Part shown: in pieces, positions 1-64,000 of the stretch
Layout of the letters: each line of letters begins with the position of its first letter
How positions within the stretch are numbered: position 1 is the stretch's first letter
Source of the DNA: a virus
Length of the DNA stretch: 64,000 nucleotides
Virus record (IMG/VR): IMGVR_UViG_3300029827_000121
Span: 9,744 to 73,743 of that record
Reading direction: 5' to 3' (one strand)
Position numbers and translations under genes: made by a program
The notes under the pieces: model-generated
What the model was told of the DNA's origin: nothing
Database searches by the model: none
Seen by the model: the letters and a program-made list of their open reading frames with translations, nothing else

Positions 1-588
1 CCTATCAGGTCCCCATTCCACCATTGTGCAAAATTTATTTGTATTTAAATATTTTTCAACATTCATGGGATGCCAGAAAGCATAATCATTATGTTTTTTG
101 CGACCTTTCTTATTTCTTTCTGCAAATCTGCTTTGTACGATAATTACATCCAGTTTTGGAAGAATCACATTTTCAAACATCCGCACTTCTTTATTGCTGA
201 AATGATAAAGTACATATGAAAGATACGCGGCATTTGTCTCATCTTTTAACTCACCGTTTTTAATACGTTTCATAAATTTTTTAATACTCATATTTAAAAA
301 CGTCGGTTCATGTTCTAATTCAGGAATGTGCTTTTTCGTTTCAAGCGCTTGCTGCCAATATCCTTTTTCTTCTTCCACCCCTGTATAACAATTGGCAACT
401 TGAGCGATATGATATGCGGCGAGTCCGGCATTACATCCCACTTCGAGCACGTTTTTTCCTTTGAATACATTCATATATTTCAACAACATAGGAAACCGAA
501 CCTGATATCTGTCAAATTTCTGATAAACAGTTCCATGTTTCGCCCAACTTCCCGACAATTCCCTGTACTGATCTTTTGTCAATAACAT
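1..588 (-). CDS. Class I SAM-dependent methyltransferase (3'-partial, runs off the window; not in ORF track)
   Basis: Manual translation from ATG at 588 (GGAGGT SD upstream): MLLTKDQYREL...KNVLEVGCNAGLAAYHIA..., SAM-binding motif I; open to position 1. Confidence 0.8.
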   Translation of the reverse strand, partial: MLLTKDQYRELSGSWAKHGTVYQKFDRYQVRFPMLLKYMNVFKGKNVLEVGCNAGLAAYHIAQVANCYTGVEEEKGYWQQALETKKHIPELEHEPTFLNMSIKKFMKRIKNGELKDETNAAYLSYVLYHFSNKEVRMFENVILPKLDVIIVQSRFAERNKKGRKKHNDYAFWHPMNVEKYLNTNKFCTMVEWGPDR

Positions 589-1532
589 TTTAACACCTCC
601 ACGAAGTTTCTCATTGCTTGTTCGCGATTACCTATTTTATTAAGGATAAGTTCACGATGAGTTTTATATCGCGTTTTATCCGATGATTTTATCGCTTTTA
701 TCGCCGAATCAACATCAAGAGCCTTATATCGCCATGCGGTTTCACCATCAATACAATGATCGCTGCAACCCGCTAACGGAGCATCCGGATAGACGACCGT
801 ACATCCGCACAATGCAGCTTCCATCGGCGGATTATGCAATCCCTCTTTCGTGCTGGTAACAACCCATGTATCAACGACATTATATATCCGTATCAAGCTG
901 CTGTAATCCGCATTTTTTACAAAAGAATAAAAATTGCTTTTAACGAATCTCTTTATTTTCTTATTCAAATCGATACCATATCCATAATATCGATAAGTAT
1001 CACCAAGCTTTTTAACGATCTCCATCACGAAATCAAAATGTTTTCGCGGTTTATCTGATATTAAAAAACCGATACTGTTTTTTTCATGGATATACAAATT
1101 ATGCCATCGATATGAATCAATACCCTGATAAGCAATACGTGTTTCTATTCCATGGTTCGCGTACCAATCACGCAAATTTTCACTATTTACTATTACTTTT
1201 ACTTTTGATGCCCATTTGAGCACTTTCCTTTTTGACATTTGATGGTTTTCCAAAAGCCTGCACCAATAGAACAATTTCGCTTTTTTCGGTGCATACTTCA
1301 GCATCGGTTTAATATCGCTGACGGTAACGGCGATACATGCATCGGCATCTTCTGAAATCTTATTTACCGGTTTAGGATGTTTAAACCAGCGAAATTTATC
1401 CTTTGTCGCGACAATATGAACTTTATGACCAAGACTCTTCAATGAATTCGCGGATTTTAAAATGGTCGAAGTTCCGCCATTGGAATTTAGTTGTGACCAG
1501 TAAGGATGATTGGCGTAAAAACAGATATTCAT
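579..1532 (-). CDS. GT-B (family 4-like) glycosyltransferase
   Basis: N-terminal GG...L..LGHKV motif and C-terminal STKEGLHNPPMEAALCG (E-x7-E) motif. Confidence 0.85.
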   Translation of the reverse strand: MNICFYANHPYWSQLNSNGGTSTILKSANSLKSLGHKVHIVATKDKFRWFKHPKPVNKISEDADACIAVTVSDIKPMLKYAPKKAKLFYWCRLLENHQMSKRKVLKWASKVKVIVNSENLRDWYANHGIETRIAYQGIDSYRWHNLYIHEKNSIGFLISDKPRKHFDFVMEIVKKLGDTYRYYGYGIDLNKKIKRFVKSNFYSFVKNADYSSLIRIYNVVDTWVVTSTKEGLHNPPMEAALCGCTVVYPDAPLAGCSDHCIDGETAWRYKALDVDSAIKAIKSSDKTRYKTHRELILNKIGNREQAMRNFVEVLKCY

Positions 1533-1695
1533 TGTCCCATCAACTTATCTATATATTGAACTGTTTCTTCTTTATTCAATTTTCTTTCCACTCCATTTTC
1601 AACTAATATGCTTCCATCTTCTGTGATTTGTATTCCATTACCAGTATACACACCACATCCTTTCATCTTACTACAATCATCATTCTTATTCATTT

Positions 1696-2466
1696 TTATA
1701 AAAATTTCTCCAAGGCTTTTACCACCGTTTTAACGGATGGTTGCCAATTATCCTCATCAAGAACTTTGCACGGCGTATCAAACGGATTCCATATATGTTT
1801 ATATCTATCCTTGTTGGTTCCTTTTATTGACTTTTGATATTTATTATCGGTCATAATCACCTGAGGACATCCACATAAACTCGCCAAATGTCCCGGCCCG
1901 CTGGAAGGAGTAAGGAGCACTTTGCTGCTTGCCAAAATATCACATATAATGTTTAATGAAAAATTCCGCATATCTTCCGTATTATCGATATAATGCGCTT
2001 CGGTTCCTATGCAACACACTTTTTTCGGTTTTAAAATTTCCAATAATTTTCGATATCGCGGTTTCGGCCAATTCCAACTTCTCTGCCCGTATTTATCGCA
2101 CGCCCGCGCATGTATAACAAGATCGTAAGCGCATGCCTTTCGTTTAATTCCATATTTTAAATATTCTCTTTTCCATTCAGAACATATAGAGCGCGTCGGT
2201 TGAACGATATGCGTCTTCGGACAATCCCTTATGATAAGTTCTGGCATCTTTACTTTTTTACCATTCAACAACCATCTGTCCGGTAATCCTTTTTTATCGT
2301 GAAAAATATTCTCTTTCGCGAAATCACGATAAAGATACTCATGCTCTACTTTACTTACAATAATAGTTTCATCGAATTTTCGGCTATATTTCCTGATGGC
2401 AGGAATCCATGTCATTATTTCCCATCCGAATTCTCCAAGCCATGGTCCCGCAAGAAGTGTTTTCAA
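1696..2466 (-). CDS. Glycosyltransferase, GT9/heptosyltransferase-like
   Basis: GEFGWE, LVIHAR..RSWNWP, SSGPGHLASLCGCP motifs resemble the GT9 C-terminal signature. Confidence 0.7.
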   Translation of the reverse strand: MKTLLAGPWLGEFGWEIMTWIPAIRKYSRKFDETIIVSKVEHEYLYRDFAKENIFHDKKGLPDRWLLNGKKVKMPELIIRDCPKTHIVQPTRSICSEWKREYLKYGIKRKACAYDLVIHARACDKYGQRSWNWPKPRYRKLLEILKPKKVCCIGTEAHYIDNTEDMRNFSLNIICDILASSKVLLTPSSGPGHLASLCGCPQVIMTDNKYQKSIKGTNKDRYKHIWNPFDTPCKVLDEDNWQPSVKTVVKALEKFL

Positions 2467-2771
2467 AAGAAATACTCCTCCGTCGAATTTTTACGATGTG
2501 ACTTACCTATCACTTTAAAAAAGAATTCCGGTACTTTGCCGCGTTTTTTCATATTGGCTATTCGATTACGTTCTCCCCAATTCGGCGGTCCTATGGTGAC
2601 CAGCATTTCTCCATAAAATTTTTTATCCCTATCCAATCGTTTCGTTGCTTTTACGCGAAATTCTCCACCTTCATCCATCACCGTTACATACTGAATACCG
2701 TCGGTAAGGAGACATTTTTCCACCGCCAATTTCGCCATTTCAGCGCTTTTTTTTAAAAATTCCTCATCCAT
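2463..2771 (-). CDS. Hypothetical protein
   Basis: Tightly packed in the minus-strand operon, overlapping the next gene. Confidence 0.55.
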   Translation of the reverse strand: MDEEFLKKSAEMAKLAVEKCLLTDGIQYVTVMDEGGEFRVKATKRLDRDKKFYGEMLVTIGPPNWGERNRIANMKKRGKVPEFFFKVIGKSHRKNSTEEYFF

Positions 2772-2772
2772 T

Positions 2773-3480
2773 TCAACTCTTTCTCAAAAGCTTTTCGCAT
2801 TTCCTTTGCAACCGTTTTTTTCTTCGCGTTACATGATCGTTCCAGTAATAAATCACTTTATGAATATGCCTCACCTTTTTTAATCCCGTAATGCCGATAC
2901 AACCAAATATCAAAGCCAAATCACTCGCCGCTTCGAGCCATTTTCCACCATGTTGAAACCATTGCGGTTTTGCCTGTTTGATAATTTTCCATTTGATTGT
3001 TTTCAAATGCGATCCACGCCACGGCAATTTCCTGATATCGCCGTTTCGCGGATACGGTTTGCTGATTTTCGTTCTTCTCCCTTTTGAAATCTTTTTATAA
3101 CTTCCATGAGTAATCATGGTATCAGGATATTTACGATAAACACGTTCAACGGTTGCAAGCGCTTCCTTGCTGATATAATCGTCGGCGTCAACTACCACCG
3201 CCACATCGTCATTATCAGGTTTAAAAACATGTTTCGTGAGACCTATAATCGAATACATATTTCTGCAAAGTCCGAAATTGTTCAAATTCGTTGACAAAAC
3301 AAATCTATTATCATCTTTTATCGCTGCATTCGTTACGATTACTGAATTATCCATCGGCGCATCCAGCGATATGATCGCTTTCCATCGCGAATATGTCTGT
3401 CTTCGTATCGATCTTATGCATTTTTCAACTGTTTTTTCGCAGTTTCTTCCTCTGATAAGGAAGATAAATGTAATCTCCAT
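2773..3480 (-). CDS. GT-A family 2 glycosyltransferase
   Basis: RNCEKTVEKCIRSIRRQTY and VVVDADD (DxD) motifs. Confidence 0.85.
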   Translation of the reverse strand: MEITFIFLIRGRNCEKTVEKCIRSIRRQTYSRWKAIISLDAPMDNSVIVTNAAIKDDNRFVLSTNLNNFGLCRNMYSIIGLTKHVFKPDNDDVAVVVDADDYISKEALATVERVYRKYPDTMITHGSYKKISKGRRTKISKPYPRNGDIRKLPWRGSHLKTIKWKIIKQAKPQWFQHGGKWLEAASDLALIFGCIGITGLKKVRHIHKVIYYWNDHVTRRKKRLQRKCEKLLRKS

Positions 3481-4358
3481 TTTGTATACTTTCGAACACG
3501 TCTCAATATCTCTCTTATTTTGGCATTTTCACCCGCTTTTCTTCGTATTTGAAGCCATAACGAATCTTTTTCGAGTTTGGCGAGTAATTTCAGATTTTCA
3601 ACCGCTACCCGTCCGGCGAGTCTTTTTTTGCCGTGTTTTTTCTTTATAAAATCACCCAGATGTATATCCCTGTAAATTTTCGGCGCATGTTTTTTGTAAA
3701 CGTTTTTATTTTTTCTCGTCGGAGCGGGCAATCCCGCCTTTTTAACAATTCTATAAAGCATCACTTCGTCATATTCTCTGTACGACGCGGGAATATGACT
3801 GTCGATACCGTCCGCAAGATTGTGTTTAATAAAAGAACGATACTTTTTCTGAATTTCCCGCGTTTTTTCAAACCATTCCGGATTCTTAAAAACGAAAGAA
3901 CCGCCAGCGATTCTCGTAAAATCACCTTTCCATCCAATCCTATTTATATTGTAACGCCTTGGATGCCGGTAAGGACCGCGCACCCCGAAATACGGAAGAT
4001 TACCCATGGCCGTTTTAAAGAATTTCAGATGAGAAATCTTGTGCGGGAATATAAGAAAATCGATATCCTTTATAAAAACATAGTCATATCCCTTATATTC
4101 CTTTTCGTTTACAAGAAATCGCAGACAATTCGTTATAAACGGCCTGTTCGGGTACGATTTGAAACAATCTTCCTTAACTTCCCATCCGTCATACGGAATC
4201 ATTTTCAAAGCTTCACGGGTATTATCCTTCAATTCTCCTTTAACAAATACTTTAACACCGGCATCCGGATACGCTTTCTTCGTCGTATAGACGAATAAAG
4301 GTATAAAGAACTGATATGAATCATTCGTGCAAACGGATGAGAAGCAGAATTTACTCAT
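3414..4358 (-). CDS. Putative GT-A fold nucleotide-sugar transferase (GT8-like)
   Basis: YDYVFIKDIDFLI DxD motif; operon context. Confidence 0.55.
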   Translation of the reverse strand: MSKFCFSSVCTNDSYQFFIPLFVYTTKKAYPDAGVKVFVKGELKDNTREALKMIPYDGWEVKEDCFKSYPNRPFITNCLRFLVNEKEYKGYDYVFIKDIDFLIFPHKISHLKFFKTAMGNLPYFGVRGPYRHPRRYNINRIGWKGDFTRIAGGSFVFKNPEWFEKTREIQKKYRSFIKHNLADGIDSHIPASYREYDEVMLYRIVKKAGLPAPTRKNKNVYKKHAPKIYRDIHLGDFIKKKHGKKRLAGRVAVENLKLLAKLEKDSLWLQIRRKAGENAKIREILRRVRKYTKWRLHLSSLSEEETAKKQLKNA

Positions 4359-4489
4359 TTTTTCTTTCCATGCACGCCTTTGATAGTTCCCTTGTTCGCC
4401 GATGCATAGAATACGTTCTCCCCTTTTTTGGAACCGTATTCCTGTTTCATGTTCGTCATTATTTTCTTACCCTTTTTTGTCAACGGCAT
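4355..4489 (-). CDS. Small basic phage protein (MPLTKKGKKIM...)
   Basis: ATG at 4489 with AAGGAG SD; 44 aa, Lys-rich. Confidence 0.65.
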   Translation of the reverse strand: MPLTKKGKKIMTNMKQEYGSKKGENVFYASANKGTIKGVHGKKK

Positions 4490-4490
4490 A

Positions 4491-4685
4491 TTATCTCCTT
4501 TTCGTATTTTTCCACATTGCGGCGGCGGCAACGTTTTCTCCCGCTTCCTTGCTGCCATATGTTTTCGCGGCTTTTGCGGCTACCTTTCCGAAATTCTTTC
4601 CCGGCTTACCGATATCTTTTCCGGCACTCGCCTTTTTAGCGATTCCGCTTTTCTGTTTCTCACTCAATCCGCTTGACGGTTTCAT
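4491..4685 (-). CDS. Small basic Lys/Ala-rich phage protein
   Basis: 64 aa, AAGGAG SD; shares YGSKxxGENV-like motif with the neighbour. Confidence 0.65.
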   Translation of the reverse strand: MKPSSGLSEKQKSGIAKKASAGKDIGKPGKNFGKVAAKAAKTYGSKEAGENVAAAAMWKNTKRR

Positions 4686-5103
4686 CCTGATGCTCCTTTC
4701 TCCACACGAGTAATTTATTTCCTTTTATAACTTCTTGTTTGAAACCCCATTTCAAACACAATTCCCTTCCGCCTTCAGTAGATATACCTGTTACAATAAT
4801 ATTGAAAAATCCCGAACCGGTAATAAATCCCATAATCTGATCGCCGATTCCCTCGCCGCGATCATCCGGATCGTATACAATAATATCAGTCAATATAACC
4901 GTTTCATTTATCACCGGTGCGGTACCGTTATTTCTTTTAAAATGCACGTTTTTCGTCAGTATCGCTCTGCCGAGAATCTTGTTATCCTTACCCATTATCG
5001 GTATGTTTACCAAAAAATCAACCGGCACACATTCATACTCAACAAACAAACCTTTCCCTTCAATCGCATATCTGGTTTTGATTATATTCATCTCGTACAC
5101 CAT
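4660..5103 (-). CDS. GNAT-fold acetyltransferase
   Basis: DIIVYDPDDRGEGIGDQIM (R/QxxGxG acetyl-CoA motif) and downstream WGF. Confidence 0.65.
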   Translation of the reverse strand: MVYEMNIIKTRYAIEGKGLFVEYECVPVDFLVNIPIMGKDNKILGRAILTKNVHFKRNNGTAPVINETVILTDIIVYDPDDRGEGIGDQIMGFITGSGFFNIIVTGISTEGGRELCLKWGFKQEVIKGNKLLVWRKEHQDETVKRIE

Positions 5104-7142
5104 GCGGTCATACTGTGATTTTCTTCCTTCTTTATTCTTAACACCGGGGAATAATCCCTTAATTTTTTCATTTCTATTTTCTCTTTCTTTCTCCGTCTCA
5201 CTTCGCTTAATATAAGTAACAAGGCTTTGACGAATCCGTTATTATCGACATCCGGACCTTCCTTCTTCACCGACCAGAGAGCTATCGCGGTTCGCATATC
5301 CTTCAAATCGTTATGAATGATGATATTGTTTTCTCCGTACATTTTAATACCGAGCGCAATGGCTCCGAATTCATCGTATTTTTCAGCGAAAGCAATGTAC
5401 AATCCCGACCGCAGAAGAATTTCTCCCAATGGTTGCCGGTCCTCATTGTTATTGAACATTTCATTATTTCCGATAACACGTATTTCCCGGTCATCGTCAT
5501 AGCACCCTTTATGCGTACTTCTATTCACGATTCTCGCGATAACATCCGGATCGGGATGCTCCTGTTTGAATTCTGCATAAATCCACAATTTGTCAATGAA
5601 TTGCTGGTATATCGCCGCGATTCCATTAATGGAAAGATCCTTGTTAAGCACCAGGGCGGCATAGTGAAGAACATCCACCATGAAAATGCCGTCAAAAGAA
5701 GGATCGGTCAGATGATCGTAATTCCAATCTATGGTAAAATTATTCGACACACTCCGATTATCCGGACGTTCAAATATCTTTTTACTACCCTTATAAAAAC
5801 AGATTATAACCGCATCGGCCCTGTCCGGACTTCTTCCCACTCTTTTTTTATGTTCCGCTTTCGGTTCGATTTTCATTTTATTATTGGAAGCGGGACGCCA
5901 CTCTCTCGTTGACATTTCCTCTATAAGATCTTCATCATCGCACAATTCTATCGATCCTATAATTTCCGCCATATAGAACCACATCTCGGAACCGGAATCC
6001 GGATACCGATCATCATCGATTTTCGTATTCGATAGACACGGCACCACTTCAATATTATCAGTTTCATTCAACGCCAGTTCATCGCCGATGGGACCGCCCA
6101 AACCATGATCATCAATTTTAATTCTTACCTTACTTTTGATTCCGGTTTTAATCCGATATTCACGCAACATTTTCAAGGCATGGCCGATGGTCTCCGGTCC
6201 TTTTGTTTTCGGGAATACGCGCACTTCCAACAACTTCATTCCCTGCCGCATCGCGATCGCGGTAAGGTCGTTTCCTTCCCTTGCCGGATCGATTCCCATT
6301 TCCAAATAATCACCCGCCGGAACATCCCGGTCCTTCGCGGCATGACAATCGGAAAGAGATATAATTGCCATGGGATTCCCAAGTGGAGGCATCCCCAGAA
6401 CATACACCCGGTACATATCCGATTCTCTCGGAAACCGCTGCATGCGTTTGAACCATATATTGTTTTTCCGTTCGGAATGTTCGGTGCTTAACCGGATACG
6501 ATACCAATCATTTTTATCCTTATAATGAGAATCATAGAAGGGACCGGATGCCAAGGTGGGGTTTCCGGCCATAACGATTTTATTATCCGGATCGTTCATT
6601 CCCGCCAAGATCGCATCGATAATAACTTTTTCGACATTTGAAGCTTCATCAACCAGCCACAAAACGTGAGTGGCATGAACGCCGGAAATATTCTCCTTGT
6701 CCTTGGTAGTCATTATCTGTCCGAAGGCATGCATGGTGGGATCGACATGATAAATTTTCTCACCGGTAAGTCGTATCTCATCGGTAAGATTCGAACCGTC
6801 AAGCCACTTCCTTATCTCCGCCCAAAGCGTTGCCTTCAGGTTTTCGTATTTGGGACCGGTGGCGATTACGCGGGATTCATTCCTTGTCCATATCCACCAA
6901 AGAGCCAGAAAGGCGAGAGAGCTGGTTTTCGTACATCCTCTTCCTGAAAATATTGACACGTAATCATGCGTGGCCACCGCTTTCAGAATCAATTTTGTCT
7001 GCGGTTCAAGCCGTCTTCCGATCTTGTTGGCCGCGACTTCCTCCGGAGTAAGACGTAATACCTGTTGTTCAGTGAAGGCTATGGGGCGGGGATAATAATA
7101 TTCGTACTTATTGGCGGACATCGGAGGTCTTTTACGCGGCAT
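5088..7142 (-). CDS. terL: Terminase large subunit with C-terminal extension
   Basis: Walker A SGRGCTKTS, Walker B LVDEAS, coupling motif AGNP, nuclease motifs GIDPAREGND and SPDRADA. Confidence 0.95.
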   Translation of the reverse strand: MPRKRPPMSANKYEYYYPRPIAFTEQQVLRLTPEEVAANKIGRRLEPQTKLILKAVATHDYVSIFSGRGCTKTSSLAFLALWWIWTRNESRVIATGPKYENLKATLWAEIRKWLDGSNLTDEIRLTGEKIYHVDPTMHAFGQIMTTKDKENISGVHATHVLWLVDEASNVEKVIIDAILAGMNDPDNKIVMAGNPTLASGPFYDSHYKDKNDWYRIRLSTEHSERKNNIWFKRMQRFPRESDMYRVYVLGMPPLGNPMAIISLSDCHAAKDRDVPAGDYLEMGIDPAREGNDLTAIAMRQGMKLLEVRVFPKTKGPETIGHALKMLREYRIKTGIKSKVRIKIDDHGLGGPIGDELALNETDNIEVVPCLSNTKIDDDRYPDSGSEMWFYMAEIIGSIELCDDEDLIEEMSTREWRPASNNKMKIEPKAEHKKRVGRSPDRADAVIICFYKGSKKIFERPDNRSVSNNFTIDWNYDHLTDPSFDGIFMVDVLHYAALVLNKDLSINGIAAIYQQFIDKLWIYAEFKQEHPDPDVIARIVNRSTHKGCYDDDREIRVIGNNEMFNNNEDRQPLGEILLRSGLYIAFAEKYDEFGAIALGIKMYGENNIIIHNDLKDMRTAIALWSVKKEGPDVDNNGFVKALLLILSEVRRRKKEKIEMKKLRDYSPVLRIKKEENHSMTAWCTR

Positions 7143-7668
7143 TCAAAACCTCCAGATTCAAATCATTCAACAATAAATTCTCTTTTGAAAATTCTCTTAT
7201 TTTTTTATTATACGCTTCCGCCGCATCCATTTCGGAAGCGAAATACCCTATCGGCAAATCAAGAAGATGCGCTTTCCATAAACCGTAATACCCATCCCAC
7301 TTTACCCCGGTAAACCGCGACACTCCATTGGAAGCCCACCATTTGACCGGTTCTCCCCGTGGATTGATCACCGATAAATTCGCACGTTGCAAATTAAGCG
7401 GATTATGGTCCCGGAACTTAAGCAGATAATTTTTTGATATTCCCGCGACAACTTTATGCAGATAAATGAACTGTTGTTTATGCAACAACGGATTGATCCC
7501 GAAACGACGGGCATACCTGAAACCTTTTCTCCCATGATTAGCAATACTCCACTTCCAATGATGCAACCAATCGTAAATATCATCGTCAGTAAGACAGTAG
7601 ATATTTCGTGATAAACAAAAAGCTTTCATTGAATCGCCGAAAGTCGCCGACAGATATAATCGTAACAA
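7132..7668 (-). CDS. HNH-AP2 homing-endonuclease-like protein (start possibly 7629)
   Basis: IYLHKVV..DHNPLNLQRANL followed by AP2-like SRFTGVKW...IGYFASEMDAAEAYN. Confidence 0.8.
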   Translation of the reverse strand: MLRLYLSATFGDSMKAFCLSRNIYCLTDDDIYDWLHHWKWSIANHGRKGFRYARRFGINPLLHKQQFIYLHKVVAGISKNYLLKFRDHNPLNLQRANLSVINPRGEPVKWWASNGVSRFTGVKWDGYYGLWKAHLLDLPIGYFASEMDAAEAYNKKIREFSKENLLLNDLNLEVLNAA

Positions 7669-8289
7669 AGTTCAGTTATATTCAAACTATTCGGTTCAGA
7701 ACGGTGAAGCCACATTTCTCGTTGAACATGCGCTTTTACTTCCTCTAATGATGGCAAGCTACGTTTATTGGCGGCATTCGTCGCAGCCTCCCAAATTTTA
7801 GAAGCCAATTCAAGGCTTATTCCAGACTCTTCCCCACCATAAAACGCAAACCACTCTCGAACATTATTCGGCGCAATCATAAAAGCTCCTATTTATCTTT
7901 ACCAAATACCGCGTACAAAATTATCAATGTACTCCTCACATGACTCCTGAAACTCCCTGATAAGCTCCACCGCCTCATTAATGCGATCGGCATCCTCCTT
8001 CGATTCGCAAATCTCCTGCGGCTTAATATTTCCACTATACGCAAGGTCATACCAGAAATCATTCGTCGATACCTGACAATTAGACCTGATATTCATGAAA
8101 ATTCCTCACTCCTTTTTATCAGAATCAGTCGATGCAACAACTTGAGATAAATCCTTATTAGGATCAACTTCATCTAATCCGCATTCTTTAATTATTTTAA
8201 AAATCGATATAATCAATCCAGCAATTATTTCAGCAGTATTACCTTTTCTTGTAATATGAACAACATCTCTCTCTTCCTTCATATGAAAC

Positions 8290-8568
8290 TCAAACATCCA
8301 ACCTCCTCCCATTCACCATTAAATTTCCCCTACAACAATTCAACGTATTCCCATCAACAAACTCCACCCGATCCCCCCTCTGCGCTCCCGCTATAAACCG
8401 ATGCAAATAAACCTTCCGCACTACCCGCCCTTCACGCTTCCCATACATCACATAATAACCCTCATTGTATTTACCCTTGTTTAAACACCACCTCCTGTCC
8501 TTCACCCGCCACCAATCAGACTCATCCACCAATACCACCCGATTACCCACTATCAAAACCTTCGACAT
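8290..8568 (-). CDS. Short HNH-like protein (no AP2 domain, degenerate)
   Basis: VYLHRFIAG...VEFVDGNTLNCCRGNL. Confidence 0.7.
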   Translation of the reverse strand: MSKVLIVGNRVVLVDESDWWRVKDRRWCLNKGKYNEGYYVMYGKREGRVVRKVYLHRFIAGAQRGDRVEFVDGNTLNCCRGNLMVNGRRLDV

Positions 8569-8874
8569 TAAACCATCACCATCCTATCCCACGAATATGT
8601 TGTGTGGAAATAAAGAGGCGTTCCATAGTGTCAGGCGCGATGAATAAAGCTTCGCTTGATTACAGACCATTCGAAATAACACGGGACGGTCACTTCCCGG
8701 AACTTTTTTCGCGCCATCAAACATAAAACGCCTCCATATTTCTACACAACATACCTCGAATACTTATAAAAAGGGTGCTGATGCAACCTGCCCGATACGG
8801 ATAACCTCTCGGCTACGTTTTGTCCACAACTCCGCCGTCGCTCGGTCGCATGATGTGGCTTTCATTTCAGCACC

Positions 8875-9090
8875 CTATACATGCTTCCTCCAATTATTGT
8901 ACATGCGAATCGCCGCCGATACCAAAGCCGTCCCAAGCGTTACAAGCACAACCGCCGTTTTTTCGTCTATCTCTATCCCAAGATGTTGAGCAACGAAAAC
9001 TATGGCAGCTACCACCAACCCGGAAACCGTAACTCCGGTTGCCTCATTAAGACCCTTCCTCGTCGTAATCGCCAAATCCGCCATAATCAC
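8875..9090 (-). CDS. Small two-TM membrane protein, holin-like
   Basis: Two hydrophobic segments and a basic C-terminus (RMYNNWRKHV); AAGGAG SD. Confidence 0.55.
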   Translation of the reverse strand: MIMADLAITTRKGLNEATGVTVSGLVVAAIVFVAQHLGIEIDEKTAVVLVTLGTALVSAAIRMYNNWRKHV

Positions 9091-9349
9091 TCCTTTTGCT
9101 AAAACATATCATTTACATGCGGAAATCTTATTCCTCTATGTAAACCTTGTTTCCATAGATGGTAATGAAAAATTGACGCGCTGGGGGGAGAGGATATATA
9201 TATAAAACAAAAGAGTCAAGCGCGTGAGCGGGAACATCCCCCCCCCTATCCTTTCCATTTAGGGCATTTAAGCGTTAAAGGAAATCATAGTTTACATTAG
9301 GCATTAGTTTACACTTTTATCATTATGCGACATCCAATAATGGCGTTTC

Positions 9350-10098
9350 TGATCAAATTTAGCCATTTTAATGCTTATCGATGTCAATAGTTGTGTTATT
9401 CTACCAATTACTAGCTAGTTGAATCGTTCTCTATTTGGTTGATAGGGGGAAGGGTAACTTCCTCGAAATCAGCCATTTGCGCGTTTTGAAACGTAGTATA
9501 CGCTTCCTCTCGTGCTTTAGCTGGTGCAATGGTTATATTTTGCTCAATGTCCACTTTGTCGCCGAAATCTTGCCGATTATACCTTGACATAAACCATTGA
9601 CGGTGACCCCAAACACGGTCGAAACGGCGTATGCGGTTACTTGTACGTTTGTAATTATCGTCATTTTCGACCTGATTATTGAGTATTTGAACTTCACCTT
9701 CAAATTCATCCGCGACTGCGTGCGTACGATGTCGTACGGCAGTTCGCCACGTGTTCAACAGTTGAACAGACACCGATCTCCACAGATACACCGTCGTTTT
9801 GGCTAGTCCGTGGCGTTTAACGATATTGTCGATGGTGTCGGTAGTAGTGGCTATTTCGAGGATAATGCTTTGCATTTTTCGGGCGTCATAGTGCTGTAAA
9901 CCGAAGGGCGTTTTCACTGAAGCAGGGACCAGCAATTCTTTTTCCTCAGATGATAGGTGGGATACGTTCGGTTTTTCCTCCCCTTTTATCACCTGCAAAG
10001 CATTTTTATCACTTGTCATGATGCTCCTTTTTTATCTATTTAATAAATTAAATTATGAGCATGCATAATTTAACTCGTTAAATGGCTAAATTTGATCA
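9350..10098. repeat. 19-bp perfect inverted repeat pair flanking terS (9350-9368 / 10080-10098)
   Basis: TGATCAAATTTAGCCATTT and its reverse complement AAATGGCTAAATTTGATCA. Confidence 0.9.
9411..10019 (-). CDS. terS: Terminase small subunit
   Basis: HTH (GLAKTTVYLW) followed by helical region and RQWFMSRYNRQDFGDKVDIEQ motif typical of TerS; upstream of terL. Confidence 0.85.
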   Translation of the reverse strand: MTSDKNALQVIKGEEKPNVSHLSSEEKELLVPASVKTPFGLQHYDARKMQSIILEIATTTDTIDNIVKRHGLAKTTVYLWRSVSVQLLNTWRTAVRHRTHAVADEFEGEVQILNNQVENDDNYKRTSNRIRRFDRVWGHRQWFMSRYNRQDFGDKVDIEQNITIAPAKAREEAYTTFQNAQMADFEEVTLPPINQIENDSTS

Positions 10099-10250
10099 AT
10101 TTGACCATAATTAACTAAAAGTTAAATTATACACGTGTATAATTTAACACGTTAAATTATGAGCATGCATAATTTAACACGTGTTAAATAGCGAAATTCG
10201 TTCAAAAACGCTATTTAACGAATATTAAATTATGAGCGTGTATAATTTAA
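10048..10250. repeat. Four 26-bp palindromic repeats TTAAATTAT-N8-ATAATTTAA
   Basis: Copies at 10048, 10122 (perfect 28-bp palindrome 10121-10148), 10152 and 10225. Confidence 0.9.
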
Positions 10251-10537
10251 ACGATTAATAGGGTATAGGGTTTTTGCACGCGCCCTACGGCGCGTGTTTT
10301 GTTCTCACTTTAAAATGCAATAAAATGCGAAAACAATGAAACCACTATGGTGAAACTAGCTAGCTAGGGTGAAATTGGTCGATATTATTGCCGTGGGGCG
10401 ATTGTGGATAGGCTGTACAGCCTATAGTATTATATCCCCTTCCGTAGGTTTCCCCTATTGGTTAATCCTGATTACTAGAGATTGTCACTAATAGGGTAAT
10501 GGTGTATGGTAAAATTAACCAATAACCGGGAGGTATA

Positions 10538-10729
10538 ATGAGTACTCAGCAATTACACAATGTAGATCAGCTGATCGATTCGGTTGTTAAACATGATGTT
10601 CATGACCGTATTATCAATTATTTGGTTAAAATGAATGAGGAAATAATTATTCGAGAATTGAGAGAAAAAACAATCGAATTAATAAAAACTCTCAACGAGT
10701 TTATTGAGAATATTGATAACCCACAATAA
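10538..10729 (+). CDS. Hypothetical early protein
   Basis: GGAGG SD preceded by the TAACCGG motif. Confidence 0.55.
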   Translation: MSTQQLHNVDQLIDSVVKHDVHDRIINYLVKMNEEIIIRELREKTIELIKTLNEFIENIDNPQ

Positions 10730-10887
10730 TTAAATAGATCCCTGCGGGGATAAGTAGCACCTTTAACTGTTACTAGGTTTGTAGTCTACGGTACCATTAT
10801 GGGAGTATTGTCATTGCTGCCACAATGCCGTATAATAGGTATAGGTACTATATATATCAATGAACGATATTAGCTGAGTGATGGAAT

Positions 10888-10920
10888 TAAAAAAGCGGAC
10901 AGGTTGTGCGCCTGTCCGCT
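10888..10920 (-). terminator. Intrinsic terminator (leftward)
   Basis: AGCGGACAGG/CCTGTCCGCT 10-bp stem with an A-run on the left side. Confidence 0.6.
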
Positions 10921-11125
10921 CTGTGCGTCAATAACTATGAGTCTGGATACAATGCATTCCATCATTACTCTATATGATAGCACATTTTCACAAACAATGC
11001 AAGTATTTTATTTCTCAACGATTTACAACACTTGATAAATAATAATCTATAGAGTATTCAATAGGATAGTAGGGGATTTTATAGGATGTATTCTAAATGA
11101 GAATACGCTTTTTTATATTATTTTA

Positions 11126-11154
11126 TTGACATCGTCTCACAATAGCAGTATATT
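11126..11154 (+). promoter_or_regulatory. Sigma70-type early promoter
   Basis: TTGACA-17 bp-TATATT upstream of the rightward early cluster. Confidence 0.8.
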
Positions 11155-11199
11155 GGATTGTATAATTAATTAATCAATCACCCATAACCGGGAGGATAC

Positions 11200-11628
11200 A
11201 TGGCTACATTAAAATTTTCAGTCCGTCAAACTGGTAGGCCATATGGTCCTACTGAACGTATTACCGCAACCGATTATTCAATAGTGTCAAAACATACAAC
11301 ACTATCAGCAGCACAAAAAAAACACTCAAAATTATTATCAGAGATGCGGCAATGTTGCGGTCAAAATGGCTGGGACAATCATTTTGCTATCATGCCAATA
11401 GCTGATATTAAAATGATGCAATCATCCACCTGCCCTCATTGTTTTACGACAGTTAAATTTAAATGGATTTGGGAGGCGAACCAATTAAATCCCCATTTCA
11501 TTCCACCATGCGCATGCGAATACACTGACGATGCATACCACTATGATAAACCGGATAAAAAAATACTCGAACCAATAATAAATAAATGGGCAAATGAAAA
11601 CAATATTGAAATAATTTCAATATCCTAA
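11200..11628 (+). CDS. Hypothetical early protein (CxxC motifs)
   Basis: GGAGG SD, follows the promoter. Confidence 0.65.
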   Translation: MATLKFSVRQTGRPYGPTERITATDYSIVSKHTTLSAAQKKHSKLLSEMRQCCGQNGWDNHFAIMPIADIKMMQSSTCPHCFTTVKFKWIWEANQLNPHFIPPCACEYTDDAYHYDKPDKKILEPIINKWANENNIEIISIS

Positions 11629-11773
11629 TCAGGGAAAAAGGCAAGGAAAAAATAAAATACTTTTTTTAACTCTACATTAAATTAATTTATGGAAACAGCC
11701 TAAAATAAAAATCCCCTATTCCCGCGTTAACGAGAATAGGGTTTTATCACACCTAACCGGAAAGGGGTTAGAT

Positions 11774-12589
11774 ATGAATATTCAAGGAAAGGCAAAAGAT
11801 CAGATTGAAAAGCTTGTAAAAGAATTTCAATCGGGGAATGTAGTCGAATCTGTGTCTAAAATAGTTATTGTTGACCGCAATATTCCATCATTTAAATGGT
11901 CAATGTTAAATCGATGGATGGCCTATGCTCAGACCGGGGATACAGATAGCAGGGGATTCCGGCAATGGGAACAAGCGGGGAGAAGTGTAAACAAGGGCGA
12001 AAAAGCCGCATATATCCTTCGGCCTATTCATATTAAAAAGACAGTTAAAAATGAAGAAACGGGGGAAGAATCGGACACTTTTATCCTTATTGGATACGGA
12101 AGTATACCGGTATTCGGTGCATCACAAACAACCGGGACACCATTAGAATATGAAAAAGCCCCTGAAGAATTACCAGCCTTAAATGAAATTGCTTCTGATT
12201 TGGGAATATCCATCAAATATACGGTTTTTGGTGGGGCTTTTTACGGTTGTTATGATTTTAATAATAAGATTACTCTTTATACTCATGATGAACAAACTTT
12301 TTTACACGAACTTTCTCACGCTATCCATCAAAAAGTATGCGGTAATTTAAAAGGTGGGCAACATCCTAGCCAAGAAATTGTGGCGGAATTCTGTTCCTGC
12401 GTTTTGGCTAGAATGTATGGCAAAAAGACACCTAATGAAGGGAATTCTTATAAATATATCGAAAGATATGCCCAACAAATAAAGAAAAGTGTTCCCGATT
12501 CAATACTTTCCTTTATGTCGGATATCGTAAAAGTTTTGGATTATATCATTGAGAAAAAAGAATCTTTATCAATAGCAACAGCAGCATAA
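11774..12589 (+). CDS. ardC: ArdC-like antirestriction protein (ssDNA-binding domain + zincin metallopeptidase)
   Basis: RGFRQWEQAGRSVNKGEKA N-domain motif, PVF, and HELSH...EIVAE zincin motif. Confidence 0.85.
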   Translation: MNIQGKAKDQIEKLVKEFQSGNVVESVSKIVIVDRNIPSFKWSMLNRWMAYAQTGDTDSRGFRQWEQAGRSVNKGEKAAYILRPIHIKKTVKNEETGEESDTFILIGYGSIPVFGASQTTGTPLEYEKAPEELPALNEIASDLGISIKYTVFGGAFYGCYDFNNKITLYTHDEQTFLHELSHAIHQKVCGNLKGGQHPSQEIVAEFCSCVLARMYGKKTPNEGNSYKYIERYAQQIKKSVPDSILSFMSDIVKVLDYIIEKKESLSIATAA

Positions 12590-12628
12590 ACCAAGGGGGA
12601 GAAATCCCCCTTTAGAAAGAAATCAATT

Positions 12629-13030
12629 ATGAATATCATTGAATCTATCGGGAAATGGGGAGTAAAAAGCACTCCTGAACATATGTTTTATGATCGAATA
12701 AGAAAACCAAGATCAGGCGATATCGTAAAATTTACAGATAAAGAATATCCCCACCATAACGGCGAATATGGAAGAATAGAAAGTTTTGGGGGATGGAAAG
12801 AAGGTGAATATCATATTTGTTGTGGGCTGGGGAGTGCTTTTTTATTTGAAAATGGTCACGTTAGTATTTCAGGTGGGCCATTTGAATCGGTTATCCCCGC
12901 AAGATTAATTTCAACAGGTGAATTATATTTAGCACAATATTGGAATTGGGGAAACAATCTACCGGGAGGTGGTCAAGGAGTATACTACTTTTTCCATCGA
13001 CCGGTTTTTTTATTGGAAAGTAAAAAATAA
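12629..13030 (+). CDS. Hypothetical phage protein
   Basis: Co-oriented in the early cluster; SGGPF/WNW motifs. Confidence 0.6.
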   Translation: MNIIESIGKWGVKSTPEHMFYDRIRKPRSGDIVKFTDKEYPHHNGEYGRIESFGGWKEGEYHICCGLGSAFLFENGHVSISGGPFESVIPARLISTGELYLAQYWNWGNNLPGGGQGVYYFFHRPVFLLESKK

Positions 13031-13080
13031 ACCATCTTTGACCGGCGGCAGGTCGATAAACTCGCTGAAAGGACAGTATT

Positions 13081-13596
13081 ATGAACAGGACAATAGGTAT
13101 TGATTATGGAGCAGGAAAAACGAATATTGATACTGAAAATAATATTCGTTATGGTGTAATTAATGTTAATGAAGTAGTGCAAGCTTTCTATGATAGTGCT
13201 GCACCGATAGATTCAAACGCTTGTCCCTATTGCGGGAATACTCCTAAAAGTGGGAATAATATTCATGAAATGAAACGGTGTCCCTCATGCTATCATGCCT
13301 TGGAAGAAAGTGATTTTTGGGACAGTGAACCTATCGGCTGGAAAATAGACGATGGTGAATATATCGCAGAAATATCTTCCGACGATACTGATGTTTTTAT
13401 TTTAAAATCCCCATATTTTACTTATTGTCAGTATTGTTCCCCTTGTGCTCCCGGTGCCGGATATATTATGAATACCGTTAAAGACGGAGTAAAGGCTTAT
13501 TGTTTTGGCCATGATTTTTTTGACGATGAAAAAGCACCTTATCCTGTTTACTCTGTTGAAACAGGTGAATTAATTGAAAAGGGGGAAGAAAAATGA
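13081..13596 (+). CDS. Hypothetical Zn-ribbon-containing phage protein
   Basis: CPYC, CPSC, CSPCAPGAG motifs. Confidence 0.65.
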   Translation: MNRTIGIDYGAGKTNIDTENNIRYGVINVNEVVQAFYDSAAPIDSNACPYCGNTPKSGNNIHEMKRCPSCYHALEESDFWDSEPIGWKIDDGEYIAEISSDDTDVFILKSPYFTYCQYCSPCAPGAGYIMNTVKDGVKAYCFGHDFFDDEKAPYPVYSVETGELIEKGEEK

Positions 13597-14282
13597 AAAC
13601 TAAAATCTTATCCATCACAGTAGAACAAAGAATAGACGATTGCCCTGACACTTCTTTTCTTGGGGAGTATACGAATAAACCATCTTTTTGGGCGATTGAT
13701 CGTAAATATAATACTTTTGTATGTAAAATTGAACAAAGAGAAAGAATTATCGAACAATTGGAAGATAGAATTTATGATTTAGAAGATCTTGATAATAAAA
13801 AAATGGCTAGAATGAAAAAAAGAAAAGTAAAAATTGAACAGTCTTTTCCTTCTGATTGTTTTCTTGATCGTAATCAATATAGATATTTTATTCCATGCAA
13901 TCACCTTCCCCATAATCCTAAAAATTGGATTCATGTTCAAGGCAAAGAATTAGAAAAAGTCATAAAAGAACACGGAAGCATTAAATCCGCTGATATGCAT
14001 TACGCAATTGAAGATTATAAACGGATGGAATCACTCAATAGGGGTGACTGGTGTTTTATTGGAATCATGGCAAAGGCAACAGTGCAAACCGAAAACGGAA
14101 TTACTCAGCATATTACTTCAGGGGGCTTATGGGGGATTGAAAGCGATTCCGGCAATTATATCAAAGAAGTAGTAAAGGAACAACTATCCTCATTAAAATG
14201 TGAATTGCTTTCTTTCGGCTTTTCAGAAAGAGCTATTCACTATGCCATGAAAAAATGGGATGGTGAAATAATAGAAAAATAA
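13593..14282 (+). CDS. Hypothetical phage protein
   Basis: ATGA overlap with the previous gene; GDWCFIGI...GLWGIES motif. Confidence 0.65.
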   Translation: MKTKILSITVEQRIDDCPDTSFLGEYTNKPSFWAIDRKYNTFVCKIEQRERIIEQLEDRIYDLEDLDNKKMARMKKRKVKIEQSFPSDCFLDRNQYRYFIPCNHLPHNPKNWIHVQGKELEKVIKEHGSIKSADMHYAIEDYKRMESLNRGDWCFIGIMAKATVQTENGITQHITSGGLWGIESDSGNYIKEVVKEQLSSLKCELLSFGFSERAIHYAMKKWDGEIIEK

Positions 14283-14553
14283 TATCCACTAAAAAAGAAA
14301 AAAAATTATGAAAAAGGAAATTTCTCAAAAATTAAAAAATAAAATTGTCGGACAATCAGCGAAAATGAGAGATAAAAATGATACCGTTATTGAAGGCGTT
14401 ATCATCGGACGGCTTGCTGAATTCCCGGTTTTCCGTACTCTTGACGGTCTCATTACAATAGAATTATCATGGAATTTAGCTTATCGTGCAGTTTTTGAAA
14501 ACGTCTATATAATAGGATAAACAAACCATCTTATTAACCGGAAAGGGGTTAAT

Positions 14554-14808
14554 ATGTCAACCGAAATTAAGGCTATATATGACAATGAGGGGAAAACAAT
14601 CGACCGGTATACGGTATATTTCAATTCGTATAATGAAATCATTGACGGAAACCCTGTTTATAGTTGTGTGGCAATGAATGAACGGCCATTTCATCCCTTT
14701 GGTTTCTGCAATCACAATACGGGTATATTGGGGGAACACAATGGAAAAATCATTCCCTTCAAACAATTACCGGATATTTGCCAAAAAGCTGTTTTACTTT
14801 TATTATAA
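14554..14808 (+). CDS. Hypothetical phage protein
   Basis: YDNEGKTIDRYTV...PFHPFGF motif; TAACCGGAAAGGGG leader. Confidence 0.65.
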   Translation: MSTEIKAIYDNEGKTIDRYTVYFNSYNEIIDGNPVYSCVAMNERPFHPFGFCNHNTGILGEHNGKIIPFKQLPDICQKAVLLLL

Positions 14809-14905
14809 CAAGATCTGAATTGAAAGAAAGAATTCATTGCCGGAATATTGCCGAAAGGTTATTATTAAAGGATTGTATTAACCAATAAAAAAGGAGCGTG
14901 ACGCA

Positions 14906-15319
14906 ATGAAAAGATTTTTATTGCCGTGCATTATACTGTTTTTTGTTCCGACAATTAATGGGCAAAATATATATGTTAATGGTCAAGCAAAAGATAATAT
15001 TGGAAATAGATTAATTTATAAAGTCAAAGAGAACATCAGACAATCAAAAGGAATGATTTTATATCCTTCGGAAACCGGTTCAGGTATTCAAATCAACATA
15101 ATTACTTTAGATGCATTAGAAGATAATTTATCCACAGTATATTCTATTGTATGGACATGGACCACTTCAAACAATTTTAAATCATTTATTACTCATCATG
15201 TTGGTATGTGCGGAAAATATAAAATAAATGATGTTGCCGAACAAATTGTTGCCGATACGGATGAAATTATTATGGAATTAAAAAAGATAATACTTGATAT
15301 TTATAACGAAAATCAATAA
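14906..15319 (+). CDS. Secreted protein (signal peptide)
   Basis: MKRFLLPCIILFFVPTING N-terminus; AAGGAG SD. Confidence 0.65.
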   Translation: MKRFLLPCIILFFVPTINGQNIYVNGQAKDNIGNRLIYKVKENIRQSKGMILYPSETGSGIQINIITLDALEDNLSTVYSIVWTWTTSNNFKSFITHHVGMCGKYKINDVAEQIVADTDEIIMELKKIILDIYNENQ

Positions 15320-15390
15320 TACTCTATGAAGGAAAGCAAACGCCAAAATATTTTTTTAACTCAAAAACAATAGAAAGGATGGAAAAATAT

Positions 15391-15648
15391 ATTGCCATGG
15401 CGTAGTTGGGCCTTGTTACGCATTGCAAAGCAAAGGTAATGCCAAGTATAGCAATGTATTGTGTTGTAAAGGTATAGTGTAGCTGGGCCATGTTGCGCTG
15501 TGCAAAGGCAAAGCGTAGTTAGGCAATGTAGTGTATGGCAAAGGTAATGCGAAGTTGGGCCATGTAGCGTAATGCAAAGGCATAGCTCTGCGTGGTATAG
15601 TTAAGCCATGCAAAGGCATTGCATAGTTGTGTGAGGTAATGCAAAGGC
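15391..15648 (+). repeat. Array A1: (NNNGY)n + AAAGGY units, about 7 units; putative guide ncRNA
   Basis: Parse: aaaggt aatgc caagt atagc aatgt attgt gttgt aaaggt atagt gtagc tgggc catgt tgcgc tgtgc aaaggc... Confidence 0.9.
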
Positions 15649-15663
15649 ATGCCTTGAGCAAAG

Positions 15664-15740
15664 TAAATTTTCCCTGTCCCGATTCACTGCCTTCATTGTA
15701 TCAGGCGGATGAAGGTAAGGAAAAAGGCAGGGAAAATTTA
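15664..15740. other. Stem-loop insert interrupting array A
   Basis: 13-bp perfect IR TAAATTTTCCCTG/CAGGGAAAATTTA with inner CCTTCAT/ATGAAGG stem. Confidence 0.8.
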
Positions 15741-15754
15741 TAATTATTTTCGCT

Positions 15755-16577
15755 AATGCAAAGTAATGCAGCGCTTGTCACCGCAAAGGCACGGTTTAGT
15801 TTGGCCCCGTGTTTCTAAGCGAAGCAAAGGCGAAGCATTGTGAAGATAGGTGATGATAAGCAAAAGATAAGTAATGTTTTGTAAAGTTTAGTAATGCACA
15901 GGCATAGTTCTGTATTGTATCGTATAGCACAGCAAAGGCATGGTGATGTACAGTGAAGTTCAGCAATGTACAGTAAAGACTAAGTCAGGTGTAGTACAGC
16001 AAAGCAATTGTAACGCACAGCAAAGGCATAGTTCAGTATAGTAAAGTTAAGCGAACCATCGGCAAAGTATAGCGGAGTATAGCTTGGCAAAGACTATGTT
16101 TGGTGCAGAGGGGTGCAGCTAAGTACAGCAATGGCGATGCATAGAAAGGTGGTGGGAAACACTGCACAGGCTAGGCAAAGTGGAGCATAGCTTGGCAAAA
16201 GCAAAGCGGGGCGTCGTTTTGTGTTGTATGGCAAAGCAAAAGCAATGTGAAGCAGGGTCTTGTTTAGCACAGGTAATGCAGTGTATAGTATTGTGTGGCA
16301 ATAGCACAGCGGAGCTGTGTTACGCACCGTTTGGCATAGGCATAGTTTAGTGAAGTAATGCATAGCATAGGCAGAGTCTGGAACAGTACCGTTTGGCACA
16401 GGCATAGTTAAGCCCCGTCATATACAGTTGCGCATTGTAAAGGCTGGGCGTAGTGATGCATAGTGAAGCACAGGCAAAGCTTGGCAATGTAATGTATAGC
16501 TCAGGCAAGGCGTGGCAAAGCATAGTACAGTCGCGCACAGGCAATGCGAGGCGCAGTATGGTGTTGTATTGAAAAGC
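15755..16577 (+). repeat. Array A2: (NNNGY)n + AHAGGY units, about 23 units; putative guide ncRNA
   Basis: Same 5-nt periodic grammar, more degenerate hexamers (aaagac, aaaagc, aatggc). Confidence 0.9.
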
Positions 16578-16582
16578 AAAAA

Positions 16583-16611
16583 GGTTTCGTCTCGTTTTTT
16601 GAGGCGAAACC
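16583..16611. terminator. Hairpin closing array A
   Basis: GGTTTCGTCTC/GAGGCGAAACC stem immediately after the last unit. Confidence 0.5.
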
Positions 16612-16643
16612 ACTACTTTAACTTTAACAAAAGGAGTCCCATC

Positions 16644-17057
16644 ATGAGATACGCAATTGCCGTTTTGAGACACGCAAAACAACCAGACATCAAATGTCTG
16701 GAAATGCCGCAATTTTACCGCTCTATAAAAGAGATAGCTGTTCCTCATGCTTTATTGTTTGAAGATTTATCTAAAGCTCTTCAGATAAAAAATGAATTGG
16801 ATATCAGCCCTTATATTGCCGAAGGGGATGAATGGGCAAAACCCGACTTCTATGTAGTCAATCATGTCGTCGCCGATTACATCCGTACGGCACGTTTTGG
16901 TAATGAAGATGTATATGAATGGAAAAAATGTTTCTGTGAAAAGAACAACGGCGCACCTTGTCGGGAATGTTTTATATGCATGCGTTTTCGAATCCTTTCA
17001 GATCGAAGATTCATTATTACTCATCGTGAAGTTGAAAAGGAAGGAGTAAAGGCATGA
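16644..17057 (+). CDS. Hypothetical protein with Cys cluster (start MRYAIAV)
   Basis: AAGGAG SD before ATG 16644; the longer ORF-track start lies inside the array. Confidence 0.6.
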   Translation: MRYAIAVLRHAKQPDIKCLEMPQFYRSIKEIAVPHALLFEDLSKALQIKNELDISPYIAEGDEWAKPDFYVVNHVVADYIRTARFGNEDVYEWKKCFCEKNNGAPCRECFICMRFRILSDRRFIITHREVEKEGVKA

Positions 17058-17446
17058 AAATGTCGGTTATTCTCATACTATTATGTCTATTTTCCTGCAA
17101 CAGCCTTCGAGGACCAACGGGTCCGGCAGGTCCGGCAGGTCCGCGAGGACCACAAGGAGAACAGGGAGAACCGGGAGAAATACGTCCGATTGTAAAAAGC
17201 GGTATCCTTTATTCTTCTGAAAAAGTGGAAGGAAAAGATTATTGGGAAATCATATTACTCGGACATGAAGATTTTTTTGTCATGTTACCTGATACCATAC
17301 TTATTAATTGTTATGTCCGTAAAGGAAGTGGGTATATGTGGCATTCCCCGATTTGGTATTATGGTAACTGGTATATAAGAATCTTTGATGATGAGGAATG
17401 CGATCCCGGTGATGAGTACATAATTACCGCTATTGTTCCCGATTAA
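17054..17446 (+). CDS. Lipoprotein with collagen-like Gly-X-Y repeat
   Basis: Lipobox LFSC then GPTGPAGPAGPRGPQGEQGEPGE. Confidence 0.8.
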   Translation: MKMSVILILLCLFSCNSLRGPTGPAGPAGPRGPQGEQGEPGEIRPIVKSGILYSSEKVEGKDYWEIILLGHEDFFVMLPDTILINCYVRKGSGYMWHSPIWYYGNWYIRIFDDEECDPGDEYIITAIVPD

Positions 17447-17465
17447 TTCTATTTAATCTTCCATT

Positions 17466-17490
17466 AAAGCCCGTTTATACGGGCTTTTTT
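17466..17490 (+). terminator. Intrinsic terminator
   Basis: AAAGCCCGT-ttat-ACGGGCTTT followed by a T-run. Confidence 0.8.
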
Positions 17491-17532
17491 ATTGGTTTTA
17501 TAATAAGACAATTGTTATACATAATAAATATA

Positions 17533-17561
17533 TTGCAATCGTATAATTTATTAGATATATT
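17533..17561 (+). promoter_or_regulatory. Sigma70-type promoter
   Basis: TTGCAA-17-TATATT. Confidence 0.6.
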
Positions 17562-17576
17562 TATGGAAACAATTAA

Positions 17577-18482
17577 TTGATCGGAGATATTATGAAAAAA
17601 ACAATGGTTACGCCTTGGAACAAAATCGGCATCTCAATAAGAGGTGTTTCGTCATGGTCGGCTGCGGTAAAAAGAACAAATTTGATGTGGAGCGTATCCA
17701 AGCGTCAGCTTTGTTCATTTCAAAATAATAAAAAAGTTCCTACTACGGCTTGGGGAGTCTTCCGGGATGATACAGATGATTTTCTTGAAACCGTGGAAGC
17801 GAAAACCGACATATTACAAAATTCATCGGCATTTAATTTCGTTGATGAGTTTTTAAAAAAGATCCCCGGTGCCGAATATGATACCGCCGGATCACTCTTC
17901 GAAGGTAAATGTATTTTCGTTATTCTCAAGCTTCCCTATACCATTAAACTGGCTCCCCCTCCCCATGAATTGTTACATTGTTACCTCATGTTCCAAACGA
18001 CGCATGACGGTTCAATGAGGCATATGCGGCATCTGAAAAACAGTGCGAAACTGATGCTGGTATCTCTCTCAGGTGCCATATTACCACTTACCATTTCCAT
18101 TAACGGTACTGGTATATCAGTTATTAAACAAATAGAATCGATACACCGCAAACTCAATGCTTTGTTTCAAAAAAGCATCGATGATGAAATGTTTGATATC
18201 ATAATGAAAAAAATTTTTGGAAAAAACTGTTATGATTCTTCCAAAAAGAAAAATCAGATCGAATTAATAAAAAAATGGTTCGATGAAAGCAGTGAGAAAA
18301 ATGCTTATACCTTGTTGGTGACCTATCTCATTTGGATAGATCAGTACCGGACCACCCGAAAAACAAAACGGATGGCCAATTTAAACGATCACCAAATACA
18401 AATACAATCCTCCATCTTTTATGATGGTGCGGTAAAAAAGGAAAAAGCGTTTTTTAAATTAATAAAATTATTGAACAATTAA
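17577..18482 (+). CDS. DUF932 / TIGR03299-like phage-plasmid protein
   Basis: PWNKIG, RDDTDDFL, LQNSSAF, YDTAGSLFEGK, THDGS motifs. Confidence 0.75.
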   Translation: MIGDIMKKTMVTPWNKIGISIRGVSSWSAAVKRTNLMWSVSKRQLCSFQNNKKVPTTAWGVFRDDTDDFLETVEAKTDILQNSSAFNFVDEFLKKIPGAEYDTAGSLFEGKCIFVILKLPYTIKLAPPPHELLHCYLMFQTTHDGSMRHMRHLKNSAKLMLVSLSGAILPLTISINGTGISVIKQIESIHRKLNALFQKSIDDEMFDIIMKKIFGKNCYDSSKKKNQIELIKKWFDESSEKNAYTLLVTYLIWIDQYRTTRKTKRMANLNDHQIQIQSSIFYDGAVKKEKAFFKLIKLLNN

Positions 18483-18484
18483 TC

Positions 18485-18513
18485 TTGAAAATATTCAATA
18501 ATAATTATATATT
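18485..18513 (+). promoter_or_regulatory. Sigma70-type promoter
   Basis: TTGAAA-17-TATATT. Confidence 0.55.
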
Positions 18514-18544
18514 TTTAAAAAGCAACGATTAAACGAGGTTTATT

Positions 18545-18745
18545 ATGAATAAAAACCGTCCCGGACGGGGACGTATCATTCCCCCTGAACAAAGGGGATG
18601 TAAACCGACCGTGAGTGGTGATCCGAATGATCCCACTGTCAGCTATACTATAAGAATTCCATTATCCCTTAAAAACTTCTTGTTAAAGATCGGTCCAGAA
18701 AACTTAAGAAAGATGCTGAAACGGGAAAAACTGCGATATGGTTAA
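18545..18745 (+). CDS. Small putative DNA-binding (RHH-like) protein
   Basis: Basic N-terminus then VSYTIRIPLSLKNFL strand-helix pattern. Confidence 0.5.
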   Translation: MNKNRPGRGRIIPPEQRGCKPTVSGDPNDPTVSYTIRIPLSLKNFLLKIGPENLRKMLKREKLRYG

Positions 18746-18962
18746 ATTCATCTTTCAAGGAAAAAATGGTCCTGTTTTGGGATTAGGACTAAGTGAAGAA
18801 AATATCCGTCGATTAAAAGACGGTCAACCGATCCTTGTCGAAGGTGGATCGCTAAATTTAAATCATGATATTTTTATCATGTACGGCAAAACGGAACAAT
18901 CAATTGCCATGATTCTTTCACCCTATATAGATCCCGATACCGTAATTCATAAGGAAATGTAA
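18738..18962 (+). CDS. Hypothetical protein (LGLSEEN family), paralogue of 19488-19700
   Basis: LGLSEENIRRLKDGQPILV vs IGLSEENFNQLRNGETILI. Confidence 0.7.
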   Translation: MVKFIFQGKNGPVLGLGLSEENIRRLKDGQPILVEGGSLNLNHDIFIMYGKTEQSIAMILSPYIDPDTVIHKEM

Positions 18963-18967
18963 AAAAA

Positions 18968-19360
18968 ATGAAACGATTTATTTTTTTTATAATTTTTATT
19001 ATTTCTTGTACTGAAAATGTACAAGTGCAAACCAATGTACAAGTGCAAACTAAAGTATCTATATTAATTGATTATAGTAATATTAATTTCCTTTTTGTAA
19101 TGGGTAAAATTTATAGTGATCTGAAAATTTATGATGGAAAAATATTACATACTCATCTTATATGTTCAATTCCTCCGACTCATTCAGGAATTATTAAAGT
19201 AGATTCTATGACAATGCTAATATCCGAATTTACTTGTTCTTATACTTTTGAAGAACAAGGATATATTGATGTTAATGATACGGATATTATTATAAGAGAT
19301 ACACTTATAGCATCAGAAGATTATGATTGGATATTTGAACCTTATAAACCAAATTTTTAA
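18968..19360 (+). CDS. Lipoprotein, low GC
   Basis: MKRFIFFIIFIISC lipobox; short tandem repeat NVQVQT x2. Confidence 0.65.
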   Translation: MKRFIFFIIFIISCTENVQVQTNVQVQTKVSILIDYSNINFLFVMGKIYSDLKIYDGKILHTHLICSIPPTHSGIIKVDSMTMLISEFTCSYTFEEQGYIDVNDTDIIIRDTLIASEDYDWIFEPYKPNF

Positions 19361-19487
19361 AAACCAACAAATGAAATGCCAGGGTCCGCATTGATACATG
19401 TTAGCAATGAGAAGGTCCCCCTACGTCGGCAATTCCTTCCGATGTGTATCATCACCGGCTTGGCATTTCATTTATTACAAAACCATT

Positions 19488-19700
19488 ATGCCTGAAGAAA
19501 AACATCCCCTTTTATATATTGGATTGAGTGAAGAAAATTTTAATCAATTAAGAAATGGCGAAACGATTCTTATTGCCGCCGATGAATTGAAATTGAATCG
19601 CGATCTGAAAATTTATTACATTAAAACAAAAACAGAGCGTGCCAAAAAACTCACCCCGATTGTAATTCTCTCCAATACTGTAATGACGGATAATACATGA
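19488..19700 (+). CDS. Hypothetical protein (LGLSEEN family paralogue)
   Basis: Similarity to 18738-18962; start at MPEEK inferred. Confidence 0.55.
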   Translation: MPEEKHPLLYIGLSEENFNQLRNGETILIAADELKLNRDLKIYYIKTKTERAKKLTPIVILSNTVMTDNT

Positions 19701-20065
19701 TTTCCGATTGGAGATCACCCGATAAAATCTCCATTCTTCCTTCCACTTATGAAGATTGGGGAATACAGAATAGATTACAGAGAGTTTATCGCCGCCGTCG
19801 TGATGGTATGTCCGTTATCGTTACGGAAGAAAACCATGATGGAAAATGGTGGCAGCATGTATCGTGTGCATTCAATAAAAAAGGTAAACTTCCTTCATGG
19901 AATGATCTAAAAGAGGTAAAAAATATTTTTATCGGGAGATTCAAAAAGGCGATACAGATTTTACCCAATGAAAAAAATTATGTAAATATTCATCCTCAAT
20001 GTTTGCATTTATTTCATTGTCCCGATGATGGACTGCCCGATTTTACTCATGAGGGTATGTTGTGA
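19697..20065 (+). CDS. Conserved phage hypothetical protein
   Basis: WQHVS...PSWNDLKEVK...YVNIHPQCLHL motif recurrent in phage proteins. Confidence 0.7.
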   Translation: MISDWRSPDKISILPSTYEDWGIQNRLQRVYRRRRDGMSVIVTEENHDGKWWQHVSCAFNKKGKLPSWNDLKEVKNIFIGRFKKAIQILPNEKNYVNIHPQCLHLFHCPDDGLPDFTHEGML

Positions 20066-20196
20066 ATAGTTAATAGCAATTTAATTGATAATACAACAAA
20101 GGAATTTTATTAAGGGCGATAGATTTTTCACGACGGTGAAAAATTGACAAACAGCAGTTCCTTTCCGCTTGCTGCTTCGCCCCCTTTTTTGCAGAA

Positions 20197-20841
20197 ATGA
20201 ACATTATGATAATTCTCCCTCCTAAAGACATTTCATACCTAGATGATATTTTATTGGAGAACAATTTATTAAAGATTCTTCCGGCGCATATTTACGCGGC
20301 ATTGCCGCCGGAAGATTTAATGCTGTACGGACATTTTAACGGCATTTACTGTTTCCCGACCATTGAACTGGCGGAATGGTTATCGGAGAGAATAAATATC
20401 GCTTCCACTATTGAAATCGGGGCGGGACATGGAGCGCTGGCGCGTTATCTGAAAATTCCCGCGACGGATTCAAAATGTCAGGAACGTCCCGATGTCAAGG
20501 CATATTATATTAGTACCGGTCAACCCCTAACCAAATATCCTGAGGACATTATTGCTCTTGATGCGGTTGATGCGATAAAAAAATACCAACCCGAAACGGT
20601 AATTGGTTGCTGGGTCACTCACAAGTACAAAAAGACTGAACATGATCGCGGCGGCAATATATATGGTATCGATGAAGAATTTATATTAAAAAACGTCAAA
20701 CAATATATAGTTGTCGGGAATGAAAACGTTCATGGAAATAAGAAAATCTTGAAAATTAAACATAAAGAATATCAATTTTCTTGGCTATACAGTCGTGCGA
20801 CGAATCCCCGGAAAAATATCATTTATGTCTGGAATTTATAG
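20197..20841 (+). CDS. SAM-dependent methyltransferase-like protein
   Basis: TIEIGAGHG motif I. Confidence 0.6.
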   Translation: MNIMIILPPKDISYLDDILLENNLLKILPAHIYAALPPEDLMLYGHFNGIYCFPTIELAEWLSERINIASTIEIGAGHGALARYLKIPATDSKCQERPDVKAYYISTGQPLTKYPEDIIALDAVDAIKKYQPETVIGCWVTHKYKKTEHDRGGNIYGIDEEFILKNVKQYIVVGNENVHGNKKILKIKHKEYQFSWLYSRATNPRKNIIYVWNL

Positions 20842-21039
20842 ATCGGTTTTTTAATATCCGTTATCATTCTGAATTCCCATTTTTTACGTTGACAATATTC
20901 ATAGACTTGTTTATACGGCCATCCTTTCATATACTGAATAATCGGTGCGCTATCAATAACATGATCATCTATTATTTCACCGCCAGCGCAAAAATAAGAA
21001 GCTTTAATTTGAAAAAGCACTATGGCGTTGCTTTTCTGT

Positions 21040-21480
21040 TTACGTTAATAGTTTTTGTGAAATATCCGATAGCAACTGGTATTGTTTCGATCCATATAAA
21101 TTAACCGATATTGGCGAGACCAACAACTTCAAATTCCGCTGATCTTCCACCGTTCTCCATCTCTTGACAATATCCTTTTCCGCTGCTTTATAAGCCATAT
21201 AATCGGATACATGGTGTCCGTAACACATTCGGAGAAAGTGTACATCGTCTTTTTGTTTCGCATGAGAAGACAGAATATATCCTCCGTATACCGACATTAC
21301 ACCGATGCCATTATATCGCATTAATTTAATAAGGCGTCTGATACGGGAAGGCTTGCAGTGCATTTTGTTCGCCAAAACTATTGCCGATCGATAAATGGTC
21401 GGATCGGCTTGTAAAATTTTTAATAATCTTTCCATGCCTTCTTCCGTTGCCTTTCGAACTGCCATTCGAACTTGATTCAT
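21040..21480 (-). CDS. Winged-HTH DNA-binding protein
   Basis: SAIVLANKMHCKPSRIRRLIKLMR..GIGV...GGY. Confidence 0.7.
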   Translation of the reverse strand: MNQVRMAVRKATEEGMERLLKILQADPTIYRSAIVLANKMHCKPSRIRRLIKLMRYNGIGVMSVYGGYILSSHAKQKDDVHFLRMCYGHHVSDYMAYKAAEKDIVKRWRTVEDQRNLKLLVSPISVNLYGSKQYQLLSDISQKLLT

Positions 21481-21511
21481 TAGTGCTCCTTAATGAGAAG
21501 TGAATTGAATA

Positions 21512-22252
21512 TTATAAAAACAGAGTTGAATTCAGGGCGCTTGCTTCTTTGGAAGCGGTAATGAGCGCGGCGGCGCACTCTTTGTAGAATTTCGCTTTCT
21601 TTAATAAATCAATCACCTCTTTGGCATCCTGAGGCGAAAGAGATTTCAGTTGTTCAACTAACTTTTGTGGTAAAATAATATCACTATCACTATCGGTAGC
21701 AGGATCGGAAGGGATATCAGTTATATTAGGCGATTGAAAAGTTCCGGCTGACCTTCTTTTTTTAGAAACACATTTATATATATCATCTAATAAAATAATT
21801 TCATACTGATCTTTCAATTTCTGTCGAACCGCATATATTAAAGTATAAAGCATAGAATTGTTTTTTAATTTTAAAGCTGACATAAGAATATTTTTATTTA
21901 TTCCTTCATTCGACTCCAATAAAAGATCTTTTAATATGTTTGATTTATTTATTCCGTCTTTCAGGGATCGGGCGACTCTTCTTGTCAAGTCACCATTATT
22001 TTCCTTATTGCTTGTGAATAACTCCGGTTCCGGAGAAGAATCGGTATTGTTCCGTTGCATTATATATCTTCCGTTTTTATCGGCAATGAAATCAAATTGC
22101 GGAAATTTTACCCGTGCGCGTTTAATCGTTGAATACGTACTCTGTGTACTGCTATGGCCAAAACGCGTTTTTAACTCTTCAATAGAAAATCCCGCAGGAT
22201 TTTCTTTTAACAATTCAAACAGTCTATCGGTACTGCTGACTAATTCCGCCAT
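21512..22252 (-). CDS. Tandem winged-HTH regulator (repressor candidate)
   Basis: Two similar HTH units (FSIEELK..STYSTIKRAR; INKNILM..MLYTLIYAVR); divergent from replication genes. Confidence 0.6.
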   Translation of the reverse strand: MAELVSSTDRLFELLKENPAGFSIEELKTRFGHSSTQSTYSTIKRARVKFPQFDFIADKNGRYIMQRNNTDSSPEPELFTSNKENNGDLTRRVARSLKDGINKSNILKDLLLESNEGINKNILMSALKLKNNSMLYTLIYAVRQKLKDQYEIILLDDIYKCVSKKRRSAGTFQSPNITDIPSDPATDSDSDIILPQKLVEQLKSLSPQDAKEVIDLLKKAKFYKECAAALITASKEASALNSTLFL

Positions 22253-22338
22253 AAACCCTCCTTTATTGATGATGTTTCCGTCCGACGGACAGGGAATAAA
22301 ACAAGAAATTAAAAATGGATAATTTTTTACTTTTTTTG

Positions 22339-22505
22339 TTGACTTATTTATTGTTAAAATAATATAATCTAATTATTTGAGTGACGGTCTGGCAGGACCG
22401 TCACCCTTGGAGAAAAAGGGCGGAACCGCGAAATTCCTAATAAGCCATGAGGCTTTTATACCCTTTTTGTATCCTAATATATTCTTTAATTGATAGGTCA
22501 GTCAA
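22339..22505. promoter_or_regulatory. Face-to-face promoter pair with central hairpin (putative genetic switch)
   Basis: Rightward TTGACT-18-TATAAT (22339-22368); leftward TTGACT-18-TATATT (22505-22476); GTGACGGTC/GACCGTCAC stem at 22381-22404. Confidence 0.55.
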
Positions 22506-23287
22506 CTTTATTTTCAATTTTTTTTTCAACTTTTTTTTCAATAAAAATGGAAAGTCGGATTTTCGAATGGCGGAGATAAGAACCGGCATCCCGGTACAAA
22601 TAAAGCGAAAAGGACGCAAGCCCCTGTTTGACGACAAAATTAATTGTGTCGCGGGATGTCCGGACAAATATCTCCATGAACGAAAAAAAAGTAAAACGGA
22701 AGCCATCAGGCATCGTGCGATCATGCTTGGCTTTTCCGTGCAAACATTCGCCGCGCCTGAGGGCGGATGGAATATCAGAATTTTGCAAGTCGAAGAGAAA
22801 GCAAGCGATGAAAGCAAATCGGAATAAACTGGTTCGCGCATATAATCAACCGCCTCTCAGTGAGAAGACAAGTGCTTTCCGTCTTCGTGCTGATGCGCTT
22901 AACTGTTCAGGAAAACTCACCCTCATGAAACTCTTTCTTATGATTGTTCTTTGTTCAATTGTTTATATAATAATCCTTTTTTTAATTCTATCATTATTCA
23001 ACTTAAATATCAATAAAAATGTGAACCAAGAAAGGCGGCAGCGCGTGGAAGAGAAAGACATTCTTAATCAGACTTGCAAACCGTGTGCTTATCTGCACAA
23101 TGAAGGTCCGTTACCACTTTGTTTGTCTCTTGAGAGAAGTTACTATCATGCCTCAGGCCAAAGTCTCTTCCCGGAAGCGCATGAATGCGGTAAAGGCAGA
23201 TGCATTCATTATAAAGAAAGTCAGCTATTATTGAGACATAACGGAAAAAGATATATGGAAAGTCTGATTGGATAAACTGCATAGTGT

Positions 23288-24052
23288 ATGGCGCGTCCGA
23301 AAAAGGAAGGACTTGACGTTTTTCCGCTTGAAGTGACATTCAATGATACGGTTGAATCAATGATTGCAATGCATAAAAATGGATTGACATGGTTAATACG
23401 ATTCTGGCAAAGCGCGTATAAAACAATGACGGGAACGGTTGATCTGCGGGGACCATTTACCGAACTGTTCCGGAAAAAATGCAGTGTAACACCTGAGGAA
23501 CACGAGGCGATTCTCGCGGATGCGATAAAAAACGGAATTTGTCGTGAAACGGAAAAAGGGGTATATATCTCCCCGAAGGCACAGGCAACGCTTGCCGACA
23601 AAGCGAAAAGACGTGCCGCCGCGACCAAACGGTTGAAAAAACCGACGAAACCGCTGGTCCCTATAAAGGAAAAAGAGGAAGAGAAACAGAAACCCGTACC
23701 GCGAAAAAAAAGAAAGGCCCGGATTACCGTTCAATATCTCGATACCGTCTATCTGACCGATGAAGAGTATGAGCGATTAAAGAAAGAACTTGGCGAACGA
23801 TTTCTTAAAGCATGCATAAAATATCTCGATGAATACTTGACCAATAACCCGAAGAAACGCAAACAGTATCAGGATCACAACAAGGTTATCCGCAATTGGG
23901 TGATCGACAAAATACGGGAAAGAATGCAACCGGCACCGGAAAAGGAACCGGAGAAACAAGTGAGCATGACCGATGATGAGAAACGAGAACAAATTGCCGC
24001 AACGGAAGACGTCGTTGCCGGAGTCCTCAGAAAAATCGGAAGAACCGTTTGA
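23288..24052 (+). CDS. Phage replication initiator-like protein
   Basis: MARPKKEGLDVFPL N-terminus (DUF4373-like); C-terminal VYLTDEEYERL...YQDHNKVIRNW; precedes recombination genes. Confidence 0.7.
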   Translation: MARPKKEGLDVFPLEVTFNDTVESMIAMHKNGLTWLIRFWQSAYKTMTGTVDLRGPFTELFRKKCSVTPEEHEAILADAIKNGICRETEKGVYISPKAQATLADKAKRRAAATKRLKKPTKPLVPIKEKEEEKQKPVPRKKRKARITVQYLDTVYLTDEEYERLKKELGERFLKACIKYLDEYLTNNPKKRKQYQDHNKVIRNWVIDKIRERMQPAPEKEPEKQVSMTDDEKREQIAATEDVVAGVLRKIGRTV

Positions 24053-24275
24053 TTATGACGCGGCGATCGCACGGATAATGGAGCAATGGGGCGAACACCG
24101 CAGAAAACCGGTGGAAGAGCATTGGGCCAGTAGGATATGACGCCCGTTCCGTCGCGCGACCGCCGCCGACGCAACGGCAATGACATCGTGAAAGAAACAT
24201 GTCCCGAATGCGGTGCGCCGTGGGACCGGGAGCACAACCGATGTACCGCTAATTGTCAATCAATGGAGGTTTTTG

Positions 24276-25175
24276 ATGAGCAAATTGAAAGCGAAAGATC
24301 CTGAAGAAGTCAAACAGGGTAAGGCGAAAGGACTTCTTTTCGGAGCGAGTGGAGTGGGAAAAACATGGTTTTCCCTCACATTCCCAAGGCCGTATTATAT
24401 CGATACCGAAGGGGGAGCGGACGGAGTGGAATACCAGAAACGTCTCAAAGCGGCGGGAGGCGCGTACATGGGACCGGAGGAAGGAGCGCTTGACCTTTCG
24501 GCAATCGTTACCGAAATGCAATCGCTTGCCACCGAAAAACATAATTACGGTACGCTGGTGATCGATTCGATCACGAAAGTTTATCAGACTTGCATCGCCA
24601 ACGAGGCGGAGCGTCTCGCCGAACGTGATGTCTTTGGCGCGTCGAAAAAACCGGCGATCGCGCAGATGCGCCGACTTGTCAATTGGTGTATGAAACTTGA
24701 CATGAACATCTGGTTCATCGCGCATGAGACGTCGGAATGGGGTACCAATCCCCGAACCGGACAACGGGAAGAGACGGGAAAGTGTCCCGACGTATGGGAA
24801 AAACTCGTTTATGAGCTTGATCTGGGATTGCGGGTGATCAAACGCGGCACCGTCTATCCGCCAACGGCGATCGTTTATAAAACGCGCCTCGCGGGTTTTC
24901 CCGATCAGGAAACCTTTTCCCTCGATTACGAGGAGTTTTCGAAACGGTACGGCAGGGAGAGTATTGAATCGAATGTAAATCCTATCACGATCGCGTCGGA
25001 TGAGGATGTCGAGGAAATCGAACGGATGGTGGCGCTCCTTAAAATCACCCCTGAGGAAACGACGAAAGTATTGACCAAGGCGGGAGCGGACAATTGGAAC
25101 GAACTTACCGCCGATCAGGCGGCGAAAACAATAGAATGGTTAAACGGCAAATTGAAAGGCGGAAAAAAGAAATGA
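24276..25175 (+). CDS. AAA_24 / Sak4-like ATPase (single-strand annealing recombinase)
   Basis: GASGVGKT, YIDTEGG, LVIDSIT, FIAHE; GGAGG SD before ATG 24276. Confidence 0.85.
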   Translation: MSKLKAKDPEEVKQGKAKGLLFGASGVGKTWFSLTFPRPYYIDTEGGADGVEYQKRLKAAGGAYMGPEEGALDLSAIVTEMQSLATEKHNYGTLVIDSITKVYQTCIANEAERLAERDVFGASKKPAIAQMRRLVNWCMKLDMNIWFIAHETSEWGTNPRTGQREETGKCPDVWEKLVYELDLGLRVIKRGTVYPPTAIVYKTRLAGFPDQETFSLDYEEFSKRYGRESIESNVNPITIASDEDVEEIERMVALLKITPEETTKVLTKAGADNWNELTADQAAKTIEWLNGKLKGGKKK

Positions 25176-25600
25176 GGTTCAAAACCTATTCGGAAAAAGA
25201 TCTACCGAGAAAAATCATCGATAAAGGCGTTTACGACGTCGAAGTGATCGAAGCGATCGATCAGGTAAGTAAAAACGACAAGGAGATGATCCGGCTTACT
25301 ATTGCCGTCTGGTCGGGGGATCGCGTCGTCAACAGAATCTATGACTATCTGCTTGATGAAATGCCCGCTAAACTCCGCCATGCGTGCGATGCTTTCGGGC
25401 TGCTGGCGAAATACGAGACGGGAAGCCTCAGAGCCTTCGATTTCGAAGGTCGTGTCGGTAAAGCGAAAATCGGCATCGAAGTGGATAAAAACGGCGTCTA
25501 TCCCGACAAGAACAAGATCGATGATTACGTGTGCCGTGAAGCGAAACATCTGGCGGACCAGAACAACGCTCCTCCAGCGGATTCCGATCTGCCATTTTAA
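25172..25600 (+). CDS. DUF669-like ssDNA-binding protein
   Basis: GVYDVEVIEA..SKNDKEMI OB-fold pattern, acidic tail DSDLPF; follows the Sak4-like gene. Confidence 0.8.
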   Translation: MRFKTYSEKDLPRKIIDKGVYDVEVIEAIDQVSKNDKEMIRLTIAVWSGDRVVNRIYDYLLDEMPAKLRHACDAFGLLAKYETGSLRAFDFEGRVGKAKIGIEVDKNGVYPDKNKIDDYVCREAKHLADQNNAPPADSDLPF

Positions 25601-26045
25601 CGGTGTTTGGTAAGGTAATGCAAAGGCACCGTGGGGTGATGTATTGTCAAGCACAGGTACAGCACGGTTTTGTTTAGCATAGGCAACGCATTGTTATGAC
25701 ATGTTTTGTTAAGCACAGGCATAGTGAAGCAATGTAAAGTTTTGCACAGGCATGGTGATGTAAGGTTTGGTAAGGTGATGCACAGGCAATGCGCGGTGGA
25801 GTTTCGTTATGCACAGGCACGGTTTGGCAAAGCACGGCTTCGTTTTGCATAGGCGGTGTGGCGTTTAGTAAGGTGAAGCTTGGTCATGCACAGGCAGTGC
25901 GCGGTGAAGTTTCGTTATGCACAGGCAAGGCAGGGTAATGTTTGGCCCAGCACAGGCTAAGCTTGGTGTTGTTTGGTAAGGCACAGGAAGAGCAAAGTGA
26001 GGTTTAGTATAGCACAGGCGAAGTAAAGCATAGTCAAGCAAAGGC
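25601..26045 (+). repeat. Array B: 13 complete (NNNGY)4-7 units separated by A(C/T/A)AGGY; putative guide ncRNA
   Basis: 67 of 68 pentamers end in GY; all 13 units end in GC before the hexamer (GCAHAGG core). Confidence 0.95.
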
Positions 26046-26056
26046 AAGGAGCGCGT

Positions 26057-26260
26057 ATGACGAAAGATTCGCTGATGACTCCCGATGAATTGAGTGAGCG
26101 ATTAAACGTCAGTAAGAAGTTCATCGAAAAATACATGGCGTTACGGCGTCTGCCCGGTATGGTAAAAATCGGGGGAATTTATCGGTTCAGGCGTGCCGAT
26201 ATTGAAAAACGACTGACCGGCGGAGAGTTTTTATTGCCGGAGAGAGGAAGAAAAAAATGA
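26057..26260 (+). CDS. xis: Excisionase / HTH_17 recombination directionality factor
   Basis: LMTPDELSERLNVS...LPGMVKIGGIYRFRRADIE; near int. Confidence 0.85.
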   Translation: MTKDSLMTPDELSERLNVSKKFIEKYMALRRLPGMVKIGGIYRFRRADIEKRLTGGEFLLPERGRKK

Positions 26261-26532
26261 GCTTCTACATTTGCGGCAAAGCCGTAAAAGAGTGTGAAGG
26301 GTGTCCCTCCGCCGTCCCGCACAAATGGAGTCCTCGATGTATGCTCGGCGGCTGCCGGGAATACGCCGACCGGTGGAAAAAAGACATTCCGACCTGTGAA
26401 GAGTGTCCTTTCAAAAACACCTGCGTGAAATACGAACAGGGCAATCGATACGATATGTCGAAAACGCCTGAATTCTGTCCGATATACGCCAGCAAAATCA
26501 TCTATAATGCGGTATGCGTAAAAACATTATAG
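26257..26532 (+). CDS. Cys-rich hypothetical protein
   Basis: ATGA overlap with xis; multiple CxxC. Confidence 0.55.
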   Translation: MSFYICGKAVKECEGCPSAVPHKWSPRCMLGGCREYADRWKKDIPTCEECPFKNTCVKYEQGNRYDMSKTPEFCPIYASKIIYNAVCVKTL

Positions 26533-26623
26533 CAGTATGCGTAAAAGCGTAGAAAATATACCCTCTCCTCCCCTACCTGATACTATATTATACTCAGATA
26601 CCCTCCCTGAAAAGGGAGGAGAT

Positions 26624-27676
26624 ATGCGAGTCTGGTATAAGGATGATGCAAACGGGGTCCGGTGGTATTACGTTGACCGGGCATACCGAAACGGCGCGGG
26701 AAAGGCGCGTCACTTCCGCCGCAAGACGGATAATTTCGATCAGCATTTAAAAAATCAGATCGAAGCCCGTTCATTGACGGGAGATTGTTCTTTGACATCG
26801 TTGCGATTTTCCAAATGCGTGGAACTTTATTTGAACGAGCGCGGACGCGGGGGATTTAATCAGGCGTGTTACGACCGGTCGATTAAGGAGCTGGGTCGCC
26901 TGTTTCCCGACAAACAGATTTTCGCCGCCGGTTACAGCCGGTATGTCGGGAATCTTGAAGGGAGCGACCTTGCGGTCAATACGGTCAATAATTATAAAAT
27001 TATTGTCCGGTCGATCTGCAATTTCGCTTATGAGACCGGTCGGTGCGGTCGGGCCACGGTCAGAGATTGGAGGATCAGGAAAGGCAACGAGCGCAATCGG
27101 ATTCTCTCCGACGGCGAAAAAAACGCCCTGATCAATTATTTGACCTTACATAAATCCCATATACTCGAAGCGGTAAAATTCTCCCTTATTAATCCCATCC
27201 GCAAGGGGGATCTTTTCAGTTTGCAACGAAAAGATCTTCAGATGGATGTCTCGCGATGGGTCGTTCGTTTTCAGGCGAAGAAAACGAGAAATAAAATTCG
27301 GGTGACGATCCTGCCGAATATCGACATGGATTTTGTCCGGTACGCCCATTCGTTGCCGGGGGATTGTCCGTGGCTTTTTCCCATGTTGGAACGGAAAAAC
27401 GGAAAGGTTGTCTGGAAAAAAATCAGCGATCCCCGATGGCATTTCGATACGGTTTTAAAACAGGTGGGGATTTATGATTTCAACTGGCACGATTTGAAGC
27501 ATTGCGCGGAGACGTATTTATTGCGGCAGGGATTCACCTATGAGATGTTGCAGAAAATGGGTATTCAAACGAGTCCGAAGACGCAGCATATTTACGATAA
27601 CCGTCGTCAGATTGATATCATAAATGACGTATTATGTAGCCCTCAGGTAGCCTTTCCGGTACGGAAGACGGCATAG
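26624..27676 (+). CDS. int: Tyrosine integrase
   Basis: IRKGDL (R), K, WHDLKH (HxxR variant), Y in TQHIYD; adjacent attP; GGAGG SD before ATG 26624. Confidence 0.9.
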   Translation: MRVWYKDDANGVRWYYVDRAYRNGAGKARHFRRKTDNFDQHLKNQIEARSLTGDCSLTSLRFSKCVELYLNERGRGGFNQACYDRSIKELGRLFPDKQIFAAGYSRYVGNLEGSDLAVNTVNNYKIIVRSICNFAYETGRCGRATVRDWRIRKGNERNRILSDGEKNALINYLTLHKSHILEAVKFSLINPIRKGDLFSLQRKDLQMDVSRWVVRFQAKKTRNKIRVTILPNIDMDFVRYAHSLPGDCPWLFPMLERKNGKVVWKKISDPRWHFDTVLKQVGIYDFNWHDLKHCAETYLLRQGFTYEMLQKMGIQTSPKTQHIYDNRRQIDIINDVLCSPQVAFPVRKTA

Positions 27677-27879
27677 AACCATTGGTTTTATTGGGTGAAA
27701 CCTACTCCGTCGTAGAGTTGCTAAACCTGCGTAGGGGCAACTCTACCGGAGGTTCAAATCCTCTCCCCTCCGTTTTTTTAACGAATTTGGGCACTTTTTT
27801 TAAAAACCTGCTTTCCATCATGAGTATTTTTATCCTCAAATATACTATCATCAGGGCCAATTGTAGTCTTTTTGTAGCC
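27635..27879 (+). mobile_element. attP: core = 3' half of tRNA-Ser(GCT) (27718-27772) with arm-type repeats
   Basis: TT-GCT-AA loop, long variable arm, GGAGG-TTCAAAT-CCTCT T-arm, CCCCTCCG; no 5' half; paired (T/G)GTAG(C/T)C repeats 11 bp apart at 27635/27646 and 27862/27873. Confidence 0.9.
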
Positions 27880-27932
27880 TCTGAGAACCAAAAAATTAAT
27901 TCGGGAGGGTATCAAAAATAGAGAATCGATAC

Positions 27933-29313
27933 AGAGGCGATGCATGGTATGGTTCAGTATTGTTATGCACAGGCAGAGCATGGTTAAGCCAAGCACAGGC
28001 AAAGCGAGGTAGAGCGAAGTCAGGTGATGCACAGGCACAGCAGAGTAAAGTTAGGTCATGCACAGGCAGAGTGATGTCTAGTAAAGCATAGGCGTAGCGA
28101 TGTGCTGTTATGTACAGGCACAACAGAGTAGAGTTTGGTATTGTTTAGCACAGGCATGGTCTAGTTTTGTTTGGCACGGTAAAGCAAAGGCAAAGTGCTG
28201 TAAGGTGAAGCACAGGCATGGTCTGGTTTAGCTTGATATTGCGCGGCACAGGCAATGTAAAGTGAAGTAAGGTGATGCACAGGCGATGCATGGTATAGCA
28301 ATGTATGGCACCGGCATGGTGCAGTGATGTTCAGTAAAGCATGGGCACGGTGCTGTGAAGTGTTGTATAGCAATGGCAAGGTGAAGTAGTGCATTGTGTG
28401 GCAAAGCCATTGCTTGGTGAAGTGCTGTAATGTCGAGCATAGGCAATGCATAGTGAAGCATTGCTCTGCAAAGGCAAAGCGTGGTTTAGTGATGCAAAGG
28501 CATAGTTTTGTGACGTGCTGTTTCGTAAAGCATAGACTATGCGTTGTGACGCTGTGTATTGCAAATGAAAGGCGAAGTGGTGCATGTCGCTGTATGGCAA
28601 AGGCGAAGTAAGGTGAAGCACTGTGATGCATTGTGGAGCACAGGCATAGTGAAGCATTGTGCAGCATAGGTAAGGCAAAGCGGTGTGTTGTTTCGTCATG
28701 CACAGGCATGGTATCGCGGCGTTTAGTGCGGCAAAGGAACGGCAAAGCTTGGCATGGCGATGGTAAAGCGTTGAGTAGTTTGGCACAGCACCGGCAAAGT
28801 AAGGCGAAGTAGTGTTTAGCATAGCATAGGCAAAGCATAGTGAAGATAAGGAACGCGTCGTGAAGTCAAGCACCGGCAATACATGGTAAAGCACCGTTTG
28901 GCCTTGTTAAGGCGAAGTATTGTGTGGTATGGTGTTGTGGAGCATTGCACAGGTATAGCATGGTGCTGTTATACTTTGTGTAGCGCGGGAAAGGCATGGT
29001 AAAGTAAGGTTGTGCCTCGTGTACCACAGGAATGGCAAAGTGAAGTTATGTAATGTGGGACAAAGGCTGAGTAACGTTAAGTAAAGTGATGCATAGGCAT
29101 GGCAACTCGCGGTAACGTATTGCCCGACGAAGCAAAGGTAAAGCATAGCAATGTGACGCGCAGCGGGGCGAGGGTAATGCATAGTAATGTAATGTGCAGC
29201 GGGGCAGGGGTAATGTGAAGTATAGTTTAGTCGCGCAAAAGCTTTGTATGGATTTGCGTAGTTAAGTGTTGCAAAAGCAGGTCGATGTAACGTATCGTAT
29301 GGAACAGCACTGT
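27933..29313 (+). repeat. Array C1: about 41 (NNNGY)n + AHAGGY units; putative guide ncRNA
   Basis: Continuous pentamer/hexamer parse; ends in a T-run. Confidence 0.95.
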
Positions 29314-29370
29314 TTTTTTTAACCATTTTGGAAAAAACCAATTGGATCAAATAGAAAGGAGATGTTCGCG

Positions 29371-29478
29371 ATTGTAAAGTGCTGTATTGCAATGTGGGGT
29401 TTTGCAACGGCTGAGTTGAGCAAGGAATAGTTTGGCGATGCAAAGGTATAGTGTAGTATTGCTAATCAATGCAAAGGT
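29371..29478 (+). repeat. Array C2: about 3 units directly upstream of the RAMP gene
   Basis: attgt aaagt gctgt attgc aatgt ggggt tttgc aacggc ... aatgc aaaggt. Confidence 0.8.
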
Positions 29479-29512
29479 AAATCAACATTCAATTTTATCA
29501 GAAAGGTTTAGT

Positions 29513-30145
29513 ATGAAGACGCTCAAAGTAAAAATCACTTTCCAAGAAGAAGTGTTGGGAACAGCAAGTCCGTCAAAAGAAATCCACGCGGAATATATAG
29601 CCAGCAAAGCTCCCGACAAACTAACGCGGGAAGAAGAAGTGGAAGCTATCGGGATAGAAGAAGTCGTTGAAAAAGCAATGACTATCTTCCCACGCGATAA
29701 GGATAGTAATCCCATCTTTTGGGATTACCAGTGGAAGGGATTTTTCAAAGATACCTGCGCCGCTCTCATGCGCTGTGAAGGATTCGAAACGTATAAGGCA
29801 TCAAAATCCGAATCGGGTAAAGGAAAGAAAGGAGAATTAAGAGCATATAAAAAGGTGATCGATGGATGTATTTTCGTTCACCCGAGAATGATTGCCATCA
29901 AAGTAAAAGGCAAAATGGGAAACTGTCAACGTCCTCTTCGCGGAAATACCGCGCAGGGAGAGAGGATTGCTTTGGCGAACAGTGAAACCGTCCCCGCAGG
30001 AAGCACCTGCGAATTGGAGATTCAATGTTTGAGTGATTCCCATGAAAAGTTTGTGCGTGAATGGCTTGATTACGGCCAATTGCGCGGCATCGGACAATGG
30101 CGTAACTCCGGCAAAGGCCGCTTTACCGTCAATTACTTGAAATAA
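29513..30145 (+). CDS. Stand-alone Cas7/Csm3-like RAMP-fold protein (210 aa)
   Basis: beta1 LKVKITFQEEVLG; PIFWDYQWKGFFKD (equivalent to IPGSSxKGxxR); ETVPAGSTCELEI; C-terminal Gly-rich loop GIGQWRNSGKGRF; GAAAGG SD. Confidence 0.85.
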   Translation: MKTLKVKITFQEEVLGTASPSKEIHAEYIASKAPDKLTREEEVEAIGIEEVVEKAMTIFPRDKDSNPIFWDYQWKGFFKDTCAALMRCEGFETYKASKSESGKGKKGELRAYKKVIDGCIFVHPRMIAIKVKGKMGNCQRPLRGNTAQGERIALANSETVPAGSTCELEIQCLSDSHEKFVREWLDYGQLRGIGQWRNSGKGRFTVNYLK

Positions 30146-31218
30146 GCCATGCTTTGGCAATCCAAAGTATAGGAATGCCCGGTGCGGTCAAGCATCGTTA
30201 ATGCTATGTATTGCAGGGTGGTGTATGGCACAGGCATGGTATCGTTAGGCATAGTAAAGTTAAGCATAGGCAAGGTAAAGCTATGCATTGCCTAGTAATG
30301 GTTTGGTAAAGCAGGGCCGGATACGGTGGAGCAAAGCACAGGCTTGGCGAGGCGTTGTATCGTGTGGCACAGGCATAGAATAGTTAGGAGTGGCCGAGCA
30401 AAAGCCAAGTGATGTATTGTCCGGCAAAGGTAAAGCATAGTGCTATTTCGTTGCGTAGAGCAGAAGCGAGGCGAAGTATAGTAATTCGTAGTATAGCAAA
30501 GGAAGTGTACCGTTAAGTTGCGCGAAGCAAAGGCTGAGTGAAGCGTAGTTTTGCGCCGCAAAGGCAAAGCGAAGTTCCGTTCAGTACGGCAAAGGCATGG
30601 TTATGTTACATACTGTGAAGCCCTGCAAAGGCATAGTTTTGCGTGGTTTAGCGACGCAAAAGAAGTGTGAAGCCTTGTTTCGTATCGCCATGCGAAGGTA
30701 TTGTACTGCGCAGTGCAGTCATGTATTGCAATGGTTGGGCGAAGCCCTGTCCAGTATGGCAAAGCAAAAGCAGTGTATGGTGAAGCTGAGCTAGCAAAGG
30801 ATCAGCATAGTTAAGTATCGCGATGCATTGAAAAGGCTATTCAATGTATAGTGTTGCAAAGGTAACGTGGAGTCAGGTGTTGTTTCGCGATGCAAAGGAA
30901 GAGCATAGTTGTGTTCCGTTCTGCAAAGGCAAAGCGAAGCGAAGTAGCGGCGTGTGAAGCATAGGCGAAACATGGTGGTGTTGAGTATAGTAATGCAAAG
31001 GCAAAGCGAAGCAAAGTAAGGTGTTGTGAAGCATAGGCAGGACATAGTGTGGTGCAGCATGGTAATGCAAAGGCGGAGTGAAGTAATGTAACGTACAGTT
31101 TCGCAGAGGCGTAGTAAAGTACCGTTGTGTTTGACAAAGCAAAGGTTCAGCAAAGCGTAGTATTTTATTGTTCAGCAAAAGCAAAGCTAAGTATCGTTCG
31201 GTCGTGCGAAGCAAAGGC
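30146..31218 (+). repeat. Array D: about 31 (NNNGY)n + AHAGGY units; putative guide ncRNA
   Basis: Starts at the RAMP stop codon and ends 3 bp from the convergent RusA-like stop; AAAGGY dominant. Confidence 0.95.
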
Positions 31219-31221
31219 GCA

Positions 31222-31602
31222 TTATACCTCTTCAATCACTATCACCGTCTGTTCTACCGGCGATATTTCCGGTTTGTGGACCTGATAGCTTTCGATCTGG
31301 TCGGGCGAATCAGTTTCAAGTATTCCGCAATTAACGATTCCGTCGAGTGCAGCTTTTCCCGATATGTTATCAATGTCGGTCTTTTGCTTTCGGGTAGAAT
31401 AAATATCGATATGAACAGGTGAATCAAATGTCTCACCCGAATACGCTGAAACGGGTTCATTTCGAGAAGCCGGTTCCATGTTGGTAACGGAATGGGGAGT
31501 ATTATCTCCATTCTTTTTTTTTCGGTATGCATCAACGATCTGTTGCTTTATATGTTCCGGAATAGGATATTTATTCAATTCCGAGAGATTTCGAATTTTC
31601 AT
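31222..31602 (-). CDS. rusA: RusA-like Holliday junction resolvase
   Basis: TDIDN..GKAALDG...GILETDS catalytic motif. Confidence 0.75.
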   Translation of the reverse strand: MKIRNLSELNKYPIPEHIKQQIVDAYRKKKNGDNTPHSVTNMEPASRNEPVSAYSGETFDSPVHIDIYSTRKQKTDIDNISGKAALDGIVNCGILETDSPDQIESYQVHKPEISPVEQTVIVIEEV

Positions 31603-31708
31603 GCTATCACTTGCAATAGTAAATCAGATACAGTAACATCCACATTACGAAAACCGTTCCTATCGCCGCGAGTATCCAACCGGGTTTATCCATCATCCCC
31701 CCAATATT

Positions 31709-31996
31709 TCATTTCAAAACACCATTTAATAATTCTTTATTAACCTGTTTTATGGCTTCTTTATATAAAGAAATCTGTCTTTCTTCCTTATAATGCTCTA
31801 CCAATCTGTTGAGAATTTCGACAAGCTTATAATGTTCTTTGCAAAATCCATTTTTATTTTTTCCATTTTTATTTAATTTCAACATTAAATAATCAAATCC
31901 CATTTTACCTATATGGGCAATAGACATCGCTCCCACGCCTATTAATGCACCTTGAACTTCTGGATGTATCATGTTATTCATTCCCCGGCATGGCAC
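31709..31996 (-). CDS. Small single-TM membrane protein (possible holin)
   Basis: GALIGVGAMSIAHIG hydrophobic segment; end of late operon. Confidence 0.45.
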   Translation of the reverse strand: MPCRGMNNMIHPEVQGALIGVGAMSIAHIGKMGFDYLMLKLNKNGKNKNGFCKEHYKLVEILNRLVEHYKEERQISLYKEAIKQVNKELLNGVLK

Positions 31997-34900
31997 TACG
32001 CCGCTGCATTTCAGTTACGTATTTCCTCTGTCCCGTTTTAGGCACCTTTTTCATATACTCAACCTGACTACCAGTTAATAATTCCTTTTTTCTGTCGATC
32101 AACTCTTTTCTTTTGTTTTCATCGGTCGTATTCCGCAATTCGGAATCAATTATTTTTCTCTGCGCGGTATTGTTTTTGAACCATGTATTCAATTGCAACC
32201 CTTCGAAACCGTTTTCTTTGGCGGTCTTCACCAACGCTTCAACATCATTAATCGCCCTTTGTTGTTTATCGGTTAATGCCATATTATCTTTTCGTGCTTT
32301 CAAACCCTCACTTACATTATCTCCATACTCATCCAGAATATCATAAAACTTCGTTCGATAATATTCATTCGCCGCCTCTATCGGTCCCGCGACTTCGAAA
32401 TGTTCCGATAATTTTTGAGTCAATGGATTTACTTCATAAATACCGAAAGCTCTTTTTATATTAAACGGTCCTTCCGTTAACCAATCCAATAACGGATTTT
32501 TCGTCGGATCGCCACCTTTTTTGGTACGGGTATATTGAGCGATCGGCGTAATGAGTTTTTCCCCTAAATAACCAATAGTATATCGTTTTCCATATTTGCT
32601 GAATATCCCTTCCCTATGTACCGCATCCGGCATTATTTTTCGATGAGTAAATGGATCTTCGTTTGATTGCAACCCTTGCCACGCTTGAATCAGCGGATTC
32701 ATTAAAGAACCGATATTTTCGGGTGCCCCGCCGCGTATGGCATCCCAAAATTCTCCGGCAGCCTGTTTCGACGTAATTCTTTCGGCTTTCATATCGGAAG
32801 CGATTTTATTCATTTTATCCAAACCAAGCCAACTCATCGCCATGTCAACCGGTTGTTGCGGTGCCCAAACGACTACATTGCCATCCTTGTTTTTAAATAA
32901 ATTCAGATGCCACCGTTCACGAAGATAATCGGGCAATTGCATTTCCATGTCTTTTTTATTTTCAGACAAATTATTATACGCCCATTGCGCCGCATAAGCG
33001 GCAAGGATCGGCGTTGCGGTTTTTAATGCTTTATGCGTTCCTTCATTTCTCGTGATCGCCCGTGCATAATTGCGAAAATTCCCTTCATGAAAACGTACAA
33101 ACGGCATCAATCCCCGGCTAAGAAACAATTGATACGATCTTGGTACAGCCAAATAATCAACCAATACTTCTCTCGCGACTTTCCCAGCCGCCGATTCATT
33201 ATCCAACCCTTTCAAATTTAATCCGGCCAAATTTTGTACCGCTTCGCCTTTATCTACCCTGTCCAACTGATGCGCCAATATGGAAAGCCGCATCAAGGAT
33301 TCCCGATATTCCGATGCCGTTTTATATTTTTCGGACAAACTTTTTAAAATCCCATATCTGAGTTCGGATGTCATCCCACTTCGAGCAACATCTTTTTGCA
33401 AAGCAACATCGTATAATTTCTGTTCAAAACTATTCAGAGTAATATTTTTACCGATGCCTTGAGGATAAAATATTTTCATCGCCACACGGCTGGATTGCGG
33501 CAAATAAGTATATGCATGAGGATCAAAAACCAGAGTGGATATTCCATCACCCATTATATTACCCATCTGATACGGTAATGCAGCCGTCGCTAATGTAAAA
33601 CCTTTCCATTTCTGAGTTAAATGTCCGATATTATAAATCGCATCCATAAAAGGCGGACTTTTTTCAATGAGATTATCAAGATCAACGGCTATTTCCTTCG
33701 GTAATAAATACAATTGAGGTTTGCCCATCGCCGTAATTTCTCTTACCGATTTTCCTCCAAACGGCCCTTTCGTTTCCAGCCAATCCTTAACAAGCATATC
33801 TTCCTGTTGCGCTTTTTCCAGCAAACCTTCACTGATTGCACGCGCCCGGTATCTCGTTTTCTTCCATTCCATCACCTTGTATCGTTTACCATCTATTACC
33901 GTTTCGTATCCTTTATAAAATTTTTGACGTTCTTCCGGCGTAACACGACTTGTTGCATCATATTTCAATGCCTGCTTTGTAAACCAATCCTCTTGTGCGT
34001 TATCAGCTAAAACCTTTGCGATATGGGTCCATACAACGCTGTCGTCAGATGATATCAATCGTTTCGATCCGACCGCTTTTTTCGTATACGGTCGATACGG
34101 TTCGCCGAATTTTCTATTCATCGGCGTTTTCAAACCAAGCATGAATTCAGGAGTATAATCAAGAACTTTATGAGGAAAATAATCTACTTCAAGAGCTGCT
34201 TCCGGCAATTTACCACGCGCTACAAGTTCTTTACCAATACCCTGTAAAACCGTTCTCATATCTTCCACGGCATCGAGAACTTCTTTGCTTGAATTTTTTT
34301 CAACCCAATCCAGATGCTTTTGCACCTGTTCAACATTTAAATCATTCTCAAGCGTCTGACCTTTTAGTCCCCGCAATTTCAAATTTCTCAATAAAAGAAT
34401 ATCAGTTGCTTTTCTGACTCCCCGCTTTCCTTCACTTTTAAACAATTTTGACAGAGATGCATAGCGATATTTAGCAACCGTTTCAAACAATCCTCTTCTC
34501 ATCGTATCGAATTCGGTACGCCGATCATCCCTGTATTGAGGATAGCTTTCAACATCGCTTTCATATTTGGTAAAGCTTTTTTTAATCGATCCGATCGTGG
34601 CATTAATTGATTTTTTTATTTTTTCAATGGGATTTAACGATTCATATCTTCCCGCTTCCAATGTTTCCGCAACCTTTTTTTCTCCACCTTCAACAACTTT
34701 TTTTTCTCCGGGAAGCTGTAAAAAACCTCTCTGTGCCTCCGCTCGTTCAAATTCAGATACATCCTGTGATTTTTTATTCATTTCATTATCGGCATTTTTC
34801 ATTTCATCCGATCTGAATCGAATCGTCTTTTCAACAGTTTCTTCCGGTGAAACCGGTTTCGACTCTATCTCTTTTGTCAACCTTTCTACTTCTGCTGTAA

Positions 34901-36881
34901 CCTTTTCCGATTCAACATCTATAGTGGATTTTTTGTAATTTTCCATCTTACGAGCAATATCAATAGCTTTTTCAATTTGTGATCTTGGTCCCTTTATTCC
35001 CTCCGCTCCTAACGAAAATGGAACATTAAGGCGTCTTGCTTCTTTAATAAGTTCATCCCCTGTCATTTTAGAGGTATTTTTCAATTCGGTTTCCGTCGGC
35101 GGTTTTCTGATTTTTTCAATATTTTCTATTTTAGGCTTTATTTTTGATAAATCATATATTTGTAAAGAAGGCTGAGACGCATCATTACCTTCCGGTCCTA
35201 CTGCATTAGGATAAACAATATTATCTTTTTCATTTTTATAATCAATTTCCAAAGAATTTTTTAAATCACCAGTAACTTCCCATGTTGTAATATTTTTTCC
35301 TCCAAAATATTCTGCCGCACTTTTAGTAGGAGCAAGCCACATTCCTCTATGTGGTTTAAAACCAGGATTTTGATCTCCATGATACCAAATTCTTTTTTTC
35401 TGTGCTTCTTTAAATTGTTCATTAGGATTTTTACTCCATATTATATTTCTTGTAATTTCAATACCACTTTTAGTTGTTGTTTCGAATTCAGCTTGTTCGG
35501 CTTCAATCACCTTTGATATTGACGGCGTTTGCGTCGCTTCAAGGGATTTCCTGATGTTTTCATCGATGCGTTGGCTTGCCTGCGGGGTAAGTTCCCATTC
35601 TTTCGTTTTTCCGGAATTGAGAAGCTTTTTTAATTCATTTCGTTGTGCTTGTTGCTGTACTTCAAATGTCTTCCCTGAAGCAACATCCCTTATGGCGAAT
35701 CCGGCGGATGAAGCAAGAGTAATTATTTCATTTTTCCACCATCTTTTTGAACCGACATCCTGTCCCCTTATTTTTCCAGAAACGATATCATATACCAAAT
35801 CACCAAGAGGTTGTGCTATTAATTGTAAAGGTCCGGCAGGAACGACAATTTCGGGAATTATCGATACCAATCCTCCCCCGCTCTGTTGCGCGACATCTCC
35901 TATAGCCTCGCCGATTTCTTTTCTTCCTATATTTTGTTCAGCGGCGATCGCACCGGCGGTAGTTAATCTCGTAATGGCATTAGTCAATAAAGGAGATTTT
36001 GAAATGATTGTTTTTCCAAGAAGCTTATTCAATGCTCCCGCGCCAATCAAAGCCTGACTTGCCGTTCCAGCGAATTGCCCCGCACCGAATCGTATCGGAG
36101 CGGCCTGTTGCGTTTTTTCTATTTCTCTTTTGGTTTCTTTCGGAAAAAAAGTCGGTGCCAAAGTTGATTGCAATATCCCCATAGCGAAAGCATTCGCTTC
36201 TTTATCTTCTTTTAATAATTTTTCAAGCTCTCCATTCACCGCAATTTTTTGATCATCAGGCAATTTGTTAATTAAATTAATACCTATATCCAACGGCAAG
36301 GATTTCAATTCAAGCGCTTTTGCACGGGGATCTTGAATACTGTAAAATCTTGATTCGATAGCCTTTATTTGCGGTTCAGCGCTTAATTGAGGAATGGGAA
36401 TTTGTCCCGGTTCCGGCTTTTGTTCCGGTTTTTCAATTGTTTCAGAAGGTTCAAAAGATCGCGTTGCGCCAATTGGTTTTTTCGATTCATCCATCGGCTC
36501 TTCCTGCGGAATAATTTTTTCCGCAAAACCTTTAATCGCTTCCACGCCTTTCCCAACGAATTCTTTCCCCCGTTCAAGAAGCGAAGGCGTCTCTATATAA
36601 TTTTTAATATCGGGTTTTTTTTCTATGGCTTTATCAACCAATTCCTTATCATCAATTGAAGCGTATTCCGGATGAAGTTCCTTTAATTTGGCGGCGAATT
36701 CTTTGACGGTATATTTGGTTGGAGAAGAAACAGGAGTGATTTCTTCCTTTATAATATATTGCTCAAGTTCAGGTTTTTTTGATAATGCCTTTTCCACCAA
36801 TATATTATTATCAAGATTTTTGTATTGCGGATATTTATTTTTAAGCTCTTCCGCGAATTCATCAACCGTATATTGCTTCAC
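31974..36881 (-). CDS. Large internal virion / DNA-ejection polyvalent protein (1635 aa)
   Basis: Size, position after tail genes, helical LPD-like C-terminus (PFVRF..., NPLIQ...DPFT), internal ART-like motif. Confidence 0.75.
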   Translation of the reverse strand: MKQYTVDEFAEELKNKYPQYKNLDNNILVEKALSKKPELEQYIIKEEITPVSSPTKYTVKEFAAKLKELHPEYASIDDKELVDKAIEKKPDIKNYIETPSLLERGKEFVGKGVEAIKGFAEKIIPQEEPMDESKKPIGATRSFEPSETIEKPEQKPEPGQIPIPQLSAEPQIKAIESRFYSIQDPRAKALELKSLPLDIGINLINKLPDDQKIAVNGELEKLLKEDKEANAFAMGILQSTLAPTFFPKETKREIEKTQQAAPIRFGAGQFAGTASQALIGAGALNKLLGKTIISKSPLLTNAITRLTTAGAIAAEQNIGRKEIGEAIGDVAQQSGGGLVSIIPEIVVPAGPLQLIAQPLGDLVYDIVSGKIRGQDVGSKRWWKNEIITLASSAGFAIRDVASGKTFEVQQQAQRNELKKLLNSGKTKEWELTPQASQRIDENIRKSLEATQTPSISKVIEAEQAEFETTTKSGIEITRNIIWSKNPNEQFKEAQKKRIWYHGDQNPGFKPHRGMWLAPTKSAAEYFGGKNITTWEVTGDLKNSLEIDYKNEKDNIVYPNAVGPEGNDASQPSLQIYDLSKIKPKIENIEKIRKPPTETELKNTSKMTGDELIKEARRLNVPFSLGAEGIKGPRSQIEKAIDIARKMENYKKSTIDVESEKVTAEVERLTKEIESKPVSPEETVEKTIRFRSDEMKNADNEMNKKSQDVSEFERAEAQRGFLQLPGEKKVVEGGEKKVAETLEAGRYESLNPIEKIKKSINATIGSIKKSFTKYESDVESYPQYRDDRRTEFDTMRRGLFETVAKYRYASLSKLFKSEGKRGVRKATDILLLRNLKLRGLKGQTLENDLNVEQVQKHLDWVEKNSSKEVLDAVEDMRTVLQGIGKELVARGKLPEAALEVDYFPHKVLDYTPEFMLGLKTPMNRKFGEPYRPYTKKAVGSKRLISSDDSVVWTHIAKVLADNAQEDWFTKQALKYDATSRVTPEERQKFYKGYETVIDGKRYKVMEWKKTRYRARAISEGLLEKAQQEDMLVKDWLETKGPFGGKSVREITAMGKPQLYLLPKEIAVDLDNLIEKSPPFMDAIYNIGHLTQKWKGFTLATAALPYQMGNIMGDGISTLVFDPHAYTYLPQSSRVAMKIFYPQGIGKNITLNSFEQKLYDVALQKDVARSGMTSELRYGILKSLSEKYKTASEYRESLMRLSILAHQLDRVDKGEAVQNLAGLNLKGLDNESAAGKVAREVLVDYLAVPRSYQLFLSRGLMPFVRFHEGNFRNYARAITRNEGTHKALKTATPILAAYAAQWAYNNLSENKKDMEMQLPDYLRERWHLNLFKNKDGNVVVWAPQQPVDMAMSWLGLDKMNKIASDMKAERITSKQAAGEFWDAIRGGAPENIGSLMNPLIQAWQGLQSNEDPFTHRKIMPDAVHREGIFSKYGKRYTIGYLGEKLITPIAQYTRTKKGGDPTKNPLLDWLTEGPFNIKRAFGIYEVNPLTQKLSEHFEVAGPIEAANEYYRTKFYDILDEYGDNVSEGLKARKDNMALTDKQQRAINDVEALVKTAKENGFEGLQLNTWFKNNTAQRKIIDSELRNTTDENKRKELIDRKKELLTGSQVEYMKKVPKTGQRKYVTEMQRRSAMPGNE

Positions 36882-38287
36882 TGCAATCCGCCCAATCCGC
36901 TGAAAATATCCTCACTTTGCGATGAAGGCGTTTTCTCGATAACTCCATATACCTGATTTTGTAATTGCTGCATCTCATTTAATACCGATTGAATTTCAGC
37001 ATCAGATGGACGCGGCGCACCTTTCGCCCGCGCTATCGCTCCCACTTCTTCCGGAAAAGCATAAGCAAGAGCTATTCTTTTTTGCGGATCTCTTAAAATA
37101 GCCCTCGCCGCTTCAGCAATGCCGCTTGTCTGCTTAAGAACATCAATACCATATTCGCCTTCGATAACTTTAAAGAGATTAGGAAATTGCTGTTTCGCCA
37201 TTTTTTCTAAAGCATTCTGCAACTCTTTACCTAATTTCCAATCGGGAGTCGGTGTCGGAGCTCCTTTTCTCCGTGCATTCATTTCTTCCCGCTTTTTCAT
37301 TTCATCATAAGCGGTTTCCCAACCTTTCTGCCAATCCTCTTCTTTCGCAACGAGACGATCGATATCCTCTTTCATACGCCCTAAAAATTCATCGTTATGC
37401 GCGAGCTGTTGCGGAATGTTAAGTTCTTGTGAAATCTGATCGATTTCCATCTCCAGATCTTTTTGTTTTCCCTGTTCGATCTGTTTCATGGATAAACCTT
37501 CGGATTTGCTGACGGTTTTTATCAAATCTTCAAGCGTCGATTTTTTGGATTTTAATTTATCCACCGCTTTCTGACTTTCAATTATCGCCGTATGAAATCC
37601 GGCACCCTTATCGATTCCCGACATCGTTTTTATATTATTTTCCCGTTCTTTTACCGATGCTTCTCTTTCAGTTTCGAATGTTTTTAACGGTTGTTGATAA
37701 ACGGATTCAGTGGTTTTTACCCGCGCTCCGACCGATTCGGGAATCATTTTTCGCGTTTCCGGTTCCAATGCTTCATATCCCTTTTCATACTCTTCATATC
37801 TCATCGGACGCTGAATTGTTTGCTGTTCCATGGGAACTTCACCGACACGTTCGCCTTGTTGTATAGGCGGTCCTTCAGCTTGTATCTGTCTTGTTTCGGA
37901 AACAGGCTGTTCAGCAGCTTTCGTGAATTGCGTGGCTTTTGTTTTTTTCTGCAATTCTTCAATATATTTATCCGCCGATAAAGAAGCAGCCAACAGATTT
38001 TTTAAATTATCCTCGCTCGACATACCCTCCATGGGAGAAGGTAATTTCTTCATGGCGGTAATTCTGGCTTTCTCATCCGATATGGAAGGATCGGCTTCCT
38101 TCATTTCCGTTACAAATCTGTTTACCGTCTCTTTATAAAGACCGTTGATTTTTTCATTGATACCTTTTTGTTTCGATATCTCGGCTATTTTCGAAGCGGT
38201 ATCCACTACGGCTTTTTCAATACCGGAAGTCATACCGCCAATAACATTCGCTCTTGCTACTGAAAATTGATATGGATCGTAAGGCAT
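36878..38287 (-). CDS. Internal virion (ejection) protein
   Basis: Coiled-coil, Glu/Lys/Gln-rich; podovirus gene order. Confidence 0.6.
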   Translation of the reverse strand: MPYDPYQFSVARANVIGGMTSGIEKAVVDTASKIAEISKQKGINEKINGLYKETVNRFVTEMKEADPSISDEKARITAMKKLPSPMEGMSSEDNLKNLLAASLSADKYIEELQKKTKATQFTKAAEQPVSETRQIQAEGPPIQQGERVGEVPMEQQTIQRPMRYEEYEKGYEALEPETRKMIPESVGARVKTTESVYQQPLKTFETEREASVKERENNIKTMSGIDKGAGFHTAIIESQKAVDKLKSKKSTLEDLIKTVSKSEGLSMKQIEQGKQKDLEMEIDQISQELNIPQQLAHNDEFLGRMKEDIDRLVAKEEDWQKGWETAYDEMKKREEMNARRKGAPTPTPDWKLGKELQNALEKMAKQQFPNLFKVIEGEYGIDVLKQTSGIAEAARAILRDPQKRIALAYAFPEEVGAIARAKGAPRPSDAEIQSVLNEMQQLQNQVYGVIEKTPSSQSEDIFSGLGGLQ

Positions 38288-38288
38288 A

Positions 38289-38675
38289 TTAATTCCTCAA
38301 TCCTTTAAGACGGTTTATATATAAATCTTTTAATTGCTCGTTTTTATCAAGGATGCCGGTAAGATTTTTCACCTGTTCCCGAAAAGCAGCTCTCGCGTAT
38401 TCATTTTTCGTCATGGCAAGTTCCGTCTGTTTCAAACCCAATGATTCATTGAACTGCCGTTTCTCTTCCGCGAGATTTTGCCGTTGCAAAGAAAGCGATT
38501 GCCGTGAAAGTCCCGCTTCAAGATTAAAACGCCGTGCGCTTTCGGCAAGTTCTCCCTGATACTGTTCCTTAGCCGCCGCTTCTCCCCGTTTAAGAGTCTT
38601 CATCTGAAGACCGCCGCCTATCAGAGTCGAAGCGATTCCCGCTATTCCCGTTATTACCGCCGCCGCTATTGACAT
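38289..38675 (-). CDS. Small internal virion / pilot protein
   Basis: Gly/Ala-rich hydrophobic N-terminus followed by coiled coil. Confidence 0.65.
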   Translation of the reverse strand: MSIAAAVITGIAGIASTLIGGGLQMKTLKRGEAAAKEQYQGELAESARRFNLEAGLSRQSLSLQRQNLAEEKRQFNESLGLKQTELAMTKNEYARAAFREQVKNLTGILDKNEQLKDLYINRLKGLRN

Positions 38676-38689
38676 AATCTCTCCCTATA

Positions 38690-41374
38690 TTAACTCGGCT
38701 TTTCAGTCATTTGTGACAATGCAGTTTCAGTTCCTTTTTGTATAATAGTAGCCAGATCAAGATAAACATTATTCTTACTTTGTGGATCATACAATTTAAT
38801 CGTATCATCGGAATTTAATCCTAAAATGATGAACGTTCCTTTACTTGTCTCAACCATTTTCCCGGTATTATTACTTACCGCTTCCCTGATTTCCCTTGCG
38901 GCGTTTGTATACGCTTCCGTTCGAGCCGCCGCCTCATTACTGCCCTTCCTTGAATTCTTGGTATATTCACTATTGGCATTGAGAACACGGTTTAAATCCT
39001 CTTCCACCATAAAAAATTTATCGGCTCTTTTATCTCCGCTTGCTTTCGCTTCAAGTATCTTGTTTAAATCTTCCTCGCCTATATTCGGCCTTGATCCTCC
39101 CAAACTCAAATCACCATCGGGATAACTGGTTTCAATCCTTTCCCAAAATTGGATTCCGTATCTTTTCGCGTCCCATTCATCCATTTCTTTTGTATCAAGA
39201 GGGAGTCTTCCCGTTTCATCAAAAAAAGCCTGTACATCCGCTTCCGAATAATCCGATCCGGCCTTTTTAAATCTTGCCGCCACGGTTTGCACCGTTTCGG
39301 TCGTACCTTCACCCTCCGTCGTCGTTGTTCCCGTCTGGTTATTCACCGTTACCGTATCGCCCGATACGATATCCTTGTAAATGTAATTTGAACTTTCATT
39401 TACGATATATCCCTTATCGGCGTTTTCACCTAAAAACTTGTTGGCGTCAACGATGTTATCAAACGATTGTACAAATTTTCCAGTTTCATCAGTTACGTTA
39501 TAAACCGGTTTGATGTCGAATTCAAGTTCTCCGGTAAGTCCTTTGGTAAATGTCTGACTGATTAATTCAGCCGCTTCAGGATCTGTTCTTAGTAAATTCT
39601 GATAACGTTTAGATTGTTCAATGGCATCCCATTCTTTATCCAACTCATTCCATTTAAGACCTTGAAACATTCTCGCCGCATTGCCTTCGGAATCCTCCCA
39701 TCCACCTCCAAGCGTTTCAATAAGATTTAATCCTTCAGCGCTGGCTTTGGCTTCCTCCCATGTATCATAAGTCGAAGCCAGTGTTGCCATATCCGTCAAT
39801 GCTCCGGCGAATCTTTCCGCCCCGATATCGTTAATAAGCTGATCAACATCAAAAGTAACGTCATAACCCATGAACGGAAAAAGTTCTTTGAGTATGCGTT
39901 GCGCCTTGACGATATTATCGGGATCTTGAGACTGAAGCAGCATATTCGAATATTGTAGATTACGTTCCCACGTTCGTTCTCCAAGCGGAGTCGCATCCAG
40001 CATCTTCATGTATTCTGAAGTTGAAATTTCTCCCATTCCATAATATCTCGCTCGATCATTGATCGCTTCAAGCGACGATCCACCATTAATCATTTCCTGA
40101 AGCGAATTGTATATCTCATCGCCCACTCTGTTTTTCAATGACAATAGTTCGGAATCGTATCTCGCGGCGATTGAATCCCTGTCGTCATCAGTAAATTCCG
40201 TACCATATTGAGAATTAATGGTATCAACCGGAATACCACTATTTATATCCCTTACGACGGATTGCATTTCCGCATCATTCAATCCGTATCGGGCGGCATC
40301 ATTTGCGATATCACCTGCGGTAATGGTTTGTTCGCGAGTTTTCAAAACATAATCGCGATCCTCCACGAATTGCGTATAATTGATAGTACGTCCCGTAATC
40401 TGTTTTACAAGCGCCGCATAATTGTCATAATCTCCGGCATTAAGAAATTGTTGGGCATCATTCCATTTATCGCTTTTCTTAAGCTGATATAAATTTTCAC
40501 TTGCCGTTTGATTCGCTATATCCATGCTTTGAAGTTGCCGCGCTTTATACTCCCTCGCCGTTGTATAATCCTCTTCAGTGGCATCCGGATATTTCTGCTT
40601 CCACGTTTCATATGATGTGGTTTGCGCGTCATCAGCCATACGGGCAAATGCCTGATCGCCATATTTTTGTCTTTCAAAATCCATCCCCCGCGCTGTAGCC
40701 ACTTCTCCGGGCAATTGTCGTGCGGCAGTAAACGCCTGTTCCGATTCCTGCTTTCTCAAATTAGACATAAGCTCATTTTCCTGAGCACCAATCTGTCTTC
40801 CCAGCCGCGCCTCTTCCGTAGCAGCTTCCCTACCTTTTATCCCCATCTGCGCCTGTTCCTGAGCCAAAGCACCTTTCGCCGCGACCGCCTCACCGGCAAA
40901 ACGTTCCCGCTCCCCTTCTCTGATAGCGGTATTCACTGGACTTTCATAATCGGCGTACCGTTCAAGACGCTGCAATCCACGGGTAGTATATGGTTTATAT
41001 GTATCATCAATGATGGTATTATCATCGGGAGATTTCCCCAACTGATAACCCTTCATATTATTTTCACGTTCCATAGTCTGGAGATTTTCCTGTCCTCCCA
41101 ATTGCGACGCGGGAATAACACCAAATTGACCATCAGATTCGATATTCACCTGTTCGCCTTCATGAACGGTTTTCGGTCCCTGATTGGTATTCAATATGCC
41201 GGTCGGTCTTTCCGGTTGCAACTGTTTGTCATTGCCATATCCCGTGAAAAAAGATTGCTTGCCGGGAAGACCGATTACTCCCAACCGGTCCCAAAGAGCA
41301 TCGATATTCTCTTTCTGACGTTCCTCTTCCGTTTTCTGGTTTCTGGCCAGAAATGGATAATTGCTCGAAGTCAT
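38690..41374 (-). CDS. Internal virion protein (894 aa)
   Basis: Acidic helical protein in the ejection-protein block. Confidence 0.55.
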   Translation of the reverse strand: MTSSNYPFLARNQKTEEERQKENIDALWDRLGVIGLPGKQSFFTGYGNDKQLQPERPTGILNTNQGPKTVHEGEQVNIESDGQFGVIPASQLGGQENLQTMERENNMKGYQLGKSPDDNTIIDDTYKPYTTRGLQRLERYADYESPVNTAIREGERERFAGEAVAAKGALAQEQAQMGIKGREAATEEARLGRQIGAQENELMSNLRKQESEQAFTAARQLPGEVATARGMDFERQKYGDQAFARMADDAQTTSYETWKQKYPDATEEDYTTAREYKARQLQSMDIANQTASENLYQLKKSDKWNDAQQFLNAGDYDNYAALVKQITGRTINYTQFVEDRDYVLKTREQTITAGDIANDAARYGLNDAEMQSVVRDINSGIPVDTINSQYGTEFTDDDRDSIAARYDSELLSLKNRVGDEIYNSLQEMINGGSSLEAINDRARYYGMGEISTSEYMKMLDATPLGERTWERNLQYSNMLLQSQDPDNIVKAQRILKELFPFMGYDVTFDVDQLINDIGAERFAGALTDMATLASTYDTWEEAKASAEGLNLIETLGGGWEDSEGNAARMFQGLKWNELDKEWDAIEQSKRYQNLLRTDPEAAELISQTFTKGLTGELEFDIKPVYNVTDETGKFVQSFDNIVDANKFLGENADKGYIVNESSNYIYKDIVSGDTVTVNNQTGTTTTEGEGTTETVQTVAARFKKAGSDYSEADVQAFFDETGRLPLDTKEMDEWDAKRYGIQFWERIETSYPDGDLSLGGSRPNIGEEDLNKILEAKASGDKRADKFFMVEEDLNRVLNANSEYTKNSRKGSNEAAARTEAYTNAAREIREAVSNNTGKMVETSKGTFIILGLNSDDTIKLYDPQSKNNVYLDLATIIQKGTETALSQMTEKPS

Positions 41375-41389
41375 TTTACATGTCCTTTA

Positions 41390-41824
41390 TTAGCACCCCA
41401 TGAACCATAATTTTTCCACGGTCGTTCCCTTGCGGTATATCCGACGATACACTTCCTCATGAAGAATGCCGCCGGTATATTCACCGACGGTAACGATATT
41501 GTTGTATTTCAATATCCCTTTGATATTATTTCCATTATCGTCATCACCCACCCGGATTTTCGTATCGTTGAATCGCGCCGCAATAATATGATCCATTCTC
41601 GTCGGAGTGCTGCCGTCCTGCAAAGTAAATACGTTCGGATCATTCGCAAGCACCCATGTCAAGTAAGCGCTGTTCGGATAATTCGGAGCGCCGACCAGTA
41701 CATTTTCAGGTTGCCGTACATTGCCGTGCGGATCGTTTCTTATTTCATCGATATCGCAATACTCCGGCGCATTTTTGTCTTTCGTTCGCAGCCACACATC
41801 ACTTACAGGGTAACATTTCAACAT
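41390..41824 (-). CDS. Hypothetical virion-module protein
   Basis: AAGGAG SD; co-oriented. Confidence 0.55.
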   Translation of the reverse strand: MLKCYPVSDVWLRTKDKNAPEYCDIDEIRNDPHGNVRQPENVLVGAPNYPNSAYLTWVLANDPNVFTLQDGSTPTRMDHIIAARFNDTKIRVGDDDNGNNIKGILKYNNIVTVGEYTGGILHEEVYRRIYRKGTTVEKLWFMGC

Positions 41825-42201
41825 CTTTCACTCCTTTACTGAGGATATACCCATTGATTTAATCGATCTATCTGCCGTTGCAATTCCTTTTGTTTGGCGG
41901 AAGTCTGTTTCGCCCATTCAATCAATTGCATCAACGATTCCGGATTTTTCGGATCGATCATATCCAATTGAATGTTTTGTGATTGAATTTCATTTCTTTG
42001 AGCCATTTTTTATTTTCGATGTCTGTTTTTTTAACTGATCATTTTCCTGTGCCAACGCAGCATAATTTTTGCATAAAAAAGTAATTACTCCATTTAATTC
42101 ATCAACTATTCTCCGTGTTCGCAATTCAATTTGTTCCAAACTGACCGGTTGTTGTTTCTGTTGAACATTCGTTTCATCGCCATTTGACATAAAGATTCTC
42201 C

Positions 42202-42504
42202 TCACGTAATATCTTCGTTTATACCTTCGACATAAAGATCTTTTAATTTATTCGCGAGCATTGTATTAAAATTGCTGTAATTTATCAATGCCGTATATAT
42301 TTCATGTGGCGTCCACGGCACATCTTTTTCAGAACCAAGATATTCTATATCCATTATTACAGGTGCTTTCATAACGCCGTTCTTCGCTATACCGATCATC
42401 TGCATTGAACCCGCATGATATTTACCCGTTTCCGGACAATATGCGGGAATTCGCATACGTACGGTAATCTCATCCATTTTCGTTGCCGTGTAATTTTTTG
42501 ACAT
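42202..42504 (-). CDS. Hypothetical protein (possible fibre chaperone)
   Basis: Directly downstream of the tail fibre. Confidence 0.5.
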   Translation of the reverse strand: MSKNYTATKMDEITVRMRIPAYCPETGKYHAGSMQMIGIAKNGVMKAPVIMDIEYLGSEKDVPWTPHEIYTALINYSNFNTMLANKLKDLYVEGINEDIT

Positions 42505-45351
42505 TTAAGCTCCCAACATTAAAACGTGATCCGGTAATGATGCATGACCGGAAGTTTCCCAAATTTCTCCCGCCGACGCCCCGGCAGCCACTTGTGTCGC
42601 ACCGGATTTGACCAGATATAAATAAACACCTCCATCGGATTCTATTCCAAGTGCAGAAGCACCGGCTCCGGCGGTTGTATTTGCGGAAGTATAGAAATAT
42701 ATCGCGGTCGGCGCATTCCCCGTTACCGATCCACGACTACCGATTAATAACAAATTTTGACTGACATTACATAAAGTTGCTAATATTGCCATTCCATCAG
42801 CGTCGGTATCGTATTGGGTACATTGAATATGACAACGTTTATTGGTATTATCGGTTCGTGTATTTAACCCTTCGTCAGCACCAAGAAAAATTGTTTTAGC
42901 ACTTGACCAAATATCTAATATTCCGCCTAATCTATTCTGTGCCGTTCCGTCTTGGTAAATGCCGTAATCGATACCGCTGGATTCGTTCAAATACAACATA
43001 TAGGACGTTCCGCCAATGGTGCCGTCAAGATCAGCAATTATCCGTACACCAAAAGCATCCCCGGTTATTTCATTCGCCGCTTCCTGATCAATACTGAAAT
43101 CTCCACAGCTCACATACCCCCATATTTTTCCACCATTTAAATCCAACAGATTATATGAGTGTATTATATTTCTTGAATTGGAGACATCTCCGATATTTCC
43201 ATCTTCAAATTGAAATTCGTTATAAACCCCCCTCGTACTTCCTATTGTTCCGCCAGCCTGATTCAGATTGTTATAATTATAAAAACCGTAAAAATAATCG
43301 TCCGCATCACTGGCCCCCGCTGTCTTAATCAATCTCTGATATATACCATAAAATGTATCTGTAAACGAAAGTGTGGCATCATCAATATTTATATACCGAT
43401 TCGGGTCTGCGGTAGTGTTAATCCCAAGCCATCCAACATTGTCAAGTTCTTGGCTGTTCCAGTCGAACGATGCCGCCGCATCCCCACTCAAATCGGCAAG
43501 CAGTTCAGCCCCGGTGCGATAATCGATATTATTGCTTGCATCAAGTACAAGAATTTTATTTGTATCAGTTCCGGCATCCGCACAAGTATTAAGTCTTACT
43601 GTGCCGGTAAATGCATGCGCTCCCGCTCCCACCAGTGTTGAATTGTAAACTAAATTGGAACCGTCGTAATAAATACCGGCATCCTGACCGTCGCCGAATA
43701 TTATCATATCAGTATCGGAATCGATTTGAATATCACCGTATATTCTGGCGGTCACCGTTGAAGCATTGCCGATTACGGTGGTATTGCTGCCGATACCGTT
43801 ACCTTGATATCCAATAACTATTTCATTGGTTTCGCCATTAGCAGCAGGTCGAGTATCAACTCCAATAAATATAGAATTACTTCCTGCTGTATTATTGCCT
43901 CCACCTACTATATAAGTTCCGGCATAATGTCCGATCCCTACATTATAATCTGGATCGACTATATTATATAAAGCTCTATAACCAATTCCACAATTAGAAT
44001 CTCCTCCCGCTAATGCATACAAAGCCTGGGTGGATATTCCGCAATTATATTCACCACCATCGCAATTGTAAAGAGCCTGACGTCCAATAGCAGTATTATA
44101 TCTACCTGTAGTATTTTTATATAAAGCTGAATAACCTATTCCAAGATTGCTCCCTCCGGTTGTACAAAGTGCCAGAGCATCTCTTCCTATAGCAATACAA
44201 TAAGGGGCATCCGTTAAACTTGTAAGAGCCTGCGGTCCAATAGCTATATTATTATATCCTAGAGCTACATTTAATAATGACTTCCATCCAATACCCAAAT
44301 TGTATGAAGCTTCAGAGATATTCGTTGCCGCCGCACCCATAATAAAATTACCGGCATCTTCTCCTATAAACAAATTATGTCCGACCGGAATTGCTCCCCC
44401 GCCGGTCGGATGCTTAAAATCATGTAAAAATCTGTCACCATTCTTTCTTACAACACCGGTAATCGCTGATATGGTATTTACCAAATCAATACAATTTGTC
44501 AAATCAACATAAGCACCATACAATGTCGCTACATTGGTAACATCCTGACTATTAAAAGAAAATGCCGCTCCCGCATCCCCGCTCAAATCAGCCAGTAATT
44601 CCGTACCGGTACGATAATCAATAAACCCTCCGGCATCCCTCACGAGAAATGCATTGACATCCGCTCCCGCATCGGCGCAAACATCAAGATATACCGCGCT
44701 GTTCAAATCAATCTGCGTATCCGCTTCCAGATCAAGATGCCCGTCGTTAAGCGACGCTATATAGATAGCCGCATCCCTGAATTGCAACTGCATGGTGGAA
44801 TTAATGCGTATACCGGTATCGGCGATATGGGTAAGTATTACTTCCTGATCGTCACCCAGATAAATAATTCCGCCATCCGCAAGATAAAGATCTGAAAATT
44901 CAAGAGCAGCGGTTCCAAGCGACGCTCCATCAGCCGCATTCGGCGTGAAATCAATCGTTGCCTGAATATGATCGGTAGTCAGCGTATTCGTACCGTAATT
45001 ATAGGTAAATGCCGCTTCGGCGGCCATGACGCCTCCGGCATTATACTGTACCTGCGTATCCGCTCCCGCGACTGCCGCCGCTCCCGGAGCGATCCAAGCA
45101 AGATTCCCCGCTCCATCGGTATACATGATTTCATTGGCAACGCCGTCGGCTGCGGGAAGCTGCCAAAGACTGTCTTCAACCATGGATATTTCAGAATCCC
45201 ATGTAAGCAACTGGTTGTTCGTCGGTTGATTGATAGTCGCTTTTGCTGACTTCAAATTGCGTATATCATCCGAAATGCCATTTATTTCCCTTTCCATTTT
45301 GGCAATGGCATTAAGTAGATCACGGGAATTAGTAATAATTGATTTCGTCAT
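42505..45351 (-). CDS. Tail fibre / adhesin with YadA-head-like NxxIGxxAL repeats
   Basis: About 10 tandem 14-aa repeats (NIAIGPQAL, NTAIGRQAL...); internal duplication CADAG..IDYRTG.ELLADLSGDA. Confidence 0.85.
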   Translation of the reverse strand: MTKSIITNSRDLLNAIAKMEREINGISDDIRNLKSAKATINQPTNNQLLTWDSEISMVEDSLWQLPAADGVANEIMYTDGAGNLAWIAPGAAAVAGADTQVQYNAGGVMAAEAAFTYNYGTNTLTTDHIQATIDFTPNAADGASLGTAALEFSDLYLADGGIIYLGDDQEVILTHIADTGIRINSTMQLQFRDAAIYIASLNDGHLDLEADTQIDLNSAVYLDVCADAGADVNAFLVRDAGGFIDYRTGTELLADLSGDAGAAFSFNSQDVTNVATLYGAYVDLTNCIDLVNTISAITGVVRKNGDRFLHDFKHPTGGGAIPVGHNLFIGEDAGNFIMGAAATNISEASYNLGIGWKSLLNVALGYNNIAIGPQALTSLTDAPYCIAIGRDALALCTTGGSNLGIGYSALYKNTTGRYNTAIGRQALYNCDGGEYNCGISTQALYALAGGDSNCGIGYRALYNIVDPDYNVGIGHYAGTYIVGGGNNTAGSNSIFIGVDTRPAANGETNEIVIGYQGNGIGSNTTVIGNASTVTARIYGDIQIDSDTDMIIFGDGQDAGIYYDGSNLVYNSTLVGAGAHAFTGTVRLNTCADAGTDTNKILVLDASNNIDYRTGAELLADLSGDAAASFDWNSQELDNVGWLGINTTADPNRYINIDDATLSFTDTFYGIYQRLIKTAGASDADDYFYGFYNYNNLNQAGGTIGSTRGVYNEFQFEDGNIGDVSNSRNIIHSYNLLDLNGGKIWGYVSCGDFSIDQEAANEITGDAFGVRIIADLDGTIGGTSYMLYLNESSGIDYGIYQDGTAQNRLGGILDIWSSAKTIFLGADEGLNTRTDNTNKRCHIQCTQYDTDADGMAILATLCNVSQNLLLIGSRGSVTGNAPTAIYFYTSANTTAGAGASALGIESDGGVYLYLVKSGATQVAAGASAGEIWETSGHASLPDHVLMLGA

Positions 45352-45357
45352 ATTCTA

Positions 45358-46818
45358 TCAATACATCGCACAGGTTGATTTTCCCTGATTTTCAATCACA
45401 TCATTGTATAACCATTCGATCGCATCCGCCGTCAATATTGATCCGACAATTCGCGGTTCAAATCCGATTACCGAACCGGAATAAAATTCAATAGGACCGG
45501 CATATGATCGATTCGTTTTCAAAAGCCGTGTATTCGCGAACGATTTGTTTTCATAAACTTCAACCGTCGTTTCATGTCGAATAATGACAATCATCGTCCA
45601 TTGCGTCAGTGCCGCGCTTAACGCGACCTTCCAGTTATTCACCCCATCATCCCAATCAAGATTCCATCCATATCCGTTTTTGATCAATTTGATTGTCAAA
45701 TCGGCATTGCTAATTATCGTACAGGGAGACGCCGGAGATTTTACCCATAACACGATACTGATATCTCCTGAGGGTAAATCCGTATCCACGCTCATACTTT
45801 CGGAAGCATTAAATACGATCGCCGATCGTGTATTCCCATCAGGACCGCCAATTACTCCGGAAAAACTTCCGGTTGTCCGCTGATTGCTTCCCTTATCCCA
45901 CGGCATTTTATGGGAACCATCTTCCAGATTTACAAGTTCAATACTTCTGCCGATCCATATGATCGAATCAGCCATCAACTCAGCCCATGTCTTTTCGCTC
46001 ATCTGCTTTTCGGGCGGTGCGGCGGCGGTATCGATCTGCTCATACCATTGCTGCATATTAACCAATCGCCACGGTGCTCCGACAAGTCTCAATCCGGCCT
46101 GTATACTTTCGCTTTCTATATGCCGGTCAGAAACAATCTGCGCTTTTCTCGGGAAATATTTTACTACCGCCCGATCATCAGGACTCGAATCCTCACGGAA
46201 ATACATGCTCGATTTGAAATTTTTCCTGAAACCGAATACATTATAATCGCCGGTATTTCTTCGATCTTTATACCATGGTTTTAAATTGGCATGACTTTCC
46301 GAATGTCGTAATTTAGCGGTCGCTTCAATGGGCGGAACATGCTCTCTAAATAGAATATCTGATTCAATTTCACTTCCACCATAATCCTCATTTCCGCCGT
46401 CAAGCCAGTGATCTTCCTTGCCCAGCCAGTAATGTTTGAACGAATCGCAATCGGTAACAATTATCCGCTCTTCATCATTGTTATCAAAAATTTTACAGGT
46501 TCCCACCAAACCGATCGCATTGGGATAATCACTCCCCTGATATTCACTCCAGCTTATTCCCTGTTTCTTTTCCTGCGGAACGCCTAATCGATAAATCCGG
46601 TCTGATTTGGTAACGTTCCTTCCGCCGGGAGCATAACTGTTTTCATATACATATATGTAATTAATTTTAGTTTCAGAAAAAAGATTGCCATCATCATCCC
46701 ATACTTCAAGTTTTACCGTATATACACCGGGCATCCGGTAAACATGAACCGGTTCTTTTTCATTGGACGTTTCGCCGTCACCGAACGTCCATAAATATTT
46801 AGTAATAACACCGCTCAT
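45358..46818 (-). CDS. Tail protein: N-terminal partial PKD + C-terminal LamG/ConA-like domain
   Basis: YLWTFGDG..PVHVY..PGVYTVKL; ISIVLWVK..QWTMIVI..VEVYEN. Confidence 0.75.
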   Translation of the reverse strand: MSGVITKYLWTFGDGETSNEKEPVHVYRMPGVYTVKLEVWDDDGNLFSETKINYIYVYENSYAPGGRNVTKSDRIYRLGVPQEKKQGISWSEYQGSDYPNAIGLVGTCKIFDNNDEERIIVTDCDSFKHYWLGKEDHWLDGGNEDYGGSEIESDILFREHVPPIEATAKLRHSESHANLKPWYKDRRNTGDYNVFGFRKNFKSSMYFREDSSPDDRAVVKYFPRKAQIVSDRHIESESIQAGLRLVGAPWRLVNMQQWYEQIDTAAAPPEKQMSEKTWAELMADSIIWIGRSIELVNLEDGSHKMPWDKGSNQRTTGSFSGVIGGPDGNTRSAIVFNASESMSVDTDLPSGDISIVLWVKSPASPCTIISNADLTIKLIKNGYGWNLDWDDGVNNWKVALSAALTQWTMIVIIRHETTVEVYENKSFANTRLLKTNRSYAGPIEFYSGSVIGFEPRIVGSILTADAIEWLYNDVIENQGKSTCAMY

Positions 46819-48011
46819 AATTTGAATGCCACTTCGAGAGGACGAACACCACTTCGAGGCGTACCGGTAAAGTCAAGCGTTACGGTGATGTAATCCTCTT
46901 TCGTTTCGGTATACAAACCATAAGAATAGGTTGAATTCAATGTAACTGTATAAATTCCCGGCGCATCATATCGGTGCGTCGGATTCTCTTCGGTGGAAAT
47001 CTTTCCGTCACCGAAATCCCAGAGATACGATATCGGCGAACCCGATGATTCATTAGTAAAATTAACGGTTAACGGATATATACCGCTTAAAGGAGAACCG
47101 CTGAATTCAGCGTACGGTTCGGCGGGTGATTCCCAAACGTCATTTAAATATGTCACTCCGGTATCCGGCGTCCCACCGAATATATAAAGCCTTTTATTGT
47201 GATGAACAAAACAAAAATCACTTCTTTCGGTATATGCGTTTATCTGTGCGATTTCAGTAAAATTAAATCCATCATCCGTTTCCCATACATCATGATATGA
47301 TGTACTGGTTGCCGTATTATAGCCGCCGACAATAGCTAAATTCTCACCTTCCTCATCTATCAAACCGCAATGTTCTCTTCTGACTCCATAAGCTGCGTTT
47401 CCAAGATTTACCCAATTAGCTCCATTATCTATCGATCGATAAACTACATGTGATGAAGCGCCGTTATCTCCATAATAACAGTATAAATTGCCTCCAAATG
47501 AAAACATTACATGTTCGCGAACCGCTTGCGGTAAATTCGCAACAAGTGCCCAATTAATCATATCCGATGTTTTGTATATATTTTGTCTATATCCTCCTCC
47601 GCCATAACCACCGGATAAATAGATTTCTCCCTTATGTAAACAGTATGCGAATTCATGGCGTACACTCCACGCGGCGGCAGCCGTTCTTTCCGTCCACGTT
47701 ATACAATCGGGAGAAGACCAGACATCATTTAAAAATGCCGCTTGTTCGGAACCGCCGAAAACCCAAAAAAGTCCATTAAAATAAACGAATCCGTGCGCCG
47801 CTCTCGCCGACCATCCGGGAGTATCGGTAAGAAGTTCCCATGATATTCCATCCTTAGTTCTCCATACTTCAGCGACTCTCACTCCTGCTGCATTCGTATT
47901 CCCACCGGTCATATAGATATAATCACCGACTGAAACGGCTCTCATCAATCTGCGTTCAGACCAAGGAGCGGCGGCAAGTTTCTGAGTCCAGTCATTAAGA
48001 ATAATAGGCAT
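46815..48011 (-). CDS. Kelch-repeat beta-propeller + PKD domain virion protein
   Basis: Repeated GG...DVW motifs; YLWDFGDG..NPTHRY..PGIYTVTL. Confidence 0.85.
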   Translation of the reverse strand: MPIILNDWTQKLAAAPWSERRLMRAVSVGDYIYMTGGNTNAAGVRVAEVWRTKDGISWELLTDTPGWSARAAHGFVYFNGLFWVFGGSEQAAFLNDVWSSPDCITWTERTAAAAWSVRHEFAYCLHKGEIYLSGGYGGGGYRQNIYKTSDMINWALVANLPQAVREHVMFSFGGNLYCYYGDNGASSHVVYRSIDNGANWVNLGNAAYGVRREHCGLIDEEGENLAIVGGYNTATSTSYHDVWETDDGFNFTEIAQINAYTERSDFCFVHHNKRLYIFGGTPDTGVTYLNDVWESPAEPYAEFSGSPLSGIYPLTVNFTNESSGSPISYLWDFGDGKISTEENPTHRYDAPGIYTVTLNSTYSYGLYTETKEDYITVTLDFTGTPRSGVRPLEVAFKL

Positions 48012-48014
48012 TTG

Positions 48015-50543
48015 TTATTTCCTCGTTCTCCAGAATACATGCCCGAGCGTCCTCCCATAAGCGCTCGCGCCGATATTCCAGCACTCTTTGAAATCCTTCG
48101 CGATTATATCCTGTTCGAGTGAATTAAACGTCATGTCTTCACTATATGTTCTATTGATAACCTGACGTACGCTCATATCATGACAGAGAAGTTCGAATGT
48201 TCCCTTGTCTATTTCCTGAATGCTTCCCCAATCAATGGCACCGAGATATTCGTCAACCACATCGGCATGAAGAATACCGTAATATTCTCCGAAATCAGGA
48301 AGAGTTTCAATATCGGGATTATTGGTCGGAATACTCCACAAACTGTCGATACACCAGACAAGTATATAGTTGGGAGCTTTGCGAATAAGTTGTATCGAAC
48401 CTTCGATCTTGTCGATAATCTGTCTTGACATCAAATAATAACCGGCGTTATATCGCATGTTGTTGGCAAGATCGCAATAATGAATCAACGAATCGCCGCG
48501 CTGTGACGTCACCATAAAACCGGGAACCATCCGAAGAATATTGCAATTAGGCATTGCCTCTTTATAACGCATATTCAATAAGCCGATATGCTTTTCATCC
48601 ATGCGATTCCGCAGTGTTTCATCGGTGGTAATATCCGTAATTACCCGGTACATCGGATCAAGCGTTATTCCCTGAAGTTCTTTTGACAAATTTTCATGTA
48701 CTCGCACCTGATTGCTGGAAAGCACCTCCACAATAATCGATTCGTATCCGGTGGACCAGAATATTGTTTTTCGTTCATCGCATTCGGTTTTTGAAAAATA
48801 ATCATCCGTATATACATTATGTAAAGTAACTATGTATCCATCCTGCGAGGCACGCATAACCCGTCCCGCGCCGATCGCGCAAGCCTGTAACGGTTTCGTC
48901 CCGCCGTAATAATCGGTTCCCACCCTTACTTTTTTTGGAGATAAATATTCTATGATGGTTTCGGTATCGCCATCCTCCCATTTAAGCGGCGTTCCCTCAT
49001 CAGCCTTTTCAAATGTACCGACTATTGCGGTAACAATACCGTGTGTTTTACTTGCGTAAAAGGCGGCAGCCACGCGAAAATCGCCGCACCATGTAAATTT
49101 AAGCGGCGTTAATTCTTCCCCGTTTTCGGTTGTTCGCGGTTCGGCTCCGTTTTCACTAATATCGGTAGTACGCCATTTTGTATAATGCGTCCAGTGCCAT
49201 TCAAAATAATCCTGATCGAGCGGAATAAAAAACACTCCTACCTGATTAGGTTCGGTATATCCCCATGAATCATTTATTTTCGCGCCATCCGCTTCAGTTC
49301 CTTTTATTATTTCCGAAATATCCGTTCCGGTAATACCGGCTCCCAGATAACCGATCGATGCGTTTTTTTCCCGTCCTGTATCAAAAGTAAAATAACCGCC
49401 ATCATTATATTTGACGATAATCCATGGAAACAACGTGTTGATGCATTTTTGCAACGAACCGGCAACCTCATGCATACTCTGCACATTGGTTCCGGTCGTA
49501 CTCATATCAACAATGAATTCAGCCTCGTATTCATTGTGGGTAAATTTAAAAGAGGCACCGGGAGCTTCTATCGTTCGATAATAAGCGGGATCTTTATTGA
49601 CATCGGACATTTCAGCGCATATAAGACGACATCCGATTTTAACGCTGCTGTCATTGTTTCCTATCGGTTTTTCTCTCCAATGCGTCGAATAATCCCTGTT
49701 AGGAATTATACCGGTATTCAATTGCGTCGTTCCGCTTTGCTGCAACAGTTTCGCATTCGTTCTATCCCTTATTCCGGCTCCGGCGATTCTCGCCATGGAA
49801 TAAAGATAGTCATAACGATAATTATGCTCTTTTCTTCTTTGTCTTCCATAAAGCAGTATATGCGGAACCGGCCCGTTCGCACGCCAAAGAATACCAACGC
49901 TTTGATCGAAACTTAATTTGAATATGCCATTCGAATTCCCGAATACTCCATCATTGTCGGAATCGTCCCAATCGGATATGACGTTCGATGGCATTCTTCT
50001 CGAAACGCAAAGACATTCACTATATCCCCTGTATTTATAACTGCTGGTATATATTCTTTTACCGAACTGCCATATTTTTTTTCTTTGTATTTTATGCCAA
50101 CTATTAATATTCAACCGGCCATGGATATAACATCCATCCGATTCCCTGTCGATTCCCGACAACGCCATTCTTACCTGATTTTCGGAAATATATTCGGCTA
50201 TTTCATCATGATAATATTCGCCATCGTCGGTAGGCCATGCGATATAACAACTCACACTGTCATAATTAAAAACGTCTTGATCACAGGTAACGACGTTATT
50301 AACTTTGCTCATATAAAGATTTTTTAATTCGCTTCCGCAGCCATCCCTCCAAGGCGGAGGTTGCAAATCAGACCATAGCCACGATGCCAATCTCGGCTGT
50401 ATTTCGGTGTCGAAAGAATGAGCATTGATCAATCCTGCGACCGCATTGACTGGTATGTCCTCATGCGGCGCATTCTTTACCAAACCGTCACTGAAATTGG
50501 TTTGATTCCAGTTTTCCAGATTGTCGTCTGTTTGTCTGCTCAT
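48015..50543 (-). CDS. Tail tubular/nozzle-type protein
   Basis: 842 aa beta-rich, N-terminal NFSDGL motif, follows the adaptor gene; positional inference. Confidence 0.6.
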   Translation of the reverse strand: MSRQTDDNLENWNQTNFSDGLVKNAPHEDIPVNAVAGLINAHSFDTEIQPRLASWLWSDLQPPPWRDGCGSELKNLYMSKVNNVVTCDQDVFNYDSVSCYIAWPTDDGEYYHDEIAEYISENQVRMALSGIDRESDGCYIHGRLNINSWHKIQRKKIWQFGKRIYTSSYKYRGYSECLCVSRRMPSNVISDWDDSDNDGVFGNSNGIFKLSFDQSVGILWRANGPVPHILLYGRQRRKEHNYRYDYLYSMARIAGAGIRDRTNAKLLQQSGTTQLNTGIIPNRDYSTHWREKPIGNNDSSVKIGCRLICAEMSDVNKDPAYYRTIEAPGASFKFTHNEYEAEFIVDMSTTGTNVQSMHEVAGSLQKCINTLFPWIIVKYNDGGYFTFDTGREKNASIGYLGAGITGTDISEIIKGTEADGAKINDSWGYTEPNQVGVFFIPLDQDYFEWHWTHYTKWRTTDISENGAEPRTTENGEELTPLKFTWCGDFRVAAAFYASKTHGIVTAIVGTFEKADEGTPLKWEDGDTETIIEYLSPKKVRVGTDYYGGTKPLQACAIGAGRVMRASQDGYIVTLHNVYTDDYFSKTECDERKTIFWSTGYESIIVEVLSSNQVRVHENLSKELQGITLDPMYRVITDITTDETLRNRMDEKHIGLLNMRYKEAMPNCNILRMVPGFMVTSQRGDSLIHYCDLANNMRYNAGYYLMSRQIIDKIEGSIQLIRKAPNYILVWCIDSLWSIPTNNPDIETLPDFGEYYGILHADVVDEYLGAIDWGSIQEIDKGTFELLCHDMSVRQVINRTYSEDMTFNSLEQDIIAKDFKECWNIGASAYGRTLGHVFWRTRK

Positions 50544-50552
50544 ATCAAACCG

Positions 50553-51236
50553 TCAAAAAGGTCTTTTCGTGCAAAACAAAGAAATACCCTGTTCCCCATT
50601 GTCAAGTTCCGACCAGTATTTCGGCTTTAAAACTTCTTCGATATATTTCGTTACCGCCAATTGTTTTTTATGATCGTTGACGGCATCGATAAGCGACATT
50701 GTAGCCTGCATCAAAATCTGTTCCGCTTCCGGACTCGGACATTCATGCTGTATTCTCTGTGAAGTAATTTCCGTGGGTAATTTATAAGCTATGCGACGAA
50801 ACAAAGAAGTGGTATTTCCGGGATTTACTCCCCGAAACATGAGAGTAGCCGGAGTAATGTTTCCACTTCCGGCTACTCTTGCGGGTCTGGTTTTTACATT
50901 GAGAATCCGCCGGTATTCCATTCCCTCAAAATGAAGTGCTTCAACAAACCATTCATTTGTCCATGCCGACGGCAGATCGGCATCCCAATCAATTACGATA
51001 TGTTTAACCTGCCAAACGGTCTCCGGACAATCATACTGAAAAGTATTATCAGCAGTGGCAATAAAAGGAAAATCACCGGTAGCGGAATCGTAAAGAAGAT
51101 TCTGTTCCCGTTCAGCCGTGTTCAGTATCCGGTGTGCCTGATTATAAAGAGGAAGTATTCCCTTCTCTGTCCCCTCCGGTTGCCACCCGTGGCACTCCAG
51201 AGCTATCCACGCCAGATGTTGACTCGTTGATGCCAT
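50553..51236 (-). CDS. Head-tail adaptor protein
   Basis: About 230 aa, position after capsid, LYNQAHR..T....QY.CP pattern. Confidence 0.55.
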   Translation of the reverse strand: MASTSQHLAWIALECHGWQPEGTEKGILPLYNQAHRILNTAEREQNLLYDSATGDFPFIATADNTFQYDCPETVWQVKHIVIDWDADLPSAWTNEWFVEALHFEGMEYRRILNVKTRPARVAGSGNITPATLMFRGVNPGNTTSLFRRIAYKLPTEITSQRIQHECPSPEAEQILMQATMSLIDAVNDHKKQLAVTKYIEEVLKPKYWSELDNGEQGISLFCTKRPF

Positions 51237-51777
51237 TCGTTACACTTCCTTTCGGCCTTCCTCTTTTTCTGTTTCCGGCTTCATTTTCCTGTTGATTTAT
51301 CGATTCGAGTTCACGCACTTTTTCGGCGATGTCTCTTTCCAATTGCTCTTTTCTACTGAGTTCGGCTTTGAATGGTTTCTTGGCTTCCTCTCTGATTTCC
51401 TCTCTTAACTTATCATCCAATACCTCAAGATCGTCGGGATGCGATGCGATGTATCTTCGATTCCAACCGTCAGGATCATCCCATATGTCAGCTTCAATAT
51501 CCCCGCTTGCTGTCTGGCGAAAGTATAAAACGCGAGCGCCTTTCCTCGATTTCCATTCCGTCCGTCCGGTATTTATATCCGATGATTCATATGCTTCGAC
51601 ATCTCTCAGTCCATGCGGCCTGATATTGTAACAGATGCCTTCATGATCGATTTCAGGAATAATCGGTCCTTTATACCGAACACGTATAAACCGTTCTCCC
51701 TTTCGCCGTAGTTGTTCGACTCTTTTTAATCGATCCCGTTCCTCCTGCGACTTAAGAATTTCAGCCAGTTCATTCAT
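51142..51777 (-). CDS. Hypothetical protein with KRGRPK motif
   Basis: Follows the capsid gene; true stop may overlap the next gene. Confidence 0.55.
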   Translation of the reverse strand: MNELAEILKSQEERDRLKRVEQLRRKGERFIRVRYKGPIIPEIDHEGICYNIRPHGLRDVEAYESSDINTGRTEWKSRKGARVLYFRQTASGDIEADIWDDPDGWNRRYIASHPDDLEVLDDKLREEIREEAKKPFKAELSRKEQLERDIAEKVRELESINQQENEAGNRKRGRPKGSVTNGINESTSGVDSSGVPRVATGGDREGNTSSL

Positions 51778-51865
51778 AATTCATCCCTTTTTTAATGGAT
51801 ATAAGGGTAGTCCCGCGAAACGGGATACTACCCTCGAAAATTTACAAACTGTTTTTACTTCAACT

Positions 51866-53152
51866 TCATGCGTTTTCAACACGCCCAAGTACGACAAGTA
51901 CCGAACCGAAATACTCTCTCGCGGCACCCGTCGGATCAACAGGAGTATTGTCAAACTGCATATGCTGATATCCCCGTACACCGGCATACCCAACACCGTT
52001 ACGCACGTTATAATCCCAATCCTGAGATATCATGTGCATTTTTTCCGGTTCAAGCAGGTAAAGAGCGCCAGCCGCATGAAGAATCGATGCATCCCTTACC
52101 AGCGGGTTTTCAAGCTGCCGCTGGTCGTTGGCAATCGGCCACATATAATTGGCCTGCAACCCATACGGAGGTGCCGTACCACTCGGCAGAAGGGTGGCAA
52201 GCCTGTCATCACGAACGAGATAAATCGTCGCTCCGGCGGCACTTTCCCATTTGCCAAGCATTCCGTACCAGTTTTGTACCTTACTATCCTTGATATCATC
52301 GACACGGGTATACCGTGAACCAAGCGTATCAACGAATCGTGGATTCGAAAAACGCGCCGCCTGAAGCTGGGAAACGGTAAGAAGAAACGCCTGATTATTT
52401 TCGATCGAAAGCGGCCACAATCTGCGCATGAACGCGAACCTGACAAGTTCATCCATTACCCGTCCGCTCAGCATTTGAGCAGCAGTTTGCGGAAAGGTTC
52501 CCGTCCCTCCGGAAGCGGCATCAATCGCCGCAACTATACGGTTGGTATACGTTGCCCAGTTCGGATGAAACTGCGGTTGCTGATAGATGGTTCCGGCATT
52601 GGCAACATAACAGTGCCGGTTCCATTGCGCCGGACAGGTATTCGCCGTAGAACCGAATTGCAGGTTCCATCCGTTCGTCTCGATAAGCCCCATATGAATT
52701 TCAAGGTCTTCCTCCGCCGCCGCATGAGGAGCCAGATCCTTCGCATGTTGCTCATAGAGATTGAAAAACTCGGCATCGAGTTTGTGCTCTCCATATCCGG
52801 GTTTATCCTGAAAAACAACGCGGTAATTATTACGGAACAATGTACCGCTTTTCACGACGGGAGCAACTTCAGTTCCCATCGCGACGCCATTGCCGCGAAT
52901 GATATTCGCGTTCGCTTCCATTTTCAATCCGACGCGAACATTGTTCGCTCCGCCGATTTCCTCCGGTGACAAACGTTCGATAACGGCACTCGGCATCGAC
53001 AATTCCTGCCGTTTATAGATGATGCGTTCACCGGTGATATTCGCATAAATCGATTTCGGAATAGCTCTTCGACGGAGAGTATTGCTGAATTTACGTACAA
53101 CAAGACTTCCGCCCGAAAGAGTATTCAAATCGGTGTAATTCCTGACACCCAT
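51866..53152 (-). CDS. Major capsid protein
   Basis: 428 aa after portal and scaffold; strong SD; HK97-type layout; downstream hairpin. Confidence 0.8.
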   Translation of the reverse strand: MGVRNYTDLNTLSGGSLVVRKFSNTLRRRAIPKSIYANITGERIIYKRQELSMPSAVIERLSPEEIGGANNVRVGLKMEANANIIRGNGVAMGTEVAPVVKSGTLFRNNYRVVFQDKPGYGEHKLDAEFFNLYEQHAKDLAPHAAAEEDLEIHMGLIETNGWNLQFGSTANTCPAQWNRHCYVANAGTIYQQPQFHPNWATYTNRIVAAIDAASGGTGTFPQTAAQMLSGRVMDELVRFAFMRRLWPLSIENNQAFLLTVSQLQAARFSNPRFVDTLGSRYTRVDDIKDSKVQNWYGMLGKWESAAGATIYLVRDDRLATLLPSGTAPPYGLQANYMWPIANDQRQLENPLVRDASILHAAGALYLLEPEKMHMISQDWDYNVRNGVGYAGVRGYQHMQFDNTPVDPTGAAREYFGSVLVVLGRVENA

Positions 53153-53186
53153 TTTTAAGCTCCTTTTAGTTTATTGCCTGATAATA

Positions 53187-54767
53187 TCAGGCAGAATTTC
53201 TCCAATACGGTTCCGGCTGCGGAATCGGCATTCCTAAAACTTCATGGGCTGCTTGCAACGCTTTGAACATATCCCATCCGCGCTTATCACCGATCCGTAA
53301 CAACCGTTCCATTTTTTCTTCGTCAACGGTCATCCGGCCCTTTCTTTCACCAATGATTTCCAACGCCTGATTTTCAGTCAAACCCTGTCCTTCAGGCGGT
53401 AAACCGGTCGGTTCGAGCGTCGGTGGTGATGTATCGCGTTTTTTAAGAGATGCGTCAAGATTTTGCTGTCCCTTTTTTTCAGCCTCAATAATCGCCAATT
53501 CCTTTTCCGCAGTCGTTATCCCTTCACTTTCCTTCATATGTTGAAACGTGGATGCGAAGTCCGGAAACGTTACTTTCTGTCCTCTCCAATCGGTAACCGG
53601 TATACGGGAACCGGTCATAGGATCAATGCGTTCTCCCCGTTGCCTCCAGTAAACATTCATGAGTATTCCGTAATTCCGGATATCATTTGGATTAATGCCG
53701 AAATTGCCGGGGAAAATACTGTTCCTTTCACAAATTTTAATAAGTTCAGGATTTTTCGCATTAAAATCACTGACGAACCTGTTTATCTCATCAAAATTTT
53801 TCGGCTTTCTATCATATACTACTTCAGCCATTCTGACGATCGCCGATTCAAGGTCATCCCTGTTGTCGGCATATAAAGGCTTCGTCGTCTTTAATTCGGG
53901 AAACTTTGATTGTAACTCCTCCAGATTTCTTTCCGCTGTTTTTTGCTCAAACTCCAGCTTTCTTTTTTCCTCAGCCCGTTGGGTCATTTCCGATACGTTT
54001 TTAATACTTTTTTCAAGATTGGCATATCGCGATTCGGCGGTTTTACGATAACTCGTAAATTCATCCTTTACCGAATCAAGTTCAGCCAGAGTATCTTTGA
54101 AAACTTCAACCGTACCAGACATCACGCTCTGAAGAGCATCAACATCTTCTCCGCCGTAATCCTTCAGTTTTTCTATCCGGGCGTTGATTTCATCCAATTT
54201 CGTATTAAATTCCGCTCGTTTCCCGGATGATATGAAAGGCTTTTGCTCAACGGATTTCTTCGCGTCTTCAGTCGCCTTTTTAAGTTCTTCAAGTTGCTTT
54301 TGCAAATCAGGAACTTTTCCGGCTGTTGACTGCAATTCCGTGATCTTCTCTTCATATTGACGTATCTTATCCTCGGCACTATTCGCATAACGTCTCGCGT
54401 GAGCCGCCTGCTTGATGATTTCCTGAGGACTTCGATAAGAACGCAAATTCTCCGGCAATTCGGATTTTTTCATTTTTCCAAGCGCGGAAAAATCTACGTA
54501 TTCGTCTTCCTCCTCCACGGGCTGCTTCGTCTTATCTTCTTGTTCCGGTTTCGCGGGAGGGTGTCCTTCATCGGTTTTGGATTCCGTTTTCGGAGCCGCT
54601 TCTTCAGAAATGGAAGCTTCGACTATTTTTCTTACTTTTTCGTCCTGCTCCTTTTGCCATTCCTCGATGTCAACGCCGGGGGGCGGTTCATCCGGTATGT
54701 CAATCAAAGCTTTCTGTCTTTCTTCTTCACTCGTAAAAACAAGTGTTTCCATGGCTACATCATCCAT
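53187..54767 (-). CDS. Scaffolding protein
   Basis: Acidic N-terminus, long coiled coil, between portal and capsid. Confidence 0.75.
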   Translation of the reverse strand: MDDVAMETLVFTSEEERQKALIDIPDEPPPGVDIEEWQKEQDEKVRKIVEASISEEAAPKTESKTDEGHPPAKPEQEDKTKQPVEEEDEYVDFSALGKMKKSELPENLRSYRSPQEIIKQAAHARRYANSAEDKIRQYEEKITELQSTAGKVPDLQKQLEELKKATEDAKKSVEQKPFISSGKRAEFNTKLDEINARIEKLKDYGGEDVDALQSVMSGTVEVFKDTLAELDSVKDEFTSYRKTAESRYANLEKSIKNVSEMTQRAEEKRKLEFEQKTAERNLEELQSKFPELKTTKPLYADNRDDLESAIVRMAEVVYDRKPKNFDEINRFVSDFNAKNPELIKICERNSIFPGNFGINPNDIRNYGILMNVYWRQRGERIDPMTGSRIPVTDWRGQKVTFPDFASTFQHMKESEGITTAEKELAIIEAEKKGQQNLDASLKKRDTSPPTLEPTGLPPEGQGLTENQALEIIGERKGRMTVDEEKMERLLRIGDKRGWDMFKALQAAHEVLGMPIPQPEPYWRNSA

Positions 54768-55014
54768 TCAATCGTCCTTTCGAATTGCAGTTGGGTCCGT
54801 CAAAAACAGTTGGCTGCTTATCGGGCTGCTTTTTCTTGACAATCATTTATTAAAAATCCTTACTCCCGAACGAATTAGATACCTATGCCGAACAGCATAA
54901 GATCGGGTTCGGGATCAGGTTCACTGTCATAGGAATTATGTTCGCATCCCTGCAAAGTCTTATTCCTGTTGTCCAGATTTTTTTGAATATCCGTCGGTTC
55001 AGGTTTCGTCTTTT

Positions 55015-57129
55015 TCACATCATTCCTCCGTTTTCTCCGGTTGGTGCCGCAGGTTGCTCCTGAGTAAATGGCATCCGTTTCTTCGCACTCTCGAATTGTT
55101 CGGGAACCTGTTGTTGTCCGGTTATTTGCTGCATGGCTCCCTGAGCGCTCTGCATCATGTCGCTCAATCTTTTCTGCATCATCTGCGCTTCCATGCCTTG
55201 CGCTTTTAAACTTTCGATTTGAGTAAATATTTCAAGGATATCGCGCATCTCCTGCAAAGTTTGCATTCGTTCCAATTTGACTTGTTCTTCAGGTTCACGT
55301 TCTATCGTACTAATTAGATCGTTCGTAAGAATTCTGATTTCGTTCTTGAACAATTCGGGATGAGCCGACAACATTTTCGTCGTATCGAACAATTCAAGCC
55401 GTCGCGCCATTCTTTTCGTCGGTGAAGCTTTCGAAAGCGTCACGATCACTTTCGCTCTCGGCAAATCGCCGATCGAATTGATATACACCTTTTCCCGCGT
55501 TCCTTCAGCCGTCGTTCTGAAAGCAGGAACGTTAAACTCGACGCTTCCCGCTCCGTTCGCCGACGGCACTTTACGATACAAATTTTTATAGGTGATTTGG
55601 GCCTGATTGTACCACGCTTCCGCTTTGTCCATTAAAAACTGCTGCCAGTTGTTATAAAGCCTCAACGTACCGAGTTTGGTTATTTCATGCCGCATTTCCA
55701 GCAAAATTCCCGATTCATCTTTCGTCGCCGCACCTTCCAGCGCAGGAGTAACCGGGCTTACCCGATCGAAAAGATCGATGATATTGTTTACTTCTCGGAA
55801 AATATGCTCGGGAACCTGATTGATGGGAAACAATGTCGCTACACCATCCGGAGAACCATCAACGGGATGAATGTAATCGGGACGGGTCTTATTCTGCGCC
55901 AATTGCCGGATACCCGCATCCCCACCGATTTTGTTTTTATTGACAAAAGCCATTCCCGACGCGGCGGAAGCGATAATATCGTCTATCTTGGATTGTCGGT
56001 AATTCAACGTCCTGTTCAAATCAAGGATGTATTCGAACAGCCCTTTATCGATACCGAACATGCGGGTGGCGGAAAATTTAAAAAGTCCGATACCGCCGCA
56101 CTGTATCGGATGTTTTCCGCGAACGAATATCAGATCGGGAGCAATGCCGGTCAAATCCGGTGAAATTATGCAATATTGAAGAATATTATCTTCATAAGGA
56201 AATTCCCTGATATCGGACCAATGAATTTCCATTTTTTCGATAAAATCTCTTACCTGTTCTTCCCTTACTTTAAGCGGAAAAGCAAACCACTCTCCATCAG
56301 GTAATTGCGCGTGCAATCTCGTTGTTTTTAATTTTTCCAGCCATCGGTATTCACTGACAAGAAAACGCGAACCTTCCCTGTTAGGTAAATTCTCCCACGC
56401 CCTTACATCATCCTGTCCCTCATATGTTTCACCGATATAGAAATCAGCTTCAGCAAGTTTTCTAATTCCATCATCGGTTATATTGAAATCCTCGATCATT
56501 TTCGAAGGAGTCAAATAACCGTCAATCATCGCTTCCCGCCAATCCTTATTTTCATTTGTCTGCCAATAAGGATCGGAAAGAACCATACCATCAGTTAAAT
56601 GTTTAAAACCGATCGCTCCGGTACGACGTATATTGTAATCGATATACATCGTCTGAACACCGGCATGGAGAAGCCCTGATATATTGGTTTGATTATCAGC
56701 GTTCGAATAGTTGTATTGTTCCTTGTCTGCGAAATACCAGTGTTTGATGGATTCTATAAGGGTATTTTCTTCGATATCCAATGGCTTGAAATCGAAATCA
56801 AACTTTTCCGACATCAACGAACCGCTGAGTGTTTCCATTTTTTGTTTGGCGATATTTATACTCGCCGCATGACGACCGGAACCGGTTATTTCATCACGTT
56901 CCTTTTTCGGCCACATACCGCCGTTGATATCCATAAATGCTTCGAGAACGTCATATAATCGTTTCCGTGCAGGAGAGTGATAATCAACCCAATGTCGATG
57001 TTTATCCTCAACGTACCGAACCAGTTCGCCATCGGACGATCGCATCCTACGGGATGTTTTGGTATTTATATTAATTTCTTCAATGGGAAATTTCGTATCA
57101 GAAACCAATCCAATCGGCTGATTCATCAT
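55015..57129 (-). CDS. Portal protein (P22-like)
   Basis: GGMWP..R...GR....IN, DPY, G....ESG motifs; Gln-rich barrel tail; 704 aa. Confidence 0.85.
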   Translation of the reverse strand: MMNQPIGLVSDTKFPIEEININTKTSRRMRSSDGELVRYVEDKHRHWVDYHSPARKRLYDVLEAFMDINGGMWPKKERDEITGSGRHAASINIAKQKMETLSGSLMSEKFDFDFKPLDIEENTLIESIKHWYFADKEQYNYSNADNQTNISGLLHAGVQTMYIDYNIRRTGAIGFKHLTDGMVLSDPYWQTNENKDWREAMIDGYLTPSKMIEDFNITDDGIRKLAEADFYIGETYEGQDDVRAWENLPNREGSRFLVSEYRWLEKLKTTRLHAQLPDGEWFAFPLKVREEQVRDFIEKMEIHWSDIREFPYEDNILQYCIISPDLTGIAPDLIFVRGKHPIQCGGIGLFKFSATRMFGIDKGLFEYILDLNRTLNYRQSKIDDIIASAASGMAFVNKNKIGGDAGIRQLAQNKTRPDYIHPVDGSPDGVATLFPINQVPEHIFREVNNIIDLFDRVSPVTPALEGAATKDESGILLEMRHEITKLGTLRLYNNWQQFLMDKAEAWYNQAQITYKNLYRKVPSANGAGSVEFNVPAFRTTAEGTREKVYINSIGDLPRAKVIVTLSKASPTKRMARRLELFDTTKMLSAHPELFKNEIRILTNDLISTIEREPEEQVKLERMQTLQEMRDILEIFTQIESLKAQGMEAQMMQKRLSDMMQSAQGAMQQITGQQQVPEQFESAKKRMPFTQEQPAAPTGENGGMM

Positions 57130-57344
57130 ATTCCCTTTACGAGTGTGGGCATCGTTTCGAAATCGAATTGATAACCTTTAGGCATAAGCGTCGTATTTAC
57201 CCCACCAACCTTATTTATGTCAATTTGAATCCATCGTTTGCATTTATAGCCACGACAATTCACCCAAAATCTCCGCAATTCGGGTTCATACGCCATAAGT
57301 ATTTTTTCATACCTATGGTTAGGACATAGGATCTTGAAAATCAC
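57126..57344 (-). CDS. Small Zn-finger (Com-like) protein
   Basis: CPNH...C..YKC motif. Confidence 0.55.
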   Translation of the reverse strand: MIFKILCPNHRYEKILMAYEPELRRFWVNCRGYKCKRWIQIDINKVGGVNTTLMPKGYQFDFETMPTLVKGI

Positions 57345-57493
57345 TACTACTTATATAGATTTTTAGGGAAGGTCTTATAATGTTGCGCTATTAAAACAAT
57401 AGCATAAAGGAATATCCTAATTTAAAAAAGTTATAGCAACTGGCAGAAATAACTTGTATTTATAACAAGTATATAATAAATTAAATTATTAAT

Positions 57494-57718
57494 ATGGCAG
57501 CAAAAAAAACACAATTTAAAAAACCAAGCCACGGACTTTATATTGAAAATTCATTATGGGAATTTTGTAGAAACGAATCAATAAAACATAATTCATTTCA
57601 TAGCAAAACAGGATCATCAAGTGAATATATCAGACGTGCGTTCAAAGCATGGATTTTAAAAGAAATGCCATATTTAGAAAAAATTATGACGGATGTTGAA
57701 TGGAATGAAGCATATTAA
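57494..57718 (+). CDS. Ribbon-helix-helix-like regulator
   Basis: HGLYIENSLW...SSSEYIRRAF; divergent from the late operon. Confidence 0.6.
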   Translation: MAAKKTQFKKPSHGLYIENSLWEFCRNESIKHNSFHSKTGSSSEYIRRAFKAWILKEMPYLEKIMTDVEWNEAY

Positions 57719-57747
57719 TATATTAATATTGTTACGTATATCCAGTA

Positions 57748-58251
57748 GTTATGCAAAATTAACCGGCTTTCTTTTATTGGAGGCCGACATTAACAAAGGA
57801 GCAGTTATGCCGCTGTTAAGATTCGAGGGTTATAGCGATGACACATTCGGGGAAGTCGCTCATTTCAAAGACGATTACGATTGTTGTGCTTCCGGTGCCT
57901 TGATTGCCTACGAGGTTAAGTTTGGCGACAATGGCCTTATCGTAACTGGTCAATACGACGGAGCTAAGTGGCCCAATGGTATGCCTGGTGTTTGGACGGT
58001 AGGTGTCGCCCCACTCAAAGAAGATGCGCGACTTCCTGATTGGCCCATACAGTTTTGCCTCGCCGAATGCGGGTATTCAGCGGCACTCACACTCGATGCC
58101 CCAGACGGTGTAATTATCAGATGTTTGAACCGTAGCAAAGAGTCGGCAGAAGATTAAGTTGAGCCGGTTAACTTCGCATAACAGCGGCTATACGGCTCGC
58201 GGACTCGTCCCAAATCGCAGGGCGACTTCGCATAGCCGCTGACCGTTAGGC
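57748..58251 (+). mobile_element. Integron-type gene cassette 1 with attC (58176-58251)
   Basis: Starts GTTATGC; the attC begins with the complement GCATAAC, has CAGCGGCTAT/ATAGCCGCTG arms and ends GTTAGGC. Confidence 0.8.
57807..58157 (+). CDS. Hypothetical cassette-borne protein (MPLLRFEGYSDD)
   Basis: AAGGAG SD; higher GC than flanks. Confidence 0.7.
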   Translation: MPLLRFEGYSDDTFGEVAHFKDDYDCCASGALIAYEVKFGDNGLIVTGQYDGAKWPNGMPGVWTVGVAPLKEDARLPDWPIQFCLAECGYSAALTLDAPDGVIIRCLNRSKESAED

Positions 58252-58338
58252 AAAATAGGTTTGGCACCAAAAGAAGAAGAACGGGCGGCAAGAAATTATT
58301 TTAACCTATAAAGAAATAAAATTAATAGTCTTAAAAAT

Positions 58339-58815
58339 ATGAGGAATAACATGAAAAAAACACCAACCGTCTACTTCGACACATCGGTAATTGGCGGATG
58401 TTTTGATACCGAATTTTCAAGATGGTCAAATGGACTGATTGAGGATTTGAAAAACGGATTTATTATAGGAGCGACTTCTGAAGCAGTTGCTGCCGAGATA
58501 AGGCTTGCCCCTCAAATAGTGATTGATAAATATGAGCAATTCTTGGAATTGGATGTACAAATATTCAAGAAAAATGAATTTGTTGATGATCTTGTAAATA
58601 CATATTCTGACAGAAAAATTATTGCTAAAAAATTCAGGAACGATTTACTGCATATTGCACTGGCAACAGTTCATGGTGCAGACATTCTGGTGAGCTGGAA
58701 TTTTAAACATATTGTCCACTATGATAAAATCGTCAGATTTAATGCAGTGAATCTTGAATATGGATATCATCAATTAACCATCCTTTCCCCTCGTGAGGTA
58801 ACAACATATGAATAA
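58339..58815 (+). CDS. PIN-domain (VapC-like) nuclease/toxin
   Basis: VYFDTSVIGG, E, DLLHIALA, LVSWNFKHIV, SPREV. Confidence 0.9.
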   Translation: MRNNMKKTPTVYFDTSVIGGCFDTEFSRWSNGLIEDLKNGFIIGATSEAVAAEIRLAPQIVIDKYEQFLELDVQIFKKNEFVDDLVNTYSDRKIIAKKFRNDLLHIALATVHGADILVSWNFKHIVHYDKIVRFNAVNLEYGYHQLTILSPREVTTYE

Positions 58816-58984
58816 TACTATTGATGCAGTTAAAATGGTTCGGGCAATACGAGACAAACAATACAAGGAATTGCAAGGAAAAAGCAATAAAGAAATAAAT
58901 GAATATTACCGGTTGAACTCAGAATGGGCATTTGATAAAAAGACAAGAAAATCAAAAACGATAAAAATAAAGAGCCGCCCGTGA
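58808..58984 (+). CDS. Small putative antitoxin partner (58 aa; not in ORF track)
   Basis: Manual translation MNNTIDAVKMVRAIRDKQYKEL...; overlaps the PIN stop. Confidence 0.65.
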   Translation: MNNTIDAVKMVRAIRDKQYKELQGKSNKEINEYYRLNSEWAFDKKTRKSKTIKIKSRP

Positions 58985-59225
58985 GAAGATAGGGTTCCAA
59001 ACCTACTATGCCTAACACACAAACGCAGCTTCGCTCCCGATGGTCGCTGCGGCCTTCGGCAAATGGTTCGGCCTTGCTCTCGCCTGCTCCAAGGGCGATT
59101 CCGCTATTCAAGCTTCGCTTGACTTGCAGAATCGCTCCTTTCCGCGACGGCGACAGCGGCGTCCAAACCACTTCTGCGGTTTGTGGGGCCGTTGATGTCA
59201 ATAAATTTTGCTCTTTGAATTATAT

Positions 59226-59343
59226 GTCGGCTTAACATAATGGTAATGTTTGTGAGTAGTCGTCATGGAGGATATACACGAAGTGGTAAGTATCTCACGA
59301 CCGGAGACCGCCGGTAAGCCCCGTTCGAATCGGGGAGCCGACT
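59226..59343 (+). ncRNA. tRNA-like RNA with 37-nt insert in the anticodon arm
   Basis: Acceptor GTCGGCT/AGCCGAC, D-arm ACAT-AATGGTA-ATGT, variable arm ACCGG/CCGGT, T-arm CCCCG-TTCGAAT-CGGGG. Confidence 0.75.
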
Positions 59344-59395
59344 TAAATTAAGGTGGCAAAATTTACATGCTTATAACAAATGCAGTATGCAATGT

Positions 59396-59480
59396 GGGGC
59401 GTTATTCCGTAAGTGGTCGCGGAGTGGACTGTAAATCCACCGCCTTCTGGCTCGGTGTGGTTCGACTCCCACACGCCCCA
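59396..59480 (+). tRNA. tRNA-Tyr(GTA), slightly atypical D and T arms
   Basis: GGGGCGT/ACGCCCC acceptor, GTGGA-CTGTAAA-TCCAC anticodon arm, variable arm, TTCGACT. Confidence 0.85.
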
Positions 59481-59523
59481 CACAGCATACATGCATCGGA
59501 CGTTAATAAAAACAAAAAAAATA

Positions 59524-60201
59524 TTAATACAAAGATAAAGAAGCGGTTTTTATCTTCCAATCTCGCGGATTATTCCATTTTGGTATGATGCATGCAACCT
59601 GTTTTCTGCTACTTCCCGATTGCGGTACCGGCCATCCCGGATATTCCCAATCCAAAACATGCCCGTATTTTTCCGGAATTTGAATTTTAATCCCTTTAAA
59701 TTTAATCCACATTAATTTTTCAACATAATTTGATGGTATTCCTAAGGCAATTCCTTCATCAGTATCTTCATATCCCCATCGCGATTCATCAAATTTATTC
59801 GGACGTACCCATTTTCTTCCTTTAGACCACCAATAATAATCCTGCCAATTAAATCCCCACCAATGACAAAATTTCGATCGATTAATTTCTTTTCTCAATG
59901 AAAACCATAAATACATATCCTTATCAGAACGCTTCACCTTTTTTTCTCGGGCGAAAAACAATCTATGATCATCCAGATAATTGATATACTCTTCCTGTTG
60001 CCTTTTCGAGATATTATCGGATTGCACGCAAATATCGACATCATCATCATTTGGAATAAAATCATTTTCTCTTATGATTCCCAATAACAAACCGAAATTG
60101 ATGAACAGCTTGTCTTTGATACCCACTTTCTCCGCGCATTCATAACAAGTCGCGATATCTTCAATAGCCCATCTTTTTCGATCGTAATTGAAGTAACTCA
60201 T
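59524..60201 (-). CDS. LicD-family nucleotidyltransferase-fold phosphotransferase
   Basis: FGLLLGIIRENDFIPNDDDVDI motif; IQIPE...L...Y..W..P. Confidence 0.85.
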   Translation of the reverse strand: MSYFNYDRKRWAIEDIATCYECAEKVGIKDKLFINFGLLLGIIRENDFIPNDDDVDICVQSDNISKRQQEEYINYLDDHRLFFAREKKVKRSDKDMYLWFSLRKEINRSKFCHWWGFNWQDYYWWSKGRKWVRPNKFDESRWGYEDTDEGIALGIPSNYVEKLMWIKFKGIKIQIPEKYGHVLDWEYPGWPVPQSGSSRKQVACIIPKWNNPRDWKIKTASLSLY

Positions 60202-60724
60202 GGAAATACATTTCCTTTTTTATGTTCAATAACTTCTTCGTTGCCAGATAAACTATTCATCTTGTTTATCAACTCTTTCCGTAGCAATACTAGCGACTAA
60301 GGCTATTTTTTCTACTCTTCTTTTTATCCATTTTTCGTCATGATTAAAATAAGCTTGGTCAAAATCATTCTTTAGTAATTCATAAAATATCCCTCTTGTA
60401 GTCATTTCATGATAACGGCGTTCACCCCTAGTAAATTCTTTTGTACCCCAATGTGTTCTCACAAATTCTCCCTATGATAAAGTTCATTTGAATAAGGATA
60501 GGTACACAACTCAAAGTTGCATTCCTGAGCTGTAATTCTATATACCTTTTTTCTTTCACGAATATTATAAAGAAAACCTTTATGCTCTTCCAATCTCTTG
60601 ATTATTTTATCGGCTGTTTCACAGCAACATGTATCATTATAATGCTCACACTTACGGCAGTCTTTGCCATAACCGAATCTTTCAACCCAATATAAGGCAG
60701 CGCCTTTATTGGTTTCACATAAAT

Positions 60725-61519
60725 TCATTGTTCCAATTCCCTGCAAGATTTTACTTTTTTTATCCATGGACTCATGCTCTGTCCTTTATAATATTCTCTG
60801 AATCTCCACGTCGGTGAATACCAGATATCGAGCAAAGTTCCTATTGCATAAGGAAGCCGCATAGTCAATCCGCCGGAACTGTTGAAAACCGGAAATTTCC
60901 ACGTACCCTGATCCGTAAGTAATTGTTCACGTCCGGGTTTCCCGCGATTTTTTTCCATTTTTATTACTTCAAGTGAAGGTCTCAAACACCATTTTTTTAC
61001 GCCTTTGAACACATATTCGGAAGGTATTTTGTTCCCCTCTTTTTTCGTATCATAAGTATGGTAATATTTATCTCCTATCGGAACCCAAAAATAGACATCC
61101 ACGGTAGGCGTTCCTTTCAATGTTTCTTCCCGTGGAGTAAAATGAATGTTAAACGATTTTTTATTAATATCATTTATGCATTTTTTTTCGGCTTTATATC
61201 CATGTCCTTCCAACGCATATATCAATTTATTCTCATCGCATTCCCCATACATTACCCCGATATCGATATCATAATCCAGTGAAAATGTTTTATCCGCTAT
61301 GAATTCAAGGACACCGCCGAAACAATGACACCACCATATGGATTTACCATCGCTTGTCTCAAGAAAATCAAACAACGTGGTCAAATCATCAAGTATCTTT
61401 TTCGCCGATTCAATTTGATTGTTCATATGCATTTTCTTTCCAAATTTATTTTTATAAAAATTCTTCACATACTCCATCTTTAATCTGATTACGGATATTA
61501 GTTCCCGTATATACTTCAT
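60725..61519 (-). CDS. Second LicD-like protein
   Basis: FGGVLEF..DYDIDIG, VDVYFW, LP....LLDIWY. Confidence 0.75.
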   Translation of the reverse strand: MKYIRELISVIRLKMEYVKNFYKNKFGKKMHMNNQIESAKKILDDLTTLFDFLETSDGKSIWWCHCFGGVLEFIADKTFSLDYDIDIGVMYGECDENKLIYALEGHGYKAEKKCINDINKKSFNIHFTPREETLKGTPTVDVYFWVPIGDKYYHTYDTKKEGNKIPSEYVFKGVKKWCLRPSLEVIKMEKNRGKPGREQLLTDQGTWKFPVFNSSGGLTMRLPYAIGTLLDIWYSPTWRFREYYKGQSMSPWIKKVKSCRELEQ

Positions 61520-61892
61520 CCATGGTTCGTTTGAAATATCTGTTTTTTATTCTTATTTTATTCATATGGTCAAGCACTTCAAAATTGCCGGAAAGATACG
61601 TTACATCATCATTTTCACAGTTAATACTTTTAATTAATGTTTTATATTCTTTAGAAGTAATTTTTCCAAAATGTATTTCATTTACTATAAGAGTTACTTT
61701 AAAAAAAAGATTATCCATATGTTCGAAAATTCTTTTAAATATTTTCAAAATTATTTCAACTTCAATAAATCGATTTGAATAATTCAATATTGGTACAAAT
61801 ACATGATCGTATTTTTTCGCTATTTCAATTATAGTAAGAATATGTCCTATATGTAAAGGATCAAATCTGCCGCTGAATATCGCAACTTTCAT
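61452..61892 (-). CDS. Cytidylyltransferase (HIGH superfamily)
   Basis: FSGRFDPLHIGH and YTGTNIR. Confidence 0.85.
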   Translation of the reverse strand: MKVAIFSGRFDPLHIGHILTIIEIAKKYDHVFVPILNYSNRFIEVEIILKIFKRIFEHMDNLFFKVTLIVNEIHFGKITSKEYKTLIKSINCENDDVTYLSGNFEVLDHMNKIRIKNRYFKRTMDEVYTGTNIRNQIKDGVCEEFL

Positions 61893-62799
61893 ATATTAAT
61901 CTCCTTAAATAATCCGCCGCTACCGGTATGGAAAGAGTTTCTTTATAATCATCATGCAAATTATTTTGATAATACTTCACGCATCTTTTAACGATTTTCC
62001 AAAAATGTTTTTTTGATATATAATCAACCGGATATTTTTCACGCCAATACTGACATCCATGCAAAGCAACTACATGTACTCCGCAAGCCAGAGCTTCCGG
62101 AATTACTCTCGGACACGAATCCTCTCCGGTATAAGGAGCAATAATCGTTTTACATCTTGATATCGCTCTCGGCATTTTATCATGATCAATCATTTTTACC
62201 GAAAAATTTTCCGGCGCTTTACATGCATGTCCCATCTGAAGTATATTCAAATCCTTCGGAGCGGTTTTATGCACCCAAGCCACGTTTTTTCTTTTATCCT
62301 TCGGCCATATGGCTGAAAATCCGACATCATATTTTTTTTTAAAATATCGAGGATAAAATTGCGGCGCGGCGGGTTTAATAAATAGTTGTCCGTTCAATCC
62401 ATGCTTACGACATTTCTTTACCTGTTCTTCACTATCGCACATAATCAAATCATATTTTATTCCATCTTTTGGAATACAGCCATGATTGGCACCATAATAA
62501 ACTTTTTTCGCTTCAGGATATTTTTTCAACAACGGAACATAGTCTTTAAATCCACCACGAGCTATGATGATATCAGGTTTCTCTCCTTCATATTCCTTGA
62601 ATTTTAAAATCCACTTTTCACGTAATTTATCAGAATATTTAACGGTTCTATGTCCATTACCATATAAGATAACTCCTGAATTATTTTCATTAATCATATC
62701 CGCGAACAAATGCGTCCACATATCAGTACATTCATAAAGATTTCGCCATAAACATTCCGAATGCCGTTCCATCCGTCCACGAAGAAAAAGCCAATTCAT
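61861..62799 (-). CDS. GT-B glycosyltransferase
   Basis: KRKN and EDSCPRVIPEALACGVHVV motifs. Confidence 0.8.
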   Translation of the reverse strand: MNWLFLRGRMERHSECLWRNLYECTDMWTHLFADMINENNSGVILYGNGHRTVKYSDKLREKWILKFKEYEGEKPDIIIARGGFKDYVPLLKKYPEAKKVYYGANHGCIPKDGIKYDLIMCDSEEQVKKCRKHGLNGQLFIKPAAPQFYPRYFKKKYDVGFSAIWPKDKRKNVAWVHKTAPKDLNILQMGHACKAPENFSVKMIDHDKMPRAISRCKTIIAPYTGEDSCPRVIPEALACGVHVVALHGCQYWREKYPVDYISKKHFWKIVKRCVKYYQNNLHDDYKETLSIPVAADYLRRLIYESCDIQRQI

Positions 62800-62922
62800 T
62801 TTTTATTCTTCCGATTAATTGGTTGTCTATTTGTACCACGATTCCCGACACCACCGCCTGAACCATCTTTTCTTCGCTGTCCTCCACAAACACCACGGCC
62901 ACCTTTTCCCGAATAATTATTC

Positions 62923-63552
62923 TTATTGTTCATCATTCCTTCCTTTCATTTCCTGTCGAAACCATAACTTTTTAGCTGGTGTATTCCAAAGTTTTCTCTT
63001 TCTCAATTCCGGAGTATAAAAACAATAATGAAGTATCTTACTTTTCGCCATTTTATAGTGAAACTTTCCATAGTTACTTAGGCTAGCCCTTTTTTTGTAT
63101 GGAATATATGTCAATCCCGACTTCCATTTATATGCCTTGATGTGGGGTTCTGAAGGATAAGGCTTTTTATGCTTCCACCCGTCTATCGTCGGTGCCGGAT
63201 ACTGGTAATTAAATGCAAGCTGTTGTTTATCACTTTTTATAAATCTCTTTAAATCATCATCTATTCCAAGACCGAAAACTTCATCCTCATCGGGAAATAA
63301 AACAAGTTCCGGTTTGACATCATCAAGCATTCTCAACAGTTCTTCACGCCATATAAAAGCATTCCAGACAGTAGAACTTACCAACATTTCGCCGAATTTA
63401 TTTCCACATATATACGGAGCGACTTCACGTATTTTTTCATTACCGGTTATCCCATCAAATCGCAGATATACTTTATCCACGAGATTGCATAACGATAATA
63501 AACATCCCTCATAATACGGAAATCTGCACAATGCCATTAAACCGACAATCAT
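62923..63552 (-). CDS. GT-A (family 2-like) glycosyltransferase
   Basis: LVDKVY..FDG, REELL, LFPDEDE, ILHY. Confidence 0.7.
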   Translation of the reverse strand: MIVGLMALCRFPYYEGCLLSLCNLVDKVYLRFDGITGNEKIREVAPYICGNKFGEMLVSSTVWNAFIWREELLRMLDDVKPELVLFPDEDEVFGLGIDDDLKRFIKSDKQQLAFNYQYPAPTIDGWKHKKPYPSEPHIKAYKWKSGLTYIPYKKRASLSNYGKFHYKMAKSKILHYCFYTPELRKRKLWNTPAKKLWFRQEMKGRNDEQ

Positions 63553-64000
63553 CTTACATCCACCAAATACCAGCGTTTATTAACCGTACACCATACAATA
63601 TTACCTATTGAAAAATGATCGAAATCATAATTAATATCTTTGACAACATTTTCAAGCCGATTCCGAAATTCAATAAATCCTACTTTTGAATGCACCGGAT
63701 GATTGTCGGCACTCCAATCATACGGTTTCCCTTTGGCGAAATTCAACCAAGCTTTTTCGGGAAAATGTATATGTTGCATATAGATGGCATGAGAAGCCGA
63801 AAGACACACTCTTTTATCGAATTTGATATCGGTTTCTATTATGTCATAACAATAAATTTTCGGACAAAATTCTTTTAAATCAACCATCATATTCACCGTT
63901 GATTTGACATCCTTGATTGTTTTCGTCGGTTTATTGAATTTCAATGAATAAAAAACCTTCAATCCGAAATCCATATGTTTTATATAATAAGACCAATTGC
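63549..64000 (-). CDS. Kinase-fold protein (5'-partial; frame open to the window edge)
   Basis: LKVF, CPKIY, IYMQHI, D....GNI, WYLVD resemble protein-kinase-like subdomains. Confidence 0.5.
   Translation of the reverse strand, partial: NWSYYIKHMDFGLKVFYSLKFNKPTKTIKDVKSTVNMMVDLKEFCPKIYCYDIIETDIKFDKRVCLSASHAIYMQHIHFPEKAWLNFAKGKPYDWSADNHPVHSKVGFIEFRNRLENVVKDINYDFDHFSIGNIVWCTVNKRWYLVDVR

What the first reader, a model, noticed from the sequence alone, without database searches (positions are those of the whole stretch)
15391..16577. Orphan array 13 kb from the RAMP gene, inside the early region
Seen: about 30 units of the same grammar and strand lie between a secreted-protein gene and a hypothetical gene, with no RAMP next to them, and are closed by a hairpin (16583-16611). 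Inference: guides act in trans and can be expressed from the early transcript. Arrays total about 4.2 kb (6-7% of the window), a large cost for a phage, which implies selection.
Basis: partly seen in the sequence, partly recalled or inferred. Interest (0 to 1): 0.75.

Follow-up and report, generated by a model that had tools for sequence, protein, structure and literature searches.

The report
Remote VIPR guide-RNA array in phage
This 1.2-kb stretch is a real, conserved bank of about 31 short guide RNAs for the phage's own VIPR system, a CRISPR-related RNA-guided DNA silencer first described in 2026; it lies 13 kb from the protein that should use it, so it is an unusually large and scattered example of a known kind of system.

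Summary
Window 15392-16578 (+) parses into about 195 pentamers, 169 of them ending in G-pyrimidine. An A-H-A-G-G-Y hexamer closes each unit, giving about 31 units, all 5k+1 nt long (mode 36). G autocorrelation is 0.46 at lag 5, z = 16 against shuffles.

The closing hairpin (16583-16611) is real but has no U-run on the + strand.

The only RAMP gene in the 73.7-kb genome is 29513-30145. It folds as a Cas7-like protein and aligns over its full length with the tested Vipr of phage SUSP1 (hhalign 91%, E 1e-6). The arrays are therefore VIPR "staggered" vrRNA arrays of the published YNNNG type. This scan has met VIPR arrays before on other DNA.

Two relatives keep array A at the same place. Its G and hexamer positions are conserved (0-2.4% changed), its variable letters change at 14%, and each version has 6-10 private units.

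Seventy-eight more distant relatives carry one ~440-nt array beside vipr, so the 4.27-kb, four-block layout is specific to this lineage.

Expression, action in trans and targets remain untested or unfound.

The parts
15315..15391 (+). Conserved leader of array A; contains the 11-mer AATAGAAAGGA (15369-15379).
   Evidence: About 96-97% identical in G001 and L124, while the array units are about 83% identical. The 11-mer occurs exactly twice in the window, both times on the + strand just before an array start.
15392..15659 (+). Array A1: 7-8 units, six of them exactly 36 nt, closed by AAAGGY hexamers.
   Evidence: Parse; TRF periods of 36 and 72.
15664..15740 (+). Conserved hairpin that splits the array, followed by a conserved AT-rich tail (to about 15759) that holds TATAAT.
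   Evidence: 13-nt perfect arms. Fold -48 kcal/mol, z = -5.1. About 98% identical in G001. In L124 the outer stem is kept, the apex is replaced, and it still folds with z = -3.7. No Rfam family matches.
15760..16578 (+). Array A2: about 23-24 units of 26-46 nt with mixed AAAGGC, ACAGGC and ATAGGC hexamers.
16583..16611 (+). Closing hairpin with a 12-bp stem.
   Evidence: Conserved with a pair-keeping change in G001. The exact pattern is also present in L124.
29513..30145 (+). vipr gene (210 aa, Cas7-like RAMP), the only one in the genome; presumed user of array A.
   Evidence: AlphaFold2 pLDDT 91. Foldseek top hits are Csm3 and type VII or type IV Cas7. Profile against PDB finds a Cas7 G-loop. 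hhalign to SUSP1 Vipr gives 91% probability. Single copy.
25602..26045 (+). Array B: 14 units.
27934..29478 (+). Array C: about 44 units, interrupted at about 29300-29370.
30159..31217 (+). Array D: about 31 units, directly after vipr.

Best explanation
Array A is a remote block of 'staggered' VIPR guide RNAs (vrRNAs) that belongs to the phage's own VIPR system.

Shown:
- The grammar is the same as in the arrays that flank the single vipr gene: NNN-G-Y pentamers, with one A-H-A-G-G-Y hexamer closing each unit of 5k+1 nt.
- The protein is a homologue of the tested SUSP1 Vipr.
- The skeleton of array A is under purifying selection, while its variable letters and whole units turn over.

Inferred:
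- The array is transcribed on the + strand. This could be from its conserved leader or by read-through of the surrounding + strand genes.
- The transcript is cut at or near the hexamers into RNAs of about 26-46 nt.
- Each RNA is coated by Vipr protomers made from the gene 13 kb away, one protomer per pentamer. The G and Y are held by the protein and the variable letters are offered to DNA.
- The filament binds matching DNA of rival mobile elements and silences it, as shown for SUSP1.
- The roughly 30 guides of array A are not copies of guides in arrays B-D, so A adds its own targets.
- The internal hairpin most likely divides the array into two RNA units, acting as a terminator, processing site or stabiliser.
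For: Periodicity and parse.

Protein:
- No Pfam or PHROG family matches.
- The family profile hits a Cas7 G-loop in the PDB at E 1e-5.
- The AlphaFold2 model has pLDDT 91. Its best Foldseek matches are Csm3 and type VII or type IV Cas7.
- The SUSP1 gene between GGYNN tracts aligns to the family profile over 175 columns at 91% probability, E 9.5e-7.
- The SUSP1 residues the cryo-EM paper names for G2 and Y3 (W178, R179) are kept as W196 and R197. Those named for G1 (H17, D177) are T17 and Q195. This fits a repeat that lost the first G (bioRxiv 10.64898/2026.04.26.720927).

Literature: YNNNG repeats and staggered arrays with a 1-nt overlap are listed in bioRxiv 10.64898/2026.04.26.720920. Solo vrRNAs acting through another element's Vipr are shown in 10.64898/2026.10.15.759431.

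Conservation:
- Array A sits at the same place in G001 and in L124.
- Within array A, N letters change at 13.9%, G at 2.4%, and hexamer positions 1, 3 and 5 at 0 of 20.
- The genome-wide rate at codon position 3 is 10.7%.

No unit of A duplicates a unit of B-D beyond chance. The array lies on the same strand as all neighbouring genes and as vipr.
Against: - There is no RNA evidence.
- No target was found under any reading rule, so the code for NNN-G-Y repeats (three letters read, or two) is unknown.
- No vap accessory gene was recognised next to vipr.
- In relatives whose Vipr is 60% identical, the G-loop QWRN is the same but position 5 of the pentamer is A, C or G rather than Y. The residue-to-letter matching is therefore only suggestive.
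- The variable letters of retained units change at about the neutral rate, which gives no sign that individual guides are held to fixed targets.
Confidence: 0.8

Rival explanations
1. Array A is a decoy or hijacking array. Its RNAs are meant to load the Vipr proteins of rival phages, or to soak up the phage's own Vipr, and send them to harmless or useful sites. Satellite solo vrRNAs do this to SUSP1.
For: The published precedent is. The array is separate from vipr and has its own conserved leader. Its guides differ from those of arrays B-D.
Against: The phage has its own Vipr with exactly this grammar, so ordinary use is the simpler reading. The grammar of more distant Vipr relatives differs at position 5, which would limit cross-loading. 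No decoy sites were found in the phage genome.
Confidence: 0.08
2. Array A is a decaying duplicate of the main arrays with no function of its own.
For: 13% of its pentamers lack GY, and several hexamers are degenerate.
Against: Arrays C and D show the same level of decay. G and the hexamer core are conserved across three phages while the variable letters change. The length stays at 1.1-1.2 kb and about 31 units in all three. The units are not copies of B-D units.
Confidence: 0.05
3. The tract works as DNA, not RNA: for example phased protein-binding sites, an origin, or a structural element of the chromosome.
For: The 5-bp phasing with a +1 slip every 36 bp, and the strong strand asymmetry, could in principle serve a DNA-binding protein.
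Against: Identical grammar directly flanks vipr here. In 70 or more relatives it directly follows vipr on the coding strand. That is the published arrangement of transcribed vrRNAs.
Confidence: 0.03

Closest known systems
VIPR systems with staggered vrRNA arrays and alternative YNNNG repeats (bioRxiv 10.64898/2026.04.26.720920, Methods and figs S17-S18)
   Same: A lone small Cas7-like Vipr protein. Five-nucleotide repeats with fixed G and Y and variable letters. Units abut with a one-base slip and have no separate tail. Phage-borne.
   Different: About 120 units in 4.27 kb spread over four blocks, one of them 13 kb from vipr, against one ~440-nt array in relatives. A conserved hairpin lies inside the array. 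No vap gene was recognised. No RNA or target data exist here.
Type II VIPR of Escherichia phage SUSP1 (Vipr + Vap1 + four vrRNAs)
   Same: Homologous protein. Guide tracts lie on both sides of vipr on the same strand. Presumed silencing of rival elements.
   Different: SUSP1 uses GGY/NN repeats, about 100-nt vrRNAs with a pseudoknot tail and a vap1 gene. Here the first G is free, units are 26-46 nt, there is no tail, and the reading rule is unknown.
Solo (orphan) vrRNAs of F5 satellites and VIPR-null SUSP1-like phages (bioRxiv 10.64898/2026.10.15.759431)
   Same: Guide RNAs encoded away from any vipr gene and used in trans.
   Different: Those elements lack vipr altogether and carry 1-2 vrRNAs at the old VIPR locus. 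Here the genome keeps vipr, and the remote block holds about 31 guides in another part of the genome.
Orphan CRISPR arrays used in trans by Cas proteins encoded elsewhere
   Same: An array remote from its effector genes, with its own leader.
   Different: There are no long identical repeats and no unique spacers, so it is not a CRISPR array. cas1 was not searched for; the only Cas2-like signal is weak profile hits that I judge to be chance (see Noticed in passing).

Membership tests
VIPR system | Vipr protein: a single-RRM RAMP with G-loop and thumb, homologous to characterised Vipr. | tested here: met
   hhalign to SUSP1 Vipr gives 91% probability over 175 columns, with the G-loop GDWR aligned to GQWR.
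VIPR system | Tandem 5-nt repeats with fixed and hypervariable positions. | tested here: met
   169 of 195 pentamers end in GY. Lag-5 autocorrelation is 0.46, z = 16. 62 of 64 possible trinucleotides are used at the variable positions.
VIPR system | Fixed positions conserved and variable positions hypervariable between relatives. | tested here: met
   In array A, G changes at 2.4% and N at 13.9%. Y changes are mostly C to T or T to C.
VIPR system | Array beside vipr on the same strand. | tested here: not met
   Array A is 12.9 kb upstream of vipr, though on the same strand. Arrays C and D do meet this feature. Published solo vrRNAs show that adjacency is typical rather than obligatory.
VIPR system | A vap accessory gene next to vipr. 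| tested here: inconclusive
   vipr is flanked directly by arrays. The neighbours are xis-int upstream and a convergent 126-aa ORF downstream, which has no PADLOC hit.
VIPR system | vrRNAs are expressed and co-purify with Vipr. | not testable with these tools
   No RNA run was listed for this stretch.
VIPR system | Non-contiguous recognition of DNA targets in rival elements. | tested here: inconclusive
   There is no excess of matches over shuffled guides under seven rules in 1.7 Mb of relatives' loci, or under three rules in the phage's own genome. Three IMG/VR scans gave chance-level hits.
Staggered vrRNA array (sub-architecture) | Units abut with a one-base offset and have no tail. | tested here: met
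   All units are 5k+1 nt (26 to 46) and each ends in one hexamer. No tail or pseudoknot lies between units. The processing sites themselves are untested.
CRISPR array | Identical direct repeats of about 23-50 nt separated by unique spacers, with cas genes. | tested here: not met
   The only conserved element is an 8-nt GC-AHA-GG-Y core. No cas family was hit in the genes I scanned. The Cas2-like hits on 14906-15319 are weak, and that gene is absent from both relatives.

The most novel reading that the evidence does not exclude
Array A may be a separately controlled guide bank with its own leader (AATAGAAAGGA, shared with the restart of array C) and an internal structured RNA. It would be expressed with the lytic-phase genes, while vipr and arrays C and D sit at the int/attP end of the prophage. 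The phage would then aim different guide sets at rivals in different life-cycle stages. Its ~120-guide library would be renewed by unit duplication and mutation rather than by spacer capture.
Probability: 0.2. Interest if true: 0.6.

Novelty: new member of a known kind. Interest (0 to 1): 0.4.

Why it matters
VIPR was described only in 2026, mostly from systems with a few guides next to vipr.

This phage carries about ten times more guide sequence than its relatives, spread over four blocks. One block is far from vipr and is kept in three related phages. That makes it a natural case for three open questions:
- How vrRNA arrays are transcribed and cut.
- Whether remote arrays are used in trans by the phage's own Vipr.
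- How guide repertoires grow without Cas1-Cas2.

The three versions of array A already show a fixed skeleton with fast unit turnover.

It also places VIPR in a phage whose attachment site matches Chitinispirillaceae (Fibrobacterota).

Tried and rejected
- RNA evidence: no RNA holder was listed for 14800-17200.
- Known RNA families: none at Rfam gathering thresholds in the whole window. Only chance-level miRNA hairpin hits appeared at E 0.6-4 in 15300-16700. No tRNA genes were found.
- DNA similarity of array A to 50,697 phage records: none.
- tblastn of Vipr against the same records: four unannotated human-faecal phages at 50-54% identity.
- The A1 profile did not find SUSP1 Vipr by translated search. 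It was located through its GGYNN tracts instead.
- An 8-pentamer GY pattern was too strict to detect arrays. It was replaced by an autocorrelation detector run on fetched genomes.
- Target search in 1.7 Mb of relatives' loci: real guides match no better than reversed or shuffled guides under NNN+0/1/2 and NN+0/1/2/3.
- Target search in the phage's own genome, under NNN+0, NNN+1 and NN+1: same result.
- IMG/VR exact scans: guide 15940 hit one 51%-GC phage (three near-identical contigs) under NNN+1 and one giant-virus MAG under NNN+0. Guide 15791 hit nothing. All are at chance level.
- Cas2-like hits on 14906-15319: rejected. The gene is an ORFan with one homologue, the AlphaFold2 model has pLDDT 39, Atlas look-alikes are unnamed secreted-size proteins, and the gene is missing from both relatives.
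- The hairpin-core pattern found no further relatives in metagenome contigs.
- Sigma-70-type promoter and terminator scans around the array were at chance level.

Full report
**The observation.** Window 15391-16577 is a G-rich, C-poor tract (G 29%, C 16%). Its G autocorrelation is 0.46 at lag 5 and 0.50 at lag 36. Coding controls are flat. Against 1000 shuffles these values are z = 16 and 17, and no 200-nt window outside the four arrays exceeds 0.22.

A dynamic-programming parse tiles the tract into 195 pentamers, 169 of which end in G plus a pyrimidine. It also finds 32-33 hexamers of consensus A[ACT]AGG[CT]. Every unit is 5k+1 nt long (26, 31, 36, 41 or 46; mode 36).

The same grammar on the same strand occurs at 25602-26045, 27934-29478 and 30159-31217. 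Together the arrays total 4270 nt, which is 6.7% of the window and 5.8% of the 73.7-kb phage record.

The upstream gene (14906-15319) has a signal-peptide-like start. The downstream gene (16644-17057) has no family. The closing hairpin at 16583-16611 is real, but it is followed by no U-run on the + strand.

It has 13-nt perfect outer arms, a fold energy of -48 kcal/mol and z = -5.1.

**What the system is.** The only RAMP-like gene in the genome is 29513-30145. It has no Pfam, PHROG or PADLOC family. It belongs to a very large unannotated family: more than 7900 hits, and 1649 clusters at 50% identity.

- A profile of 57 members hits the G-loop of a type VII Cas7 (E 1e-5) and of Csm4 in the PDB.
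- The AlphaFold2 model has pLDDT 91. Its best Foldseek matches are Csm3 and type VII or type IV Cas7.

- bioRxiv 10.64898/2026.04.26.720920 describes phage-borne Vipr proteins that use vrRNAs made of 5-nt repeats. It lists alternative YNNNG repeats and "staggered" arrays in which one vrRNA ends where the next begins, with a 1-nt overlap.
- bioRxiv 10.64898/2026.04.26.720927 shows one Vipr protomer per repeat, with G2 held by R138 and W178, Y3 by R179, and G1 by H17 and D177.

I located the SUSP1 locus through its GGYNN tracts. I took the 195-aa gene lying between them; its residue numbering matches the paper. It aligns to my family profile over 175 columns at 91% probability, E 9.5e-7.

In that alignment W178 and R179 correspond to W196 and R197, both at least 90% conserved. 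The two G1 readers, H17 and D177, are T17 and Q195. This fits a repeat in which the first G has become free. An RP motif with an invariant Arg (R140) sits where the SUSP1 thumb has R138-P139. That equivalence is my inference from the motif, not from the aligned columns. One caveat: relatives with the same QWRN loop allow A, C or G at position 5.

**Is array A part of it, and is it functional?** Neither flanking protein resembles Vipr, so A has no RAMP of its own. Two relatives carry array A at the same site.
- G001 is a 73-kb IMG/VR phage whose Vipr is identical or nearly so in protein: 100% by the genome search, 99.5% by tblastn.
- L124 is a 2.9-kb metagenome contig.

Both relatives lack the signal-peptide gene, so that gene is an insertion in this phage. 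Coding regions of G000 and G001 differ by 2.4%, 1.3% and 10.7% at codon positions 1, 2 and 3.

Conservation across the locus is uneven:
- The leader 15315-15435 is about 97% identical.
- The hairpin is about 98% identical.
- The units are about 83% identical and show unit-sized insertions and deletions.

In units of A that have a syntenic counterpart at 80% identity or more (21 of 30):
- the variable letters differ at 13.9%;
- G differs at 2.4% (Fisher p = 1e-4);
- hexamer positions 1, 3 and 5 differ at 0 of 20 each.

Pooled over all arrays the picture is the same, and changes at Y are mostly between C and T. Each of the three versions has about 31 units and 1.1-1.2 kb, with 6-10 private units.

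The skeleton is therefore under purifying selection while the content turns over, which is what a working guide array should look like. Units of A are not copies of units in B-D. In L124 the apex of the hairpin is replaced but the outer stem and the fold persist, which points to a structural role.

**How unusual is the layout?** I scanned 78 other viral contigs that encode a Vipr of about 60% identity, 10 kb to each side. The rule there is a single array (median 440 nt) directly downstream of vipr on the same strand. Four complete or near-complete genomes among them have no second array anywhere. The tenfold expansion and the remote block are thus specific to this lineage (G000, G001, L124).

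The published "orphan" vrRNAs are in elements that lack vipr. Here vipr is kept. Another follow-up of this scan reported a second, remote array in a different VIPR phage, so the arrangement is not unique.

**Expression and mechanism.** All genes from 11.2 to 31.2 kb, array A and vipr are on the + strand. The consensus scan finds no + strand terminator between 14800 and 16900, so read-through is possible.

The conserved leader carries the 11-mer AATAGAAAGGA. This motif occurs exactly twice in the window, both times on the + strand: 13 nt before array A and 10 nt before the restart of array C. This hints at an array-specific signal. I could not recognise a promoter, and no RNA run was listed.

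Use in trans by Vipr is inferred from three things: the shared grammar, the single vipr gene, and the published hijacking of Vipr by satellite vrRNAs.

**Targets.** I found none. It therefore stays open whether NNN-G-Y repeats read three letters or two per protomer.

**Host.** The attP region 27718-27779 is identical over 49-64 nt to the 3' part of tRNA-Ser(GCT) in Chitinispirillaceae MAGs. Those MAGs have no Vipr homologue.

**Verdict.** The system is VIPR, a known kind, and the scan has met it before on other DNA. What is notable here is the scale and the scattered, conserved layout.

Noticed in passing
window 14906-15319: This signal-peptide ORF, just upstream of the array, gives weak hits to Cas2 profiles: Pfam E 0.0048 (below cut-off) and three PADLOC Cas2 models at E 0.001-0.008. 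It is an ORFan with one homologue, its AlphaFold2 model has pLDDT 39, and it is absent from both relatives that keep the array. I judge the hits to be chance.
   Followed up: yes
window 27718-27779: The attP core is identical over 49-64 nt to the 3' part of tRNA-Ser(GCT) in Chitinispirillaceae (Fibrobacterota) MAGs from one study. Two of the three host contigs break inside the tRNA. This family is the likely host. Those MAGs encode no Vipr homologue.
   Followed up: partly
window 15369-15379 and 29350-29360: The exact 11-mer AATAGAAAGGA occurs only twice in the window. Both copies are on the + strand, each preceded by a T-run plus AAC, and each lies 10-13 nt before an array start (array A, and the restart of array C after its interruption). 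It is a candidate shared leader or promoter signal.
   Followed up: partly
loci L019-L097 (relatives with about 60% identical Vipr): Their arrays fix only the G. Position 5 is A 0.28, C 0.38, G 0.29, T 0.05. Units are mostly 26 or 31 nt, and there is one array of about 440 nt directly after vipr. The grammar thus differs within one protein family that shares the QWRN G-loop.
   Followed up: partly
window 29300-29370: Array C is interrupted by a short hairpin plus a T8 run and about 60 nt of non-periodic sequence, then resumes for three units before vipr. This parallels the hairpin that interrupts array A.
   Followed up: no
window 10047-10258: Two copies of a 104-nt repeat, with internal 30-nt palindromic units, lie between the small-terminase-like gene (9411-10019, minus strand) and the start of the + strand gene block. 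They may be operators, an origin or a packaging site.
   Followed up: no
window 17054-17446: This small ORF has a collagen-like Gly-X-Y stretch encoded by 9-nt tandem repeats (17120-17179), two genes downstream of the array.
   Followed up: no
L120-L122 (IMG/VR contigs, about 51% GC): Guide unit 15940, read as NNN plus one skipped base, matches one ORF of a phage found in three samples at all 21 specified letters. This is one independent hit and is compatible with chance.
   Followed up: partly

What the first reader, a model, noticed from the sequence alone, without database searches (positions are those of the whole stretch)
25601..26045. Array grammar quantified: GY fixed, three variable positions, GCAHAGG punctuation
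Seen (manual count in array B): 13 units, 68 pentamers, 67 ending in GY. Position 3 is A 22, G 20, T 20, C 6, so the motif is NNNGY (or NN-DGY), not GGY/NN. All 13 units end in GC, giving a conserved GC-A(C/T/A)A-GG core where the phase slips by +1. Inference: the hexamer is a processing site, filament cap or boundary. A single unit holds only 8-14 (NN) or 12-21 (NNN) informative bases, so either three bases per step are read or guides span several units.
Basis: partly seen in the sequence, partly recalled or inferred. Interest (0 to 1): 0.85.

Follow-up and report, generated by a model that had tools for sequence, protein, structure and literature searches.

The report
Punctuated VIPR guide-RNA array, phage
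This 445-base gene-free stretch of a temperate marsh phage is one of four arrays of short guide RNAs for a VIPR system (a CRISPR-like RNA-guided DNA silencer first described in 2026); its layout of five-base steps closed by a six-base stop is a variant already in print, but the letters hint that three bases per step are read, not two.

Summary
Array B (25602-26045) parses into 14 units of 26/31/36/41 nt (5n+1). It has 72 pentamers, 71 ending in GY, and position 3 is A22/G22/T22/C6. Every unit closes with GC|AHAGGY.

The same grammar fills four plus-strand arrays: about 117 clean units, 4.1 kb, 5.6% of a 73.7-kb phage. They surround a 210-aa Cas7/Csm3-fold gene (29513-30145).

This is a VIPR locus (Vipr protein plus vrRNAs; bioRxiv 10.64898/2026.04.26.720920). 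That paper already lists YNNNG repeats and "staggered" arrays, and this scan has logged similar punctuated arrays in other genomes. It is therefore a new member of a known kind.

What I add:
- The GCAHHGGY stop and 5n+1 spacing are conserved across the Vipr clade.
- Related strains differ by whole-unit cassettes that break at the hexamer.
- One unit's 18 variable bases, read contiguously, match vipr genes of rival phages 18/18 (shuffle P about 0.004). The match covers exactly that unit.
- Position 3 avoids completing stop codons (z -3.2, three data sets).

Together these suggest a contiguous three-of-five code, but this is not proven. No RNA data exist, so processing at the hexamer is untested.

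The parts
25602..26045 (+). Array B, the finding: 14 vrRNA-like units of 4-7 NNNGY pentamers, each closed by a hexamer AHAGGY. It begins right after the stop codon of the upstream ORF and ends at the ribosome-binding site of the xis-like gene.
15394..16567 (+). Array A: about 35 units of the same grammar on the same strand, 13 kb from the vipr gene ('orphan' position).
27934..29421 (+). Array C: about 41 units, directly upstream of vipr.
29513..30145 (+). vipr candidate: a 210-aa stand-alone RAMP with a Cas7/Csm3-like fold and the C-terminal G-loop motif GIGQWRNSGKGRF.
30177..31218 (+). Array D: about 30 units, directly downstream of vipr.
30931..30966 (+). Unit in array D (AAAGC GAAGC GAAGT AGCGG CGTGT GAAGC ATAGGC). 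Its 18 variable bases, joined without gaps, equal a site in the vipr genes of related gut phages.
26057..26260 (+). HTH_17 (excisionase-like) gene between arrays B and C.
26537..27676 (+). Tyrosine integrase gene.
27718..27761 (+). attP core, equal to the 3' part of a tRNA-Ser(GCT). A marine-sediment contig joins the 5' part of the tRNA here, showing the prophage form.
31489..31514 (+). Terminator-like hairpin (10-bp stem followed by T8) downstream of array D. It is a possible end of the C-vipr-D transcript.

Best explanation
Array B is one of four arrays of vrRNA (guide RNA) genes of a VIPR system carried by a temperate phage. Shown here: a lone Cas7-like RAMP gene (29513-30145) sits between two arrays. 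All four arrays lie on its strand and share one grammar, pentamers N1N2N3-G-Y. Every 4-7 pentamers a six-base element A-H-A-G-G-Y, preceded by GC and usually followed by A, shifts the phase by +1. Inferred by analogy with the solved SUSP1 VIPR: one Vipr protomer binds each pentamer, holding the fixed G and Y and exposing the variable bases to a DNA target, and binding represses rival mobile elements. Each 26-41-nt unit is an independent guide module, and the hexamer marks its boundary. The boundary role is supported; cleavage there is not tested. In this Vipr clade the first G of the canonical GGY is no longer fixed. My working model, at about 40-50%, is that this base (N3) pairs with the target base that canonical VIPR skips. 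A unit would then read 3 contiguous target bases per pentamer, giving 12-21 bp per unit with the same 3-nt target step as canonical VIPR.
For: The protein has a RAMP fold. The AF2 model has pLDDT 73. Foldseek's best hit is 8z4j_J (type VII Cas7) at E 7.5e-8, with 176 hits at E<=1e-3, nearly all Cas7/Csm3/Cmr4. VIA-align gives Z 12.2 to Csm3 9g9a_D. A profile of the family aligns end to end with the SUSP1 Vipr (E 8.5e-4) and shares G.G.WR..G.GRF. The arrays are real, strand-specific and periodic. The published description fits: vipr flanked by long intergenic 5-nt repeat tracts, a viral or proviral host, alternative YNNNG repeats, staggered arrays. Unit modularity: window and strain L001 share units 1-7 of array B, then differ by whole units, always breaking at hexamers. 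47 of 83 units have orthologues while the flanks are 92-97% identical. The stop motif is conserved across the clade: spacings of GCAHHGGY on the vipr strand peak at 26/31/36/41 in IMG/VR gut phages and in 80 species-representative genomes (121 of 203 spacings equal 1 mod 5; no pattern on the other strand). Three-base reading, target match: the unit at 30931 matches 18/18 in vipr genes of four local loci. The chance of at least one such hit among all 47 six-pentamer units is 0.0037, and 2e-4 for this unit's composition. No shuffle of 1000 came within 1 mismatch of any vipr gene. 10 of 14 exact IMG/VR occurrences are at that one vipr site. vipr-targeting vrRNAs are a published class. Three-base reading, statistics: with N1N2 fixed and only N3 shuffled, stop codons number 55 against 72.7+-5.5 (z -3.2; the three independent sets give -1.6, -2.1, -1.8). 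Codons spanning N3 and the next N1N2 are also depleted in stops (z -2.3, -1.35, -1.4), whereas the physically adjacent phase Y-N1-N2 is not (101 vs 101). N1, N2 and N3 diverge equally between strains (19/25/19). The two SUSP1 residues that read the first G (H17, D177) are T17 and Q195 here, while W178/R179 are kept as W196/R197.
Against: There are no expression data: no RNA run was listed, so transcription, processing and Vipr binding are all inferred. Only one unit of about 325 examined has a significant target; 15-mers show no enrichment (7 vs 6.3) and no other unit hits vipr. The matched alleles come from human-gut phages, not from the marsh habitat of this phage. In that match N1 lies on the wobble base, so the published wobble-aligned skip logic does not describe it simply. 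The antisense cross-boundary depletion (z -3.35) did not replicate in the third data set (z -0.14). The dinucleotide test was inconclusive. The alignment to SUSP1 Vipr is weak (probability 24%), so the residue mapping for H17 is tentative. No vap accessory gene and no 3' tail or pseudoknot were found, unlike the characterised type II system.
Confidence: 0.8

Rival explanations
1. Canonical two-of-five code. The arrays are VIPR guides, but only N1N2 pair with the target (one target base skipped per pentamer). N3 is a relaxed protein-contact position that is not read. Each unit then specifies only 8-14 bases, like a transcription-factor site.
For: This is the only rule shown experimentally, for SUSP1 and P. 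fulva. A six-unit, 18-bp footprint with 12 read bases is functional in SUSP1 vrRNA4. N1/N2 composition resembles codon positions 1-2: N1 is purine-rich and N2 is A/T-rich and G-poor. The published papers treat YNNNG and WGT/NN as degenerate trinucleotide plus NN.
Against: No enrichment of perfect N1N2x matches over shuffles appeared in any database, though power was low. N3 is statistically coupled to N1N2 and to the next N1N2 in the way coding DNA would be. The 18/18 match includes all six N3 bases and all six N1 (wobble) bases.
Confidence: 0.4
2. Long guides. The array is not cut at the hexamers. A Vipr filament runs through several units and reads a long target, with the extra base acting only as a register or helical-phase adjuster.
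For: Single units carry little information under the two-base rule. There is no hairpin, ribozyme or tail between units.
Against: The one significant match ends exactly at both hexamers: 0/3 and 1/3 matches for the flanking AHA triplets. Strains exchange whole single units. Unit order is not conserved beyond shared blocks.
Confidence: 0.07
3. Decoy or sponge. Some arrays, especially the orphan arrays A and B, do not guide this phage's own Vipr. They would instead titrate or redirect rival Vipr proteins, as satellite-borne solo vrRNAs do.
For: Solo vrRNAs that redirect a rival's VIPR are published. Arrays A and B lie 13 kb and 3.5 kb from vipr. One unit targets vipr itself.
Against: All four arrays share the same grammar, stop motif and strand as the two arrays that flank the phage's own vipr. 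The vipr-matching unit lies in array D next to vipr, and the phage's own vipr differs at that site.
Confidence: 0.1
4. Not a guide at all: a periodic RNA or DNA bound by some other oligomeric protein (TRAP-like 5-nt register, CsrA-type sponge) or a DNA-curvature element.
For: The 5-nt period is half a helical turn. TRAP binds triplets spaced by 2-3 nt (from general knowledge).
Against: The arrays co-occur with a Cas7-fold gene across hundreds of loci, on its strand, directly abutting it. The signal is strictly strand-specific. The variable positions turn over rapidly. No Rfam family matched.
Confidence: 0.02

Closest known systems
VIPR systems with alternative YNNNG/NNNNG repeats and 'staggered' vrRNA arrays (bioRxiv 10.64898/2026.04.26.720920, Methods 'VIPR type classification' and fig. 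S18 legend)
   Same: A lone Vipr RAMP flanked by intergenic 5-nt repeat tracts in a phage. The repeat is Y-N-N-N-G, the same cyclic word as NNNGY. [quoted passage not shown]
   Different: The figure and supplementary tables are not held, so I cannot confirm that 'staggered' means the 5n+1 hexamer punctuation seen here. The preprint says staggered arrays were not among the architectures confirmed by small-RNA sequencing. It gives no targeting rule for YNNNG repeats. This locus is very large (about 117 clean units in four arrays, two of them away from vipr) and has no recognisable vap gene.
Type II VIPR of Escherichia phage SUSP1 (Vipr ALH47069.1 plus four vrRNAs; structures in bioRxiv 10.64898/2026.04.26.720927)
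   Same: A protein of about 200 aa with an RRM core and the G-loop G.G.WR..G.GRF. Pentamer repeats on the vipr strand either side of the gene. A 3-nt target step per protomer is the expected geometry. The last SUSP1 repeat before the tail is also a hexamer (ATGGGT; read).
   Different: SUSP1 has NNGGY with a fixed first G, 9-16 repeats per vrRNA, a roughly 40-nt 3' tail with a pseudoknot cap, separate promoters and a vap1 gene. Here the first G is free (G in 31% of pentamers), units have 4-7 repeats, there is no tail, and the G1-reading residues H17/D177 are T/Q.
Non-canonical VIPR arrays found by entropy periodicity (bioRxiv 10.64898/2026.10.21.760802; WGT/NN, TGH/NN, GAC/NN)
   Same: Five-nt period with one degenerate position inside the 'fixed' trinucleotide, next to Vipr-like folds.
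   Different: Those clusters are described as about 10 repeats per array. No hexamer punctuation or 5n+1 units are mentioned in the text that I could read.
Class 1 CRISPR crRNA-Cas7 backbone (types I, III, IV, VII)
   Same: The Cas7/Csm3 fold. One protomer per fixed step of guide RNA, with periodic interruption of guide-target pairing. Unit length (26-41 nt) resembles a spacer. Arrays vary between strains by whole units.
   Different: The step is 5 nt, not 6. There are no repeat-spacer structure, no cas1/cas2/cas6 and no large or small subunits. The conserved 'repeat' between units is only about 9 nt.

Membership tests
VIPR system (Vipr + vrRNA) | Stand-alone RAMP protein (RRM core, glycine-rich loop, thumb) outside any CRISPR-cas locus | tested here: met
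   Foldseek E 7.5e-8 to type VII Cas7 and VIA Z 12.2 to Csm3 over residues 1-210. G-loop GIGQWRNSGKGRF is present. No Pfam or PHROG family matched. No CRISPR array or other cas gene was seen in the window.
VIPR system (Vipr + vrRNA) | Sequence homology to a characterised Vipr protein | tested here: inconclusive
   hhalign of the family profile against SUSP1 Vipr gives E 8.5e-4 and probability 24% over 170 columns end to end, with a shared G-loop motif. The reference X1U2U4 is not available here.
VIPR system (Vipr + vrRNA) | Tandem 5-nt repeats in the intergenic DNA flanking vipr, on its strand | tested here: met
   Arrays C and D abut the gene. All 29 chains are on the + strand.
VIPR system (Vipr + vrRNA) | Canonical GGY/NN repeat (YNNGG) | tested here: not met
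   The first G of GGY is G in only 22 of 72 pentamers of array B. The word is YNNNG, which the discovery paper lists as an alternative consensus.
VIPR system (Vipr + vrRNA) | Conserved structured 3' tail (pseudoknot cap) after each repeat tract | tested here: not met
   Units abut directly. The only conserved inter-unit element is GC|AHAGGY|A. This fits the 'staggered' architecture of fig. S18, not type II.
VIPR system (Vipr + vrRNA) | vrRNAs are expressed and co-purify with Vipr | not testable with these tools
   No RNA holder was listed among public runs.
VIPR system (Vipr + vrRNA) | Viral or proviral location | tested here: met
   The record is a 73.7-kb virus. It carries an integrase and an excisionase-like gene. 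A prophage junction at tRNA-Ser appears in a sediment contig.
VIPR system (Vipr + vrRNA) | Adjacent accessory gene (vap) | tested here: inconclusive
   No ORF lies between the arrays and vipr. The nearest genes are xis-like, a Cys-rich 91-aa ORF, the integrase and an unannotated minus-strand ORF. vap families are not in the libraries.
VIPR system (Vipr + vrRNA) | Guides match rival mobile elements by the 1-nt-skip rule (NNx) | tested here: inconclusive
   No excess of NNx matches over shuffles, but the databases held here hardly sample the phage's habitat. One contiguous 18/18 match to rival vipr genes was found.
CRISPR-Cas class 1 | Repeat-spacer array with repeats of about 24-40 nt and adaptation or processing genes (cas1, cas2, cas6) | tested here: not met
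   The tandem-repeat and ORF scans show none. One sub-threshold Cas2 hit (17 bits against a cut-off of 24.7) falls on a secreted protein.

The most novel reading that the evidence does not exclude
In this widespread Vipr clade (thousands of members, mostly gut phages) the code is not the published 'two read, one skipped'. Each pentamer N1N2N3GY would read three contiguous target bases, because the pocket for the first G has been lost and that base now pairs with the formerly skipped target base. Guides would be minimal 26-41-nt modules closed by a conserved six-base stop, GC|AHAGGY|A, that takes the place of the 3' pseudoknot cap. That would be a second, denser VIPR recognition code with its own punctuation.
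Probability: 0.4. Interest if true: 0.7.

Novelty: new member of a known kind. Interest (0 to 1): 0.42.

Why it matters
VIPR is a months-old class of programmable DNA binders, and only the GGY/NN type II form has been dissected. This phage devotes 5.6% of its genome to about 117 clean guide units of the least-studied architecture: YNNNG repeats with no tail and hexamer punctuation. If the three-base contiguous reading is right, it changes two things. Targets of thousands of gut-phage VIPR loci would have to be predicted differently, since NNx searches would miss or mis-score them. It would also offer a shorter, denser guide format for engineering. If it is wrong, the locus is still a clean, large test case for how tail-less vrRNAs are delimited.

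Tried and rejected
- Rfam at gathering threshold and the tRNA scan found nothing in the window.
- No RNA holder was listed among public runs, so RNA ends relative to the hexamer could not be mapped.
- The promoter scan was not above shuffles.
- Self-targeting: none under nine rules.
- NNx, xNN, NxN, NNNx and NNNxx rules showed no excess over shuffles against about 2-7 Mb of related phage and prophage DNA. The NNNxx hits were unmasked array copies.
- Exact 21-mer scans of IMG/VR for five seven-pentamer units: four gave nothing. One (unit 28914) hit a structural gene on a 5.5-kb contig, antisense. My rough estimate is 0.3-0.8 chance hits over five scans, and no other unit converged on that contig, so I do not count it.
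- The paralogous unit at 31003 gave 72 IMG/VR hits, none near a vipr gene. It is A-rich low complexity.
- The dinucleotide-adjacency test across GY was inconclusive.
- Triplet-versus-codon residual correlation (rho 0.61 in frame, 0.37-0.49 in other frames) is only weakly specific.
- The Cas2-like hit on ORF 14906-15319 was rejected: it is sub-threshold and the protein has a signal peptide.
The host remains unknown.
- TRAP-like, CsrA-sponge and DNA-curvature readings were considered and rejected (see rival explanations).

Full report
**The observation**

The region 25601-26045 lies between the stop codon of an upstream ORF and the ribosome-binding site of an HTH_17 (excisionase-like) gene. A dynamic-programming parse into tokens ending in GY gives 14 units of 26, 31, 36 or 41 nt. 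There are 72 pentamers, 71 of them ending in GY. Position 3 is A22/G22/T22/C6. Fourteen hexamers of the form AHAGGY are each preceded by a pentamer ending in GC.

Chains of GY at steps of 5 or 6 with at least 8 links occur 29 times on the plus strand. They never occur on the minus strand or in shuffles. They define four arrays: A 15394-16567, B 25602-26045, C 27934-29421 and D 30177-31218. Together these hold about 117 clean units whose lengths are nearly all 5n+1. Over all units the boundary logo is G C | A H A G G Y | A. The arrays total about 4.1 kb of a 73.7-kb virus record.

**What it is**

Between arrays C and D lies a 210-aa ORF (29513-30145) with no Pfam or PHROG match. Its AlphaFold model (pLDDT 73) matches Cas7/Csm3/Cmr4 backbone subunits: Foldseek E 7.5e-8, and VIA-align Z 12.2 with rmsd 3.4 over 151 residues to Csm3.

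A literature search found the system. VIPR is a phage-borne lone RAMP (Vipr) plus vrRNAs made of 5-nt repeats, and it binds DNA by a gapped code (bioRxiv 10.64898/2026.04.26.720920). The family profile aligns end to end with the SUSP1 Vipr, which I located in KT454805 between its two GGY/NN tracts. The alignment scores E 8.5e-4 and shares the G-loop G.G.WR..G.GRF.

The discovery paper's Methods state that loci lacking YNNGG repeats have 'NNNGG, YNNNG, and NNNNG repeats'. Its fig. [quoted passage not shown] A later preprint reports 21 clusters with motifs such as WGT/NN. So 'GY fixed, three variable positions' is a described variant, and the abutting-unit layout very probably is too, although I could not see the figure. 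This scan has also logged similar hexamer-punctuated arrays in other genomes.

**Setting**

The phage is temperate. It carries an integrase and an xis-like gene. Positions 27718-27761 are the 3' part of tRNA-Ser(GCT), and a marine-sediment contig joins the tRNA's 5' part exactly there. DNA runs holding related strains come from wetland, marsh and marine-sediment metagenomes.

The Vipr family is very large:
- at least 7,900 proteins at E<=1e-3;
- 554 confirmed IMG/VR stretches;
- 572 metagenome stretches, with both lists capped;
- 148 stretches in species-representative genomes, mostly gut Clostridia, with a Chitinivibrionales MAG as the nearest environmental hit.

**The hexamer as a boundary**

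Three independent observations support this.

1. Conservation. In gut relatives with about 60% identical Vipr, the arrays are short (about 350 nt, downstream of the gene) and the pentamer is NNNG[C/A]. The stop motif GCAHHGGY recurs at spacings of 26/31/36, and at 57/62/67 for two units. In 80 genomes of different species, 121 of 203 spacings equal 1 mod 5, and the opposite strand shows no pattern.
2. Cassette turnover. Strain L001 has flanks 92-97% identical to the window. It shares units 1-7 of array B with point changes. After that, three window units are absent from L001, one unit is shared, and several L001 units are absent from the window. Every breakpoint lies at a hexamer. Overall, 47 of 83 units in arrays B-D have an orthologue. 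Contigs of other strains replace array B with about 99 or 296 nt.
3. The single significant target match, described below, begins and ends exactly with one unit's pentamers.

In addition, the last repeat of each SUSP1 vrRNA before its tail is also a hexamer (ATGGGT; my reading). A six-base closing repeat may therefore be ancestral, with this clade having lost the tail. Whether RNA is cut at the hexamer, and by what, is untested.

**Two or three bases per step**

In SUSP1 the guide's G1 is read by H17 and D177, G2 by R138 and W178, and Y3 by a pocket that includes R179. N4N5 pair with the target, and one target base is extruded. In the natural register, N3 of this array corresponds to G1. The aligned residues here are T17 and Q195 (invariant or nearly so), while W196 and R197 are kept. 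This fits loss of G1 recognition.

I joined the variable bases of each unit under nine rules and searched the phage itself, then about 2-7 Mb of related phage and prophage DNA, with shuffled guides as controls. There was no self-targeting and no excess for any two-of-three rule.

Under the contiguous rule, one unit stood out. The unit at 30931 is AAAGC GAAGC GAAGT AGCGG CGTGT GAAGC ATAGGC. Joined, its variable bases give AAAGAAGAAAGCCGTGAA, which matches 18/18 in the vipr genes of four gut-phage loci.
- The chance of at least one such hit among the 47 six-pentamer units is 0.0037, and 2e-4 for this unit's own composition.
- Against vipr genes alone, no shuffle of 1000 came within one mismatch.
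- In all of IMG/VR the 18-mer occurs 14 times, and 10 of those are at this one vipr site.
- The flanking hexamer triplets do not match.
- In other vipr alleles every mismatch falls on N1, which is the codon wobble base at this site.
- The unit is conserved in strain L001.
- vrRNAs aimed at rivals' vipr genes are a published class.

Independent of any target, the variable triplets behave like contiguous coding DNA.
- With N1N2 held fixed and only N3 shuffled, stop codons number 55 against 72.7+-5.5 (z -3.2). The three independent unit sets give z -1.6, -2.1 and -1.8.
- Non-stop TAY and TGB triplets are not depleted.
- Codons formed by N3 plus the next pentamer's N1N2 are depleted in stops against a position-preserving permutation (z -2.3, -1.35, -1.4).
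- The antisense window N2N3|N1' gives z -3.35 and -1.7 but only -0.1 in the third set.
- The physically adjacent phase Y|N1N2 shows no depletion (101 vs 101.0), and a two-pentamers-ahead control is weak (z -1.0).
- Between strains, N1, N2 and N3 change equally often (19/25/19).

A contiguous reading keeps the 3-nt target step per protomer of the solved structure, so it is geometrically modest.

**Limits**

- One target among about 325 units is thin evidence, and its alleles are from gut phages, not marsh phages.
- 15-mers show no excess.
- Five exact 21-mer scans of IMG/VR gave one hit that I judge compatible with chance.
- A paralogous unit's 18-mer hit 72 unrelated contigs.
- A dinucleotide test was inconclusive.
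- No RNA data exist.

I therefore hold the three-base code at about 40% and the canonical two-base code at about the same.

**Verdict**

The thing is a VIPR vrRNA array of the YNNNG, tail-less, hexamer-punctuated kind. That makes it a new and unusually large member of a kind published in 2026 and already met elsewhere in this scan.

Noticed in passing
window 30170-30200 (contig of run X3, table 7): A marine-sediment contig that matches the phage up to 30200 continues as TGTTCCCCGCACACGCGGGGATGAACCG, which looks like a type I-E CRISPR repeat. Some bacterium seems to carry a spacer against the 3' end of vipr or the start of array D, which is a lead to the host.
   Followed up: no
window 27718-27761: Prophage junction. 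A sediment contig joins the 5' part of a tRNA-Ser(GCT) to the phage at 27718 and leaves it at 27761. Integration would therefore place array C about 170 nt downstream of the rebuilt tRNA.
   Followed up: partly
window 10047-10258: Two copies of a 104-nt AT-rich repeat built from palindromic ATTAAATTATnnnCATGCATAATTTAAC elements, at the switch of GC skew. It is a possible origin or operator region.
   Followed up: no
L002-L161 and L248-L327 (gut relatives): In the gut-phage relatives the fifth pentamer position is C or A, and rarely T. It is C/T in the marsh phage. Only the G is universal in this clade, so the 'pyrimidine pocket' of SUSP1 Vipr may not be conserved.
   Followed up: partly
window 14906-15319: A secreted 137-aa protein just upstream of array A gives a sub-threshold Pfam hit to Cas2 (E 0.005, 17 bits against a cut-off of 24.7). 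It has a signal peptide, so the hit is probably spurious.
   Followed up: partly
L328:2165-2185 (-): The 21 variable bases of unit 28914 (GAAATTGTGATGGTTGGAATT) occur once in IMG/VR, antisense in a 464-aa structural-looking gene of a 34% GC contig. This is compatible with chance but worth rechecking with a mismatch-tolerant search.
   Followed up: partly
window 17054-17446: A 130-aa ORF with a short collagen-like G-x-y repeat (Pfam Collagen, below cut-off), also seen as 9-nt tandem repeats at 17120-17179.
   Followed up: no

What the first reader, a model, noticed from the sequence alone, without database searches (positions are those of the whole stretch)
25622..26045. Variable dinucleotides look like codon positions 1-2: a possible wobble-skipping target code
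Seen: the first two bases of the 68 array-B pentamers are TT16, AA13, GA8, AT6, AC5, TA5, GG4, CA4, AG3, GC2, GT1, CC1, and TC, CT, CG, TG 0. The GA-versus-TC asymmetry and AA/GA/AT/TT dominance resemble codon starts in an AT-rich coding strand. Read as NNN, stops (TAA, TAG, TGA) occur in the arrays, so they are not literal codons. Inference: targets of the form NNxNNx in frame would resist synonymous escape. An alternative is simple C-avoidance that keeps a G-rich RNA unstructured.
Basis: inference. Interest (0 to 1): 0.7.

Follow-up and report, generated by a model that had tools for sequence, protein, structure and literature searches.

The report
VIPR guide-RNA array in a phage

Summary
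Bases 25605-26047 parse into 71 clean G-Y-N-N-N pentamers, with a GCAHAG hexamer every 4-7 units.

This is array B of four same-strand arrays, 4.0 kb in all. They surround a 210-aa gene (29513-30145) whose model is a Cas7-type RAMP. Its family profile aligns end to end with the Vipr protein of phage SUSP1. The locus is therefore a VIPR system with relaxed "YNNNG" repeats and "staggered" 5n+1 arrays, both named in the 2026 preprints. The scan has met VIPR many times before on other DNA.

The NNxNNx wobble-skipping idea is the published VIPR code. It is supported here only indirectly:
- The variable dinucleotides fit codon positions 1-2 best in 17 of 17 related loci, against 10 of 17 for control pairs.
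- About half the guides differ between two ~95%-identical phages.

Direct target searches gave no excess over shuffled guides. These were local searches plus six IMG/VR pattern scans. Guides of only 4-8 repeats are too short for that test to decide.

C-avoidance also lowers predicted RNA folding. The third position varies as much as the other two, and its role is open.

Verdict: real, a new member of a known kind.

The parts
25605..26047 (+). Array B, the finding: 13 units of 5n+1 nt, each a GCAHAG hexamer followed by 4-7 G-Y-N-N-N pentamers. It lies between the SSB-like gene and xis. These are candidate vrRNA guides acting in trans.
   Evidence: Unit-wise turnover against the 95%-identical relative is shown.
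15394..15655 (+). Array A1: 7 units, with a 72-nt (two-unit) duplication pattern.
15663..15741 (+). Strong hairpin that splits array A into A1 and A2.
   Evidence: -36.7 kcal/mol, z = -5.1, 0 of 200 shuffles fold as well.
15745..16570 (+). Array A2: about 25 units.
16583..16611 (+). Hairpin closing array A. It has no T-run after it, so its role as a terminator is not shown.
   Evidence: -18.8 kcal/mol, z = -4.3.
27937..29290 (+). Array C: about 41 units, directly upstream of vipr.
29368..29464 (+). Short array C2 (3 units) between a T-rich gap and the vipr ribosome-binding site.
29513..30145 (+). vipr gene: 210 aa, a minimal Cas7-like RAMP with an RRM core, a long beta-hairpin thumb (residues 136-160) and a G-loop reading G-I-G-Q-W-R-N-S-G-K-G.
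30177..31220 (+). Array D: about 29 units, directly downstream of vipr.
26057..27676 (+). Context only: excisionase-like HTH gene (26057-26260), a small Cys-rich ORF (26257-26532) and a tyrosine integrase (26537-27676). Together they separate array B from array C.

Best explanation
The stretch is a vrRNA (guide-RNA) array of a VIPR system carried by a temperate phage.

Shown here:
- The phage encodes a minimal Cas7-like RAMP, Vipr (29513-30145).
- That gene is embedded in, and accompanied at a distance by, 4.0 kb of same-strand arrays.
- Only G and the following pyrimidine are fixed in each 5-nt repeat.
- The arrays are cut into 5n+1-nt units by a GCAHAG-G punctuation.
- The units turn over as cassettes between close relatives.

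Inferred from the published SUSP1 and P. fulva systems:
- The arrays are transcribed and one Vipr protomer binds each repeat.
- The protomer buries the G-Y anchor and presents the variable bases.
- The filament binds double-stranded DNA of rival mobile elements and blocks their transcription.
- It reads two bases and skips one, so that recognition follows codon positions 1-2 and ignores the wobble base.

The codon-like, C-poor make-up of the variable dinucleotides then has two causes. One is matching to the sense strand of coding targets. The other is selection to keep a G-rich RNA free of G-C pairing and of out-of-register G-Y.

My odds: about 0.9 that this is a VIPR array, and about 0.5 that the NNx rule applies unchanged in this relaxed D-G-Y clade.
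For: Protein:
- The MSA-based AlphaFold model has pLDDT 88.8.
- All top Foldseek PDB hits are Cas7-family RAMPs: type VII Cas7, Csm3, Cmr4, Csf2 and Cas7-11. The best E-value is 1.4e-7, and 178 hits have E<=0.001.
- The family profile hits type VII Cas7 at E 8.5e-7 through the G-loop.
- hhalign of the family against SUSP1 Vipr (ALH47069.1, located through its GGYNN arrays) gives probability 83.6% and E 8e-6 over 177 columns.
- The SUSP1 residues that hold G2 and Y3 (W178, R179) align with the nearly invariant W196 and R197.
- The two residues that read G1 (H17, D177) are T17 and Q195 here. This matches the loss of the first G in the repeat (D-G-Y instead of G-G-Y).

Association of gene and array:
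- 17 of 18 related loci examined (GC 43-66%) carry period-5 arrays with the same 5n+1 punctuation right after the gene.
- The family is large, with 1649 clusters at 50% identity.

Not a CRISPR locus:
- No Cas1 or Cas2 in the 96%-complete genome.
- No Rfam match.

Guide-like evolution, compared with a ~95%-identical phage:
- Differences per aligned position are G 3%, Y 17%, N1 28.5%, N2 30% and D 27.5%.
- Most large indels are whole units of 26, 31 or 36 nt.
- 48 of 97 guides have no counterpart.

Codon-likeness is shown.

Literature:
- The preprints name YNNNG repeats and staggered arrays.
- They describe the skip rule and the wobble alignment.
- They give the structural basis.
Against: - No transcript, RNP or target is shown for this phage.
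- No conserved accessory (vap) gene was found next to vipr. The neighbours in relatives are cro-like, RecT, SSB and DUF6291 genes.
- There is no 3' tail or pseudoknot like that of SUSP1 vrRNAs.
- Guides of 4-8 repeats give only 8-16 read bases under the NN rule.
- Such patterns match the phage's own masked genome about 55 times, the same as shuffled guides. That would be poor specificity.
- Decoded guides show no excess of matches over shuffled guides under any rule tried.
- IMG/VR hits look like chance.
- The codon-phase test is partly unspecific, since control pairs also favour codon positions 1-2 in 10 of 17 loci.
Confidence: 0.8

Rival explanations
1. It is the same VIPR array, but in this relaxed D-G-Y clade all three variable bases of each repeat are read. 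The base that replaces G1 would stack on N2 and pair with the target's third base. Each protomer would then read a contiguous triplet and extrude only G-Y. A 6-repeat guide would reach 18 bp of specificity.
For: - The third position (D) varies as much as N1 and N2 between close relatives: 27.5% against 28.5% and 30%.
- The G1-reading residues of SUSP1 Vipr (H17, D177) are replaced by T17 and Q195, while the G2 and Y3 contacts are kept.
- Guides have only 4-8 repeats.
- Under NNN rules the phage has no exact self-match, against about 55 under NN.
- N2-D correlates best with codon positions 2-3 in sense (r=0.80).
- With stop triplets set aside, N1-N2-D fits in-frame sense codons best. LogL per triplet is -3.791 against -3.852 for the next phase, and residual r=0.52.
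Against: - Stop triplets make up 4% of NNN, only mildly below the 6.3% expected.
- With stops included, the in-frame codon model is not the best.
- No contiguous match was found for five guides in IMG/VR. None was found locally either.
- The published structures flip the equivalent base away from the target.
- D's composition may simply follow the general A-rich, C-poor make-up of the arrays.
Confidence: 0.15
2. It is the same VIPR array, but the dinucleotide bias says nothing about targets. It would come from RNA-level constraints: avoiding C so that the many anchor Gs do not pair, avoiding out-of-register G-Y, and a preference for A after the pyrimidine.
For: - C is 7-13% at all three variable positions.
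- Redrawing the variable positions with codon-like C content changes the predicted fold of array B from -125 to -159 +/- 10 kcal/mol.
- N1 is about 45% A in relatives whatever their GC content.
- The first repeat after each hexamer is G-C-A in about 70% of units, which is a structural constraint.
- A fitted independent-position model beats every codon model.
- SUSP1 NN positions are also C-poor, at 10-14% with n=21.
Against: - G followed by Y is not strongly avoided inside the variable part: 64 G-Y against 100 G-R at N1N2.
- N1N2 prefers codon positions 1-2 in 17 of 17 loci, against 10 of 17 for controls.
- Rank correlation with codon positions 1-2 in sense is 0.84, against at most 0.39 for the other phases.
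- The two explanations are not exclusive.
Confidence: 0.3
3. The arrays are not guides. They would be a decoy or sponge RNA, or a DNA-level lattice, that soaks up a Vipr-like or other G-Y-binding protein. Satellite solo vrRNAs that divert a rival's VIPR are an example of this kind.
For: - Arrays A and B lie 13 kb and 3.5 kb from vipr.
- Solo and decoy vrRNAs are described in the literature.
- No targets were found here.
Against: - The phage carries its own intact, conserved vipr flanked by arrays of the same grammar.
- Cassette turnover of half the units between close relatives is what a guide repertoire would show. A uniform sponge would not be expected to behave this way.
Confidence: 0.05

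Closest known systems
VIPR systems with relaxed repeats (YNNNG/NNNNG) and 'staggered' vrRNA arrays (bioRxiv 10.64898/2026.04.26.720920, methods and fig. S18 legend)
   Same: - A stand-alone minimal RAMP in a phage.
- Flanking pentanucleotide arrays with a fixed G and pyrimidine.
- Neighbouring guides set off by one base, which is the 5n+1 grammar.
- No CRISPR array and no adaptation genes.
   Different: I could not see the preprint's figures or tables, so I cannot name the type number (I-VII).

This phage has an unusually large repertoire of about 118 units. They total 4.0 kb, or 5.5% of the genome, in four arrays, two of them far from vipr.

The preprint says only the ribozyme-interspersed and single-vrRNA architectures were confirmed by sRNA-seq. 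It reports no code test for the relaxed-repeat variants in the text I could read.
Type II VIPR of Escherichia phage SUSP1 (Vipr ALH47069.1, vap1, four vrRNAs)
   Same: - Full-length profile alignment of the proteins.
- The W-R pair of the G-loop that holds G2 and Y3.
- One 5-nt repeat per protomer.
- Arrays on both sides of the gene.
- Carried by a phage.
   Different: - SUSP1 repeats are G-G-Y-N-N, with 9-16 repeats and a ~40-nt pseudoknotted tail per vrRNA.
- Here the repeats are D-G-Y-N-N, with 4-8 repeats, no tail and a GCAHAG-G punctuation.
- The G1-reading residues differ (H17/D177 against T17/Q195).
- No vap gene was recognised here.
- A plain profile search of the SUSP1 genome finds nothing. 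The link appears only in the profile-profile comparison.
Class 1 CRISPR backbone subunits (Cas7, Csm3, Cmr4, Csf2, type VII Cas7)
   Same: - The fold: RRM core, thumb hairpin and G-loop.
- A periodic kink of the bound RNA by the thumb.
   Different: - The period is 5, not 6.
- There is no repeat-spacer array.
- There is no Cas5, Cas6, Cas10, Cas1 or Cas2.
- The guide is written as interleaved fixed and variable bases.

Membership tests
VIPR (Vipr + vrRNA) | Minimal RAMP protein with an RRM core, a thumb and a glycine-rich loop, related to known Vipr. | tested here: met
   - Model pLDDT 88.8, with a thumb hairpin at residues 136-160.
- Foldseek top hits are all Cas7-family.
- hhalign to SUSP1 Vipr gives 83.6% probability and E 8e-6 over the full length.
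- Profile hit to type VII Cas7 at E 8.5e-7.
VIPR (Vipr + vrRNA) | Tandem 5-nt repeats beside the gene, on the same strand, with a fixed G(G)Y anchor alternating with variable bases. | tested here: met
   - G is at 100% and Y (C/T) at 100% of the clean pentamers, with three variable positions.
- The anchor is D-G-Y rather than G-G-Y. This matches the 'YNNNG' variant named in the preprint.
- The same holds in 17 of 18 related loci.
VIPR (Vipr + vrRNA) | Variable positions are hypervariable between close relatives while the anchor is conserved. | tested here: met
   - Against a ~95%-identical phage, differences are G 3%, Y 17% and N1/N2/D 28-30%.
- Half of the guides are replaced.
- Within retained units, the variable positions change at 6-8.5%, roughly the background rate.
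VIPR (Vipr + vrRNA) | Mobile-element context without CRISPR adaptation or effector genes. | tested here: met
   - Temperate-phage genes surround the locus: integrase, excisionase, a Sak4-like protein and a replisome organiser.
- No Cas1 or Cas2 in the 96%-complete genome.
- No Rfam CRISPR repeat family.
VIPR (Vipr + vrRNA) | An accessory vap gene next to vipr. | tested here: inconclusive
   No conserved partner turned up in an all-against-all comparison of neighbours in 18 loci. The shared neighbours are cro/cI-like, SSB, RecT and DUF6291 genes. The preprint says loci 'typically' have a vap, so it is not strictly required.
VIPR (Vipr + vrRNA) | Arrays are transcribed, and the RNA co-purifies with Vipr. 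| not testable with these tools
   No RNA sequencing run holding this stretch is listed.
VIPR (Vipr + vrRNA) | Targets follow the 1-nt skip rule (NNx), mostly in codon phase. | tested here: inconclusive
   - No excess over shuffled guides in about 0.3-0.4 Mb of related phage DNA, in the phage itself, or in its nearest relative.
- Three NNx scans of IMG/VR gave chance-like hits.
- The composition test is positive, at 17 of 17 loci.
CRISPR-Cas (class 1) | A repeat-spacer array of 25-40-nt repeats, with Cas5/Cas6/large subunit and usually Cas1-Cas2. | tested here: not met
   Tandem-repeat and Rfam scans show no such array. Cas1 and Cas2 are absent. Other cas genes were not searched for one by one.

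The most novel reading that the evidence does not exclude
In this very large D-G-Y clade of Vipr (1649 clusters at 50% identity), the base that replaces the first anchor G would be freed from the protein. Q195 and T17 stand in place of the G1-reading Asp and His. That base would be read together with N1N2.

Each protomer would then recognise a whole contiguous triplet. Short 5n+1 cassettes of 4-8 repeats would become 12-24-bp guides. The cassettes would be shuffled, gained and lost at the GCAHAG-G punctuation, which would act as a recombination-based way of renewing the guide set.

This would be a second VIPR code and a first hint of how VIPR repertoires are updated.
Probability: 0.15. Interest if true: 0.6.

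Novelty: new member of a known kind. Interest (0 to 1): 0.3.

Why it matters
This is a clean natural example of the relaxed-repeat, staggered form of VIPR. The preprint says only the other two non-type-II array architectures were confirmed by sRNA-seq. The phage spends 5.5% of its genome on about 118 guides.

Three results here bear on open points for the class:
- The change in the repeat anchor goes with a change in exactly the two residues that read that base in the solved SUSP1 complex.
- Guides turn over as whole 5n+1 cassettes between phages that are otherwise ~95% identical.
- The short guides raise a specificity problem that the NN-only rule does not solve.

None of this changes the fact that the kind of system, and the wobble-skipping idea itself, are already in print.

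Tried and rejected
**Target searches**
- Guides of 5 or more repeats were decoded as NN or NNN with 0-3 skipped bases. They were searched against 278 kb of related loci. They were also searched against the phage's own masked genome, and both ways against its 95%-identical relative. Finally, 282 guides from 19 phages were searched against each other's loci.
- Real and shuffled counts agreed throughout. Two z-scores near 3 among 16 tests, and one isolated exact hit, were not convincing.
- Six IMG/VR scans were run.
  - NNx for an 8-repeat guide gave 48 hits, many from giant-virus bins. The skipped bases did not match D.
  - NNx for the 7-repeat guide of array B plus its constant repeat gave 11 scattered hits.
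  - NNNx gave 0 hits.
  - Two contiguous-triplet strings gave 0 hits.
- Hits of the first pattern were mostly in codon phase (31 of 43). I reject this as evidence, because a pattern made of frequent codon starts does that by chance.
- A read-through test across a hexamer with a variable gap could not be run. The tool needs four plain bases at the start of such a pattern.

**Other checks that led nowhere**
- No RNA holder is listed among public runs. I did not lay reads.
- A single-sequence fold was useless, at pLDDT 43.
- A plain profile search of the SUSP1 genome found nothing. Only the profile-profile comparison linked the families.
- ATG as the first triplet of a guide (10 of 114 against 19 of 536, p=0.02) looked like targeting of start codons. 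It is explained by the G-C-A bias of the first repeat.
- Readings I considered before finding the VIPR preprints: a TRAP-like or potexvirus-like protein-binding RNA, rut sites, and switch-region-like R-loop DNA. I dropped them once the RAMP fold and the literature match were in hand.
- Coding function is rejected. There are no long + strand ORFs, and the - strand ORFs are open in all frames because of composition.
- Promoter and terminator scans gave fewer or no more sites than shuffles.

Full report
**What is there**

The region lies between an SSB-like gene, which ends at 25600, and an excisionase-like gene, which starts at 26057. It has no long + strand ORF.

It parses almost perfectly into five-base units that begin with G and then C or T. 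A six-base unit (GCACAG, GCATAG or GCAAAG) occurs every 4-7 pentamers, so every block is 5n+1 bases long. The parse cost is 24, against 142 +/- 6 for shuffled sequence.

GA against TC is 8:0 here and 77:14 over all arrays.

**The wider locus**

The same grammar, always on the + strand, fills 15394-16570, 27937-29464 and 30177-31220. In all there are about 118 units in 4,026 bases, which is 5.5% of the 73.7-kb, 96%-complete phage genome.

Between the last two arrays lies a 210-aa gene (29513-30145). It has no Pfam, PHROG or PADLOC match. It does have more than 7,900 relatives at 90% clustering and 1,649 clusters at 50%.

**The protein**

- With an alignment of 77 relatives, the AlphaFold model reaches pLDDT 88.8. 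It shows an RRM-like core, a long beta-hairpin (136-160) and a C-terminal glycine loop.
- All leading Foldseek matches in the PDB are Cas7-family backbone subunits: type VII Cas7, Csm3, Cmr4, Csf2 and Cas7-11. There are 178 matches at E<=0.001.
- The family profile also finds type VII Cas7 by sequence, at E 8.5e-7.

**The literature**

A full-text search for pentanucleotide repeats in phages led to three 2026 preprints on VIPR systems.
- They describe a phage-borne minimal RAMP (Vipr) that polymerises on RNAs made of G-G-Y/N-N repeats.
- It binds double-stranded DNA by pairing only the NN bases and skipping every third target base. The skipped bases fall on wobble positions.
- The third preprint shows that this blocks escape by synonymous mutation.
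[quoted passage not shown] That is the grammar seen here.

**Link to a proven Vipr**

I located the SUSP1 locus through its GGYNN runs. I then compared its 195-aa protein with the family alignment. hhalign gives 83.6% probability and E 8e-6 over 177 columns, from the first strand to the G-loop.

In the SUSP1 structure, G1 is read by H17 and D177. G2 is held by the thumb Arg and W178. Y3 is held by R179 and neighbouring residues. Here W196 and R197 are nearly invariant, while the G1 readers are replaced by T17 and Q195.

The repeat has lost exactly that first G, so the anchor is D-G-Y. This agreement between protein and RNA is inferred from an alignment, not from a structure.

**Is the pairing of gene and array general?**

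In 17 of 18 related loci the gene is followed at once by 300-700 bases of period-5 repeats with a hexamer every 3-8 units. These loci come from human-gut, rumen and other metagenomes, with GC from 43% to 66%.

In those phages the gene sits in the early operon, often just after a cro-like gene and before RecT or SSB. I saw no conserved accessory gene.

**How the arrays evolve**

A second phage (G001) is about 95% identical in the flanking genes.
- In aligned arrays, the anchor G differs at 3% of positions, Y at 17%, and the three variable positions at 28.5%, 30% and 27.5%.
- Most large gaps in the alignment are 26, 31 or 36 bases, which are whole units. One unit of array B sits at another place in the relative.
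- Of 97 guides, 31 have a counterpart at 90% or better, 18 at 80-90%, and 48 have none above the null.
- Inside retained units, the variable bases change at 6-8.5%, near background, and the anchor at 2-3.5%.

The repertoire therefore renews mainly by exchange of cassettes at the punctuation. This also argues that each 5n+1 unit is a separate module.

I built the six possible dinucleotide spectra (three phases, two strands) from each phage's own long ORFs.
- N1N2 fits positions 1-2 best in all 17 loci that had enough reference codons (12 sense, 5 antisense). The control pairs N2-D and D-N1 do so in 10 of 17 (Fisher p=0.007).
- In the window, the correlation with positions 1-2 in sense is r=0.86 and rho=0.84. 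The other phases reach rho of 0.39 at most.

So the resemblance is real and fairly specific, but three cautions apply:
- A model fitted to the arrays' own base composition does better still.
- C is depleted two-fold relative to codons at every variable position.
- Restoring codon-like C would make the RNA fold 33 kcal/mol more stably.

**The third variable base**

- N2-D correlates best with codon positions 2-3.
- With stop triplets set aside, N1-N2-D fits in-frame sense codons better than any other phase.
- Stops are still 4% of triplets, against 6.3% expected.
- Guides are short, and the G1 pocket is altered.

Together these keep open a reading in which three bases per repeat are read. I give it about 15%.

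**The direct test**

Decoding guides and searching gave nothing above shuffled controls in any local set. Six exact-pattern scans of IMG/VR gave nothing convincing either.

The first scan shows why the proposed phase test is weak: 31 of 43 hits lay in codon phase, yet many came from giant-virus bins and looked like chance. With 8-16 read bases per guide, chance matches swamp exact-pattern searches. A proper test needs all guides, mismatch tolerance, controls and the right rival genomes.

**Verdict**

The system is a new member of a known kind, and earlier agents of this scan have filed the same family as VIPR on other DNA. Interest is modest. The open points are the role of the third base, the meaning of the extra base per unit, and how cassettes are renewed.

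Noticed in passing
window 14906-15319 (+): This 137-aa ORF lies just upstream of array A and has a clear N-terminal signal peptide. It gives sub-threshold Cas2-like hits (Pfam Cas_Cas2CT1978 E 0.005; three PADLOC Cas2 models at E 0.001-0.008) over residues 21-66. They are probably chance matches. hhalign finds no relation to the Vipr family.
   Followed up: partly
window 15663-15741 and 16583-16611 (+): There are two strong hairpins (z = -5.1 and -4.3), one splitting array A and one closing it. Neither is followed by a T-run, so their role as terminators or processing signals is unknown.
   Followed up: partly
window 10047-10258: Two copies of a 104-bp repeat contain shorter 30-bp AT-rich units built around a palindromic TTAAATTATA-type core. 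This could be an operator or origin region.
   Followed up: no
window 27690-27780: A tRNA-like stretch lies downstream of the integrase. Another first-stage note calls it the 3' half of tRNA-Ser and the attP site. ARAGORN finds no complete tRNA anywhere in the window, which fits a partial copy.
   Followed up: partly
proteins P0137 (458 aa) and P0170 (432 aa), from the representative search: Two relatives are about twice the usual length and match the query in two stretches. They may be tandem-fused double Vipr proteins.
   Followed up: no
L017:9683-10654 (+): In this GC-rich relative, the open frame holding the Vipr homologue extends 318 bases upstream, giving 323 aa. This is either an N-terminal extension or only an upstream in-frame start codon.
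   Followed up: no
G001 (L080-L083), reoriented coordinates 49347-55042: A 5.7-kb segment of the 95%-identical relative has no counterpart in this phage. There are several smaller such segments. I did not annotate them.
   Followed up: no
window 15425-15586, 29132-29215 and 30922-31074: There are local duplications of one or two whole units (36 or 72 bases, 74-83% identical) inside arrays A, C and D. They show that new guides also arise by tandem duplication followed by divergence.
   Followed up: partly

What the first reader, a model, noticed from the sequence alone, without database searches (positions are those of the whole stretch)
27933..31218. Stand-alone Cas7/RAMP gene embedded in periodic (NNNGY)n arrays: candidate phage RNA-guided system with a non-contiguous guide code
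Seen: a 210-aa ORF (29513-30145) with RAMP hallmarks is flanked on both sides, on the same strand and with almost no gap, by about 2.5 kb of sequence that parses into pentamers NNNGY, with a hexamer AHAGGY every 4-7 pentamers (units mostly 26-41 nt). No cas1, cas2, cas3, cas5, cas6, cas10 or repeat-spacer CRISPR is in the window. Established: Cas7-type RAMPs polymerise on guide RNA with a fixed nucleotide step. Inference: each subunit grips the invariant GY and displays the variable bases, so constant and variable positions are interleaved rather than separated into repeat and spacer. With no nuclease nearby, the likely output is binding or silencing of rival phage, MGE or host sequences. From memory, a similar phage RAMP + GGY/NN repeat system (VIPR) has been reported recently. 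I cannot verify that here, and this locus differs in grammar.
Basis: partly seen in the sequence, partly recalled or inferred. Interest (0 to 1): 0.97.

Follow-up and report, generated by a model that had tools for sequence, protein, structure and literature searches.

The report
VIPR guide-RNA system in a phage
This temperate marsh or sediment phage carries a VIPR system, a small CRISPR-like protein plus arrays of five-base-repeat guide RNAs first described in 2026 preprints. It belongs to a known kind, but has an unusually large guide repertoire of about 4 kb and a repeat variant whose reading rule is still unknown.

Summary
ORF 29513-30145 (210 aa) folds as a Cas7/Csm3-type RAMP. It aligns end to end with the SUSP1 Vipr protein. 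About 2.5 kb of same-strand YNNNG pentamers flank it, punctuated by GCA[ACT]AGG every 26-41 nt.

VIPR is described in bioRxiv 10.64898/2026.04.26.720920, 720927 and 2026.10.15.759431. These preprints already mention YNNNG/NNNNG repeats and 'staggered' arrays. So this is a new member of a known kind, not a new system. This scan had already reached the same reading on array B of this genome.

- The window holds more arrays at 15391-16577 and 25601-26045. The total is about 4.0 kb in six blocks and roughly 110-130 units. The median in 159 related loci is 480 nt and the maximum 1.18 kb.
- 156 of 159 related loci carry the same (NNNNG)n+G grammar next to the gene.
- SUSP1 Vipr binds the first G of GGY through H17 and D177. 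Here these are T17 and Q195, which matches the loss of that G in the repeat.
- Strains from four studies keep the genes but swap the array content.
- No vap gene, Cas1 or CRISPR array was found.

I could not settle which bases are read. Gapped target searches gave no rule that beat shuffled controls.

The parts
15391..15652 (+). vrRNA array A1, an orphan 13.9 kb upstream of vipr. YNNNG pentamers with 6 GCAHAGG punctuations.
15664..15740 (+). 77-nt hairpin splitting array A (13-bp perfect outer stem). MFE of the folded 106-nt stretch 15650-15755 is -37.8 kcal/mol, z = -4.2. No Rfam family matches. Possibly a terminator or processing element.
15752..16577 (+). vrRNA array A2 (826 nt, 12 strict punctuations), closed by a hairpin at 16583-16611.
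25601..26045 (+). vrRNA array B, the most regular block: 14 GCAHAGG with spacings of 31, 36, 26 and 41 nt. Contains a two-unit duplication (25760-25822 vs 25868-25930, 84% identical).
26057..27676 (+). Integration module between arrays B and C: excisionase-like HTH_17 (26057-26260), a 91-aa ORF, and a tyrosine integrase (26537-27676, PF00589 at 28.7 bits against a cut-off of 27.1).
It is 100% identical over 56 nt to a site at a contig end in one genome of the phylum of the Chitinivibrionales MAG, and 93-98% identical in many others.
   Evidence: (loose ends at 27718 and 27761)
27938..29281 (+). vrRNA array C1 (1,344 nt, 261 pentamers, 240 of them YNNNG, 22 strict punctuations). Degenerates towards its 3' end.
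29282..29359 (+). Non-periodic spacer with a T8 run and an A-rich tract. In one strain this stretch is replaced by 161 other bases. Candidate terminator or promoter, not shown.
29360..29477 (+). Short array C2 (23 pentamers) directly upstream of the vipr ribosome-binding site.
29513..30145 (+). vipr: a 210-aa single-RRM RAMP (P0001). G-loop G192-I-G-Q195-W196-R197-N-S-G-K-G202-R-F204. Beta-hairpin thumb at about 136-160. N-terminal helical pair at 22-45.
30174..31217 (+). vrRNA array D (1,044 nt, 202 pentamers, 19 strict punctuations). Contains a diverged 72-nt tandem duplication (30908-30979 and 30980-31051, 75% identical).

Best explanation
The locus is a VIPR (Viral Interference Programmable Repeat) system of a temperate phage. 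vipr (29513-30145) encodes a minimal Cas7-like RAMP. The six same-strand arrays (about 4.0 kb) encode its guide RNAs (vrRNAs).

Inferred mechanism, by homology to the solved SUSP1 complex:
- The + strand of the arrays is transcribed.
- The RNA is divided, or at least phased, at the GCA[ACT]AG|G punctuation into guides of 26-41 nt (5-8 pentamers).
- One Vipr protomer binds each pentamer. The invariant G and the following pyrimidine are flipped out and held by the G-loop (W196, R197) and the thumb.
- The bases between them are displayed for gapped pairing with double-stranded DNA.
- With no nuclease or helicase partner nearby, the output is occupancy and transcriptional silencing. By analogy the targets are competing phages, satellites or prophages in the same host.

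The repeat is N-G-Y-N-N rather than G-G-Y-N-N, because this clade lacks the two residues that read the first G in SUSP1. The repertoire grows by duplication of one- or two-unit blocks followed by point divergence. It turns over quickly between strains.

Shown here: the fold, the homology, the grammar, the gene-array linkage across the clade, the strain-level turnover, and the absence of Cas1 and CRISPR arrays. Inferred: transcription, processing, RNP assembly, DNA silencing and the identity of the targets.
For: Fold: the AlphaFold2 model has pLDDT 88 and pTM 0.84. Foldseek against the PDB gives 157 hits at E<=1e-3, and the listed best hits are backbone subunits of type VII, III and IV CRISPR effector complexes (8z4j E 9e-8, 6xn3 E 1e-7). 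A profile of 56 homologues hits PDB Cas7 (E 1.4e-5) and Csm4 (E 2e-3) over the G-loop.

Homology to Vipr: hhalign against SUSP1 Vipr (KT454805.2, 28474-29061, minus strand) gives probability 81%, E 1.2e-5, over 175 aligned columns. The G-loop GIGQWRNSGKGRF aligns with GVGDWRPRFGRF.

Repeat-protein match: the SUSP1 structure paper assigns H17 and D177 to G1, R138 and W178 to G2, and R179 to Y3. Here the aligned residues are T17, Q195, W196 and R197. Q195, W196 and R197 are nearly invariant in the clade. That fits a repeat that keeps G2 and Y3 and has lost G1.

Linkage: 79 of 80 IMG/VR loci and 156 of 159 loci in all carry same-strand 5-nt arrays beside the gene. Units are (NNNNG)4-8 plus G, and the last pentamer is CRNNG.

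Conservation by position: among 272 near-identical unit pairs, position 5 never differs. Positions 1-4 differ 73, 89, 209 and 82 times.

Strain turnover: contigs from four studies (marine sediment, wetland, marsh, salt marsh) are colinear and differ at about 3-6% of positions over most genes. The arrays align only in patches and are replaced by other sequence of the same grammar. Several listed indels in or next to the arrays are 5 nt long.

Phage context: portal, major head and tail-spike proteins; xis and int. CheckV rates the record 96% complete.
Against: - No RNA data exist for this phage, so transcription and processing are not shown.
- The hhalign match to SUSP1 Vipr is moderate (81%), and its thumb region is not reliably aligned. 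I cannot say that the R138 equivalent is kept.
- There is no structured 3' tail like that of type II vrRNAs and no vap gene. Both are typical of described VIPR loci.
- No natural target was found under any reading rule.
- Under the published two-base rule, guides with 4-7 informative pentamers specify only 8-14 bp. In 1.7 Mb of DNA, all 4-step guides and 89% of 5-step guides found perfect matches by chance. Either the rule or the guide boundaries must differ from my simplest picture.
Confidence: 0.88

Rival explanations
1. Same VIPR machinery, different code. In this N-G-Y clade three bases per pentamer are read (N4, N5 and the base that replaces G1), either contiguously (NNN) or with one skipped target base (NNNx). 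Short 26-41-nt guides would then reach 12-21 bp of specificity.
For: Both residues that sequester G1 in SUSP1 are replaced (T17, Q195). The position is as variable as N4 (82 against 89 differences). The two-base rule gives too little specificity for these unit lengths. One 21/21 contiguous-triplet match for the guide at 28913 was found in IMG/VR at L163:2165-2185 on the minus strand; my rough estimate of the chance expectation is 0.02-0.05. One 18/18 match of a relative's guide was found in another VIPR-bearing contig (L004 to L131).
Against: Four further exact NNN scans gave nothing, and one NNNx scan gave nothing. No other guide converges on L163 or on 0.82 Mb of its relatives, and the site is not kept in those relatives. 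In local tests the excess over shuffles is small and the NNNxx rule shares it through array remnants. Stop-codon depletion in the triplets is mostly accounted for by a general TA deficit, since TAC and CTA are equally depleted.
Confidence: 0.25
2. The punctuation is not a processing site. Long transcripts spanning several units are coated continuously. The canonical GGY at each boundary is a six-base step that the filament tolerates. The functional guides would then be much longer than one unit.
For: The boundary A-G-G-Y is a full canonical GGY motif. The structure paper reports natural vrRNAs of up to 30 repeats. No ribozyme or long handle lies between units. This would also solve the specificity problem.
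Against: The last pentamer is nearly constant (CA[ACT]AG in 57 of 72 clean units; CRNNG across the clade). That looks like a recognition or handle element rather than guide sequence. Unit lengths are irregular (5-8 pentamers), which does not fit a helical-register device. The first preprint describes staggered arrays as giving separate vrRNAs whose ends abut.
Confidence: 0.15
3. The arrays mainly regulate the phage's own or its host's genes, for example the lysis-lysogeny decision, rather than competitors.
For: Arrays flank the xis-int-attP module and lie in the early region. In gut relatives the gene just upstream of vipr is often an antirepressor (AntA/Rha plus KilAC).
Against: No guide gave a better-than-shuffled match to the phage's own 73.7 kb (included in the search set) or to candidate host contigs. 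The preprint found no self-targeting in other types. Fast strain-level turnover fits an arms race better than housekeeping control.
Confidence: 0.08
4. The periodic DNA is not guide RNA at all. It is either a repetitive protein coded on the minus strand (ORFs of 120-225 aa lie there) or structural satellite DNA.
For: Long minus-strand ORFs overlap the arrays at 28161-28838, 28907-29443 and 30873-31235.
Against: These ORFs are low-complexity (C, L, H, T rich) with no Pfam match. The period is 5 with +1 shifts, which is incompatible with a reading frame. Several listed strain indels in or next to the arrays are 5 nt long. The arrays accompany the RAMP gene in 156 of 159 loci.
Confidence: 0.02

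Closest known systems
VIPR systems, type II (Escherichia phage SUSP1, Pseudomonas fulva prophage). bioRxiv 10.64898/2026.04.26.720920 and 10.64898/2026.04.26.720927
   Same: A single small RAMP of about 20 kDa with RRM core, G-loop and thumb. Same-strand pentanucleotide-repeat RNA genes sit on both sides of the gene. Phage-borne. No cas genes, CRISPR array or nuclease. The W-R pair of the G-loop is kept.
   Different: The repeat is N-G-Y-N-N rather than G-G-Y-N-N, and the G1 contacts H17 and D177 are replaced by T and Q. Units have 5-8 repeats instead of 9-16. A 7-nt punctuation with a +1 shift replaces the ~30-nt structured or pseudoknot tail. No vap gene. About 110-130 units against 4 in SUSP1. 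The reading rule is untested.
VIPR variants with YNNNG/NNNNG repeats and 'staggered' vrRNA arrays (same preprint, Methods and fig. S17-S18); non-canonical 5-mer VIPR arrays such as WGT/NN and TGH/NN (bioRxiv 10.64898/2026.10.21.760802)
   Same: Only one or two fixed positions per pentamer. Units abut with a 1-nt offset and no spacer element. A Vipr-like fold is encoded next to the array.
   Different: I could not see the figures or the locus lists, so identity with a named type (I-VII) is unverified. Those preprints report no targets, code or RNA data for this repeat class. The array load here is 3-8 times that of any of the 159 relatives examined.
Class 1 CRISPR backbone subunits (Cas7/Csm3; type VII Cas7, PDB 8z4j/8yhd; type III-A Csm3, PDB 6xn3/6ifn)
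   Same: Best structural matches (Foldseek E 1e-7, TM about 0.5). The G-rich loop motif GxGxxRxxGxGRF is shared at profile level. One protomer per fixed RNA step, with a thumb-induced base flip.
   Different: 10-15% sequence identity. 5-nt step rather than 6-nt. No Cas5, Cas6, Cas10, Cas11 or Cas1-2 found, and no repeat-spacer array. The guide information is interleaved, not contiguous.

Membership tests
VIPR (Vipr + vrRNA) | Vipr protein: a minimal single-RRM RAMP with G-loop and thumb, homologous to described Viprs | tested here: met
   AF2 model pLDDT 88. Listed best Foldseek PDB hits are Cas7/Csm3-type backbone subunits. hhalign to SUSP1 Vipr: probability 81%, E 1.2e-5, full length. 210 aa, no second RRM.
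VIPR (Vipr + vrRNA) | Tandem pentanucleotide-repeat RNA genes with fixed GGY-like and variable positions, next to vipr on the same strand | tested here: met
   YNNNG arrays abut the gene on both sides. 156 of 159 related loci show the same. The fixed part is G-Y rather than G-G-Y, a variant named in the preprint.
VIPR (Vipr + vrRNA) | Not associated with cas genes or CRISPR arrays; mostly viral or proviral | tested here: met
   No Cas1 in the 73.7 kb record. No repeat-spacer array. Phage structural genes and an integrase are present. Not every cas family was searched.
VIPR (Vipr + vrRNA) | vrRNAs are expressed as small RNAs and co-purify with Vipr | not testable with these tools
   No RNA run is listed for this sequence. 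Needs small-RNA sequencing and a pull-down.
VIPR (Vipr + vrRNA) | Gapped DNA recognition: NN read, one target base skipped | tested here: inconclusive
   Eleven reading rules were tested on 888 guides against 1.7 Mb. Five of these rules were also tested on 0.82 Mb of L163-related phage DNA. None beat shuffles. Six exact IMG/VR scans gave one hit, under the NNN rule.
VIPR (Vipr + vrRNA) | Accessory vap gene in an operon with vipr (typical, not universal) | tested here: not met
   vipr is bounded directly by arrays. The next gene downstream is convergent (31222-31602) and has no family match. Neighbour clustering over 160 loci found no family shared with this phage. Many gut relatives have an antirepressor upstream.
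VIPR type II (SUSP1 clade) | YNNGG repeats x 9-16 followed by a conserved structured 3' tail; G1 read by H17 and D177 | tested here: not met
   Units have 5-8 repeats with no tail. T17 and Q195 stand at the aligned positions. This is a different clade or type.
CRISPR-Cas class 1 | Multi-subunit effector (Cas5, Cas7 and large subunit) with a repeat-spacer array and usually Cas1-Cas2 | tested here: not met
   Only one RAMP gene. No Cas1. No CRISPR array. PADLOC gives nothing for P0001.

The most novel reading that the evidence does not exclude
In the N-G-Y clade of VIPR, loss of the G1-binding residues has freed a third base per pentamer for pairing. These phages would then use a 3-of-5 code (NNN or NNNx) with very short guides of 26-41 nt. 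This phage would carry a library of more than 100 such guides, the largest seen among 160 loci, as a broad, fast-evolving anti-MGE repertoire spread over several transcription units.
Probability: 0.22. Interest if true: 0.75.

Novelty: new member of a known kind. Interest (0 to 1): 0.36.

Why it matters
VIPR is months old. Only the GGY/NN type II systems have a proven code, a structure and known targets. This phage is a clear and extreme example of the least-characterised repeat class: a single fixed G-Y, abutting short units, and no tail or accessory gene. It offers a compact test bed, one 633-bp gene plus any array block, for three questions:
- Is the base replacing G1 read?
- How are tail-less guides delimited?
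- How do guide repertoires expand and turn over? Here the evidence points to duplication and divergence, with strain-level replacement across four habitats.

If a 3-of-5 code were found, the programmable-recognition toolbox would widen. If not, the locus is an ordinary though large VIPR member.

Tried and rejected
- Direct family searches with P0001 gave nothing: Pfam, PHROGs, PADLOC, and phmmer against PDB. Only profile and fold methods see the RAMP.
- Rfam found no family in the window at gathering threshold. In array A at E<=1 there was only a chance miRNA hit on the hairpin, and no hammerhead or other ribozyme.
- ARAGORN found no tRNA gene. The tRNA-like stretch is the attP core.
- The sigma-70 promoter scan found fewer sites than shuffles, so it is uninformative.
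- Target-rule tests:
  - Eleven reading rules x 888 unique guides against 1.7 Mb of VIPR-bearing phage and prophage DNA. None beat shuffled guides. The NNNxx hits were unmasked array ends.
  - Six exact IMG/VR scans gave one NNN hit in a T4-like neck gene (L163). It has no convergence of other guides and is not conserved in 80 relatives, so I treat it as chance.
  - Candidate host contigs carrying the att site showed no related prophage and no guide matches.
- Codon hypothesis: stops in the triplets are depleted (167 against 246+/-13), but TAC, CTA, AGT and ACT are depleted equally and TGA is not. This is a dinucleotide effect.
- No RNA holder is listed among public runs.
- Minus-strand ORFs over the arrays are low complexity with no family match.
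- The weak Cas2-like hits of the ORF upstream of array A (E 1e-3 to 8e-3, below cut-off) were not upheld. The protein has a signal peptide, and its Atlas neighbours are unnamed ferredoxin-like proteins.
- I could not map the locus to a named VIPR type I-VII. The figures and supplements are not held.
Full report
OBSERVATION

The stretch is as described. Same-base identity at lag 5 is 0.43-0.44 in 27933-29280 and 30146-31218. It is about 0.27 in the coding background and 0.23 in the ORF between them.

A dynamic-programming parse into pentamers with occasional single-base skips gives 240 of 261 pentamers as YNNNG in 27938-29281 and 178 of 202 in 30174-31217. The parse scores lie tens of standard deviations above shuffles. 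Position 5 is always G, position 1 is C or T in 93-96% of pentamers, and positions 2-4 vary and are poor in C.

Runs of 5-8 pentamers end with CA[ACT]AG followed by one extra G. Units are therefore 26, 31, 36 or 41 nt. The strict motif GCA[ACT]AGG occurs 74 times in 4,039 nt of array and 3 times in the remaining 56.8 kb.

The total is about 4.0 kb in six blocks.

THE PROTEIN

P0001 (29513-30145, 210 aa) has no Pfam, PHROGs, PADLOC or direct PDB sequence match. It does have 1,649 cluster representatives at E<=1e-3 in a 1.84-billion-protein library.

With 56 homologues, AlphaFold2 gives pLDDT 88 and pTM 0.84. Foldseek against the PDB returns 157 hits at E<=1e-3. The listed best hits are Cas7/Csm3-type backbone subunits of type VII, III and IV effectors. 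The family profile hits PDB Cas7 (E 1.4e-5) and Csm4 over the C-terminal glycine-rich loop.

WHAT IS KNOWN

VIPR pairs a Vipr RAMP with vrRNAs made of GGY/NN pentamers. It binds dsDNA by reading NN and skipping one target base, and it silences competing phages and satellites (bioRxiv 10.64898/2026.04.26.720920).

The cryo-EM paper shows one protomer per pentamer. G1 is read by H17 and D177, G2 by R138 and W178, and Y3 by R179 and a helix-1 pocket (10.64898/2026.04.26.720927).

The first preprint states that some loci use NNNGG, YNNNG or NNNNG repeats. It also says some arrays are 'staggered', with adjoining vrRNAs offset by 1 nt. A later preprint reports WGT/NN- and TGH/NN-type arrays next to Vipr-like folds.

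LINK TO VIPR

I located the SUSP1 locus in KT454805.2. GGY/NN arrays flank two genes on the minus strand at 27.5-29.5 kb.

The 195-aa gene carries H17, K33, E71-M72, R138 and D177-W178-R179 at exactly the published positions. hhalign of my family alignment against it gives probability 81% and E 1.2e-5 over the full length.

In that alignment the G-loop GVG-D-W-R of SUSP1 corresponds to GIG-Q195-W196-R197 here, and H17 corresponds to T17. Q195, W196 and R197 are nearly invariant in the clade. So the contacts for G2 and Y3 are kept and both contacts for G1 are lost. This matches a repeat that keeps G-Y and has lost the first G. It is an inference from an alignment. The thumb region is not reliably aligned.

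THE CLADE

At least 567 IMG/VR contigs and 155 species-representative genomes encode relatives. The genomes are mostly prophages in gut Clostridia MAGs. The closest is a Chitinivibrionales MAG at 61% identity.

Of 159 loci with up to 6 kb of flank, 156 have same-strand 5-nt arrays, mostly directly downstream of the gene. Units everywhere are (NNNNG)4-8 plus G, with the last pentamer CRNNG.

Array length has a median of 480 nt and a maximum of 1,180 nt. This phage has 3.4 kb within 6 kb of the gene and about 4.0 kb in all, so it is a clear outlier. The caveat is that orphan arrays further away in the relatives were not surveyed.

Among 272 near-identical unit pairs the fixed G never differs. 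Positions 1-4 differ 73, 89, 209 and 82 times. The pairs are not phylogenetically independent.

CONTEXT

- The record is a 73.7 kb phage, 96% complete by CheckV. It has portal, major head and tail-spike genes.
- An excisionase-like HTH, a tyrosine integrase and an attP core lie between arrays B and C.
- The attP core is 100% identical over 56 nt to a contig-end site in one genome of the Chitinivibrionales MAG's phylum. This suggests, but does not prove, a host in that phylum.
- vipr has no adjacent accessory gene. In many gut relatives an antirepressor or an SSB gene precedes it.
- No Cas1 and no CRISPR array were found.

NATURAL VARIATION

Contigs from four studies (marine sediment, wetland, marsh, salt marsh) carry strains that are colinear with the window and differ at about 3-6% of positions over most genes. 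The arrays align only in patches, with many skips and back-jumps.

For example, one wetland contig keeps vipr and the downstream gene but has about 910 unalignable bases in place of the roughly 940 bases of array D. The unaligned ends show the same grammar, including GCACAGGC. Several listed indels in or next to the arrays are 5 nt long.

Within the genome there are diverged duplications of one or two units. This is the behaviour expected of a guide repertoire under diversifying pressure that grows by duplication and mutation.

WHICH BASES ARE READ?

Under the published rule, guides with 4-7 informative pentamers would specify only 8-14 bp. In 1.7 Mb of DNA, every 4-step guide and 89% of 5-step guides found perfect matches, exactly as shuffled guides did. 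That motivates a three-base code or longer functional guides.

I tested eleven reading rules on 888 unique guides against all fetched loci, with arrays masked. None beat shuffles convincingly. The NNNxx hits were unmasked array ends.

Exact IMG/VR scans for long guides gave the following:
- One 21/21 hit under the contiguous NNN rule, in a T4-like neck gene at L163:2165-2185 on the minus strand. My rough estimate of the chance expectation is 0.02-0.05.
- Nothing under NNNx.
- Nothing for four more NNN guides.

No other guide converges on L163 or on 0.82 Mb of its relatives, and the site is not conserved there. I treat the hit as probably chance.

Triplet stop-codon depletion is real but mostly accounted for by a TA deficit. 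The code question stays open.

VERDICT

This is a genuine, well-preserved VIPR system. It is a new member of a kind described in 2026, belonging to the N-G-Y / abutting-unit class that the preprints mention but do not characterise. Its distinctive points are the size and dispersal of its guide repertoire, the lack of any tail or accessory gene, and the residue-repeat correspondence at the G1 site. An earlier follow-up in this scan reached the same family assignment on array B of this genome.

Noticed in passing
window 15391-16577: Orphan vrRNA arrays A1 and A2, 13 kb from vipr in the early region. A 77-nt hairpin (15664-15740) splits them, and a hairpin at 16583-16611 closes them. This implies guides supplied in trans from a separate transcription unit.
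   Followed up: partly
window 14906-15319: 137-aa ORF just upstream of array A. It has a signal peptide and weak, sub-threshold Cas2-model hits (Pfam E 0.005; PADLOC E 0.001-0.008). Atlas structure neighbours are unnamed ferredoxin-like proteins and a cyclase-domain family. Probably not Cas2.
   Followed up: partly
window 10038-10255: Four copies of a ~41-nt repeat, each holding the palindrome TTAAATTATGAGCATGCATAATTTAA, at spacings of 74, 30 and 73 nt. They look like operator or iteron sites in an intergenic region.
   Followed up: no
This is a candidate host lineage. Those contigs carry no relative of this phage.
   Followed up: partly
L004:5151-5975, L008:5220-5957 (gut phage relatives): In many gut relatives the gene directly upstream of vipr is an antirepressor (AntA or Rha N-domain plus KilAC). 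It may be that clade's accessory (vap-like) partner. It is absent from this phage.
   Followed up: partly
window 31974-36881: 1,635-aa minus-strand ORF next to the locus with no PHROGs or Pfam match. It probably belongs to the structural/tail module.
   Followed up: no
arrays of all 160 loci: Within pentamers the middle variable position (position 3) differs 2.3-2.9 times more often than positions 1, 2 and 4 between near-identical guides. The first triplet of a unit is ATG in 12% of guides against 3% internally. Unexplained.
   Followed up: partly
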